In this document: in pieces, positions 1-30,803 of the stretch
Numbering within the stretch: the stretch's first letter is position 1
How the letters are laid out: the number at the start of each line of letters is the position of its first letter
Virus genome (UHGV): UHGV-0140727
Reading direction: 5' to 3' (one strand)
Length of the DNA: 30,803 nucleotides
Source of the DNA: a virus
Position numbers and translations under genes: made by a program
Notes under the pieces: model-generated
What the model saw: only the letters and a program-made list of their open reading frames with translations
What the model was told of the DNA's origin: nothing
The model's database searches: none

Positions 1-1548
1 TGTCAAGGTCTTTATACCAAGCTCTTGCATAGTAGTATAGTGCAGATGTTCTGTACATGAAGTCTGTAATGAAGTCAAGTAGATTACTAGCGCCTTTTAA
101 CAGGTTCCCAATCACAAGACCTAAAGCCTGCGTGCTACCCATAGAACCTTGCAAGAACATTGCAACGGAGTTAGATAACTGTGAAATGCCCTCACTAGAA
201 TTGTTAAACAGTGCTACAAGTGTGTTATCCCACATAGCCTTCGCTTGACCCATTGATGTAGCAGTCTGCTTGGACACAGCATTCATACCACCTGCTTGCT
301 TGACAAGTTCAGCCATTCTTTCAGATACTTTAGGAAGAACGTCTTGAGCAAGAAGTTTACCGTCTTGCATCATCTTATCAAGTTCTTGTGGGGTCTTACC
401 AATGGCATCAGCGAATAGTTGTACAGCACCTGCTAAACGGTCACCTAACTGTCCACGGAGTTCTTCAGCCTGAACTTTACCCTTTGATGCCATCTGCTGG
501 AATGCAACCATGATACCTTTCAAGTCTTCATCAGTAGCACCCCTGATACGGGCAAACATTGCAGCATTCTTATAGAACTCTTGAGTACCCTGAAAACCAA
601 GTGTTGGTTGAGCACCAGCAGCGAAGTTTGAGTACTGCTTCATAGTATCTGTGTAGTTCTGACCAATCTGATGTGCGAATGATGCAGCGAACATTCTGGC
701 TTGCTGGGTATCTGCTCCAAAGATAGCTGTGGAGGCCAACTGTGCAGATTGTCTTTTTACACCAGCTTCAATAGTTTTTTGTGAGAGTTCCAGTAAAGCA
801 TAAGCTGAAACAAATCCACCAACTAATTGACGTAATGATGCGTTAGCTCTATCCTGTAGCCAAGCTGATTCTTTAACTGATTTTAGTCTAGCATTTTCTG
901 CAATAACCCAACGTTTGGTTACGTCGATGAGCTTTTTAACTTCCATCTCATACTCACCAACCTTACCAGTACCTTTATATCTGTTATAGATATTTTGCAA
1001 GCTTCCTCTGAAAGAGGCTGCCATTTGGTTACCTTGACCACCGATTGTTTCCAGTCTACGGGTTAACCCTGAATAGAAGTTGTTGTTAAACATTCTTTCC
1101 ATTTGTCTCTGAGCAACATCTACTCTCGGACCTCTGGGTGCTCCACCACCAACAGGAGGGATACTCTGTCCACCTCTCCCTCTACCTGTCTTGATAGTGA
1201 TTTTACCGTCAACCTTCATAGCATCTCTTAAGGACTTGTTAATACCTTTTGCAGTCTTTTTTGCTTGAGTTTCAAGTTTCTTAAGAGATTTAACACCTTG
1301 TGAATCAAGGTTCAAGGAACTGTTGAGTGCTTTATTGATTCTGCCTGAAGCAGACTGAGCATTTTTTACAATTCTATTAAGTGCTTCCTGAGAACTTTTA
1401 TTAGGCTTCACATCAAAGGCTTTATTAATATTTCGCTCAATACGTTGAGCAGCTTGCATAGACATCTTTTCAACTCTTTGCAAACCTTTAATTACCTTTT
1501 CACTGAAACCAAGTTCCACAATGAAGCTATCAACTGTATATTGTGCCA
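1..1548 (-). CDS. Tail tape measure protein, N-terminal part (gene starts at 1548 and runs off the window start)
   Basis: Uninterrupted minus-strand reading frame from ATG at 1546-1548 to position 1 (not in the ORF track because no stop lies inside the window). Hand translation shows a coiled-coil-like N-terminus, a Gly-rich stretch and tape-measure-like wording (ELRGQLGDRLAGAVQLF). It sits downstream of the tube and chaperone-slot ORFs. Confidence 0.55.
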
Positions 1549-1788
1549 TTACATTTTTCCTGCTCTTCTAAGTTCGTTGTAAGCAATTTCCTCTTTATAC
1601 GACCTCTGAATTTCAAGAAATTGTCTCAATGATAATAAATCAGAGAATGTCATAGCAAAGAGTTGGTCAAGTGTTTCTTTACACCCTTCCATACCATAAA
1701 TAGCAAGCACAAATTTCATCTCGTCTGCTTCTTCATAGGTTGCCTCTACAGCAGCATCAGTTAGTGGTGTCTGTAGAGTGTTACCCAT
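1549..1788 (-). CDS. Hypothetical protein in the tail assembly chaperone slot
   Basis: 79-aa ORF between the upstream chaperone-slot ORF and the tape-measure gene. Assignment is by position only. Confidence 0.4.
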   Translation of the reverse strand: MGNTLQTPLTDAAVEATYEEADEMKFVLAIYGMEGCKETLDQLFAMTFSDLLSLRQFLEIQRSYKEEIAYNELRRAGKM

Positions 1789-1790
1789 GT

Positions 1791-2189
1791 TTACTGAGAA
1801 GTTAGGCTTTTGAAAATGCTTGCTTCGAAAAAACTTCCGAAGTTTGCCTCCAGCGCAAATGCTAAGTAATCAATAAACTCGCCGTAGTTTGCTTGGAAGT
1901 ACGTATCAATATTAAGTGGGAAGTCGTCAACAGTTGCCCCTTGAAATAATAAGGTAGCCATCTCTTCAAGGTTAATTTCTTCAATTCTGTCAAAACAAGC
2001 TTCAACAAGTTCTTTAAATGGAACCATTGGAGCTTCTTTCTTATCTTTATCAGTCAGACTTGACAGCATCTGTGCAAAAGTTGGGACAACAATTTTACCC
2101 AACTTCATAGACATCTTAATACCATCTCTTGCCCCAAGCAGAACAATATTTACTTTCTTACCATTAATTACTCTAGATTCTGTTTTCAT
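1791..2189 (-). CDS. Tail assembly chaperone-like protein (positional)
   Basis: 132-aa ORF directly after the tube gene and before the tape-measure gene, the usual chaperone position. No motif recognised. Confidence 0.4.
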   Translation of the reverse strand: MKTESRVINGKKVNIVLLGARDGIKMSMKLGKIVVPTFAQMLSSLTDKDKKEAPMVPFKELVEACFDRIEEINLEEMATLLFQGATVDDFPLNIDTYFQANYGEFIDYLAFALEANFGSFFEASIFKSLTSQ

Positions 2190-2214
2190 TGTGATTCCTT
2201 AATACTTTTAAAAG

Positions 2215-2250
2215 AAACAAAAAAGGGGAAGACCTTTTAAAGTCTCCCCC
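2215..2250 (-). terminator. Putative intrinsic terminator/attenuator downstream of the tube gene
   Basis: Imperfect GC-rich hairpin (ggggaagacc ... gtctccccc, 2225-2250) with an A-run on the plus strand at 2215-2224, which is a U-run after the hairpin on the minus-strand transcript. Confidence 0.45.
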
Positions 2251-2262
2251 TTATAGGATTTA

Positions 2263-2709
2263 TTAAACACTTGACGCTGGAATTGTAGAAGTGTAGTCTA
2301 GCTTCTCACAACCAAAAATCCAAGTTTTAGAGTTCTGGTCACGACCAAGTTCAATCTGTGGTAGTTCCTGCAACCAAGCATTAATACCGGTTGCCAGAAC
2401 AGAGCCTGATGGGTCGTAGATTACGAAGTTAGAAGAGATATCTTCTTCAAGTTCCATATTGTCTTGTTTAGCCTGAATTGCAGAAAGCATCTGGTTAGAG
2501 AGAGAAGTCTGCATTAACTCAATCTCAATAGTACCTGTCTTGTCTGCATTTCTTGTTAGAGCAACCTGACCACCTGCACCAACAACTGGTGTCACAAGTG
2601 GTGATGTTCTCTGTAGACGCAAGAATGAGTCTGGGGCAAAGCCTTCAATGGCAATACCATTCCAGCTACATACAACGTCTTTAGGGGAATATTGCTGATA
2701 CATAGCCAT
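2263..2709 (-). CDS. Tail tube protein (positional)
   Basis: 148-aa ORF immediately downstream of the sheath-like gene in the order sheath, tube, chaperone, tape measure. Confidence 0.5.
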   Translation of the reverse strand: MAMYQQYSPKDVVCSWNGIAIEGFAPDSFLRLQRTSPLVTPVVGAGGQVALTRNADKTGTIEIELMQTSLSNQMLSAIQAKQDNMELEEDISSNFVIYDPSGSVLATGINAWLQELPQIELGRDQNSKTWIFGCEKLDYTSTIPASSV

Positions 2710-2724
2710 TCCAATTTACCTCTA

Positions 2725-4077
2725 TTATTCGTAAGCCACTGTACCTTTCAAGTCAACATCCAAGATAGCACCTGCTAAGATACCTGCGAAGGTAACGTCT
2801 TTTAGGATACGTGCTTTCTTGTCTGCTAAAGCAACTTGAGAGGCTTTAGGAACATTAACTGTGTAAGATGACAGGAAGTTTCTGTTGACTGCTCTTTGTA
2901 GAGAGGTTTCAATGACTTGACGAATACGGGTAATACCAGTATCATCATAAGTAATCTTACCACCCTTCTGGTTAATTAGCAAGTCTCTCAGAGAAGTTTT
3001 CAGGTCTGATTCTAACCAGTCAACACCACGGACGATATCAATCCATTCCCCACCAGAAGTAATCCCTCTACGAACCACTGGAACACCACCATCAAGGTCA
3101 ATAAAGTTACAGTGACGTACATCTAAAGCAGACTTCTGAATACTTGTCAGAGGTCTCTGATTAGATGGTTGTAGAGAAGCTGCTACACCAGTTAGCTGAG
3201 CATTACCCCAAGCAATTGAACCTGCATCATATGGAGCACCATAAGCAATGTATGCCATCTCTGGATAGTCTTCTGCTGCTGCGTGATGCCACAAGCAAAC
3301 TGTACGAGTGTACATACTCTTAGCAAGCTGTGCTGGAACATCATTTGCACTGGCTAATTCTGTACCTTGTAGGGCTGTTACATCGGAGTTAGCCGTAAAG
3401 AAGATTTTCTTACGAGCCTGAATCTCAGAAGCCATTGCTAAGACAAACTGTTGCGTTCTGTCTTCTGCTGCAATGAAATACCAGTCAGTAGAGTAAGCTT
3501 CGATAGCTGCCAGAGCAGTTGCTGCTGTATCGGCAGTTGTACTTGCAATATATACAGTCTGTGCTGTAGTTGTTACTTTCACAAAGTCATTATCACCCGC
3601 TTTGGTAATAATCATTGTGGCAGAGCCATTGCTACCAGTTACGTTCACAGAAACCTTATCTTTGATTGTTGGGTCAGCTTCAATCTGTGTTTTAAACTGT
3701 TGCAACACGTTTTCAGCAGTGTCTGAATCTTGTGCTGTGTACTGGTATGGTTGAGAAATTCCACCGCCAGCAGCTACAGTAATTGAGTAGTCTGTACTTT
3801 CGGTAACGGCATCAGGAATTGATACAGTGTACTGCATAGCACGTCTACCAATATAAAGCTGAGTTACTTTAGGAGTCTGACTCCAAAGTTGTTTAGCAGC
3901 CTTATACGCAGCAGAGTTTTCATCGAAATCTTCAGCAACTTCAGTTAAGGAAGTGTAACCACGGACTCTTTCTTCAAAGTTATCTGTTGAAGCTAAGAAT
4001 AGTGGCAAACCAAAACCTTCTCTTGTAGTTCCTGCGGTGTTCAATGTAATATCTACATTAACAATTGGATTCCACAT
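2725..4077 (-). CDS. Tail sheath-like major tail protein
   Basis: 450-aa ORF at the head of the tail gene block, followed by a small tube-size ORF. Size and order fit a contractile-tail sheath. No motif confirmed. Confidence 0.5.
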   Translation of the reverse strand: MWNPIVNVDITLNTAGTTREGFGLPLFLASTDNFEERVRGYTSLTEVAEDFDENSAAYKAAKQLWSQTPKVTQLYIGRRAMQYTVSIPDAVTESTDYSITVAAGGGISQPYQYTAQDSDTAENVLQQFKTQIEADPTIKDKVSVNVTGSNGSATMIITKAGDNDFVKVTTTAQTVYIASTTADTAATALAAIEAYSTDWYFIAAEDRTQQFVLAMASEIQARKKIFFTANSDVTALQGTELASANDVPAQLAKSMYTRTVCLWHHAAAEDYPEMAYIAYGAPYDAGSIAWGNAQLTGVAASLQPSNQRPLTSIQKSALDVRHCNFIDLDGGVPVVRRGITSGGEWIDIVRGVDWLESDLKTSLRDLLINQKGGKITYDDTGITRIRQVIETSLQRAVNRNFLSSYTVNVPKASQVALADKKARILKDVTFAGILAGAILDVDLKGTVAYE

Positions 4078-4677
4078 TTATTTTACCCCTTTGGAGTCTA
4101 CATCTAGATGGATAGTATATTCTGGTGGCTCTTGTCCTTCTTCATAAACCAACTCACCATCAACAATGACACGCTCAATAATACTTCCACGTTCATCTTT
4201 CAGGACTGAGTTTTTTACAAGAGTTACAACAAGAGGTGCAGAATTTTCGAAATCTGTATTGAGATAAGTATAGTCATTCGGGATAGCTCCAGTGTCTAAT
4301 ACTGTAGCTCCTGTTTCTTCAAGGATTAAATCTCTGACTGAACTCATCTCTAATCGTTGTTTAAGCTCAAGCATAATACTGTGAGCACCTTTACCATTCA
4401 CCGTAATTAATACAGGAATCTGAAAAGCAATTCTGTAGCAAACTACATCATCCTCAACAAACTTATCAAGAACCCAACCATAAGGTGTTGCAGCATCTTG
4501 ACAGTATACGGTAATAAATGGCTGGTCAGGTTTTAAACCTTTGTCATTTGAGTTATCAGAAGGGTAAGCTCTAATTACATTTGGTCTATTATTCTTATCA
4601 CGAGCTAATCTGTGACCAATAACATCCACTAAGGTTCTAACTAGACCTTTTTCAAGTTCTGCTGTTTCTAACTGCAT
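4078..4677 (-). CDS. Hypothetical structural protein (head-tail joining / tail completion region)
   Basis: 199-aa ORF between the capsid and sheath genes, overlapping the upstream ORF by 26 nt. Confidence 0.45.
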   Translation of the reverse strand: MQLETAELEKGLVRTLVDVIGHRLARDKNNRPNVIRAYPSDNSNDKGLKPDQPFITVYCQDAATPYGWVLDKFVEDDVVCYRIAFQIPVLITVNGKGAHSIMLELKQRLEMSSVRDLILEETGATVLDTGAIPNDYTYLNTDFENSAPLVVTLVKNSVLKDERGSIIERVIVDGELVYEEGQEPPEYTIHLDVDSKGVK

Positions 4678-5053
4678 TCATTTTATCCCTTCTAATAATG
4701 ATATATTCATAATGGGATGTATGGGCTAATTGCTGTGACCAATCCATAGTCATAAATACTTCATACTCATGACCATCAATCATAACAATATCAGACTCAT
4801 TCCACTCTACATCATCTGAAGTTCTAAGTTTATATGTGGTATACAGGATTCTTGTGTCGGTAAGTCTAATACCTTCCGGTAAAGCAATCTGTGTACCATT
4901 CTTTACAGAACCTTTGATATATGGCTGGATATTACCTTTGCAGTTAACCTCTACAATATCTTGTGAAGCTACCCAATCACCATCATCATTATAATAACCG
5001 TCTTCAGAGACTTTACGCTTTACTACAAAGCTGTGTCTGTTTAAGAGTCTCAT
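4652..5053 (-). CDS. Hypothetical structural protein (head-tail connector region)
   Basis: 133-aa ORF whose start overlaps the stop of the upstream ORF (5050-5053), suggesting a translationally coupled operon. Confidence 0.45.
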   Translation of the reverse strand: MRLLNRHSFVVKRKVSEDGYYNDDGDWVASQDIVEVNCKGNIQPYIKGSVKNGTQIALPEGIRLTDTRILYTTYKLRTSDDVEWNESDIVMIDGHEYEVFMTMDWSQQLAHTSHYEYIIIRRDKMNAVRNSRT

Positions 5054-5532
5054 TTCTTAATACCCTTCTTAGTAGAAATTTTATAAGCAAGGTTATCCCT
5101 TAAGTCACCTGTCTCAACAAGAGGTGCGTTAAAGCCTTTTTTCTTGACTGTGGAAGGTGCGTTAGGAGGGAGGATAGCAGAATTACCAAACCCCCTTTTA
5201 ATTGCCTTTTGAGCATTCTTTGCAAATGCTTCTAAGGTATTTGAAGGGTCCGTGTTGAGACTGCTAAGTTGCTTATATAGATTCTTCTTAGTCTGCTCTA
5301 ACAAGGTCTGTTTGTTTAGCATCATAGTGATTTCAAACAACCTACGATATACTTTACCAGAAGCTGAAGGAACCCCAATAACTTCTTGTAAATACATTAA
5401 AGCAGGATAAGAAAAACCAGAGCTATGTTGACCTTGTTCTTGAAAATACCCAACTTGAGCATTAGCCGTTTGCAAGTTCTTCATAGCCCCGACTAATTTT
5501 GCTCTCGCGGGGTGAATAACCCTTTTAACCAT
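5050..5532 (-). CDS. Hypothetical structural protein (head-tail connector region)
   Basis: 160-aa ORF in the compact minus-strand operon between capsid and tail genes. Confidence 0.45.
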   Translation of the reverse strand: MVKRVIHPARAKLVGAMKNLQTANAQVGYFQEQGQHSSGFSYPALMYLQEVIGVPSASGKVYRRLFEITMMLNKQTLLEQTKKNLYKQLSSLNTDPSNTLEAFAKNAQKAIKRGFGNSAILPPNAPSTVKKKGFNAPLVETGDLRDNLAYKISTKKGIKK

Positions 5533-5981
5533 TATTCATCTCGCTCGATAATAAATACGCCATTAACACGGTTGCAGTAATCTCTGCCTTCGTATCTGGC
5601 AGCATCACCATATTCTGTGTATTTCTTGACAGAGCAAGGATTCTGACGACGCATGTCAATATCACACTGATTAATACCACCTGCATAGGGTAGTCCTGAA
5701 ACAGAGCTTTTAACAAGGTCGTCATAAACAGCTTTCAGAGATTTGAATCTGGAAGAGTTACGTAAATAAACACCACCAACCTTCTCATCTCCCATCTTGG
5801 CTACTTGAAAGAGTAAATATTTAAGAGCTTTGATGGCTGCTTTCTTTTCATCCTTTCCAGATTCTAGATAGAACCACTCTAGCACAGACTGTTCAATAAG
5901 AATTTCATCATTATTGGTGTCTGTGCAGAGGATTCTTACTCTATCAAGAGGGTTATTGGCTGGGTCGCCTGTATAGCACAT
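5532..5981 (-). CDS. Hypothetical structural protein (head completion region)
   Basis: 149-aa ORF immediately downstream of the major capsid gene. Confidence 0.45.
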   Translation of the reverse strand: MCYTGDPANNPLDRVRILCTDTNNDEILIEQSVLEWFYLESGKDEKKAAIKALKYLLFQVAKMGDEKVGGVYLRNSSRFKSLKAVYDDLVKSSVSGLPYAGGINQCDIDMRRQNPCSVKKYTEYGDAARYEGRDYCNRVNGVFIIERDE

Positions 5982-6002
5982 TCATAACCCTCCTTAAGAA
6001 TA

Positions 6003-7109
6003 TTAGTCTGGTTTAGCGTCAGAGCGAACGTCTACCAGCAACTGAGGACGTGTGCAGTATGGCAGCATGTAAGAGTGAGCTTCAAAGTCAATACCTTCGT
6101 CACGGTCTTTTTCGTATTCGAATACGTACAGTTCCTGACCAAGTGTATTTGCATAACCCATCTTAGGACATGGACCATATGCCACTTCGAAGATGTTGTT
6201 TGCTTCACCCAGCATAGAAACGTTAGGGAAAGCGTGTCCTACACCAACCTCTGCACCAGCACCATCAATGCTCACCAGAGTATGAACCTTACCACGCTTG
6301 TCTTTGAACTTACCGTTGTACTGGACAAACTTAACACCACCGTAGTAGAAGGTGTTCATGTGAGCCTGAACGCCGTCAGTACCACCAGTTCTCAGAGAAC
6401 CAGTAATCTGTTGCCAAGCCAGCGGAGTCTGCTGTGCAAGATAAGCGTCACGAATCTTAGGATGCTTAACCAGTTTGCTGAAGAATACACGGTCAACAAC
6501 TACGTGAATTTCTTCACCGTTGATTACAGTGCCAGTCTTAGCTTCGTCTTCCATGTGCATACGCAGTTCTTCGATAGAAGCGTCGATGTCAGCATTAGGG
6601 TTGTCAAGGTCGAAGTAAACAGTCTTCTTCTCAACGTCGAACTGCTTGTACAGGTCAGCGTACAGAGTACCACGAGCATCAACAACTTTACCCTTCAGAG
6701 CTTGCATAAACAGGAACTCACGAGTAATATCGAACTTGGTACGAATCTTCATCAGCTTCTTAGCACGTACTACAGCTTCAGTAGTTAGTTCGTTTGCAGT
6801 GCCTGGCTGACGTACACCCTGAATTTCATCAGGAGTAATGCTTTCAACTTCTTTGAAGTACATCATTGGGAAGCTGATTTGACGAACACGCTCAGGTGCG
6901 CTAGTCTCTGCTTTACGGCTATCACGGTCTACCGCATCAAGCAAGCTAACATCCCAATCAGTCAAGTCCATAAGGAAAGTAGTTTGGGTGATTGGTGCTG
7001 AACGGAACAGACCTAAGTTGGAAATATACCCATAAGTATTTGGGATAGACTGGACTTCACCAGTCAGGTCAGCAAGGAAAAATCTGCTTTTTTCAGAATT
7101 AGTCAACAT
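6003..7109 (-). CDS. Major capsid protein (HK97/lambda-like, positional)
   Basis: 368-aa ORF directly downstream of the protease/scaffold and decoration-like genes, in the canonical terminase-portal-protease-capsid order. Size fits an HK97-fold capsid protein. Confidence 0.6.
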   Translation of the reverse strand: MLTNSEKSRFFLADLTGEVQSIPNTYGYISNLGLFRSAPITQTTFLMDLTDWDVSLLDAVDRDSRKAETSAPERVRQISFPMMYFKEVESITPDEIQGVRQPGTANELTTEAVVRAKKLMKIRTKFDITREFLFMQALKGKVVDARGTLYADLYKQFDVEKKTVYFDLDNPNADIDASIEELRMHMEDEAKTGTVINGEEIHVVVDRVFFSKLVKHPKIRDAYLAQQTPLAWQQITGSLRTGGTDGVQAHMNTFYYGGVKFVQYNGKFKDKRGKVHTLVSIDGAGAEVGVGHAFPNVSMLGEANNIFEVAYGPCPKMGYANTLGQELYVFEYEKDRDEGIDFEAHSYMLPYCTRPQLLVDVRSDAKPD

Positions 7110-7142
7110 TGTAAAATTCTCCAGAATGTCTTATTATTGTTA

Positions 7143-7520
7143 TTACAGGCCAGTTGGTACGAAATCAATACCTTTAGCAGCCAGAGCTGTCTTGACTGCT
7201 TCAGCGTCAACGCTTGATTCAAGAGTAAGCATGTCTTTTAGCTCTGCGTCGCGGTAAATACCAACAACTTTCAACTGACCGTGGTAAGACAGTTGCAGGT
7301 CTGCGTAGAAATTAACGATACATACAGAGTCTGCTTGAGATTCTTCTCCAGCTTGTACCTTAGTACCGTCTGCTTTCAGAACTTCACCTACACGATACTC
7401 TGTAGATGCCTGTGGGGTATACTCTTTACGAGAGTGGCCTGTTGGTGTAACCTGTTCCCAAAGAATGATATCATTCAGAGGTTCTCTGTTACCTAACTTA
7501 GTAAAACCTTGATATGCCAT
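7143..7520 (-). CDS. Head decoration-like protein (positional)
   Basis: 125-aa ORF between the protease/scaffold and capsid genes, analogous to lambda gpD placement. No sequence motif recognised. Confidence 0.4.
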   Translation of the reverse strand: MAYQGFTKLGNREPLNDIILWEQVTPTGHSRKEYTPQASTEYRVGEVLKADGTKVQAGEESQADSVCIVNFYADLQLSYHGQLKVVGIYRDAELKDMLTLESSVDAEAVKTALAAKGIDFVPTGL

Positions 7521-7531
7521 TATTGTGTTCC

Positions 7532-8878
7532 TTATTTGATAAGAGATTTTAGAGCATTCTGGAGAGCCAGTTTGCGTTGTTCAGCGGTGTCTTCGGAAGC
7601 ATTCTTAGCTGGTTCTTTTTCTTCTTCAACCAAATCAGCTTCGCCGTCATTACCCACTTCTTCCATAGCGTTAGAATGTTCAAGAACAGCACCAGCAGTT
7701 TCTTTCAGCTTGGTAATTTCTGATTCTTTTTCTTCCATTGCAGAAGCATGGGACGCGATAGTTTCATTAAGTTTCTGGTTAGCACCTTCCATAGCATTCA
7801 TAAACAGAACACTTAGAGGGTTATCAAGACCAGCACCTAAAATAGTCGTTGCAGCTTCTTTTGCATCAAATCCAAAAGCTTCAGCAGAAGCAGAAATCTT
7901 ATTAGTCAAATCTGACAAAGCAGCTTCCTGTTCTTTAGCTTTCATTTGAGCAACCTGAAGACGCAAAGCTTCTAGTTCTTGCTTTTCTTGTTCAGTCATT
8001 TCTTCACCTGAATTGTTAACGTTTAAACTTACAGGAGCCTCTTCAGAACCTTGTAAGTAATTTAAGAAATCATCTTGAGACATGATTGAGTTAATTAAAC
8101 CAAGTTCAAGAGCTTCCTGAGCAGAATAAACATTCGCCTCAGTATTCTTTACAGCTTCTTCAGAGAGATTACGAGATTCGGCTACAAAACCTGTAAAGGT
8201 TGCGTAGGTATCATTAATTCTCTTTTGAAGTCTTTCTTTGCTTTCTTCTGAGAGTGCTTGGAATGGTGAACCCATACCTTTAAACTCACCAGCTTTGATG
8301 ACGTTAATTGTTACGCCATTCTTTTCAAATGCCTTAGTTAATTCCTGATGAACCATAATTACACCAATAGAACCAACATCTGCATCTGGTGATGCAATAA
8401 TTTCTTCAGCAGAAGATGCAAGAGCATATGCAGCGGAACAAGCGAACTCATCTACATAAGCAATAATTTTCTTTTGGCCTCTTGAAGCCATAATGTGACG
8501 TGCTAATTCAAAGCAACCTGAAGCTTCACCACCACCAGAATCAATGTGCAGAACAATAGTCTTAATTGACTCATCTGCTAAAGCTTCGTCAAAGCCTCTA
8601 CGCAAACCTTCATAAGAGCTTAGTCCACCTGTACACATTGCATCAATGAATGTCATACGATGGGTTAAACCACCCATAATAGGGATAATAGCAATGTCAT
8701 CTTTTACTTTTAAAAGACTTCTTGCTTCACCTTTGGGTTTATCAAAGTTTACTGCTGCTTGGACATCACCCAGCAATCTGTTATTCACATAGGTTGCTGC
8801 TGAGTGAGCTAATGATTCAGTGGCTAGTAAAGGTTGGTTGAATAATCTATCAGCAAGTCTGAAGATATTCGAACTCAT
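7532..8878 (-). CDS. Prohead protease (S49/ClpP-like) fused to a scaffold-like coiled-coil C-terminus
   Basis: 448-aa ORF. The N-terminal half carries S49/SppA-type peptidase signatures (IIPIMGGL..., HIDSGGGEA, FACSAAYALASSA, GSIGVI). The C-terminal half is Glu/Lys/Ala-rich and coiled-coil-like, as in lambda C/Nu3. Confidence 0.7.
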   Translation of the reverse strand: MSSNIFRLADRLFNQPLLATESLAHSAATYVNNRLLGDVQAAVNFDKPKGEARSLLKVKDDIAIIPIMGGLTHRMTFIDAMCTGGLSSYEGLRRGFDEALADESIKTIVLHIDSGGGEASGCFELARHIMASRGQKKIIAYVDEFACSAAYALASSAEEIIASPDADVGSIGVIMVHQELTKAFEKNGVTINVIKAGEFKGMGSPFQALSEESKERLQKRINDTYATFTGFVAESRNLSEEAVKNTEANVYSAQEALELGLINSIMSQDDFLNYLQGSEEAPVSLNVNNSGEEMTEQEKQELEALRLQVAQMKAKEQEAALSDLTNKISASAEAFGFDAKEAATTILGAGLDNPLSVLFMNAMEGANQKLNETIASHASAMEEKESEITKLKETAGAVLEHSNAMEEVGNDGEADLVEEEKEPAKNASEDTAEQRKLALQNALKSLIK

Positions 8879-8889
8879 TTTTACTCACC

Positions 8890-9222
8890 CTATTTGTTTA
8901 AATCTACAGAGACTGAAGAGATAACATAGATACCTTCTTCAGCAAAGAATTGAGGTTTGCTAAGAGCACCAGTTGCCACGCATTTATCGTTAGCATCCCA
9001 CAAGCTATAGTGTGAGACCGTTGCAGAAGCTGGAACAGTAATATTAACTGTGTCTTCTGAGGCAATTAAGCCATTATCCGGTTCAGAAAAATAAATAGCC
9101 ACTGGCTGAGTAACCTTATTTGCTGTAGGGTCTGCCGTTGGGTCTACATTGTGTAAAATAATAGTCGTTGGGGTTAGCGTGGCGAGGATTTTATTCTTAC
9201 CATCAATAGTTAATGTTCCCAT
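8890..9222 (-). CDS. Hypothetical protein
   Basis: 110-aa ORF between the portal and protease genes; its start codon overlaps the stop of the upstream ORF. Confidence 0.45.
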   Translation of the reverse strand: MGTLTIDGKNKILATLTPTTIILHNVDPTADPTANKVTQPVAIYFSEPDNGLIASEDTVNITVPASATVSHYSLWDANDKCVATGALSKPQFFAEEGIYVISSVSVDLNK

Positions 9223-9722
9223 TAATTAAACCTTACTTTTTGTTTAAGGACTGTTGAATGGTTACCAGATTCATCTACCACATTTACAATCATATCATAT
9301 ACTTTACCTTTGACAAGTACTTTGTAATCATTTTGTGAAAAAATGTATTCAAGTCTGTTTGTTTCTTTATTAACTGTCATTGGAGATTGAAATGCAGTGT
9401 CGAGGGTAATGAAAGCGGCTTCAATGCTATTAACATTGATACGTTTATTCTCGCAGTTATATAACTTTACACCCAAAAGGCATGAACTGTCAAATGGAAT
9501 TTTAACAATTTCACTACAATTTCCTGAAATAAACGGTTTTCCACTCATTGGAGCATCAAGTAACCTGCAAATAGTGAAAACGTCAGAGGTTCCACCATCA
9601 CTTACATAACCTGAAAGGCTGACCCTTGAGCCAGCCTCTACAGATAATTTGTCAGTGATAATAAGAACACCTCTATACGAATGCACTCGTGTAGCATTTG
9701 AAATAGAGATAACTTCAGCCAT
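9222..9722 (-). CDS. Hypothetical protein
   Basis: 166-aa ORF immediately downstream of the portal gene, with start/stop overlap at 9722. Confidence 0.45.
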   Translation of the reverse strand: MAEVISISNATRVHSYRGVLIITDKLSVEAGSRVSLSGYVSDGGTSDVFTICRLLDAPMSGKPFISGNCSEIVKIPFDSSCLLGVKLYNCENKRINVNSIEAAFITLDTAFQSPMTVNKETNRLEYIFSQNDYKVLVKGKVYDMIVNVVDESGNHSTVLKQKVRFN

Positions 9723-11197
9723 TATTTATTTGCCTTATTTGCTGTGCTTGGGTCTTTCGCTGAAGGTGTCTTTGCAGTACCTTCTCCAGCGGTCTTATAA
9801 CCATCTCCTGAACGGCTTTGGCTATTTGGAGAAAGCTTTTCAGATACTGGCTGAGACTCATCAGCAGGAGGAAGACCAATATGCTCTCTAAGCTTGTTAG
9901 ATAGCTCTTTGTCAACTTCCAAAGCACCTACTGCAACAGTCTTCTGGATATAAGAACCAATTGCTTCAAGGTCTGGAGTTTCGATATCATCATAAGTGAT
10001 TTGTACATGTTCTTCATCGTCCCACATATTAAGAGCATAAGTCTGTGCAACTAAATCACGGTTAATTACGTTCTTAATTTGCTTCAGCAGGATATCTACC
10101 GACATCGCTAGTAAGCTTGTCTTAGAATCCGCAAGAGAGAATGAACCATATTTTGACTGACCCATAGCAAGAACATCTGACATAAATGCCATCATAATCT
10201 GCTTGGAATATCTGTCAATAATAGAGCCTGTATCGTATGCTTTAGCACCCTGTCTAGAAACTAATGAGAACTCGAAAATATCCTCTTTAGTATCTGGGTC
10301 GATATATCTAGGCCAGATTAAACCTGCTCTATCATTAGCAATCATATCGTTAACAACAGTTTTGCAGTATTGTACGAAAGCTTTCTTTTCAGGTTCTGCA
10401 TTTTCATCCAGATAATCTGGTGGTAAACCAATCTTTGGCATACCTACCAAGTCTCTTGAAACACCAACAGCTTCGTACTCTTCAATCTGAACTTTATACT
10501 TCCACGGTACATAGGCATTAAGTAATGGTGAACGACCTTCTGGGTTTCCATATTCATCGTCATACTTAAACAGCATGAATTTAGCTCGTGGGAGTTTTCT
10601 TGTTAGTGGTCTTTCTCCGAGATTAATTGCTCCAGCAATATGTGAAACATTTCTCAGATTCTGCCTAACACCAGTAACTTTTCTAAAGTCTTCGTCAAAA
10701 TACCACTTATCAAGCGTTGACTGGTTTCTGATTGGTAATTTAGCCCATCCAATTAGACCATCATCAAATTTTGACTGGTACTTTCCTTTCTTACCCTGAC
10801 GCTTCTTATAAACTTTCTCGTTAACACAGAACCCATAAGTGCAGAATGACATTACAGAATTAATAAAATCTGCCCAATCATGCTCCATGTCATCCATTAA
10901 AGAATTAAAGAAGTCTGCTCTTTCAAGCATTTTAGGGTCTTGCTCTTTTCCCTTTGGAGGTACGAATCTCCAGTTGACTTTTCTGACAAACATCTTAATA
11001 ATATTTACAGATGCTGCTACAGCAGGGTCACGCATCATTAATTGGAAAGTTTTAATACTTTCAGGGAACCTTAGTGCCTGACGAGGTTCTTCATAGATTC
11101 TTCCATTCTTAACCTTCAGACCCAAAGAACCTACTTCACCCATTCTAAATGGTGGTAAGCTTTCTTGTGTTTCTGTAATATCTGCCATTCTTCTCAC
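9722..11197 (-). CDS. Portal protein
   Basis: 491-aa ORF directly downstream of the terminase large subunit. Size and position fit a lambda-type portal; the C-terminal tail is low-complexity. Confidence 0.6.
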   Translation of the reverse strand: MRRMADITETQESLPPFRMGEVGSLGLKVKNGRIYEEPRQALRFPESIKTFQLMMRDPAVAASVNIIKMFVRKVNWRFVPPKGKEQDPKMLERADFFNSLMDDMEHDWADFINSVMSFCTYGFCVNEKVYKKRQGKKGKYQSKFDDGLIGWAKLPIRNQSTLDKWYFDEDFRKVTGVRQNLRNVSHIAGAINLGERPLTRKLPRAKFMLFKYDDEYGNPEGRSPLLNAYVPWKYKVQIEEYEAVGVSRDLVGMPKIGLPPDYLDENAEPEKKAFVQYCKTVVNDMIANDRAGLIWPRYIDPDTKEDIFEFSLVSRQGAKAYDTGSIIDRYSKQIMMAFMSDVLAMGQSKYGSFSLADSKTSLLAMSVDILLKQIKNVINRDLVAQTYALNMWDDEEHVQITYDDIETPDLEAIGSYIQKTVAVGALEVDKELSNKLREHIGLPPADESQPVSEKLSPNSQSRSGDGYKTAGEGTAKTPSAKDPSTANKANK

Positions 11198-11204
11198 CTA
11201 GCTA

Positions 11205-12821
11205 TCAACGTCTAAGCCCCTCATATGGGTTTCCTCTCACTAAGTCTGTGTGAGCACCCATTGATGGTGGCTTGAATAATTTAACTTCGTTAAGACTGTT
11301 GAAAGCATCACTGGTAGCATCCACTTGGTCATCTTTAGTTTTGCCATCACCACAAAAGCCTTCAAGCTCTTGAAAGTAAGCTTCGTTCCAACTACCTCTC
11401 AAGACTTTTACAAGTCCAGCTTCAGAAGCAGCAGAAAATCCCGCAAAGCGGGTAACTTTATCTTTATTTGTTGGTTTAGCTCTTGCACGATAGCCTTTCT
11501 CGGCAAGTTTCCTGATGAGGGATGTTGCGTAGGATTTACCAGCAGCGCCTGGGTCTTGAGGGATAAAAATACCAGTTCGCTTACCGTCACTTTCAGCAGT
11601 CAAATTAATTTGTGTTTCGACTCCAGAGGGTCTATCTCTAAATCTTACTACATCAATGATATAATAGCAACCGTCTTTTTTAGATTTACCCATCTTAACA
11701 CCTGCTGTCCAGTCTGGGTTAGGGTTAATCTCAGATGGTAAAGTTGCTGCTAAGTCCCATGCTCTAACATCAAATACATCTTCTGGGAGTGAATCAACAA
11801 TCTCACACCATTGTCTTTGCCAGTAGTTTGAACCTTCTGCACGAGCCTTCCAGTTACCGAAACGAAGTCTTGCAACGTTTACAGGAGTGTTGTTTTCCAA
11901 CTTACCACGGTACTTAGGCTCTAAGAAGTCAAGGATTGGGTTATCATCAATCGTACCAGAGATGAAGGTGTATGTTTGAGGAATCTCAAGAGGGAACATT
12001 TCAAGAATCTTGTCTCTCTCCCAATCAGACACCATCACACCATCATTCATTACATACCAACGAATACGACCACACTTTTCAGGGTCTGGGTAACCTTCTT
12101 CATCTAAGAATGGCTCTACCCAATCATAAATAAAATGGTCTCTGTCTGGGTTCATGGAAATCTTCATGTATGAATCACCTTCAGCACCAGAACGTAGACG
12201 GGTTTGTAGGTATGAAATCTGTGAAGCAGAGAAGTGTGTACCTTCGTCAAAGTAAATAGCTGAGTATTCAATACCCTGATGACCTTCAGCGTGCTTTTCA
12301 AGTTCTAGGTAGGTAAACTTGATAGTTGCCCCAGAAGGGAATGTGATAGTCATTTTCTGCTCGTGAGGAATCCCACCAAACTTACCAAATAGTTTCTTTG
12401 CAGCAGGCCATAAACCACCTTGTAACTGTGTTGTATTTCGACGGAAATATACAGCATTATAGTTAGGGTCTTCAATAAATCTTAAAGAGTCCATTAACAA
12501 TGCGGCAGTTTTACCAGCACCAGCAGCACCACCATAAAGAACCAAGTCAGCATTAGTGTTTAAAAAGACCTCTTGAGAACCCGGCTGAGGGGCTACATAG
12601 TTCTTATCAGTCATCAATTTAAAGATGAGGCGAACTTGGTCTGGTGTGTATCTTAATAAAGTCAGAATTTGAGTTGGAAGGAATTTAGAGGGGTCTTTAC
12701 CGAATGATTTGATAATTTCTTTTACTTCATCAGAAAGCCCCAACTCTCCAGCTAGGACTTTCCTAACATCTTCCACTCGCTTCTGCTTAACAGCATTTAA
12801 GTCCATTAAGCACCTCCGCAA
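11205..12821 (-). CDS. Terminase large subunit
   Basis: 538-aa ORF with a Walker A P-loop (LYGGAAGAGKTAAL) in the N-terminal ATPase region and an acidic C-terminal nuclease-like region, followed by the portal gene. Confidence 0.8.
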   Translation of the reverse strand: MRRCLMDLNAVKQKRVEDVRKVLAGELGLSDEVKEIIKSFGKDPSKFLPTQILTLLRYTPDQVRLIFKLMTDKNYVAPQPGSQEVFLNTNADLVLYGGAAGAGKTAALLMDSLRFIEDPNYNAVYFRRNTTQLQGGLWPAAKKLFGKFGGIPHEQKMTITFPSGATIKFTYLELEKHAEGHQGIEYSAIYFDEGTHFSASQISYLQTRLRSGAEGDSYMKISMNPDRDHFIYDWVEPFLDEEGYPDPEKCGRIRWYVMNDGVMVSDWERDKILEMFPLEIPQTYTFISGTIDDNPILDFLEPKYRGKLENNTPVNVARLRFGNWKARAEGSNYWQRQWCEIVDSLPEDVFDVRAWDLAATLPSEINPNPDWTAGVKMGKSKKDGCYYIIDVVRFRDRPSGVETQINLTAESDGKRTGIFIPQDPGAAGKSYATSLIRKLAEKGYRARAKPTNKDKVTRFAGFSAASEAGLVKVLRGSWNEAYFQELEGFCGDGKTKDDQVDATSDAFNSLNEVKLFKPPSMGAHTDLVRGNPYEGLRR

Positions 12822-12827
12822 ATAGAA

Positions 12828-13028
12828 TTATTCAGAGTCTGTAGCAGTCTCTTCTTTCTTAACTTCGAACTTTGCATCAACAGCATCAAGAAGTGCATCC
12901 ATAGATGCTTCTTTAATATCAATACCTGTTGCTACAGACAATCTGTCTGCAATTGCCATGATAGTATTCTGCATAAATTCTAGTTTCTTATTAGCTTCAT
13001 AAAGTTCTTTATAAACGGTCTCGCTCAT
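12828..13028 (-). CDS. Hypothetical small protein upstream of terminase
   Basis: 66-aa acidic ORF ending 7 nt before the terminase start. Too small and featureless to call a small terminase subunit. Confidence 0.4.
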   Translation of the reverse strand: MSETVYKELYEANKKLEFMQNTIMAIADRLSVATGIDIKEASMDALLDAVDAKFEVKKEETATDSE

Positions 13029-13064
13029 TATGTTTTCTCCAAACAGTTAACCATGTTTCCCCTT

Positions 13065-13088
13065 AAAAAAGACGGTACAGAGACCGTC
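13065..13088 (-). terminator. Putative intrinsic terminator (minus strand) between the tRNA array and the packaging genes
   Basis: Perfect hairpin gacggt-acagag-accgtc (13071-13088) with A6 on the plus strand at 13065-13070, which is a U-run after the hairpin on the minus transcript. Confidence 0.4.
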
Positions 13089-13250
13089 AAGGAGAAACCA
13101 CAATGTACGTCAGAGACATACTGTATAAGGCTTCTTATAAAGTATAACTCTGTAAAAAAGCCCTGTCTAAAAATACTCTTCGGTAGCGAAAGGAAGAATA
13201 CTGATAGCAGGGCATTATTATTATTTTAATTGAGAGAGAGTAAAATAACT

Positions 13251-13326
13251 TGGAGAATCCGAAGGGACTCGAACCCTTATAAACCTGTTTTGCAGACAGG
13301 CACATAGCCATTTCTGTCACGGATTC
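13251..13326 (-). tRNA. tRNA-Cys (anticodon GCA)
   Basis: Hand fold on the minus strand: perfect 7-bp acceptor (gaatccg/cggattc), T-arm AAGGG-ACTCGAA-CCCTT on the plus strand, anticodon stem CCTGT/ACAGG with loop CUGCAAA, CCA encoded. Confidence 0.75.
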
Positions 13327-13330
13327 AAAT

Positions 13331-13423
13331 TGGAGGAAGATACCAGACTTGAACTGGTACACCGATTTCTCAGCTACTGGCAGTTTAGCAAACTGCTCCC
13401 TTACCTTTTAGGGTTAATCTTCC
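13331..13423 (-). tRNA. tRNA-Ser (anticodon GCU), type II
   Basis: 93 nt. Perfect acceptor (GGAAGAT/ATCTTCC), T-arm ACCAG-TTCAAGT-CTGGT, anticodon stem GCAGT/ACTGC with loop UUGCUAA, long variable arm, CCA encoded. Confidence 0.7.
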
Positions 13424-13424
13424 A

Positions 13425-14159
13425 TTATTTCTGTAATGCGTTCTTCATTTCTGGTGTTGCAATAGTGTCAATTACACCAGTTTTACAAGCATCATCAAAC
13501 CAGTCTGGTAAGATACCTGCTAAGAACCCATTGATATTCGTTTTAAGGTACTCTGCAATAAGGGCAGCTTCTTCTTCAATCATCTGCACAACTTCATCTG
13601 CATAAGCTGTAATCTTTGAGATACCTTCATTAATCTTACTGACAGCTTGGTTAGCTAAATCAGAAACAGTATCAAGACCCTTATCAATAGCATCTTGTAA
13701 GTCACTTAACACACCATTAACACTATCTAGTGTACTGTTAATCATGTCAATAGCTTTTTGACCATACTCTGTAGCAACACCCATAATACCACTGAATGGT
13801 GTACAACCAACTTGTTCTCCTGCTGCACCCATAACATTGGAGTATCCCTTTGCTACCTGCATACGTGATGAAAACTCATCAATAGACTTTTGACCGTAGT
13901 CTGTTAAGGTCTTAGTGGTTGCTGTAGTGCTTGTCAGGCTTGTTGTAAAGCTGTTTAGAAGGACTGTTGTAAGCCCAGCAGCAACAAGTTTCTCCTTCAT
14001 TGTAGGGTCTGTTACAGAGCTAATAGAGCTTACAAGTGATGTAGAGGCAGATACGGTTCCACCGAGAACTGCTGCACCAGTAATAAGTGGGTTAGAAAAC
14101 CCTTTACCGGTTTTTAAGAGATTAAAAATCTCCTTACCTTGTTCTGTCATCTCTTTCAT
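13425..14159 (-). CDS. Hypothetical Ser/Thr-rich protein embedded between tRNA genes
   Basis: ORF track gives 13425-14222, but the first 21 codons overlap a tRNA. The internal ATG at 14157-14159 has an AAAGGTG ribosome-binding site upstream. The protein has a low-complexity Ser/Thr-rich segment and a helical C-terminal half. Confidence 0.45.
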   Translation of the reverse strand: MKEMTEQGKEIFNLLKTGKGFSNPLITGAAVLGGTVSASTSLVSSISSVTDPTMKEKLVAAGLTTVLLNSFTTSLTSTTATTKTLTDYGQKSIDEFSSRMQVAKGYSNVMGAAGEQVGCTPFSGIMGVATEYGQKAIDMINSTLDSVNGVLSDLQDAIDKGLDTVSDLANQAVSKINEGISKITAYADEVVQMIEEEAALIAEYLKTNINGFLAGILPDWFDDACKTGVIDTIATPEMKNALQK

Positions 14160-14176
14160 TAAGCACCTTTGAAATT

Positions 14177-14244
14177 GGTAGCCCAGTGGGATTTGAACCC
14201 TCTTCTCATGTTTTTCAGACACGCGCTTTAACCATATAAGCTAC
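14177..14244 (-). tRNA. tRNA-like, probable tRNA-Phe (anticodon GAA), atypical D region
   Basis: T-arm (GAGGG-TTCAAAT-CCCAC), anticodon stem-loop CGTGT-CUGAAAA-ACATG and a 7-bp acceptor with two G-U pairs are present. No convincing D-stem could be folded and CCA is not clearly encoded. Ends approximate. Confidence 0.4.
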
Positions 14245-14257
14245 TTGGACTATAAAT

Positions 14258-14333
14258 TGGGGTGACCTACGGGATTTGAACCCGTATAGACCATGTTCAC
14301 AGCATGGGTCATTACCATTTATGATAAGGCCAC
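14258..14333 (-). tRNA. tRNA-His (anticodon GUG)
   Basis: T-arm ACGGG-TTCAAAT-CCCGT (sense), anticodon stem CCATG/CATGG with loop CUGUGAA, 7-bp acceptor with one G-U pair, discriminator C, CCA encoded. Confidence 0.7.
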
Positions 14334-14364
14334 ATTTAAGGACTCTCGTAAGAATCCTTAGAAG

Positions 14365-14440
14365 TGGCAGCGGCATAAGGATTTGAACCTTAATAAGACA
14401 GCTTCAGAGACTGCTGCATTGCCAGTTATGCTATACCGCT
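14365..14440 (-). tRNA. tRNA-Gln (anticodon CUG)
   Basis: T-arm TAAGG-TTCAAAT-CCTTA, D-stem GCAT/ATGC, anticodon loop CUCUGAA on a stem with two terminal G-U pairs, 7-bp acceptor, CCA encoded. Confidence 0.55.
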
Positions 14441-14445
14441 AAATT

Positions 14446-14516
14446 TGGTACTCCATATCGGATTCGAACCGATACATAACACAGATTTTAAGTCTGGCCT
14501 CTCTGCCAATTGGAGT
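14446..14516 (-). tRNA. Compact tRNA-like gene, anticodon UAA (Leu-type anticodon, no long variable arm)
   Basis: 71 nt. Clean T-arm ATCGG-TTCGAAT-CCGAT, 6-bp acceptor plus mismatch, CCA encoded. The only anticodon-like loop is CUUAAAA on a 4-bp stem; the D-stem is 3-4 bp and shares nucleotides with the anticodon stem. Atypical. Confidence 0.4.
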
Positions 14517-14526
14517 AATGGAGCAT

Positions 14527-14602
14527 TGGCGGGGGATGTTGGAATTGAACCAACTTCTTCGATTTCAAAGACCGAGGTTTTAACCTTGTAAACTAATCCC
14601 CT
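14527..14602 (-). tRNA. tRNA-Gln (anticodon UUG)
   Basis: T-arm GTTGG-TTCAATT-CCAAC, D-stem GTTT/AAAC, anticodon stem TCGGT/ATCGA with loop CUUUGAA, 6-bp acceptor plus a terminal mismatch, CCA encoded. Confidence 0.65.
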
Positions 14603-14610
14603 TTAAATCT

Positions 14611-15168
14611 TTACTTTCTCAGTGGATGAATAAAGAATGCCAACATAACTCTTTCCCTTGAGAATGCTCTTTCTTCTGGGACAACACTTTTTAGTTTCCA
14701 TCCAATATAAATTCTCCAGTAAAACTGTTTACCAAAGACTTTAATTGATGGTATAAAAGCGAATAATCCCCAAGCATTACTGTTCCACATTAGGAGATAA
14801 CCAGTCTGATTATCTTCAGGGTCAGAACTTACGTTGATATTACCTTTCCACTTAGTCACATCTTTTACATCTCTTCCTAATACATGGTAAGAGAAGTTAT
14901 AAGCTTTGTTTCTCCAGAGCCATCCAACTCTCTGCATGTAGACACCCAGCTTACCAATCTTTCTAATCTTAGCCCATCTTTTAACGTGGCCTTCATCACC
15001 ATCAATTGGGTTGTCATATGTCTCCATCCATCTGAACCCGAAAGGTAAGTGTCCTTTCTTCTCACTGTAGAATGGAACTACGAAAGGTGCTAAGATAACT
15101 GCTAGTATTGCTGCAAGTGGTTCTAGCAAAGCTAAGAAAATCCATGAAGCATATTTTAAGTATCTCAT
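14611..15168 (-). CDS. Hypothetical membrane protein (N-terminal transmembrane segment) inside the tRNA array
   Basis: 185-aa ORF with a hydrophobic N-terminus (WIFLALLEPLAAILAVILAPFVVPF). Its start overlaps the stop of the upstream 80-aa ORF in ATGA fashion (15165-15168). Confidence 0.5.
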   Translation of the reverse strand: MRYLKYASWIFLALLEPLAAILAVILAPFVVPFYSEKKGHLPFGFRWMETYDNPIDGDEGHVKRWAKIRKIGKLGVYMQRVGWLWRNKAYNFSYHVLGRDVKDVTKWKGNINVSSDPEDNQTGYLLMWNSNAWGLFAFIPSIKVFGKQFYWRIYIGWKLKSVVPEERAFSRERVMLAFFIHPLRK

Positions 15169-15407
15169 TGTCTAACCCTCGTAAGGAGGTAAGCATTATT
15201 ACTTGTTTCTGAGCTTTCTGGTAACATTGTCTCAAAATTGACACTTTTAAGTTGTCTTCCACCAAAGCAATGACCAATAAATCTTTCTACTTTTATTGGG
15301 TCGCATTCCCATCCGACTTTTAAGAAAATGTGGGTATCTATAGTGGGAACCCTTACAAACTCAATACTATTGGGATTTTCATGTTCAACGACGATTAATG
15401 TTTGCAT
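15165..15407 (-). CDS. Hypothetical protein, first gene of a two-gene operon inside the tRNA array
   Basis: 80-aa ORF with an AGAGGA ribosome-binding site 5 nt upstream of the ATG at 15405-15407, translationally coupled to the downstream membrane protein. Confidence 0.45.
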   Translation of the reverse strand: MQTLIVVEHENPNSIEFVRVPTIDTHIFLKVGWECDPIKVERFIGHCFGGRQLKSVNFETMLPESSETSNNAYLLTRVRQ

Positions 15408-15425
15408 AAATTCCTCTTGCTTATC

Positions 15426-15501
15426 TGGCGCAGGATAAGGGATTCGAACCCATACTAACAGTTTCGTAGACTGTTGCTCTATCCATTTGAACTAATCCTG
15501 C
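15426..15501 (-). tRNA. tRNA-Arg (anticodon ACG)
   Basis: Perfect 7-bp acceptor (GCAGGAT/ATCCTGC), T-loop TTCGAAT, perfect anticodon stem ACAGT/ACTGT with loop CUACGAA, CCA encoded. Confidence 0.75.
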
Positions 15502-15615
15502 TTACCTACGAGAACACCATACAGTTTTTCACAAACTTTGTTTTTACGTCTGTTTAGATATGACGCTCTAAACTTTTTTGCGATGGACTTATCACTCATA
15601 GTGCTCTCCTAAAAT

Positions 15616-15693
15616 TGGTGTTCCAAGACGGATTCGAACCGTCACTAATACAAGGTTTGAGCTTGCATCCTCTGCCAATTGGGATACTGGAAC
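15616..15693 (-). tRNA. tRNA with anticodon CAA (Leu-type anticodon, short variable region)
   Basis: T-arm GACGG-TTCGAAT-CCGTC, 7-bp acceptor, discriminator A, CCA encoded, anticodon stem GCAAG/CTTGT with loop CUCAAAC. Variable region is only about 6 nt, so it is not a canonical type II Leu tRNA. Confidence 0.5.
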
Positions 15694-15694
15694 A

Positions 15695-15769
15695 TGGTAC
15701 TCACTAAAGGACTTGAACCTTTTTCTTCATCTTGTAAGGGTGATGTTTTACCATATAAACTAAGCGAGT
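15695..15769 (-). tRNA. tRNA-Val (anticodon UAC)
   Basis: T-arm AAAGG-TTCAAGT-CCTTT, D-stem GTTT/AAAC, anticodon loop CUUACAA on a stem with one mismatch, 7-bp acceptor with one G-U pair, CCA encoded. Confidence 0.65.
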
Positions 15770-15864
15770 GTGAAAGAGGTCTGAAGTTGTGCCGCTAACT
15801 CAACTCCGTGGAATTTGTTACGGTCTTCAGTTGACACCAGCGGTCTTTCACTTGACCCCTGAAT

Positions 15865-15940
15865 TGGTGCTCCCACAAGGATTCGAACCCTGATAAGTTG
15901 CTTACAAGGCAACCGTAATAGCCAATTATACGATAGGAGC
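15865..15940 (-). tRNA. tRNA-Thr (anticodon UGU)
   Basis: Perfect anticodon stem GTTGC/GCAAC with loop CUUGUAA, T-loop TTCGAAT, 7-bp acceptor with one G-U pair, CCA encoded. Confidence 0.75.
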
Positions 15941-15946
15941 ATTATT

Positions 15947-16021
15947 TGGAGCATCCAGAGGGAATCGAACCCTCAACCTCAGTTTGGAAGACTGTAATTT
16001 TCCCGTTTAAACTATGGATGC
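15947..16021 (-). tRNA. tRNA-Gly (anticodon UCC)
   Basis: Perfect acceptor (GCATCCA/TGGATGC), T-arm GAGGG-TTCGATT-CCCTC, anticodon loop CUUCCAA, CCA encoded. Confidence 0.7.
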
Positions 16022-16027
16022 ACTAAT

Positions 16028-16103
16028 TGGTGGAGTCACTGAGAATTGAACTCAGTTCCCAAGTTTGCAAAACTCGAATTTTAACCATATAAACTATGAC
16101 CCC
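16028..16103 (-). tRNA. tRNA-Ala (anticodon UGC)
   Basis: T-arm CTGAG-TTCAATT-CTCAG, anticodon stem CGAGT/ACTTG with loop UUUGCAA, acceptor with one G-U pair, CCA encoded. Confidence 0.65.
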
Positions 16104-16109
16104 ATTTTT

Positions 16110-16185
16110 TGGTACAGGTGGAGGGAATTGAACCCATCGTCTTACTGATTAAGAGTCAGCCGCATAACCATTTTGCTACACCTGC
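16110..16185 (-). tRNA. tRNA-Lys (anticodon CUU)
   Basis: T-loop TTCAATT, anticodon stem GCTGA/TCAGT with loop CUCUUAA, 7-bp acceptor, CCA encoded. Confidence 0.6.
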
Positions 16186-16192
16186 ATTAATT

Positions 16193-16270
16193 TGGTAGGA
16201 GACAAGGGATTCGAACCCTCAAACATCTCGTTCTAAGCGAGATAGGTTTACCAATTACCATCAATCTCCC
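16193..16270 (-). tRNA. tRNA with anticodon UAG (Leu-type anticodon, short variable region)
   Basis: Perfect anticodon stem TCTCG/CGAGA with loop CUUAGAA, T-loop TTCGAAT, D-loop with a TTGG signature, discriminator A, CCA encoded. The 5-nt variable region makes it a type I architecture despite the Leu anticodon. Confidence 0.55.
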
Positions 16271-16352
16271 ATTAAATCTTTTTAGAGAACTTCTAAGAAC
16301 CTAAGCAACAAGGTTCCACAACAAGCTGTAATAACCTTAGAAGCCCTCTAAA

Positions 16353-16371
16353 AAGACCTAAAAAGGTCTTT
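16353..16371 (-). terminator. Weak hairpin, terminator-like, inside a 250-nt tRNA-free spacer
   Basis: Hairpin aagacc-taaaaa-ggtctt flanked by A/T runs on both sides (16350-16354, 16369-16371). Orientation ambiguous. Confidence 0.3.
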
Positions 16372-16527
16372 GCATAGTCTTGTTTAATCCGGTGACTAGA
16401 ACCTTTGGAGAGCTTGATATTATCTCTTCTCCGTGACACCTACTAGGTGCTTTATCAGTGCGTACAACAATACACGCGGTATACCAAAGCAACATCCGAA
16501 TGAAGCTTGGCTTTAAATCTTATTAGG

Positions 16528-16615
16528 CGGTAAGTAAAGGAGTCGAACCCTCACCGTATCTCTACAGTGGCAACAGTTTTCAAGACTGTTTGGCTGCCAT
16601 TAGCCGCTACCTACC
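16528..16615 (-). tRNA. tRNA-Ser (anticodon UGA), type II
   Basis: 88 nt. Perfect anticodon stem ACAGT/ACTGT with loop CUUGAAA, long variable arm, T-loop TTCGACT, 7-bp acceptor with one G-U pair. CCA is not encoded. Confidence 0.65.
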
Positions 16616-16628
16616 CCTAATAAGACTT

Positions 16629-16711
16629 TGGCATGGGACGGAGGAGTTGAACCCCTTTGAAACGGTTTTGGAGGCCGTTGCTCATGCCTTAGAGTCTTAA
16701 CATCGTCCCAT
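16629..16711 (-). tRNA. tRNA-like, probable tRNA-Trp (anticodon CCA) with extra nucleotides between acceptor and D-stem
   Basis: Perfect 7-bp acceptor (ATGGGAC/GTCCCAT), CCA encoded, T-loop TTCAACT, anticodon loop CUCCAAA. About 10 nt lie between the acceptor and the D-stem where 2 are expected. Confidence 0.45.
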
Positions 16712-16848
16712 ACTATAATTCGAAGCTTACCCTGTTATCTCAACACTGTCAAGCTTCTTCTCAGATTATTTACATGTTCTGGAAAACATGAGATACAGAC
16801 CACCTCCCTACAGGAAGACCCGCTAAGGCCGTCTAAGTAATCTGCTAA

Positions 16849-17196
16849 CTAATACTTTGCATGTCTTACCCTATGGCAATTTGAACATAGCAAAACACAT
16901 TTGTCAAGTTCATCTTTTAGTTCTTGAGAGAACTTCAGACTTTTTCTATGACCAATGTTAAAATCTTTCTCTGAAGGATTCAAATGATGGAAGTCATACA
17001 CTGCTGGATGATACCTTTTACCACAATCATGACAAACCCCACCTTTGTACTCAATAGCTGAAAGTTTAAGTGCTCTTTGTCTTTCTATGGTTTGCTCATT
17101 AACACACTTTTTACAGTATGAATGAGTTCTCTTACCATCTTTCATGTAGAAATCATTTTCATCCTTGCTAAGTTTGCACCTAATACAAGTTTTCAT
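16849..17196 (-). CDS. HNH endonuclease (homing-endonuclease-like) embedded in the tRNA array
   Basis: N-terminal CxxC...CxxC zinc-finger-like cysteines, then the HNH signature (DFHHLNPSEKDFN ... CSNCHRVRH). ORF track start at 17247 overlaps a tRNA; the ATG at 17194-17196 has a GGAG ribosome-binding site 5 nt upstream, giving 115 aa. Confidence 0.75.
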   Translation of the reverse strand: MKTCIRCKLSKDENDFYMKDGKRTHSYCKKCVNEQTIERQRALKLSAIEYKGGVCHDCGKRYHPAVYDFHHLNPSEKDFNIGHRKSLKFSQELKDELDKCVLLCSNCHRVRHAKY

Positions 17197-17210
17197 GATT
17201 TCTCCAAAAT

Positions 17211-17292
17211 TGGTCGAGGCGGCAGGACTCGAACCCGCATACTCCACTTACTCGGTTAACGGCGGTTTAGAAGACCGCTGAGATACGCCCCG
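17211..17292 (-). tRNA. tRNA-like gene, anticodon unresolved (candidate loop CUUCUAA would give Arg UCU)
   Basis: Clean T-arm GCGGG-TTCGAGT-CCTGC, 7-bp acceptor with one G-U pair, CCA encoded. A perfect stem GCGGT/ACCGC carries loop CUUCUAA, but the remaining nucleotides do not give a canonical D-arm and variable arm. 82 nt. Confidence 0.4.
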
Positions 17293-17540
17293 TAATTATC
17301 TTTAAAGACTCTCTTAGAAAGCCCTTAGAGATGCCCACCTTATTAATCATACCGTGGGCTAGTACGCCAAATTCTTTGATGAGGGATTGGAAGACCTCAC
17401 TGGTGTTTAGCCTATCAAGCTACTGCCAGAAAAACATTGTCGTTTGCATTTATTTTAAATTTGCAAAATAGACGCTACGCAACGAAAACTAAGGTTACTA
17501 TAAAGTAGTCACATCTCAATGTCAACAACTTTATTGAAAT

Positions 17541-17615
17541 TGGTTGTAGGTGAGGGTATCGAACCCTCTTCTAACGGTTATCAGCCGTTTGCATTACCAT
17601 TTATGCTAACCCACA
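17541..17615 (-). tRNA. tRNA-Ile (anticodon GAU)
   Basis: Perfect D-stem GCAT/ATGC, perfect anticodon stem AACGG/CCGTT with loop CUGAUAA, T-arm GAGGG-TTCGATA-CCCTC, CCA encoded. Confidence 0.75.
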
Positions 17616-17617
17616 AT

Positions 17618-17694
17618 TGGAGGTTCAGATGGGAATCGAACCCACATTCATAGGGCTTATGAGACCCTTGCATTACCTTATCTGCGACTGAACC
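17618..17694 (-). tRNA. tRNA-Met (anticodon CAU; elongator or Ile2-type not distinguishable)
   Basis: Perfect acceptor (GGTTCAG/CTGAACC), anticodon stem AGGGT/GCCCT with loop CUCAUAA, T-loop TTCGATT, CCA encoded. G1-C72 pair argues against an initiator. Confidence 0.65.
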
Positions 17695-17698
17695 ATTT

Positions 17699-17774
17699 TG
17701 GTAGAAGTGGAGGGATTCGAACCCATCGCCTGTCAGATTAAAAGTCTGCCGCATCACCATTCTGCTACACTTCC
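17699..17774 (-). tRNA. tRNA-Lys (anticodon UUU)
   Basis: T-loop TTCGAAT, anticodon loop CUUUUAA, 7-bp acceptor, CCA encoded. Confidence 0.65.
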
Positions 17775-17916
17775 ATTAAATTATATTTGTAGATAAGCTA
17801 CCCAGACTTGCTTAAGGTCTGTAGCGATGTGTCTTTTCGGGTTAAATCTAGAATCTACCCTTCCACCTTTGTGGTCGCATACTCACAGGTAAGCTTAATA
17901 ACTTATCTACAAAGAT

Positions 17917-18057
17917 AATTACCAGACCGTTGTTTATCATCTTAAGTGCTACCATTACACCAACTCGACATCTGCCGAGTGAAGGAATCGAACCTTCGCC
18001 TTTTCTTTACCGGAGAAATAGATTGTTTAAGTTTTGCTGTAAACGGTCTTCTGTAAA
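17917..18057 (-). ncRNA. Structured RNA element A: conserved bulged closing helix enclosing a permuted tRNA-like module (Y-RNA-like candidate)
   Basis: Sense strand: 5' TTAC-AGA-AGACCGTT (plus 18040-18055) pairs with 3' AACGGTCT-G-GTAA (plus 17920-17932). Between them, in order: T-arm GAAGG-TTCGATT-CCTTC (plus 17971-17987), a 7-bp acceptor-like hairpin closed by a 4-nt loop (plus 17953-17970), and a D-arm-like GTGTAATGGTAGCAC (plus 17936-17952). No anticodon arm. Confidence 0.45.
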
Positions 18058-18063
18058 TTTGTT

Positions 18064-18145
18064 GAGCCAGACCAAGTTTTAAATTTTTCAAAATTAAATT
18101 GGCTTGAAAATATCATACGTACTTGCTGTATTTGGTCTTCTGCTC
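18064..18145 (-). ncRNA. Structured RNA element B (paralog of A, C, D)
   Basis: Same helix architecture with compensatory changes: outer GAGC/GCTC, 5' AGA opposite 3' G, inner AGACCAA/TTGGTCT, conserved TACAGCAA at the start of the enclosed loop. Confidence 0.4.
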
Positions 18146-18203
18146 CTTTAAAGGATACTCGTAAGAACCCTTTAAGGGAGGGGCTAAATAGCCCTCTCAA
18201 AAT

Positions 18204-18281
18204 TGGCGGTTACGAAGGGATTTGAACCCTCATCATCTCCCGTGACAGGGGAGTATTTTAACCAAATTAAACTACATAACC
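18204..18281 (-). tRNA. tRNA-Asp (anticodon GUC)
   Basis: Perfect anticodon stem CTCCC/GGGAG with loop CUGUCAC, T-loop TTCAAAT, acceptor with one G-U pair, CCA encoded. Confidence 0.75.
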
Positions 18282-18286
18282 TTTAT

Positions 18287-18374
18287 TGGTGTGCCGTGTA
18301 GGAGTCGAACCTACCGAGTCTCAATGACAAGGGATTTACAGTCCCCACCGCTACCATCTACGGGATAACGACAC
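18287..18374 (-). tRNA. tRNA-Tyr (anticodon GUA), type II
   Basis: 88 nt. Anticodon stem GGGGA/TCCCT with loop CUGUAAA, long variable arm, perfect T-stem GTAGG/CCTAC, 7-bp acceptor with one G-U pair, CCA encoded. Confidence 0.7.
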
Positions 18375-18383
18375 ATTTAAATT

Positions 18384-18460
18384 TGGCGGTTAGTCAGGGA
18401 TTCGAACCCTGTGCCATTCGCTTAACAGGCGACCGCACATACCTTATGTGCTTCCTAACC
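18384..18460 (-). tRNA. tRNA-Asn (anticodon GUU)
   Basis: Perfect D-stem GCAC/GTGC, anticodon loop CUGUUAA, perfect T-arm CAGGG-TTCGAAT-CCCTG, CCA encoded. Confidence 0.7.
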
Positions 18461-18470
18461 ATGTTTAGTA

Positions 18471-18543
18471 TTACCAGACCGTATCTTTCAATTTTTTCCG
18501 CTAAAAATTTAATAAATATTGCTGTAAACGGTCTTCTGTAAAT
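18471..18543 (-). ncRNA. Structured RNA element C (paralog of A, B, D)
   Basis: 5' strand is identical to element A over 24 nt (TTTACAGAAGACCGTTTACAGCAA). It pairs with 3' ACGGTCT-G-GTAA (plus 18471-18482): outer TTAC/GTAA, inner AGACCGT/ACGGTCT, enclosing about 40 nt. Confidence 0.4.
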
Positions 18544-18544
18544 T

Positions 18545-18621
18545 TGGAGGCGGGTGCAGGAGTCGAACCTGCCGATACCATGCTAATGAGACATGTGAGA
18601 CGCCCTTTCTCTATACCCGCA
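18545..18621 (-). tRNA. tRNA with anticodon CAU (Met, initiator or Ile2-type not resolved)
   Basis: Perfect T-arm GCAGG-TTCGACT-CCTGC, D-stem GAGA/TCTC, anticodon loop CUCAUUA (U at position 37 is unusual), 6-bp acceptor with a 1-72 mismatch, CCA encoded. Confidence 0.55.
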
Positions 18622-18629
18622 ATTCTTAA

Positions 18630-18709
18630 TGACCAGACCAAATCTCTTCTATGTCCGATTTACCTTCAGATGAATAAGATTAAGTTTGCTGTAATTGGTC
18701 TTCTGTCAA
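18630..18709 (-). ncRNA. Structured RNA element D (paralog of A, B, C)
   Basis: Outer helix TGAC/GTCA, 5' AGA opposite 3' G, inner AGACCAA/TTGGTCT, conserved TACAGCAA at loop start, enclosing about 50 nt. Confidence 0.4.
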
Positions 18710-18712
18710 AAC

Positions 18713-18790
18713 TGGCGTTCCAGAAGGGATTTGAACCCTCAAATATCCACTTTGAAAGAGTGGTGACTTTACCATTTTGTCTACTGGAAC
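18713..18790 (-). tRNA. tRNA-Glu (anticodon UUC)
   Basis: Perfect acceptor (GTTCCAG/CTGGAAC), perfect anticodon stem CCACT/AGTGG with loop CUUUCAA, T-loop TTCAAAT, CCA encoded. Confidence 0.75.
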
Positions 18791-18797
18791 ATTAATT

Positions 18798-18874
18798 TGG
18801 TCTCTGTTGGAGGACTTGAACCTCCGGCCTTACCGCCCCAAACGGAACGCTCTACCAAGCTGAGCTAAACAGAG
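18798..18874 (-). tRNA. tRNA-Pro (anticodon UGG)
   Basis: Perfect acceptor (CTCTGTT/AACAGAG), perfect D-stem GCTC/GAGC, perfect T-arm GGAGG-TTCAAGT-CCTCC, anticodon loop UUUGGGG with G37, CCA encoded. Confidence 0.7.
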
Positions 18875-19039
18875 ATAAACTTTTCAAACTCTATGTAACC
18901 ACTTTAACATTATTTTTTAGTGATTGTCAAGAACTTTTTTAAAATATTTTTCAGTATCTTAGAAAAGCTCTCATTTCGTTTCTATGTAGAACATATTAAA
19001 GGGTATTAAACACATTGTCAATACCCTTTTTAAAACTTT

Positions 19040-20455
19040 TTACCAGATATAACGGTCAATCATTACTGCTTTGAGCATTACGCTGATTGGGTCAAACTTC
19101 TCACCACCAAGCAGAGCTTTTAAAGTGGCTGGAGAGAAACCAGATACCATTGCTACACCGTTATCCTTAACAGATACTTCGCAAGTACCGTTACGGTTTG
19201 CTAAGTACCAGAATACCAGTTGTGGCATTTCGTATCCAGCTTTTTTGTACTTACTCTGGATTGCTTCAAAGTTTGTACGACCGTTAGCTCCATCAACCTG
19301 ATTGAACTCCATATCGGAGAAGATGATAAGCTTACTTGGCATATCTTTCTGAGTCAAGTTGTTTCTTTTACCTGTCTCAAGAATACGGTCAAAAGCTGCT
19401 TGTAAGTTAGTTGAGCCATATTCAACGTGTCGCATCACCTGACGATGACGGTTTCGTAAATCACCACTCAGTTCGATGAAGTGAGGGTTTGTTGAATAAA
19501 CCATTAACTCATTCTTAAAGCAACCTGTATTGCGTTCTGCTACATACAAGGCAAGTGATACACCAATATCCAGAGCAGTAATGGAGCCAAAATTCACCCA
19601 AGACATTGAACTTGATACATCAGACATACACAAGATGTTTTCACCTTCTGCCATCCAGTTTGGTAGTGCTTTCCACTGCTCATTAGCAACATCTGCATTA
19701 CCATACTTGACAGATTTAATCACATCGTATGGGTAAACAGCACCAGCGTTAATCTTAGTCTCACCTTTTGATAAGGACTCGATGTAAGCTTTGTAACGCT
19801 CTCCATCTTTACGGTTAAACAGTTTTTGGTAACGTGCAGCAGCAAGTGAAGGAATCTTACTGTAGTCAATCTTACCAAACTCATTAGCAGAGATTTTTTG
19901 CTCAACTGTATCAGATAGTGCAGACAACAGTGTGCGGTACTCTTTCTCACTCAAGTTGGCAAACTTGCAGAAACGTTTTACAAACTGCTTATGACGTGGT
20001 TTGACTCGTGGTAACCACTTAGCCGCCAAACCTGCTGTTGCAGGGTCTAGTAATGCTGCTTCTAAATGTTTGAAGGCATCTGTCTCGAAACGAGTACCTA
20101 CGAAGATTTTGAAGTCATCAAAACGACCAAGTTCTGCAATCTTATCCATAATGCGAAGAACCTGCGTAGACTCTAAAACTTTGTCTTCAATTGCTTGAAG
20201 CAAAACAGTTCTGAAGGCTTTACGCTCACCCATACCTTCTCGTACATCTCGCATATGAAGCAAAATACGAACTGCAACATCAACATCCTCACGCAAAGCT
20301 TTGTAGAACAGGTCTGGTAAGATTTCTACGTTGCTACGGCTTGAACCAGCAGCTTTGTAAAAGTCTACAAGAGCAGACATTGATGAAGTATGGTTTACAG
20401 CACCATTTTCAGTTCGACCTGCATGAAGGTACGCATGTTTAAATAATTCGCTCAT
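19040..20455 (-). CDS. vWA-domain protein with a helical N-terminal domain; Ro60/Rsr-like (TROVE + vWA) architecture, DUF2828-like
   Basis: 471-aa ORF. The C-terminal half has the vWA MIDAS signature in order: DxSxS (LCMSDVSSSMS), a downstream GSTN threonine, and LIIFSDME. The N-terminal ~250 aa is predicted helical. The TROVE assignment is inference from architecture and context, not from a search. Confidence 0.55.
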   Translation of the reverse strand: MSELFKHAYLHAGRTENGAVNHTSSMSALVDFYKAAGSSRSNVEILPDLFYKALREDVDVAVRILLHMRDVREGMGERKAFRTVLLQAIEDKVLESTQVLRIMDKIAELGRFDDFKIFVGTRFETDAFKHLEAALLDPATAGLAAKWLPRVKPRHKQFVKRFCKFANLSEKEYRTLLSALSDTVEQKISANEFGKIDYSKIPSLAAARYQKLFNRKDGERYKAYIESLSKGETKINAGAVYPYDVIKSVKYGNADVANEQWKALPNWMAEGENILCMSDVSSSMSWVNFGSITALDIGVSLALYVAERNTGCFKNELMVYSTNPHFIELSGDLRNRHRQVMRHVEYGSTNLQAAFDRILETGKRNNLTQKDMPSKLIIFSDMEFNQVDGANGRTNFEAIQSKYKKAGYEMPQLVFWYLANRNGTCEVSVKDNGVAMVSGFSPATLKALLGGEKFDPISVMLKAVMIDRYIW

Positions 20456-20487
20456 ATTTTACTCTCTTCTCTCATTTGTTGTTTGAT

Positions 20488-20523
20488 GTGACAGACTTTA
20501 GAGCAACTTTGTATAGTCTGTCA
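20488..20523. promoter_or_regulatory. Perfect 9-bp inverted repeat between two minus-strand genes
   Basis: tgacagact (20489-20497) and agtctgtca (20514-20522) separated by a 16-nt loop, lying between the stop of the 123-aa ORF and the start of the vWA-protein ORF. No flanking U-run, so it is not a classical terminator. Confidence 0.4.
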
Positions 20524-20536
20524 ACACCTTTTAAAA

Positions 20537-20908
20537 TTATTTTTTGAGAGTTGCTACAGCAGAGAACGTTGGTTTGTTATCTGTCTGTTGTTGACCACCA
20601 TTATCAGGAGTCTTCTTAGTGTCTGCTGCAAGTGCTTTCATCTCACCTGCTGAGTGAGTAAAGATAGTTTTACCTACCTCAATCATGCTCTTGATGGTTA
20701 CGTCGTCTGTGTTTAACCCGAACTCTGCAAGCTTAGCAGCGTCCCTTGTAACAATCGCCTCAAACAACTTTGCAGCAAACTCAGCAGAATTATCAATGGT
20801 CAGTTGAGCTTTTACAAGTGAGCTTTTGTTACGAGAGCCTTTTGGTCTTCCAGATGGGTTTCCAGATTGGCCTTTTTTAAACTGGCCTTTGTTTGTTCTG
20901 TTTTTCAT
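20537..20908 (-). CDS. Hypothetical basic protein with N-terminal GNPSGRPKG motif (DUF5681-like; possible DNA-binding or small-terminase-like)
   Basis: 123-aa ORF with a Lys/Arg/Gly-rich N-terminus (KGQFKKGQSGNPSGRPKGSRNK). First gene of the minus-strand unit, next to the divergent intergenic region. Confidence 0.5.
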   Translation of the reverse strand: MKNRTNKGQFKKGQSGNPSGRPKGSRNKSSLVKAQLTIDNSAEFAAKLFEAIVTRDAAKLAEFGLNTDDVTIKSMIEVGKTIFTHSAGEMKALAADTKKTPDNGGQQQTDNKPTFSAVATLKK

Positions 20909-21157
20909 TGGTATGCCTCTTATAAGACCTCTTAAAAGGCTTTTAAGATAAAAGATAGATATCCAGAAAGATATCTGTTTAAATAGCCTTTTTAGAGGAA
21001 CCTTTTAAGTTATCTTCTAAGTATTTATAAGCCTACACCTTGTCAAGTACTTTGTCAACAACTTTTTTAACTTGCAATAGTTCTTGACTTGTTGTATGGA
21101 TTACTGTACCATCTTACTTAAAGCTGTAGGTCTGCCTTGTTCTACAAAGGAGACTTA
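20909..21157. promoter_or_regulatory. Divergent intergenic control region (candidate promoters and operator palindromes)
   Basis: 249-bp AT-rich gap between divergently oriented gene blocks. It holds a perfect palindrome AGATATC-cagaaa-GATATCT (20953-20972), a CTTAAAAG-GC-TTTTAAG palindrome (20930-20946) and several TTGTCA/TTGACT -35-like hexamers (21041-21091). Promoter calls are not precise. Confidence 0.4.
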
Positions 21158-21319
21158 ATGAGAAAATCAAATAAACCGAAGAAAGGTAAGAATACCAATC
21201 ACTGTAAGGAATCAAAAAGGGTAGAGTTAATCTACTATTCATCCTCTGAAATTGGTCTGTACCTGTTCTTTCAAAATTACAGAAGACAAGAGGATTATCT
21301 ATGTGTAGTTCCCAATTAG
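21158..21319 (+). CDS. Hypothetical small basic protein
   Basis: ATG at 21158 is preceded by AAAGGAG with a 4-nt spacer. The ORF track's longer version uses a TTG at 21137. Lys-rich N-terminus. Confidence 0.4.
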   Translation: MRKSNKPKKGKNTNHCKESKRVELIYYSSSEIGLYLFFQNYRRQEDYLCVVPN

Positions 21320-21534
21320 AAATCGCAGATATTATAGATTTATATCAAACTGCAAAGAGTCATGGCTATATAACCTCAATTGGAAAGAATAGTCACTATG
21401 ATGCTTTGACTGGAATGTATTTCAGGGCAATGGCTCAATCTAGTGAACAACACTTAATGGTTTCTTCCAGTGAGTTTACTTCGTTTCTCTATTGCAGCAA
21501 AATTATAAATCGCAGGAGAACTGAAAAATGTTAA
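21301..21534 (+). CDS. Hypothetical protein
   Basis: 77-aa ORF with an AAGAGGA ribosome-binding site upstream, overlapping neighbours by a few nucleotides. Confidence 0.4.
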   Translation: MCSSQLEIADIIDLYQTAKSHGYITSIGKNSHYDALTGMYFRAMAQSSEQHLMVSSSEFTSFLYCSKIINRRRTEKC

Positions 21535-22118
21535 CAGTAAGTTTTAATTACAATAGTGATGGCTCTGTATCAATTAATTCGCCATATGCAAATGACCTAC
21601 TTAAAGAGCTAGTCAATCAGTGTGATAGAGGTCTTCACTATGTTCAAAATTCTTTTAAACAGAAGACTATTGCTAATAACTTGATGCGTGTAACAGTAAC
21701 GGCATCGAATCCAAATTATGACTTTGATAGTGAAAGTCCGTACTCATTAGTTGCGCTTGGAGAGAGCAGCCAATTCAAACTTGTTTGCCACGACTCAGAA
21801 ACATTCCTTAAGGTCTTTTCCAACCTTATCCATAATAATAAGTACAGCTACGTTGATGGTAGTGTAAATTTCTACCCAGCAAACTATACATGTTTGTTGG
21901 TTGATAATATGAGAAAAAGTAAACAAGAACCTACAGAAATTTCATTTGATGTGAACTCTAGTCCAGACGCAGAAACAAGTAAGAACTTTGATATGAGTTA
22001 CGCATTGTCACTCAGTAAGAAATCCGAGTTCATTGATTATGTCAATGGATTTGGTTTTAAGTTTGATGAGAGTATGAATCTTAAAAAACTTAAGAACCTA
22101 CTTAAGACCAAAGCTTAA
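21528..22118 (+). CDS. Hypothetical protein
   Basis: 196-aa ORF with an AGGAGAA ribosome-binding site upstream. Confidence 0.5.
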   Translation: MLTVSFNYNSDGSVSINSPYANDLLKELVNQCDRGLHYVQNSFKQKTIANNLMRVTVTASNPNYDFDSESPYSLVALGESSQFKLVCHDSETFLKVFSNLIHNNKYSYVDGSVNFYPANYTCLLVDNMRKSKQEPTEISFDVNSSPDAETSKNFDMSYALSLSKKSEFIDYVNGFGFKFDESMNLKKLKNLLKTKA

Positions 22119-22165
22119 GTGTGAATAGGGGCTGATGCCCCTTTAACTATTTATAAGGATATTTA

Positions 22166-22537
22166 ATGAAAGCTAAGAGTGCAAAAGACTTTTATTGCTT
22201 CCTACAATCCTATATCAATTCCGTGCAAAATGGTGAAAGGTACAACCTTAATGATGTTATCCCAACACCTTTGACATGGAGACTCAGTAAATGGCCTGAA
22301 GAAGATATTACACCAACAAGCGAACAACGCACCTACAAACCTGAAATCAATATTCCAGACTCTGAGAATCTGTTATATCCAATGTTCCATATCGTTGGAC
22401 TTGGAAGATTCCTTATGGATATCCAGTATGTAATTGGTAAAGGTTATAAGGTTAAAGGTATTGTTGTTGGTGATGTATCTCCGCATCACAAAGGTTATTT
22501 TAGACTAAACGCACATTTAGAGGCTAAAAAGAAATGA
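22166..22537 (+). CDS. Hypothetical protein; stand-alone paralog of the N-terminal domain of the downstream Ig-like protein
   Basis: 123-aa ORF. It aligns by eye with residues 1-105 of the next ORF (KAK..DF..F...I..V..G.RY......P.TWPE.DI.....Y.P....P.S..LLY......DLQY.I..GK). Stop overlaps the next start (ATGA at 22534-22537). Confidence 0.55.
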   Translation: MKAKSAKDFYCFLQSYINSVQNGERYNLNDVIPTPLTWRLSKWPEEDITPTSEQRTYKPEINIPDSENLLYPMFHIVGLGRFLMDIQYVIGKGYKVKGIVVGDVSPHHKGYFRLNAHLEAKKK

Positions 22538-23667
22538 TTAAAGCAAAGACTTACCCAGACTTCAAAGAGTTTGTGAAGGGTTTCATTGCAAATGTAAAGG
22601 CTGGTAAGAGATATGATTTTAGAACATATCAAGAGGCTATTTTACCACTTACCTATAGTTCATATTGGCCTGAAGCTGATATTGCAGAAGTTGAGAAGTT
22701 TGACTACAAACCAGACTACAAAGTTCCATTTAGTGATGAATTGCTTTACAGTGTTGGTGCACAGATGAGAACTGCTGATTTCTTCATGGATTTGCAGTAT
22801 GCAATCATCAATGGTAAAGATGTTGACACAATTTACTGTGAATGGTTGGCAAGAGTTAAGCCGTTCTCAATGTTGAATGCTAAGTTGAAGGATGCTATTA
22901 AGCCACCAGCAATTACTCAGCAACCAACAGGTCAAACAGTCAATGAGGGTGGCACACTTACTCTAAGCATTCTAGCAACTAACGCCACTGGATATCAGTG
23001 GAAGAAGGATGGTGAGGACATCCCTAGTGCCAATTCTGCAACTTACACAAAACAGTCAGTAGCACCTTCTGACGCTGGTTCATACACTTGTGTTGTATCT
23101 GGAGAGGGTGGAACAAGTGTTACCTCAGATGCAGCAACAGTGACTGTGAACGCACTACCTGTGATTACACAACAACCTTCTAGCCAGACCATCAATGAGG
23201 GTGGAAACATCAACTTGGAAGTGACTGCAACAGGTGCAACAGGTTATCAGTGGAAGAAAGATGGCTCTGACATTCCTTCGGCTACAGATGCAACCTATAG
23301 TAAGTCTGGTGCTCTGCCAGCAGATGCAGGTTCATACACTTGCGTTGTAACAGGTGCAGGGGGTTCTGTTACTTCTAGCCCTGCAACAGTTACTGTGAAT
23401 GCACTTCCTGTCATCACTCAACAGCCAACCAATCAAGAAATCAATGAAGGTGAGACCTTAACGTTGAATGTTGTGGCAACAGGTGCAACAGGTTATCAGT
23501 GGAAGAAAGATGAGGAAGACATCCTCGATGCAACTACTGCAACCTACACCAAAGAAGGAGCAACCGCTGCTGATGCAGGAAGCTACACCTGTGTAGTTAC
23601 TGGCGCAGGTGGCTCTGTAACATCTAATGCAGCAACAGTTACAGTTAATCCAGCAGGGGAGGCATAA
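22534..23667 (+). CDS. Ig-like repeat protein (N-terminal domain plus three tandem Ig-like domains)
   Basis: 377-aa ORF with three ~83-aa repeats, each carrying ITQQP..Q.(I/V)NEG, ATGATGYQWKKDG, DAGSYTCVV.G.GGSVTS and ATVTVN(A/P), an I-set/Big-like Ig-fold signature. Confidence 0.6.
   Translation: MIKAKTYPDFKEFVKGFIANVKAGKRYDFRTYQEAILPLTYSSYWPEADIAEVEKFDYKPDYKVPFSDELLYSVGAQMRTADFFMDLQYAIINGKDVDTIYCEWLARVKPFSMLNAKLKDAIKPPAITQQPTGQTVNEGGTLTLSILATNATGYQWKKDGEDIPSANSATYTKQSVAPSDAGSYTCVVSGEGGTSVTSDAATVTVNALPVITQQPSSQTINEGGNINLEVTATGATGYQWKKDGSDIPSATDATYSKSGALPADAGSYTCVVTGAGGSVTSSPATVTVNALPVITQQPTNQEINEGETLTLNVVATGATGYQWKKDEEDILDATTATYTKEGATAADAGSYTCVVTGAGGSVTSNAATVTVNPAGEA
22912..23655 (+). repeat. 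Three tandem ~249-bp in-frame DNA repeats encoding the Ig-like domains
   Basis: Near-identical nucleotide blocks, for example caacaggtgcaacaggttatcagtggaagaaagatg at about 23229 and 23478. Confidence 0.6.
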
Positions 23668-24131
23668 TGCAACTCTCAAGAAAAGGTTTAGAAGCTATTA
23701 AGTTCTTTGAAGGTCTTAAGCTAGAGGCTTACGAAGATTCTGCTGGAATCCCCACAATTGGGTATGGGACTATCCGTATTGCTGGTAAACCTGTTAAGAT
23801 GGGTATGAAGATTACCGCTGAACAAGCTGAACAGTATCTTCTCGCAGATGTTGAAAAGTTCGTTGCAGCAGTGAACAAAGCCGTCAAGGTTCCAACTTCT
23901 CAGAATGAGTTTGACGCACTTGTAAGTGAAACATACAACATTGGTATCACAGCTATGCAGGACTCCACATTTATCAAGCGCCACAACGATGGTAATAAGG
24001 TAGGTTGTGCAGAAGCTATGCAGTGGTGGAACAAGGTTACAATCAAAGGTAAGAAGGTCACTTCAAACGGCCTGAAAAACAGACGTAGAATGGAAGCTGA
24101 CATTTATCTTGACAGTGTATACCCAAAGTAA
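23667..24131 (+). CDS. Endolysin, lysozyme (glycoside hydrolase family 24, lambda R / T4 e type)
   Basis: 154-aa ORF with the GH24 N-terminal catalytic signature EGLKLEAYEDSAGIPTIGYGT (Glu, Asp, Thr spacing). Start overlaps the stop of the Ig-like gene (ATAATG). Confidence 0.8.
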   Translation: MQLSRKGLEAIKFFEGLKLEAYEDSAGIPTIGYGTIRIAGKPVKMGMKITAEQAEQYLLADVEKFVAAVNKAVKVPTSQNEFDALVSETYNIGITAMQDSTFIKRHNDGNKVGCAEAMQWWNKVTIKGKKVTSNGLKNRRRMEADIYLDSVYPK

Positions 24132-24140
24132 TATCTTCAT

Positions 24141-24168
24141 AGGCTCCTTCGGGAGCCTTTTTTATTTT
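24141..24168 (+). terminator. Rho-independent terminator after the endolysin gene
   Basis: aggctcc-ttcg-ggagcct: perfect 7-bp GC-rich stem on a tetraloop, followed by TTTTTTATTTT. Confidence 0.75.
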
Positions 24169-24182
24169 CTAAGGAGAAAACT

Positions 24183-24581
24183 ATGAAACTTTGGGCTAGT
24201 GACTTTGGAACTTTTAAGTACACTCGTAATGGCTCGCTTGTACGCATTGTCGGGAACAATGTGGTTTCAAGAGGTGACAAGGTATATACACGGTTTACTG
24301 TAGAGCTTGTTGAGTTGTCACCTATTGAGTCTGTGAACAATGGCCTGTTCAAGTTTGAGACTTACAATGTCAACGAACATGGACAATTCAACCCTCTTGG
24401 TGAAAGTGGACTTGATATTATTTCAGAGCACCCATTGACAAAAGAGCAACTTGCAGGTTACTATAAATCTGTTCTGGAAAGGCAGTTAGCAACACATGAA
24501 CAAGAAGCTAACTACCATCTACAGCATTGCGAAACTTTAAGAGCAAAAATCGAACAAGCAGAGAGAGGTTTTTATGAATAA
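24183..24581 (+). CDS. Hypothetical protein
   Basis: 132-aa ORF after the terminator, with AAGGAGAAAA upstream of the ATG. Confidence 0.5.
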   Translation: MKLWASDFGTFKYTRNGSLVRIVGNNVVSRGDKVYTRFTVELVELSPIESVNNGLFKFETYNVNEHGQFNPLGESGLDIISEHPLTKEQLAGYYKSVLERQLATHEQEANYHLQHCETLRAKIEQAERGFYE

Positions 24582-24972
24582 AGATGTTAGAGATATTCAA
24601 GTAAAGGTTGACACATTTGGTCATGATGGTCGAGAAGACATCGGTTTTGCCGACGCAGTAATATTCAAGTGCAACGGAGATTTATTCCTTCGTTTTACAG
24701 GGTCTGGAAGCACCCTTCATCGGGTGCGAGATGATGAAGATGGCTGCCCTGTATTTGGTTGGTTTGACACAGAGTTTCCTCTCTACGTAATCCACTATCC
24801 AGATGGTGGAGAAGACTGGACAACTCAATCAATCTTTGATGAGCTTAATGGTGTTCCAGTTGAGCAAGAAGAGCAAGAGCCTGTTGAACTTACCTTCACT
24901 TTTATCAAAGAAGAGAAAGTAGGTGACTTGTCAGTAACTGAAGCAATTCAAGTCTCACAGGTGATTCGTTAA
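24574..24972 (+). CDS. Hypothetical protein
   Basis: 132-aa ORF with 8-nt overlap to the upstream gene. Confidence 0.5.
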   Translation: MNKDVRDIQVKVDTFGHDGREDIGFADAVIFKCNGDLFLRFTGSGSTLHRVRDDEDGCPVFGWFDTEFPLYVIHYPDGGEDWTTQSIFDELNGVPVEQEEQEPVELTFTFIKEEKVGDLSVTEAIQVSQVIR

Positions 24973-25265
24973 TGAGTAAAGTACAGGTTGTTTTCCCTAT
25001 TTGTGACTTCTCACTAGAGCGTGAACTTGACCTGTACGAAGAAATTACTGACGAAATTATCTGGTCTGTTGTAGAAGAGGCTATCAAGAAGCTGTATGGT
25101 GGCCTCTTAAACCCATCAAGTAAGAAGTTAAGCACTAAGCAAGTAGCTGACCCATATGTTTCATACGATGCCTACAACAAGCCTTTTGAGAATACCTGCT
25201 TTGACCTTATGGTAGGTAATAACAAAGTCAACTATTTCTTCGTCAGAGAGTTTAACGATGAGTAA
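24972..25265 (+). CDS. Hypothetical protein
   Basis: 97-aa ORF with start/stop overlap. Confidence 0.45.
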   Translation: MSKVQVVFPICDFSLERELDLYEEITDEIIWSVVEEAIKKLYGGLLNPSSKKLSTKQVADPYVSYDAYNKPFENTCFDLMVGNNKVNYFFVREFNDE

Positions 25266-25602
25266 GCTCCATGTCACAGTGTACAAAAACTTCTCAGATA
25301 TAAAAGAGTCTTTAACAAATAAGCTTGACTTACAACGTAAAAGACTCTTTTTAATGTACGACATAGACAACTACGACCATCCTAAAGAGTTTAACTATAA
25401 AGATGGTACAAAGGTCGTTGAATTTGAAGATTCTGTAACGGTATATGTAAAATATGACTTACCAGCAAAGTACATAGGGATGTTAGAGTACTACATATTC
25501 AAACATACAGGTATGCGTGGTGAAGCTGTTAAGATATCTTCTATAGAAGTTTTTGAGAAACCTAACACACAACTTAAAAAGTATTTAATGAGGAAACTGT
25601 AA
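25258..25602 (+). CDS. Hypothetical protein
   Basis: 114-aa ORF with overlapping junctions on both sides. Confidence 0.45.
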   Translation: MSKLHVTVYKNFSDIKESLTNKLDLQRKRLFLMYDIDNYDHPKEFNYKDGTKVVEFEDSVTVYVKYDLPAKYIGMLEYYIFKHTGMRGEAVKISSIEVFEKPNTQLKKYLMRKL

Positions 25603-26183
25603 TGTCCGAAGAGCAACAGAATATCACTCCACAAGTAACACTGGTACAACATTTTGGAAATATTGAAGGTTGTATTGCACTTTTTCAACCAAGTATCAAC
25701 TCTCCTGCAAAAGTTTGCAAGTTGACTATGAATGTTAACAACATCAGTGTTTGCCTTGTTGAAGAAGTTCAATATTTCAAGTTCAATGACAGAGAGGTTG
25801 ATGCTGCACTATTGAAGTATCGAGCAAACCTCGAAAAAGATATTGACCACAAAGAACTTGTAACATTGTTTGGCGACCTTCACAAGCTTCTTGAAAAGGT
25901 TATGAAGCGTACATACTACATGAACAATGGTTCAATCATCACCACTTTGATTTCACCATGTATTTCAGAGCCAATTTTAACTGATGACGGTGGATACTAC
26001 GTGGTAGCATCAGCAGACTCTGATTGGTGGATGAAGAACACAGCACTTAAGACAGTGATTGAGGCTATCCGCGAACATATCCCTTCATTCAGCCCGTGGA
26101 AAGGTAAAAGTGATGATTTCATTGCATTGTTGAGTGAAGAGAGTAACAAGCGCAGTGCATTACTGCCTAAAAAATACTCTTGA
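25602..26183 (+). CDS. Hypothetical protein
   Basis: 193-aa ORF, start overlapping the upstream stop. Confidence 0.5.
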   Translation: MSEEQQNITPQVTLVQHFGNIEGCIALFQPSINSPAKVCKLTMNVNNISVCLVEEVQYFKFNDREVDAALLKYRANLEKDIDHKELVTLFGDLHKLLEKVMKRTYYMNNGSIITTLISPCISEPILTDDGGYYVVASADSDWWMKNTALKTVIEAIREHIPSFSPWKGKSDDFIALLSEESNKRSALLPKKYS

Positions 26184-26255
26184 CCGAGTATACAATATTG
26201 ACTATGATGGGAGCTATCGAGAGGTAGTTCCCTTTTTAGTTTCTGGAGAGTAGAT

Positions 26256-26801
26256 ATGGCTAAAGTGAAAGAACACGATAAAATTATTTTGTATGTTAAA
26301 CAGAATCCTTCAAAGAGTGTTGAGGCTGTTGTAACACACATCTCACACAATGGTACAGTTTATTTCCGACCACTGAAGAATTTAGACTTTGACACAACAC
26401 CAAACCACACATTCAGTACTTCTGCAAGACTGTGTGCAGGTACTGTATACTCAACTGCTGAGATTGAGTCCTTATCTTTCACGGGTGCTTACAAAAACTT
26501 TATAGGGATTGCTCTAAAGGACTCTGAAGAATCTTTTAAATTTTTCATGGAGACTAATAAAGGTTGCTACACACATGTTATGCCAGTCTATAAGAAAGTT
26601 GACACAGAGCTTACCAGTAAGTGCGAAGAAATTAGTAGTGACCTGAAGGAGCGTAAAACAGCTATTCAGAATGCCATTTACATCATTGAGAGGAACCATT
26701 TAGAAGTTCTTTTCAGAGATATGCTAAAAGCAGGGTTTACTCCAAACGAAATTACAAGAGAAACACAACGACAGTTCAGAAACGCTATGGTGAAAGAATG
26801 A
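26256..26801 (+). CDS. Hypothetical protein
   Basis: 181-aa ORF with GGAGAG upstream of the ATG. Confidence 0.5.
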   Translation: MAKVKEHDKIILYVKQNPSKSVEAVVTHISHNGTVYFRPLKNLDFDTTPNHTFSTSARLCAGTVYSTAEIESLSFTGAYKNFIGIALKDSEESFKFFMETNKGCYTHVMPVYKKVDTELTSKCEEISSDLKERKTAIQNAIYIIERNHLEVLFRDMLKAGFTPNEITRETQRQFRNAMVKE

Positions 26802-27016
26802 AAAAGTTAACTACAGTTGAAGATTACTACAAACTTTCCCTGTTAGAACAGTATCGTAGAAGCCAGAATATCAGAAAATGCTACGGTAAACACGCTGAAG
26901 GTGACTTTTACCGTTGCTATGATGCAGATTTAAAAGGTGTAACACCTAGAGGTAAAGTCCTGCAAAGACTTGTTGACCTTGAGTGGAACAAACGATTGAG
27001 AGGGGTTGGAAAATGA
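26798..27016 (+). CDS. Hypothetical small protein
   Basis: 72-aa ORF with ATGA-type overlap to the upstream gene. Confidence 0.4.
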   Translation: MKKLTTVEDYYKLSLLEQYRRSQNIRKCYGKHAEGDFYRCYDADLKGVTPRGKVLQRLVDLEWNKRLRGVGK

Positions 27017-27516
27017 TTTACGAAGAAAGATACAAAATAGATTACCAGAAGACTGGTCATCATACTTCACTAAGAGTAACCAAACCAAATGGGGATACCG
27101 GTATCATAGCACATTTTGGTGGTGATTATTGGTACGGTACAGGTTGCTTTGAAGGCTACACTCAAGAATACTTGAAAGCTTTCTACAGAGACTTTACAAA
27201 TGACTACAACAGGGTTGTTGACGAAAAGAACAAGTGTATTAAGCATGAACACCATGCCAGAGGCTGCCTAAGTATTGTTATGGTACTGACGTTCTTCTTA
27301 GCAATGTTACTGACAGTATCAGCAATCAGTTGTATAGCTCAAGACTTGACCATTACACAGATTACTGCAAAGGTACATGATGTTTGGTACTTGTATGCTG
27401 TTCCTTTAGCTGGTATCATCATCTCACTAATGAGGTTCAGAGTTCATAAGAAACGACTTAAGGACTCTGAGGTTAAACTTGAAGAGGTAAGTAAAGAATG
27501 CAACCTACAATTATAG
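26983..27516 (+). CDS. Hypothetical membrane protein (two predicted C-terminal transmembrane helices)
   Basis: 177-aa ORF. Hydrophobic segments LSIVMVLTFFLAMLLTVSAISCI and WYLYAVPLAGIIISLM follow a soluble N-terminal domain. Confidence 0.45.
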   Translation: MEQTIERGWKMIYEERYKIDYQKTGHHTSLRVTKPNGDTGIIAHFGGDYWYGTGCFEGYTQEYLKAFYRDFTNDYNRVVDEKNKCIKHEHHARGCLSIVMVLTFFLAMLLTVSAISCIAQDLTITQITAKVHDVWYLYAVPLAGIIISLMRFRVHKKRLKDSEVKLEEVSKECNLQL

Positions 27517-27592
27517 CTGTATGTGTTCGTTTTGCAATCGCCGAAATGATTAACAAGGCAATCTTAAAAGATGCCTATGGAGAGACTAAGTA

Positions 27593-27817
27593 ATGATTAA
27601 GACACCTGTACCAATTTTTGGATTTCCTTCTATAGAAGAGTTCAAAGTTTATCTTGACAAAAACTTCTACAACGAGCAGCCTGTTACTTTGCTGAAGAGT
27701 GACTTATCAGAGCTTCTTGATATGGTTATCAAGGCAACTTCTGAGAAGGAGCCTGAACAGAAAGCTGAGAAGAAGACTAGTAAGAAATCCGATAAGAAGA
27801 CTGAAAAGTCTGAGTAA
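27593..27817 (+). CDS. Hypothetical small protein with a Lys/Glu-rich C-terminal tail
   Basis: 74-aa ORF; C-terminus EKEPEQKAEKKTSKKSDKKTEKSE. Confidence 0.4.
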   Translation: MIKTPVPIFGFPSIEEFKVYLDKNFYNEQPVTLLKSDLSELLDMVIKATSEKEPEQKAEKKTSKKSDKKTEKSE

Positions 27818-27868
27818 TAACTTAGGGGTTACTTGATAGCCCCTTTGTAGAACTTAGAAGGTAGCGAA

Positions 27869-28297
27869 ATGAAAGAGCATGTAGGTAAAGAGCTTGACAT
27901 TGTAGATGCAAAGACACAGAGGCATATAGCTACTGTTAAGTTTCTTGGAATCAGTGATATGAGTGATTTTTATCCTCTCAACTGCATAGTGCTAGACAAA
28001 TTTGAGGTTTGTGGTATTAATTTTAATGAGGATAACTTTATAAGCTTTGATAAGGACGGTTTCTGGCGTGGTAAGAACCATCCTCAAGCAAATGAGTTTG
28101 ATATGCGTCTAGTGATACCACAAAAAGGTAATCCACAAAACGTAAAAGATATCCTTGTGGAAGCCTATGCAGAAGGTATAATAGATGTTGTGCATGATGT
28201 TGAAAAAGCTTTAAAGCTTATTATGCCACATTTAGAATCTGGAAAGCTGACTTTAGAGATGCTTAATAGGGTTATTCGGAGAGCTTATGAAAATTAA
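27869..28297 (+). CDS. Hypothetical protein
   Basis: 142-aa ORF with AGGTAGCGAA upstream of the ATG. Confidence 0.5.
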   Translation: MKEHVGKELDIVDAKTQRHIATVKFLGISDMSDFYPLNCIVLDKFEVCGINFNEDNFISFDKDGFWRGKNHPQANEFDMRLVIPQKGNPQNVKDILVEAYAEGIIDVVHDVEKALKLIMPHLESGKLTLEMLNRVIRRAYEN

Positions 28298-28751
28298 AGA
28301 AGTAGTGCAAAGAGCAATGCTTGACAATTCTACTAAAGATGAGATGTACACAGAAATTTGTGATAAGTTGAACTGCTCAAGACATGCTGCTAAGGTTCTT
28401 GTACATTGTTTTATTTGGGAATGCTCAGAAGCCTATATGAAACACGTAGCTTTTGAGAGTTCTCATTTACTCGGTGATGTAAAAATAGGTGTAGCACTAA
28501 AAGAGCCTGAGATGAAAACAGTACCTAAGGTTGGTAATGTGTATAAACTAAAAAATTTTATTACAGGCGAGATTGTTGCAGAAGGTGAAGTGCAACAGGT
28601 TTATCATGATGGTAAATATCTGTTTAAGATATTCGAGTATGATAGTCGTTACAGACACTTATGCGGTATTACATTTTTAGTTTCAGAGGATGACCTCATC
28701 AAGAACAATAGTAATAAATTCGCAGTACCAGAATATCAAGTTTTACGATAA
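28287..28751 (+). CDS. Hypothetical protein
   Basis: 154-aa ORF overlapping the upstream gene by 11 nt. Confidence 0.5.
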   Translation: MKIKEVVQRAMLDNSTKDEMYTEICDKLNCSRHAAKVLVHCFIWECSEAYMKHVAFESSHLLGDVKIGVALKEPEMKTVPKVGNVYKLKNFITGEIVAEGEVQQVYHDGKYLFKIFEYDSRYRHLCGITFLVSEDDLIKNNSNKFAVPEYQVLR

Positions 28752-29313
28752 TGGTGTGATATCTATGGAAAAAGATAACTTAAAAGAAGTTGAAGGTAAC
28801 TACCTAGTACTTGACTGGAGTGATGTTCGAGAAGCACTCTCCGAAGAAAATCTTGACTGGTTCGAACAAATTATCTTTGCAGTACGGCATAACAGAGAAG
28901 TCGAAAATGGTAAAGAACCACTTGAAGGAATCTTTGTAGAAAGGTCTTATCCGTTCTATGAAGACACTTTGCAGAAAGTTAAAATGTACTTTAAACAGAA
29001 GAACCGTAAAGTGGTCACTATGGTATCTCTTGGTGGGCAGAGTATGTCTATTATGGAAGATATCAACCCTAAGAGACCGAGTAAAGGTGTCTGTATAAAA
29101 ATCACAGGTCATGAAGAGTATATCTCAGTGGATGATTTTAGTATATTCTGTAATGGTTCTGCTGTCTTTAATGGGTTTCACTATGATATCCGAGTGTACC
29201 CAATCAAGGGAGATGCTGTTATGATGCAGATATTCGATAACAACAATGGATTCACTCATTTTTATCAGACAACTAAGTCATCATTGAAGACAGTTTTAGA
29301 AAGCCTGATTTAA
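28690..29313 (+). CDS. Hypothetical protein (start uncertain; alternative ATG at 28765)
   Basis: 207-aa ORF in the track that overlaps the previous gene by 62 nt. The in-frame ATG at 28765-28767 would give a non-overlapping 182-aa product. Confidence 0.45.
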   Translation: MTSSRTIVINSQYQNIKFYDNGVISMEKDNLKEVEGNYLVLDWSDVREALSEENLDWFEQIIFAVRHNREVENGKEPLEGIFVERSYPFYEDTLQKVKMYFKQKNRKVVTMVSLGGQSMSIMEDINPKRPSKGVCIKITGHEEYISVDDFSIFCNGSAVFNGFHYDIRVYPIKGDAVMMQIFDNNNGFTHFYQTTKSSLKTVLESLI

Positions 29314-29324
29314 AATATCTTAAG

Positions 29325-29348
29325 AGCCTCCTTAATTGGGGGCTTTTT
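29325..29348 (+). terminator. Rho-independent terminator closing the plus-strand gene block
   Basis: agcctcc-ttaatt-gggggct: 7-bp stem with one G-U pair, followed by TTTTT, 12 nt after the last stop codon. Confidence 0.65.
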
Positions 29349-29389
29349 ATTGAGTAAAATTTACGAAATTTATATTTTTTATAAAATTT

Positions 29390-30803
29390 TATCGGTTGTC
29401 CCAACCTCTGGGTCACCATCATATGTGAATAAAATATCTATCCTTCTTAACAACCTTCTTAATCTTACTCTCTATATAGTTATATAGTACTATATAGTAT
29501 CTTAGTAACTATCTAGTGGTCTTAATAGCCCCACTGTATAAGCCTTCTAAACACTCTTCTGACAAGCCTTCTTAACAGCCTATACAACCACCTTAACCAT
29601 CTCTCTACATCCTCTTAGAAGCTCCTATACACCTCTTAATCTCTAGGTTAGCTATGACACTCTCTATAGGTTTTCACTAGGTATTACTAAGCCTCTATAT
29701 AGACTGTTTTAACAAACTTAACAGGAATATCTTTACAGACCTTATCTCACAAGGTCTAACACGGTACTAACAAGGTATCTTATAAGCCTGTTATTACCTG
29801 TATTTTTAAAAGGCTGTATAGGTAATTATTCAGAATTTTAAAATTTTTATAAAATAGGACTATCAAGTCATTTTTTAGGGTCTTTGAAGGAACTGAAAAA
29901 TATCTGTCTAGGATGTATATCTGCTTGGTAGCCCTTAACAGCTCCCTTACAAGTACTTTGCAAAATTTTAAAATATCCTTAACAATCTCTTAACAGTTCT
30001 CACATCTTCTTAACAACTCTTCAAAGGTCTTAACAGATTCTTAACAGAACTAACAAGGATGTAACAAGTTCTTAACAGTCGATACATGGTCTTTACAGAG
30101 TCTTAACAGATGACTAACAAGAGCTAACAAGTTAATTTTTAAGAGTTATTTTGTTAAGATAATTAACAAGTTCCTAACAAGTATTTAATCTTTTTAACAA
30201 GCTATTAACATGGTCACTACTTCTTTCTTATCGTTCCCTTTCCTTTCTTAATTGGTATTGTTACCAATCCCTAGTGATTCTTTAAACATACCTCTTAAAA
30301 GCTCTCTATAGCTCTTTATAAGCTCTTTTAAGTCTCTTCCTAGTATCTACCCCCCAACTGTACAGATAGCTCTTTATAGGGCTTTACAGGAGTTTTTAAG
30401 GCTATGTCAAAGACTCTTACAAGGATTTTACGTGGTCTTAACAGAGATTTAACAAGGGGCTAACAAGTTGCTAACAAGTGCCTTAAAAGCATAACTATGT
30501 AGGGTTTGTTAAGAAATTGTTAAGAAAATGTTAAGGGGGCTAGCATTTACGTAACTTTATAGCCTCTTTTACGTAACTTTTAAGCTACTTCAAAGTAACT
30601 TTAAAGCCCCTATAACATACTTTTTAGTGACTATCAAGGGGTTGTTTAGTTATTCACAAGAATACTAATGAGATGATAAAGCTTACACCCTTATAAGATT
30701 CTTTTAAGGCTCTAGGAAGCTTTATAAAGGGCTTTTTAGGGTGAGTTAATGCAATCCCTTAAGTTAGGTTGATAAGGCTGTTATAGAGCTTTATAGAGCG
30801 TTT
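29390..30803. repeat. Repeat-dense non-coding region with iteron-like motif families
   Basis: No ORF in any frame. More than 25 copies of YTTAACAR(G) / CTAACAAG, densest at 29960-30215 and 30430-30480; inverted copies TGTTAAG at 30505-30535; a second family (G)CTCT(T)TATAG at 29630, 29695, 30300-30335, 30375, 30781-30803; three tandem TATATAGTA units at 29474-29500. Confidence 0.6.

Follow-up and report, generated by a model that had tools for sequence, protein, structure and literature searches.

A circularly permuted tRNA-like module in a phage genome: probable core of a Y-RNA-like RNA beside a gene for a predicted Ro60-fold protein

Introduction

What kind of RNA carries the parts of a tRNA in permuted order, with the acceptor end closed into a hairpin? 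The question is raised by a locus in the 30,803-nt stretch of viral DNA analysed here (UHGV virus genome UHGV-0140727, hereafter the window), in which an initial annotation had pointed to a circularly permuted tRNA-like module. Conservation of Ro60/Y-RNA particles extends from bacteria to humans. Bacterial and mycobacteriophage Ro60/Rsr proteins bind YrlA, a Y RNA that mimics tRNA and is modified by TruB and DusA (Chen et al. 2014). YrlA RNAs have been likened to tRNAs that are circularly permuted and have the acceptor stem closed (bioRxiv 10.1101/312249; PMC4201824), and that of M. smegmatis is cut by RNase P and has CCA added (PMC4201824).

Results

A permuted tRNA-like core inside a bulged helix

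The module was read from the sequence at 17997-17946 on the minus strand, 10 nt away from the interval given initially (17936-17987). All of the elements originally named, including the closed acceptor hairpin, are found on that strand, and the module lies, as had been proposed, within a larger structured RNA that is shut by a bulged helix in the predicted fold. This RNA, referred to as M4, comprises the following features.

18056-17919, minus strand: M4, the whole putative tRNA-mimic RNA, about 138 nt (MFE fold, covariance model R1, covariation)
18056-18034, minus strand: 5' half of the candidate protein-binding module (common to M1-M4)
18056-18053, minus strand: outer helix, 5' strand UUAC
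18052-18050, minus strand: internal-loop AGA
18049-18042, minus strand: closing helix, 5' strand AGACCGUU
18041-18034, minus strand: single-stranded motif UACAGCAA
18018-18002, minus strand: V hairpin UUUCU-CCGGUAA-AGAAA, anticodon-arm-like (Rfam tRNA model; ARAGORN after un-permutation)
18001-17998, minus strand: 4-nt variable loop AGGC, between V hairpin and T arm
17997-17981, minus strand: T arm GAAGG-UUCGAUU-CCUUC (sequence)
17980-17974, minus strand: acceptor 3' strand ACUCGGC (sequence)
17973-17970, minus strand: acceptor loop AGAU, a tetraloop (sequence)
17969-17963, minus strand: acceptor 5' strand GUCGAGU (sequence)
17962-17961, minus strand: U8 G9 (UG; sequence)
17960-17946, minus strand: D arm GUGU-AAUGGUA-GCAC (sequence)
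17931-17919, minus strand: 3' half of the candidate protein-binding module
17931-17924, minus strand: closing helix, 3' strand AACGGUCU
17923, minus strand: unpaired G opposite AGA
17922-17919, minus strand: outer helix, 3' strand GUAA

Read from 5' to 3', the outer 4 bp, the AGA/G internal loop and the closing helix are followed by the motif, the V hairpin, the T arm, the closed acceptor hairpin, the D arm, a linker and the returning strand of the closing helix. The two ends of M4 pair over 4 bp and 8 bp on either side of the AGA/G internal loop, giving a bulged helix around the permuted tRNA. The acceptor stem has 7 bp, one of them U-G; its loop corresponds to a UACG tetraloop in CHB7 and Sf13 and to GCCAAACA in Moogle. 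The nucleotides that support tRNA tertiary structure (U8, A14, G18, G19, U54, U55, C56, A58 and the G53-C61 pair) are all there in the window copy, and position 15:48 is a non-canonical A:C.

The module had initially been described as having no anticodon arm. We see instead that a hairpin of 5 bp with a 7-nt loop occupies this position, 4 nt 5' of the T arm and separated from it by the variable loop, and that in the alignment to the Rfam tRNA model it falls on the anticodon arm. The hairpin has C at position 33, and its loop reads CUGGUAA in CHB7 and Sf13 and has 6 nt (CGGUAA) in FelixO1. A conventional tRNA was rejected as a description of the locus: ARAGORN calls none, and the one match to the Rfam tRNA model RF00005 is partial and reaches 22 bits (gathering score 29), with C33 in the loop CCGGUAA.

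The folding energy of M4 is ordinary (z = -1.55), and this value, not significant on its own, was left out of the evidence. A CUUAA/UUAAG 'anticodon-like stem' stacks on the D arm in the MFE structure of the window copy; its 5' strand is altered, uncompensated, in CHB7 and Sf13.

Conservation and covariation

The tRNA look-alike is genuine and beyond chance, because the spacer that holds it is conserved with compensatory changes, the covariance model scores it highly, and its helices pair well above slid-partner controls. The 429-nt spacer containing M4 is kept across three Ounavirinae genera, where the acceptor hairpin changes in concert from GUCGAGU/ACUCGGC to GGCGUGU/ACACGUU and GAAGGGU/ACCCUUC. 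On the window, covariance model R1 reaches 94.9 bits (E about 1e-15). Over 25 covariance model matches, 9 of them from outside the seed, 95% of cells in the acceptor, T, D and closing helices are paired, compared with 37-47% when the partners are slid, and double changes are seen at 19 of the 24 pairs, including all seven acceptor pairs; the seed sequences had been chosen by a scanner requiring the T, acceptor and D helices, and covariance model alignments favour the model structure. In 87 distinct modules, pairing at 7 positions of the closing helix is 94-100% and involves many pair types (row shuffling gives at most 63%), and the motif has the consensus CMGCAA.

Tertiary tRNA contacts also leave a signal. 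At the Levitt pair 15:48, 11 of the 37 rows scanned have G:C and 9 have A:U, the other rows including several without a clear tRNA-like core, and the change of T-loop U55 to G is seen only together with D-loop G18 to A (2/2; Fisher p = 0.006). Nine of 22 relatives have NCCA after the acceptor 3' strand (p = 2e-11), and the acceptor stem is reduced to 0-3 bp in some relatives.

Two further readings of the spacer were rejected. A conventional intron-containing tRNA gene had been named at the outset as a competing fold; for the tRNA-Thr of this kind called in one GenBank record, REP5, the upstream partner needed for the acceptor 3' strand is invariant and makes 5 of 7 pairs, against 7 of 7 covarying pairs for the downstream partner. 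As for protein coding, the spacer overlaps only ORFs of 57 aa or less, most of them candidates with a non-ATG start, and the indels and compensatory changes fit an RNA.

Three smaller modules share the helix and motif

M4 is one of four modules in the window that have the same base.

19021-18993 and 18930-18901, minus strand: two promoter-like sites in the interval from the Ro60-like gene to the first tRNA (consensus scan, 10/12 each)
18708-18630, minus strand: M1, mini module between tRNA-Glu and tRNA-Met (R2 45.4 bits; fold)
18541-18471, minus strand: M2, mini module between tRNA-Met and tRNA-Asn (R1 31.8 bits, R2 46.3 bits; fold)
18145-18064, minus strand: M3, mini module without the tRNA-like part (fold; R2 42.8 bits, E = 6e-6)

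The bulged helix and motif are common to M1-M4 (AGA/G, AGACC/GGUCU and ACAGCAA), and only M4 has the tRNA part. The base of M3, for example, reads GAGC-AGA-AGACCAA...UACAGCAA...UUGGUCU-G-GCUC. Among the four modules the outer 4 bp covary (UGAC/GUCA, UUAC/GUAA, GAGC/GCUC). The two promoter-like sites, in a region where the total of such sites is not above the shuffled expectation, probably start a transcript that includes the tRNAs and M1-M4. All tRNAs of the phage encode CCA, and the only tRNA-Thr found by ARAGORN is tRNA-Thr(UGU).

A predicted Ro60-fold protein is encoded upstream

20455-19040, minus strand: gene for a 471-aa Ro60-fold protein, 1 kb upstream of M4 (Pfam, AlphaFold, fold search, synteny)

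The 471-aa protein matches Pfam DUF2828 and DUF7788 and belongs to PHROG 850, 'RNA-binding protein'. Its AlphaFold model (pLDDT 88, pTM 0.88) has an all-helical part (residues 1-265) followed by an alpha/beta part (residues 270-470). In a Foldseek search, the best 11 PDB matches are all Ro60/Rsr (E about 2e-8, TM 0.5-0.66), with the Ro60 of phage phiLo (PDB 9KOP, 9L5Y) among the best. The MIDAS is intact, comprising D279, S281 and S283 of the DxSxS together with T349 and D381, all invariant. By its modelled structure, the protein has the features that define Ro60, a HEAT-repeat ring and a vWA domain with a MIDAS.

Homology to TROVE at the sequence level was considered and dropped, as the alignment is confined to the MIDAS stretch. 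No match to Pfam TROVE or vWA_Ro60 was found in the protein even at E <= 10, and the Bxz1 control protein matches both families; a profile of the 471-aa protein against PDB sequences gives E = 0.72, with likeness to Ro60 limited to the same stretch.

By synteny with bas63_0130, the protein is the counterpart of Bas63 gp130, which is Ro60-like and is reported to counter the 'ppl' defence system (10.1101/2024.10.10.617714); the authors of that study only guessed that some tRNAs near gp130 might be Y RNAs. More than 2,500 homologues were found in this DUF2828/DUF7788 branch. The 471-aa protein is the presumed protein partner of M1-M4.

Related modules accompany Ro60-like genes across phages

At least one module was found with R1 and R2 beside a homologue of the Ro60-like gene in about 54 of 75 diverse phage loci, and the present models find none in the other 21 or so. 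With both strands searched, R1 gives 116 matches in 934 kb, tRNA-dimer false positives among them, and all lie on the strand of the gene; many motif-bearing R1 matches are 10-700 nt from it. The same holds for R2 (68/68 matches), and every motif-bearing match in the family shares its strand with the Ro60-like gene. As controls, the T5 tRNA region, Bxz1 and a lambdoid prophage give no match with R2. Besides the Ro60-like gene, no other consistent protein neighbour of the modules was found among the loci examined. An RNA ligase and a PolyA_pol/CCA-type nucleotidyltransferase were each seen near modules at single loci.

No description of M4-type RNAs was found in Rfam 15 or in the papers searched, the PhageMaP speculation aside; Chen et al. 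2014 searched TROVE-annotated genomes only. M4 is a member of a large family of phage RNAs, and its most likely partner is the neighbouring Ro60-like protein.

Discussion

Comparison with Y-RNA-like and other phage RNAs

The analogy with YrlA (RF02553), which the initial annotation had raised, stands in architecture and context and falls short in sequence. Like YrlA, M4 has a 5' stem strand, a V region, a T arm, a closed acceptor stem-loop, UA/UG, a D arm and a 3' stem strand; it also keeps the nucleotides of the tRNA elbow, and its family shows covariation at the Levitt pair and a variable acceptor stem length. The gene lies beside that of a Ro60-fold protein on the same strand, 1.0 kb away compared with the roughly 4 kb used as the YrlA criterion, and there are smaller sibling RNAs with a common protein-binding stem, here a candidate one, as in YrlB.

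However, the stem-adjacent motif of the family is (U)UMCAGCAA rather than the GNCGAA(N)G or CGAA of YrlA. The 5' strand of M4 reads AGACCGUUUACAGCAA and has no GNCGAA(N0-1)G or CGAA motif near its 5' end; GGCGAAG occurs in the window copy only at the V/T-arm junction, where Moogle does not keep it. The Rfam YrlA model, proposed initially as a check, is silent on the window at E <= 10 (gathering score 69 bits). On relatives of the window copy it gives 21-39 bits, below the threshold, and on a bona fide YrlA beside the TROVE gene of mycobacteriophage Bxz1, used as a positive control, only 32.5 bits; R1 also matches this Bxz1 RNA. Further differences are that the partner here is a DUF2828/DUF7788 protein without Pfam TROVE or vWA_Ro60, that several family members, the window copy among them, retain an anticodon-arm-like hairpin and a 4-5-nt variable loop (the YrlA of S. 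Typhimurium has no anticodon loop), that up to four modules per genome are interspersed with tRNA genes, and that the family often encodes NCCA after the acceptor 3' strand.

In Thermus phage phiLo, a phage Ro60-fold protein is likewise adjoined by at least two small stem-bulge-stem RNAs (Yrl1 and Yrl2; PMC12135203). The phiLo RNAs differ in having a CGAA motif and no tRNA-like domain, and their binding and PNPase complexes are experimental (PMC12135203), whereas M1-M4 are sequence-based predictions. RNA1, RNA2 and RNA3 of phage T5 (NC_005859) are also small stable RNAs amid phage tRNA genes, some of them called tRNA-like, but are matched by neither R1 nor R2.

A proposed Y-RNA-like role

In architecture and context M4 matches YrlA. 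It is probably a Y-RNA-like non-coding RNA encoded by the phage and partnered with the Ro60-like protein, and its core would be the domain that mimics a tRNA. All steps of the mechanism suggested here are drawn by analogy with Ro60/Y RNA and YrlA. M1-M4 would be transcribed together with the tRNAs and freed by the action of RNase P and 3'-end tRNA-processing enzymes on the flanking tRNAs. The Ro60-like ring would then bind the bulged helix and CAGCAA motif, and the L-shaped tRNA elbow of M4 may recruit, or decoy, a tRNA-binding factor of host or phage. During infection, the resulting RNP might serve in RNA surveillance or counter-defence. Both the binding of RNA to protein and the biological role of M4 are thus inferred.

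A bolder version, which we hold to be possible though rather doubtful, is that the bulged helix and CAGCAA scaffold of the DUF2828-type phage proteins displays permuted, near-complete tRNAs, so that the RNP would be a programmable tRNA decoy or sensor, or an aminoacylatable two-piece mimic, and not a PNPase tether like the classical Y RNAs. The anticodon-arm identities differ across family members (Thr, Arg, Asn, Tyr, Met). If the decoy or sensor reading were true, the RNP would neutralise or detect tRNA-targeting host immunity, and the encoded CCA ends of many members could be exposed by RNase P.

Alternative explanations

In the transcript that holds the Ro60-like gene and the tRNAs, the modules could instead act in cis: the helix and CAGCAA motif would be autoregulatory binding sites or would signal processing or punctuation, and the tRNA-like core would offer only an entry point to RNase P or RNase E. 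That tRNA-like structures can signal processing is established, and the modules of the window do lie between tRNAs within one probable transcription unit. We nevertheless regard this as unlikely. The many family modules that abut the Ro60-like gene's start or stop (8-300 nt off) have an adjacency that suits autoregulation, but those of the window are 0.3-1.1 kb downstream of the gene, with promoters and tRNAs intervening. Further points against a role in cis are that a genome can have as many as four copies whose inserts differ widely, that tertiary tRNA features are conserved beyond the needs of a cleavage signal, and that the architecture parallels experimentally bound Y RNAs (PMC4201824; PMC12135203). 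The cis and Y-RNA-like readings overlap, as binding by the same protein would still be implied.

The other alternatives take the tRNA parts at face value. Permuted tRNA transcripts of Cyanidioschyzon merolae and Thermofilum are turned into normal decoding tRNAs by a splicing endonuclease and a ligase, via a circular intermediate. Like M4, such genes (Soma et al. 2007; Chan et al. 2011) have the tRNA 3' half upstream of the 5' half and a short linker between the acceptor ends. It is very unlikely, though, that M4 is a functional permuted tRNA-Thr(GGU) gene, in which RNase P and 3' trimming or CCA addition would open the acceptor loop and the closing helix or a ligase would join 26/27 to yield a decoding tRNA. 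ARAGORN draws a complete cloverleaf tRNA-Thr(GGU) after in-silico un-permutation of the window, CHB7 and Sf13 sequences, and reads un-permuted relatives as other tRNAs, but the anticodon loop is not kept: the window has C33, FelixO1 a 6-nt loop, and in Moogle and HP1 the hairpin is degenerate. The 7-bp acceptor stem of M4 has counterparts of 0-3 bp, and the NCCA of 9 of 22 relatives is set against acceptor loops without CCA (AGAU in the window, UACG in CHB7 and Sf13). The phage otherwise has tRNA-Thr(UGU) alone for Thr, and the cleavage and CCA-tailing of M. smegmatis YrlA (PMC4201824) would fit such processing; yet the junction of M4, in place of the bulge-helix-bulge splice motif of the C. 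merolae type, appears to be a long conserved helix (8 + 4 bp, AGA/G) on a scaffold common to modules without a tRNA part, the anticodon loop, canonical and conserved in that type, has a degenerate counterpart among close relatives, and the host is bacterial. A big helix jutting at 26/27 would also be hard to fit with ribosome entry. We consider it highly improbable that M4 is the tRNA-like acceptor piece of a two-piece permuted tmRNA (RF04321, RF01849) with a tmRNA-tag-like RNA 500 nt downstream. Permuted ssrA genes do share the order of T arm, acceptor 3' strand (CCA), linker, acceptor 5' strand and D region, with a helix that replaces or adjoins the anticodon stem, and the tag region fits the resume-codon consensus (RF04321 32.5 bits; RF00023 positions 84-140). 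M4, in contrast, lacks the G3:U70 pair that confers alanine identity (C-G at 3:70 in the window and CHB7, A-U in Moogle), has a full canonical D stem, which is absent from tmRNA, and has no contiguous tag reading frame, the tag-like ORF lying past three tRNAs with its own 11/12 promoter. In Moogle and HP1, the permuted tmRNA that ARAGORN reports combines the T arm, acceptor 3' strand and GCCA of M4 with the tag ANDNVFLAVA; its '5' tRNA domain' is in fact tRNA-Lys, and the candidate was rejected, since the Moogle call fuses M4 and tRNA-Lys with a tag that lies far off. The RF04321 alignment uses the T arm of tRNA-Ile, no RF04321 match overlaps M4, and phages with genuine tmRNAs carry the modules separately (e.g. 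L085). Finally, a non-functional scar of tandem tRNA duplication or recombination, joining the anticodon-to-3' part of one copy to the 5'-to-D part of the next, is extremely improbable as the present state of the module, although this scenario may well describe its origin, as proposed for YrlA (10.1101/312249). The order of parts and the 'loops' of NCCA plus a short spacer fit such an origin, as does the encoded CCA of all phage tRNAs. Nevertheless, the module is kept with compensatory changes across the three genera and in very distant phages, sits in a conserved helix and motif of non-tRNA derivation, and has a best identity to phage tRNAs of 0.76, where the tRNA-to-tRNA baseline has a mean of 0.63 and a maximum of 0.82. 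Identical tRNA halves in a host genome had been named initially as the mark of such a scar; a search of 5,426 E. coli genomes returned 0 matches, and nothing similar.

Significance

The Y-RNA-like reading provides concrete RNA candidates for a second, sequence-divergent Ro60-like branch, DUF2828/DUF7788, which is widespread in phages, including the Felix O1 group and the BASEL phage Bas63. The published guess that tRNA genes may be Y RNAs would become four defined RNAs with a candidate binding motif, and the covariance models R1 and R2 could be the starting point for a new Rfam family. In GenBank, M4-type sites have repeatedly been mis-annotated, as antisense 'hypothetical proteins' and as a 131-nt 'tRNA-Thr'.

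Genomic setting

The window is ~97% identical to FelixO1, KhF1 and Bas63, and represents a Felix O1-like phage (Felixounavirus). ARAGORN finds 25 tRNA genes on its minus strand (13251-18874). Between tRNA-Asp (18204-18281) and tRNA-Lys (17699-17774) is a 429-nt gap that contains a permuted tRNA-like module. This spacer is kept with unchanged synteny in Mooglevirus and Suspvirus, where the common order is the gene for a Ro60-like protein (Ro-like gene), tRNAs Pro to Asp, the M4 element that holds the module, and tRNAs Lys, Met and Ile. A sequence scan gave weak evidence of promoter-like sites:

19021-18993 (-), promoter-like site
18930-18901 (-), promoter-like site

Two further conserved structures were seen in the gap. 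Immediately 3' of tRNA-Asp, 18150-18203 (-) holds two strongly conserved hairpins, GAGAGGGC-UAUUU-AGCCCCUC and CCUUAAAGGGUUCUUACGAGUAUCCUUUAAAGG. Between M4 and tRNA-Lys lies a conserved branched hairpin of ~140 nt (17775-17916, minus strand) with compensatory changes at 8 of 45 predicted pairs across genera; it lacks the CAGCAA motif described below and has no match in Rfam.

A permuted tRNA core in M4

The core lies inside M4, a 138-nt RNA (18056-17919, minus strand), and reads in this order:

18018-18002 (-), anticodon-arm-like hairpin UUUCU-CCGGUAA-AGAAA, then a 4-nt variable loop (Rfam tRNA model alignment)
17997-17981 (-), T arm GAAGG-UUCGAUU-CCUUC
17980-17974 (-), acceptor 3' strand ACUCGGC
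17973-17970 (-), acceptor loop AGAU
17969-17963 (-), acceptor 5' strand GUCGAGU
17962-17961 (-), UG between acceptor 5' strand and D arm
17960-17946 (-), D arm GUGU-AAUGGUA-GCAC

The T arm, acceptor strands, loop and D arm named in the initial annotation were all found on the minus strand; its coordinates were 10 nt too low, and its claim that an anticodon arm is absent has to be revised, since the Rfam tRNA model aligns the hairpin at 18018-18002 as one. No tRNA finder run on the window called a gene at the module, and the Rfam tRNA model gave only a partial match (22 bits). The acceptor hairpin is maintained by compensatory sets: GUCGAGU/ACUCGGC, GGCGUGU/ACACGUU (UACG loop) and GAAGGGU/ACCCUUC (GCCAAACA loop). 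In the window copy U8, A14, G18, G19, U54, U55, C56, A58 and G53-C61 are canonical, whereas the 15:48 combination is A:C.

Closing helix, motif and sibling modules

In the minimum free energy (MFE) fold, the core is enclosed by a helix between AGACCGUU (18049-18042) and AACGGUCU (17931-17924), extended by an internal loop, AGA/G, and four outer base pairs, UUAC/GUAA. A single-stranded motif adjoins this helix, and the same base, with only a small hairpin inside, recurs in three smaller modules on the same strand:

18041-18034 (-), single-stranded UACAGCAA, directly after the 5' strand of the M4 closing helix (MFE fold)
18145-18064 (-), module M3
18541-18471 (-), module M2
18708-18630 (-), module M1

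Among these modules the outer 4 bp covary (GAGC/GCUC, UUAC/GUAA, UGAC/GUCA) and AGA/G, AGACC/GGUCU and ACAGCAA are invariant, a pattern that would be expected of a common protein-binding site. The M3/M4 region carries wrong annotation in several GenBank records; Bas63 (MZ501086; L089, 2820-3094) lists bas63_0137 and bas63_0138 there, both antisense and named 'hypothetical protein', and REP5 (L087, 358-488) lists a 131-nt tRNA-Thr(GGT).

The neighbouring protein has a Ro60 fold

The Ro-like gene is annotated by sequence as follows:

19040-20455 (-), 471-aa ORF; Pfam DUF2828 and DUF7788 only; PHROG 850 'RNA-binding protein'

Its product shows marginal sequence similarity to Ro60. An AlphaFold model built with 37 homologues as input (pLDDT 88, pTM 0.88) has Ro60/Rsr structures as all 11 of its best 11 PDB fold matches (E ~2e-8, TM 0.5-0.66), which span the full length and come from Xenopus, human, Deinococcus and Thermus phage phiLo. 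Residues of the vWA MIDAS motif do not vary in the homologue alignment. The gene is syntenic with bas63_0130, whose product is described in a preprint as structurally Ro60-like and as countering the 'ppl' defence; its authors speculated that some nearby tRNA genes might be Y RNAs.

An RNA family linked to Ro60-like genes

We sampled 80 viral contigs encoding homologues of the 471-aa protein, mostly at 39-47% identity. A scanner for a T arm followed by a 7-bp hairpin and a D arm (the seed helices were selection criteria of this scanner) found modules in many of these contigs, none overlapping an ARAGORN tRNA. All have the wider architecture of closing helix, (U)UMCAGCAA motif, V region and permuted tRNA core.

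A covariance model of the tRNA-mimic modules (R1, from 16 sequences) was searched against both strands of 934 kb, with E-values that are rough due to a shortened calibration. All 116 matches, which include tRNA-dimer false positives lacking the motif, have the same orientation as the Ro-like gene; nine strong matches were new, and many abut that gene. In alignments of 25 strong matches, which as model-derived alignments are biased towards the model's own structure, 95% of cells are paired compared to 37-47% with partners slid, and double changes occur at 19 of 24 pairs; for the closing helix, pairing is 90% and seven of eight pairs are compensatory. Across 87 distinct motif-bearing modules 7 bp of the closing helix are 94-100% paired, and a single position shows up to four or five kinds of pair.

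A second model, R2, of the mini modules gave 68 matches, again all on the gene's strand and typically just 3' of its stop codon or just 5' of its start. Of 75 diverse loci, ~54 have one or more modules when R1 and R2 are combined, and in about a quarter neither model detects any. In the negative controls (the T5 tRNA region with 25 tRNAs plus stable RNAs, 50 kb of mycobacteriophage Bxz1, and one lambdoid prophage) R2 had no matches and R1 none above 24.7 bits. The T5 record (NC_005859; L090, 15284-18949) lists eight stable RNAs inside its tRNA region, three termed tRNA-like; neither model matched them.

Of 37 scanned rows, 11 have G:C and 9 have A:U as the Levitt pair 15:48, several of the remainder having no clear tRNA-like core. 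A T-loop UGC in place of UUC occurs in only two members, which are also the only tRNA-like members with D-loop AG in place of GG (18:55 covariation, Fisher p = 0.006). Both covariations are evidence for a tRNA-like three-dimensional fold.

Some mini modules carry an acceptor-like minihelix alone, without T or D arm, and with a loop starting GCCA (L068 7448-7521; L026 4981-5053; L011 8458-8529), for example UUUUCC-GCCAACAAUU-GGAAAA. No recurring protein neighbour was found across the Ro60-like loci; at two single loci, L029 (2660-3715) and L016 (7839-8573), an RNA ligase or a PolyA_pol-head nucleotidyltransferase (CCA-adding/poly(A) polymerase type) adjoins the gene and RNA cluster.

Relation to YrlA

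Five features define YrlA RNAs: a 5' GNCGAA(N)G motif, V region, T arm, closed acceptor stem-loop and D arm. These RNAs have been described as similar to circularly permuted tRNAs with closed acceptor stems, and their genes lie no more than ~4 kb from Ro60, on its strand (PMC4201824; 10.1101/312249). Bxz1 served as positive control: its gp220 matches Pfam TROVE and vWA_Ro60, and just upstream Rfam RF02553 (YrlA), whose gathering score is 69, reaches 32.5 bits. R1 scores 24.7 bits at that site, and RF02553 scores 39.2, 38.9, 36.7, 28.7, 26.7 and 21.3 bits on members of the new family, with no match to the window copy even at E <= 10. The M4 family thus resembles YrlA in architecture and, recognisably, in sequence and structure. 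What sets it apart is its stem-adjacent motif (CAGCAA rather than CGAA), a partner protein without the TROVE signature, the frequent retention of an anticodon-arm-like hairpin, and its occurrence as multiple copies inside tRNA arrays. We file it as a variant of the Y-RNA/YrlA kind, outside RF02553.

Among 22 non-redundant members whose acceptor hairpin has 6 bp or more, nine have an acceptor loop that opens with NCCA, immediately following the acceptor 3' strand (p = 2e-11). This may be a relic of origin from tandem tRNA genes; CCA is encoded by all tRNAs of the phage. Possibly, by analogy, it instead marks members opened by RNase P to expose a CCA end, as was demonstrated for the 7-bp stem of M. 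smegmatis YrlA (PMC4201824). In the window lineage the hairpin would more likely stay closed, because the loops are tight tetraloops (AGAU, AGGU, UACG).

Proposed mechanism and alternatives

Alongside the observed anatomy, covariation, paralogous modules, Ro60 fold of the neighbour and family-wide linkage, we propose that M1-M4 would be co-transcribed with the tRNAs, perhaps from the two promoter-like sites at 19021-18993 and 18930-18901, and released by tRNA-processing enzymes. The bulged helix and CAGCAA motif would bind the Ro60-like ring, and the tRNA elbow of M4 could recruit a tRNA-binding factor or serve as its decoy. The resulting RNP might serve RNA surveillance or counter-defence, the gp130-versus-ppl result in Bas63 being from a preprint.

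Other readings of M4 have low probability. As to a functional permuted tRNA-Thr, ARAGORN draws a full tRNA-Thr(GGU) cloverleaf in the window, CHB7 and Sf13 once the D arm is joined in silico to the hairpin at 18018-18002; the anticodon-like loop is degenerate in close relatives, with C33 in the window and a 6-nt loop in FelixO1, and Moogle has no clear hairpin at this position. We also consider it improbable that M4 is a cis-regulatory or processing element, the acceptor piece of a two-piece tmRNA, or a duplication scar.

tmRNA-like elements

At 17293-17500 (-), 3' of a near-consensus promoter, lies an RNA that looks like the mRNA-like domain of a tmRNA, followed directly by an odd tRNA:

17525-17497 (-), promoter TTGACA-17-TATAGT
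17447-17418 (-), tag; stops at 17417-17412
17214-17292 (-), tRNA-Arg(UCU), Rfam tRNA 31.7 bits

The reading is AAAAUAAAU GCA AAC GAC AAU GUU UUU CUG GCA GUA GCU UGA UAG, encoding ANDNVFLAVA (E. coli SsrA, ANDENYALAA). Matches are sub-threshold (RF04321, 32.5 bits; RF00023, positions 84-140). The RNA is kept in three genera, a hairpin 3' of the stop codon covaries, and the RNA itself shows no evident tRNA-like domain. The tRNA-Arg(UCU), missed by ARAGORN, has a G3:U70 pair (an alanine and tmRNA identity element), 4 nt replacing the D arm, a 20-nt variable region and encoded ACCA; it overlaps the start of ORF 16849-17247, whose syntenic FelixO1 ORF is annotated as an HNH endonuclease.

Copies of this tag-like element, ~80% identical to it, occur in 339 of 5,426 E. 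coli genomes, at 97 chromosomal places and 247 on plasmids, with no annotation underneath. One lambdoid prophage (NZ_AP022095.1; L088, 2500-2720) carries the element between the Q antiterminator and holin genes, with tag ANEEMYLAVA and a T-arm-like hairpin downstream. These may form an as yet undescribed family, derived from tmRNA and carried by mobile elements. Genuine tmRNA genes also occur in Ro60-like-encoding contigs (L085 1425-1837, alpha-type permuted, 100.7 bits; L026 1317-1767; L028, L031, L037 and L045), where they lie apart from the Y-like modules.

Follow-up and report, generated by a model that had tools for sequence, protein, structure and literature searches.

A Felix O1-like phage genome terminus with a 614-bp terminal repeat, mirror-image cut sites and phased arrays of putative protein-binding sites

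What is the function of a long stretch of phage DNA that encodes nothing and is packed with short repeats? Such a stretch closes the window analyzed here (30,803 nucleotides of the UHGV virus genome UHGV-0140727), and an earlier note, made from the letters alone, had offered three readings for it: a replication origin with iterons, an array of binding sites for a phage DNA-binding protein, or a control region adjacent to a terminal repeat. The window stems from a Felix O1-like myovirus (Felixounavirus) and was 91-96 % identical to Felixounaviruses; megablast searches with 29300-30803 and 20000-29400 retrieved ~255 Felixounavirus records at 85-97 % identity. Comparison with these relatives identifies the repeat-packed, non-coding stretch as the genome terminus (concatemer junction) of a Felix O1-like phage. 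This locus is already known in close relatives and the identity of the place is not new. The fuller reading, which we hold with moderate confidence, is that of a terminus with a 614-bp direct terminal repeat (DTR) produced through staggered nicks, in which the short repeats would be putative protein sites organizing cutting and packaging.

The assertion that this DNA holds no ORF in any frame was borne out, as none of at least 60 aa was found in 29314-30803, overlapping frames included, and the longest had 49 aa. Its non-coding character was upheld as well, but not the start at 29390: the stretch begins at 29314, directly after the stop codon of the last ORF of a rightward gene block (28690-29313, + strand). 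This block is closed by a Rho-independent terminator (29328-29350, + strand; a stem-loop plus T run, 28-50 bp beyond the ORF end at 29313), which is annotated at the same place in wV8, KhF, AYO145A and Moogle. No tRNA was detected in 29314-30803, and an Rfam search of the region returned no family, its sole hit being sub-threshold and located on the terminator. In relatives, the non-coding stretch continues for ~220 bp past the window end and amounts to ~1.7 kb in total. The genes past the gap in annotated relatives lie on the opposite strand and read towards it, so that the gap is flanked by convergent blocks, both of which end in terminators. Small or unusual genes were considered and rejected, since nothing exceeded 49 aa and the tiny annotated 'hypothetical proteins' varied between records. 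A 'StbAB binding site' annotated in XTG1 was irrelevant, being an 11-bp feature within a coding gene ~7 kb off.

The positions of the ends are experimental in relatives. For UAB_Phi87, they were determined by Bal31 digestion plus run-off sequencing, and the resulting 608-bp DTR was printed (Bardina et al., PMC4837284, Fig. S1); two fragments of this phage were Bal31-sensitive (PMC4837284). The reverse complement of this DTR aligned from its first to its last base with 29925-30532, and the window segment thus displayed full-length homology to a mapped DTR, boundaries included. The SeKF_63 record displayed an exact 613-bp repeat at both ends, which maps to 29927-30540, and the repeat of the NBEco005 record, 651 bp long, starts and ends on the same bases as that of SeKF_63. 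As in DTRs of the T7 type, the same sequence is found at both virion ends, here through the homologues SeKF_63, NBEco005 and UAB_Phi87. The pEP20 record opens exactly at GGTAGCCC and closes with ...ATCTGCTT, while SeKF_63 and NBEco005 close with ...GGGCTACC. PhageTerm DTRs of other Felixounaviruses measure 613 bp (Ro111lw) and 581 bp (Pr103Blw), and the PhageTerm class 'DTR' was given for relatives in three reports. Mapped via these homologues, the DTR of the window covers 29927-30540 (614 bp) and would be present at both virion DNA ends and once per concatemer or assembly unit. The alignment with UAB_Phi87 and the agreement among SeKF_63, NBEco005, pEP20 and PhageTerm therefore place both repeat clusters inside the terminal repeat, at its two boundaries; the idea of a control region adjacent to a terminal repeat was essentially right and understated.

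Published ends disagree by two nt on one side and eight nt on the other (29925/30532 by run-off sequencing of UAB_Phi87, 29927/30540 in PhageTerm-style records). One Kolesnikvirus, SunLIRen, received the PhageTerm call 'headful'. Many GenBank records of Felix O1-like phages opened at arbitrary points. That of UAB_Phi87 was rejected as a guide to the ends, as it opens in the tRNA region and not in the DTR.

Both boundaries displayed one shared element, inverted at the two ends. The left boundary element (29913-29940, + strand) reads TGTATATCTGCTT/GGTAGCCCTTAACA, where the slash marks the cut between 29926 and 29927, and the right one (30526-30556, + strand) reads AAATGTTAAGGGGGC/TAGCATTTACGTAAC, with the cut between 30540 and 30541. 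On the other strand the right element becomes TGCTA/GCCCCCTTAACA, which is the left element in inverted orientation, and inverted repeats I2/I3 link the two DTR ends. On the top strand, the mature 5' end starts at 29927 with GGTAGCCCTTAACA, and on the bottom strand at 30540 with GCCCCCTTAACA. In the uncut junction both are preceded by TGCTW, as TGCTT/GG on the left and, in the complement, TGCTA/GC on the right, and the common element can be written TGCTW/G-N2-4-CCC(CC)-TTAACA. These boundary 27-30 bp were invariant in 18 Felixounavirus and three Mooglevirus sequences, whereas the surrounding non-coding DNA differed by up to 25 %. A counterpart of the left boundary, TGTATATCTGCTTAGTGG, occurs in Kolesnikvirus, and the boundary elements were recognizable 437 bp apart in Erwinia and Salmonella Kolesnikviruses. 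The invariance of the boundary sequences lends indirect support to fixed, sequence-defined ends.

Because the same element stands in opposite orientations at the two boundaries, we infer nicks on opposite strands, 614 bp apart. The packaging nuclease would introduce these nicks, each of them producing a 5' end that begins just after TGCTW; the 3' ends would then be extended with strand displacement, which would duplicate the repeat (T7/Watson scheme) and give every packaged genome a full repeat copy at both ends. The inverted cut sites fit the scheme proposed for T7, in which staggered nicks are filled in.

The repeats themselves were as abundant as had been announced (more than 25 copies in both orientations): 29390-30803 held YTAACA 25 times on the + strand and four times inverted, besides seven copies of CTAACAAG and eight plus three of CT[ACT]TATAG. 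Enrichment was assessed against 500 dinucleotide shuffles of 29314-30803, with both strands scored. YTAACAR occurred 26 times in this interval versus 2.1 +/- 1.5 in shuffles (maximum eight), a 12-fold excess, and CT[ACT]TATAG 11 times versus 0.6 +/- 0.9. The density of YTAACAR was 17.5/kb in 29314-30803 versus 0.96/kb across the remaining window. The commonest gap between successive copies on the same strand was exactly 11 bp (13 cases), followed by 20 bp (four cases). About 23 good YTTAACAR copies were located inside the DTR and six outside. Clusters had been placed at 29960-30215 and 30430-30535 and were found at 29935-30210 and 30438-30534.

Within the DTR, array A (29935-30210, + strand) was composed of ~18 YTTAACAR copies, with TTAACA on the + strand, at spacings of 9-11 or 20 bp. 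It also contained degenerate copies (TTTACA, CTTACA, GTAACA) and one inverted copy at 30152, and each of its copies was intact in 76-100 % of 17 relatives. The center of the DTR (30215-30430) displayed a second repeat family (CTCTCTATAG / CTCTTTATAAG / CTCTTTTAAG / GCTTTACAG) with a phase of ~10 bp. This was the least conserved DNA (identity of 0.62-0.82 in the bins of 30214-30313), and it carries at 30250-30271 a 22-bp palindromic insert that is polymorphic. Array B (30438-30476, + strand) consists of four copies at an exact spacing of 11 bp (CTTAACAG, TTTAACAA, GCTAACAA, GCTAACAA), and array C (30506-30534, - strand) of three inverted copies (TTGTTAAGAAA TTGTTAAGAAA ATGTTAAG) that were intact in 88-100 % of relatives and end six bp short of the right cut. 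The first repeat copy stands 6-8 bp inside each cut and the arrays reach 100-290 bp inward, pointing inward from both DNA ends and being densest against the two cut sites. Repeated elements directly beside the cut sites, as required of a terminase recognition site of the cosB/pac type, are thus present.

The DTR adjoins, at one physical genome end, a unique non-coding flank devoid of ORFs (29314-29926), which displayed a mean identity of 0.93 to 17 relatives, with blocks at 0.97-1.00. It harbored six scattered YTAACA copies and an AT-rich repeat of 34 nt, present at 29354-29387 and at 29822-29855. An IHF-like block, AGGACTATCAAGTCATTTTTTAGGG (29856-29880), was invariant and is one base off the IHF consensus. 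The tandem units spotted at 29474-29500 proved to be three TATATAGT units at 29472-29499, invariant in 15 of the 17 relatives. The second unique flank starts at 30541 and, beyond the part included here (30541-30803), extends ~220 bp past the window, up to where the first leftward gene has its stop codon. It displayed three 22-bp units (30544-30606) and further members of the CTTTATAG/CTTTTAAG family, lacked YTAACA, and was less conserved (identity of 0.65-0.97 by bin). A match to the IHF consensus at 30632-30644 was not conserved in relatives.

Selection on the repeats was apparent from an alignment of the window with 17 other Felixounaviruses, in which six core bases were considered per copy: core bases were conserved at 97.8 % versus 85.9 % for spacers and other DTR positions (circular-shift p ~0.0025). 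All 21 of the 21 Felixounavirus and Mooglevirus DTRs displayed 17-20 forward plus 3-6 inverted copies despite ~25 % divergence. The layout was identical in Kolesnikvirus (cut, forward array, center, inverted triple, cut), where the non-coding DNA is otherwise unalignable and TGTTAA-TGTTAA-TGTAAA occupies the place of array C; copy number and layout are kept in three Ounavirinae genera. Related phages lacking the arrays at this locus had been named as a refutation, and the arrays were instead present in all relatives examined. When the complete genome of SeKF_63 was divided into 500-bp bins (median of 0 copies), the three highest counts, 15, 14 and 10, all came from the termini; the motif is therefore no dispersed operator. 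A check for matching motifs upstream of genes elsewhere, which had also been proposed, yielded none in this whole related genome. Of the suggested binding-site array for a phage DNA-binding protein, the site array is retained, on account of its 11-bp phasing, core selection and cross-genus layout, while its attribution to the phage is not, a host protein being possible. Most likely, the repeats are putative protein-binding sites that organize terminus cutting and packaging.

The YTTAACAR repeats would then be the sites where a multimeric protein assembles, marks the junction and positions the nuclease. The nuclease and motor expected to cut at the DTR boundaries is the large terminase subunit (11205-12821, - strand; PHROG 979, E = 1e-233), whose gene is adjoined by the portal gene. 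As for the reader of the repeats, it would most likely be the phage's own small terminase, possibly with a host factor. A 123-aa DUF5681 protein (20537-20908, - strand; Pfam PF18932) is probably this small terminase subunit, previously unrecognized, an assignment drawn from gene order in distant phages. In distant metagenomic phages, a DUF5681 homologue immediately precedes the large-terminase gene, with which it overlaps, and further similar contexts were found; this is the standard position of a small-terminase gene. The sole invariant part of the DUF5681 family is a basic N-terminal motif (FKKGxSGNPxGRPKGSxNK), the GRP core of which resembles an AT-hook. In a structure model, this motif is carried by a disordered arm and followed by long helices; a fold search with the model gave no significant match. 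The repeats could plausibly be read by DUF5681 subunits arranged in a ring and bound to sites that are spaced by one helical turn. Near the terminase genes of the distant DUF5681 phages, no TTAACA arrays were found. A Ro60-like gene and 25 tRNA genes separate the DUF5681 gene from the large terminase in the window. A 66-aa ORF just upstream of the large terminase was rejected as small terminase, as it matched one PHROG of unknown function and had no Pfam hit. In the Felix O1 genome paper, the phage is said to have no small terminase.

A host protein may read the repeats instead of, or beside, a phage protein. It is possible, though rather doubtful, that they are candidate sites for ArcA-P (OmpR/PhoB family), which is active where oxygen is low, a condition found in the gut, and would cover the DTR. 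The minus strand reads TGTTAA direct repeats at 11 bp center to center, and this is the architecture of ArcA sites, ChIP-seq-defined ArcA-P sites consisting of two to five such direct repeats at the same spacing (Park et al. 2013, PMC3798270). For scoring, 115 ArcA boxes of E. coli (Park et al. 2013, Table S3) were turned into a PWM. In the 1.49-kb region it gave 23, 14 and six matches at thresholds of at least 9, 12 and 15 bits, respectively, versus 3.1, 0.9 and 0.1 in shuffles, and the remaining window displayed 0.24 matches/kb at 12 bits or more. What defines an ArcA box in sequence (a minimum of two TGTTAA in direct repeat, spaced by 11 bp, with 9-10 bits or more) is thus present in the region, where scores reached up to 23.0. 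The triple TTGTTAAGAAATTGTTAAGAAAATGTTAAG of array C, six bp from the right end, reached 22.8 and 23.0 bits, compared with a maximum of 21.9 among the 115 natural boxes, and the degenerate copies TGTAAA and TGTTAC are the commonest natural ArcA variants. Against this reading, the spacers of most copies (GANNC) are less A/T-rich than those of natural boxes, and a C at position 1 and a G at position 7 are common here and rare in ArcA boxes. Natural ArcA sites comprise two to five repeats overlapping promoters, in contrast to ~30 repeats without promoter excess here. Most of them overlap a sigma-70 promoter that they repress; the region here, towards which the flanking genes point, displayed no excess of promoters.

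Three phage genera, all with hosts that possess ArcA, displayed similar densities of these sites in their non-coding regions (6.6-11.1/kb). The second repeat family varies between genera, as expected were it the only one to co-evolve with a phage protein. Against this, a conserved phage protein would explain the cross-genus conservation equally well. In favor of ArcA-P, anaerobic ribonucleotide reductase genes are carried by the phage; against it, these phages grow well aerobically, when ArcA-P is low. Resistance of Salmonella to Felix O1 resulted, among other mutations, from disruptions of arcB, but this phenotype is common to a T5-like phage and was ascribed to RpoS; arcA itself is not mentioned among the reported loci (PMC8744999). 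If true, ArcA-P could serve as an architectural cofactor of terminase cutting and packaging, in the manner of IHF at lambda cos, or as a shield capping the ends of the entering DNA; alternatively, phage DNA in hundreds of copies could titrate it, which would de-repress the ArcA regulon. According to a published remark, the related phage Bas63 seems to lack a RecBCD inhibitor. That the end repeat of a virulent phage is packed with ~30 candidate ArcA-P sites, wiring a host low-oxygen signal to the genome ends, is put forward as a tentative proposal from sequence resemblance. In the literature searched, no paper dealt with ArcA at phage termini or described these repeats, and their resemblance to ArcA sites appears to be undescribed.

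IMG/VR was searched for relatives by means of a conserved 15-mer, which gave mostly chance matches and only ~8 useful contigs. A second scan, for three TGTTAA at 11-bp spacing, returned mostly AT-rich chance occurrences among the matches listed, together with a few unrelated contigs bearing striking TGTTAA arrays. None of the latter matches a cultured phage, so that the scan does not distinguish ArcA from a phage protein as reader.

A replication origin would be compatible with the established identity of the locus as a terminus, its repeats serving as initiator iterons and its AT-rich stretches as unwinding elements. Such a role was judged quite improbable. The region is indeed long, non-coding and densely filled with phased repeats in both orientations, it includes the AT-rich 34-nt repeats at 29354-29387 and 29822-29855, and two TTATTCACA 9-mers fit a relaxed DnaA box; moreover, ArcA-P is reported to bind oriC, which makes an ArcA-controlled origin conceivable. 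The repeat unit is of 11 bp with a core of 6-8 bp, however, whereas the iterons of lambda, P1 and plasmid origins measure 17-22 bp. No initiator-like gene is adjacent: the neighbors encode small proteins without a known function, and on the genome map ~35-50 kb separate the region from the genes for primase/helicase and polymerase. The DnaA-like 9-mers are not conserved, half of the relatives displaying TGTGAACAA, and their number in the window (eight) is within chance (4.6 +/- 2.0). The check by GC skew that had been advised revealed no origin: turning points coincide with switches in transcription direction, the cumulative skew merely tracking transcription polarity. The arrays are mirror-symmetric about the DTR, which fits DNA ends better than a unidirectional origin, and the iteron reading of the earlier note was left unsupported.

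Least probable is a region of transcriptional control or non-coding RNAs, with the repeats as operators for promoters into or out of the DTR: TTAACA is one mismatch off the -35 hexamer, weak promoter-like matches occur (e.g. 29360-29387 and 29946-29974, both on the + strand) and a promoter of phage T7 that is directed into the right terminal repeat has been linked to the processing of concatemers, but promoter-like matches are not enriched (seven versus 5.5 +/- 2.3), the region contains no terminator inside it and no Rfam family, the motif is absent upstream of genes elsewhere in a whole related genome and, since the flanking blocks both read towards the region and end in terminators, nothing lies downstream to be controlled.

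The terminus reading, with a DTR bounded by mirror-image cut sites, is of practical interest because Felix O1-like phages are widely used in typing, biocontrol and therapy of Salmonella and E. coli. Ends fixed to the conserved TGCTW/G... provide a simple rule for orienting and annotating genomes, which also guides the design of packaging-competent constructs. The DUF5681 protein offers a concrete small-terminase candidate for phages that, according to the papers searched, lack one, and the mirror-image cut sites make the long-assumed staggered-nick model directly testable in a second, unrelated phage group. Should ArcA-P indeed bind, a lytic phage would be exploiting an environmental sensor of its host at the genome ends, which is a rare situation, and this would bear on phage performance in the anaerobic gut versus aerated laboratory cultures. 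The literature searched on Felixounavirus DTRs did not describe the arrays, the inverted cut-site element, the conservation pattern or a reading protein; the internal anatomy, with its mirror-image cut sites and its phased, selected and terminus-restricted arrays, appears to be undescribed.

Among known systems, the closest are the short DTRs of Felixounaviruses themselves (UAB_Phi87, 608 bp; Ro111lw, 613 bp; Pr103Blw, 581 bp), which share locus, boundaries and length class; their publications give length or sequence alone, in contrast to the anatomy described here. For T7, a terminal repeat with adjacent short-repeat arrays (SRL and SRR) and a staggered-nick/fill-in model have reportedly been described. 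The likeness comprises a non-permuted short DTR, phased short-repeat arrays at its boundaries, non-coding surroundings and a terminase-processed junction. Unlike here, where most copies lie inside the 614-bp repeat, the arrays of T7, with 7-bp units, lie outside its 160-bp repeat; its ends carry inward early promoters, while the neighboring gene blocks here read outward, towards the ends; and the two phages share no sequence similarity. The short-repeat arrays beside the T7 terminal repeat are not known to be necessary for packaging.

In lambda, the small terminase gpNu1 binds three R elements at cosB, which stand, together with an IHF site, beside the nick site cosN. Like lambda cosB and SPP1 pacL/pacR, the terminus described here displays repeated, helically phased putative protein sites beside a terminase cut. 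It differs from lambda, which has 12-nt cohesive ends and one symmetric nick site, by its two sites 614 bp apart, and by ~30 repeats instead of three. IHF of lambda is a precedent of a host architectural cofactor for the possible part of ArcA, and IHF mutants of Salmonella resist Felix O1 (PMC8744999). With E. coli ArcA sites, finally, the arrays share the half-site, the tolerated variants, the 11-bp spacing and the tandem multi-repeat organization; they differ from them in having repeats in numbers greater by the order of tenfold, in both orientations, without a promoter and at the DNA ends of a virulent phage.

The direct terminal repeat (DTR, 29927-30540) harbored a 22-bp palindromic element, AATTGGTATTGTTACCAATCCC (30250-30271), which displayed a presence/absence polymorphism. 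It was missing from 12 of the 21 related DTR regions and, in the remaining nine, it was encountered in both orientations and at variable positions: counted from the first base of the DTR, these were +151, +206, +232, +255, +324 and +343, and two more occurrences fell outside the repeat. Judging from these sequence comparisons, the element behaves like a tiny mobile insert. Its presence or absence accounted in part for the spread of DTR lengths, which ranged from 568 to 658 bp.

A second motif family was represented by three TATATAGT units (29472-29499), including the perfect palindrome CTATATAG. The block holding them was the most conserved of the non-coding region (from 29314 to the window end and beyond), the units being identical in 15 out of 17 Felixounavirus relatives, and related palindromes of type CTCTATAG/CTATATAG were located at 29662, 29695 and 30304. 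In genus Kolesnikvirus, YTTAGAAG repeats stood in place of this family.

The DTR was flanked on the outside by two copies of the IHF-like element GACTATCAAG-N6-TTTTAG. The left copy (29856-29880) was one base off the IHF consensus and unchanged in 16 of the 17 relatives; the right copy (30627-30649) fitted the consensus but was not conserved among the relatives. Felix O1 resistance has been reported for Salmonella IHF mutants (himA/himD; PMC8744999).

TTAACA/TGTTAA repeats were also found beyond the window. Among the matches listed, unrelated uncultivated viral contigs of IMG/VR displayed intergenic TTAACA-N5 blocks followed by inverted TGTTAA-N5 blocks (L113, 7250-7560; L115, 10850-11000; L158, 2245-2320; L106, 650-800; L081, 8670-8850). 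No cultured-phage match was found for these contigs, and GGGGGCTAGC was common to L113 and the right cut site of the window (30540/30541). In the complete related genome SeKF_63, three phased TGTTAA repeats were located right after the tail-fibre gene (40256-40284, outside the window), forming the only multi-repeat ArcA-like site of that genome away from its termini. The ribonucleotide reductase genes of SeKF_63 (65831-69513 of its record) were of two kinds, aerobic (NrdAB-type) and anaerobic (NrdD/NrdG-type), a combination consistent with growth in low-oxygen hosts.

The small terminase, reported as missing in the Felix O1 literature, is probably the 123-aa DUF5681 protein encoded on the minus strand at 20537-20908. 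In the window, its gene was separated from that of the large terminase by a Ro60-like gene and a tRNA cluster, both on the minus strand. The former (19040-20455) encoded a 471-aa RNA-binding protein of PHROG 850 and preceded the single cluster of 25 tRNA genes (13251-18874); in the published Bas63 study, the Ro60-like protein was linked to countering a defence system. In distant phages, a DUF5681 homologue immediately preceded and overlapped the large-terminase gene.
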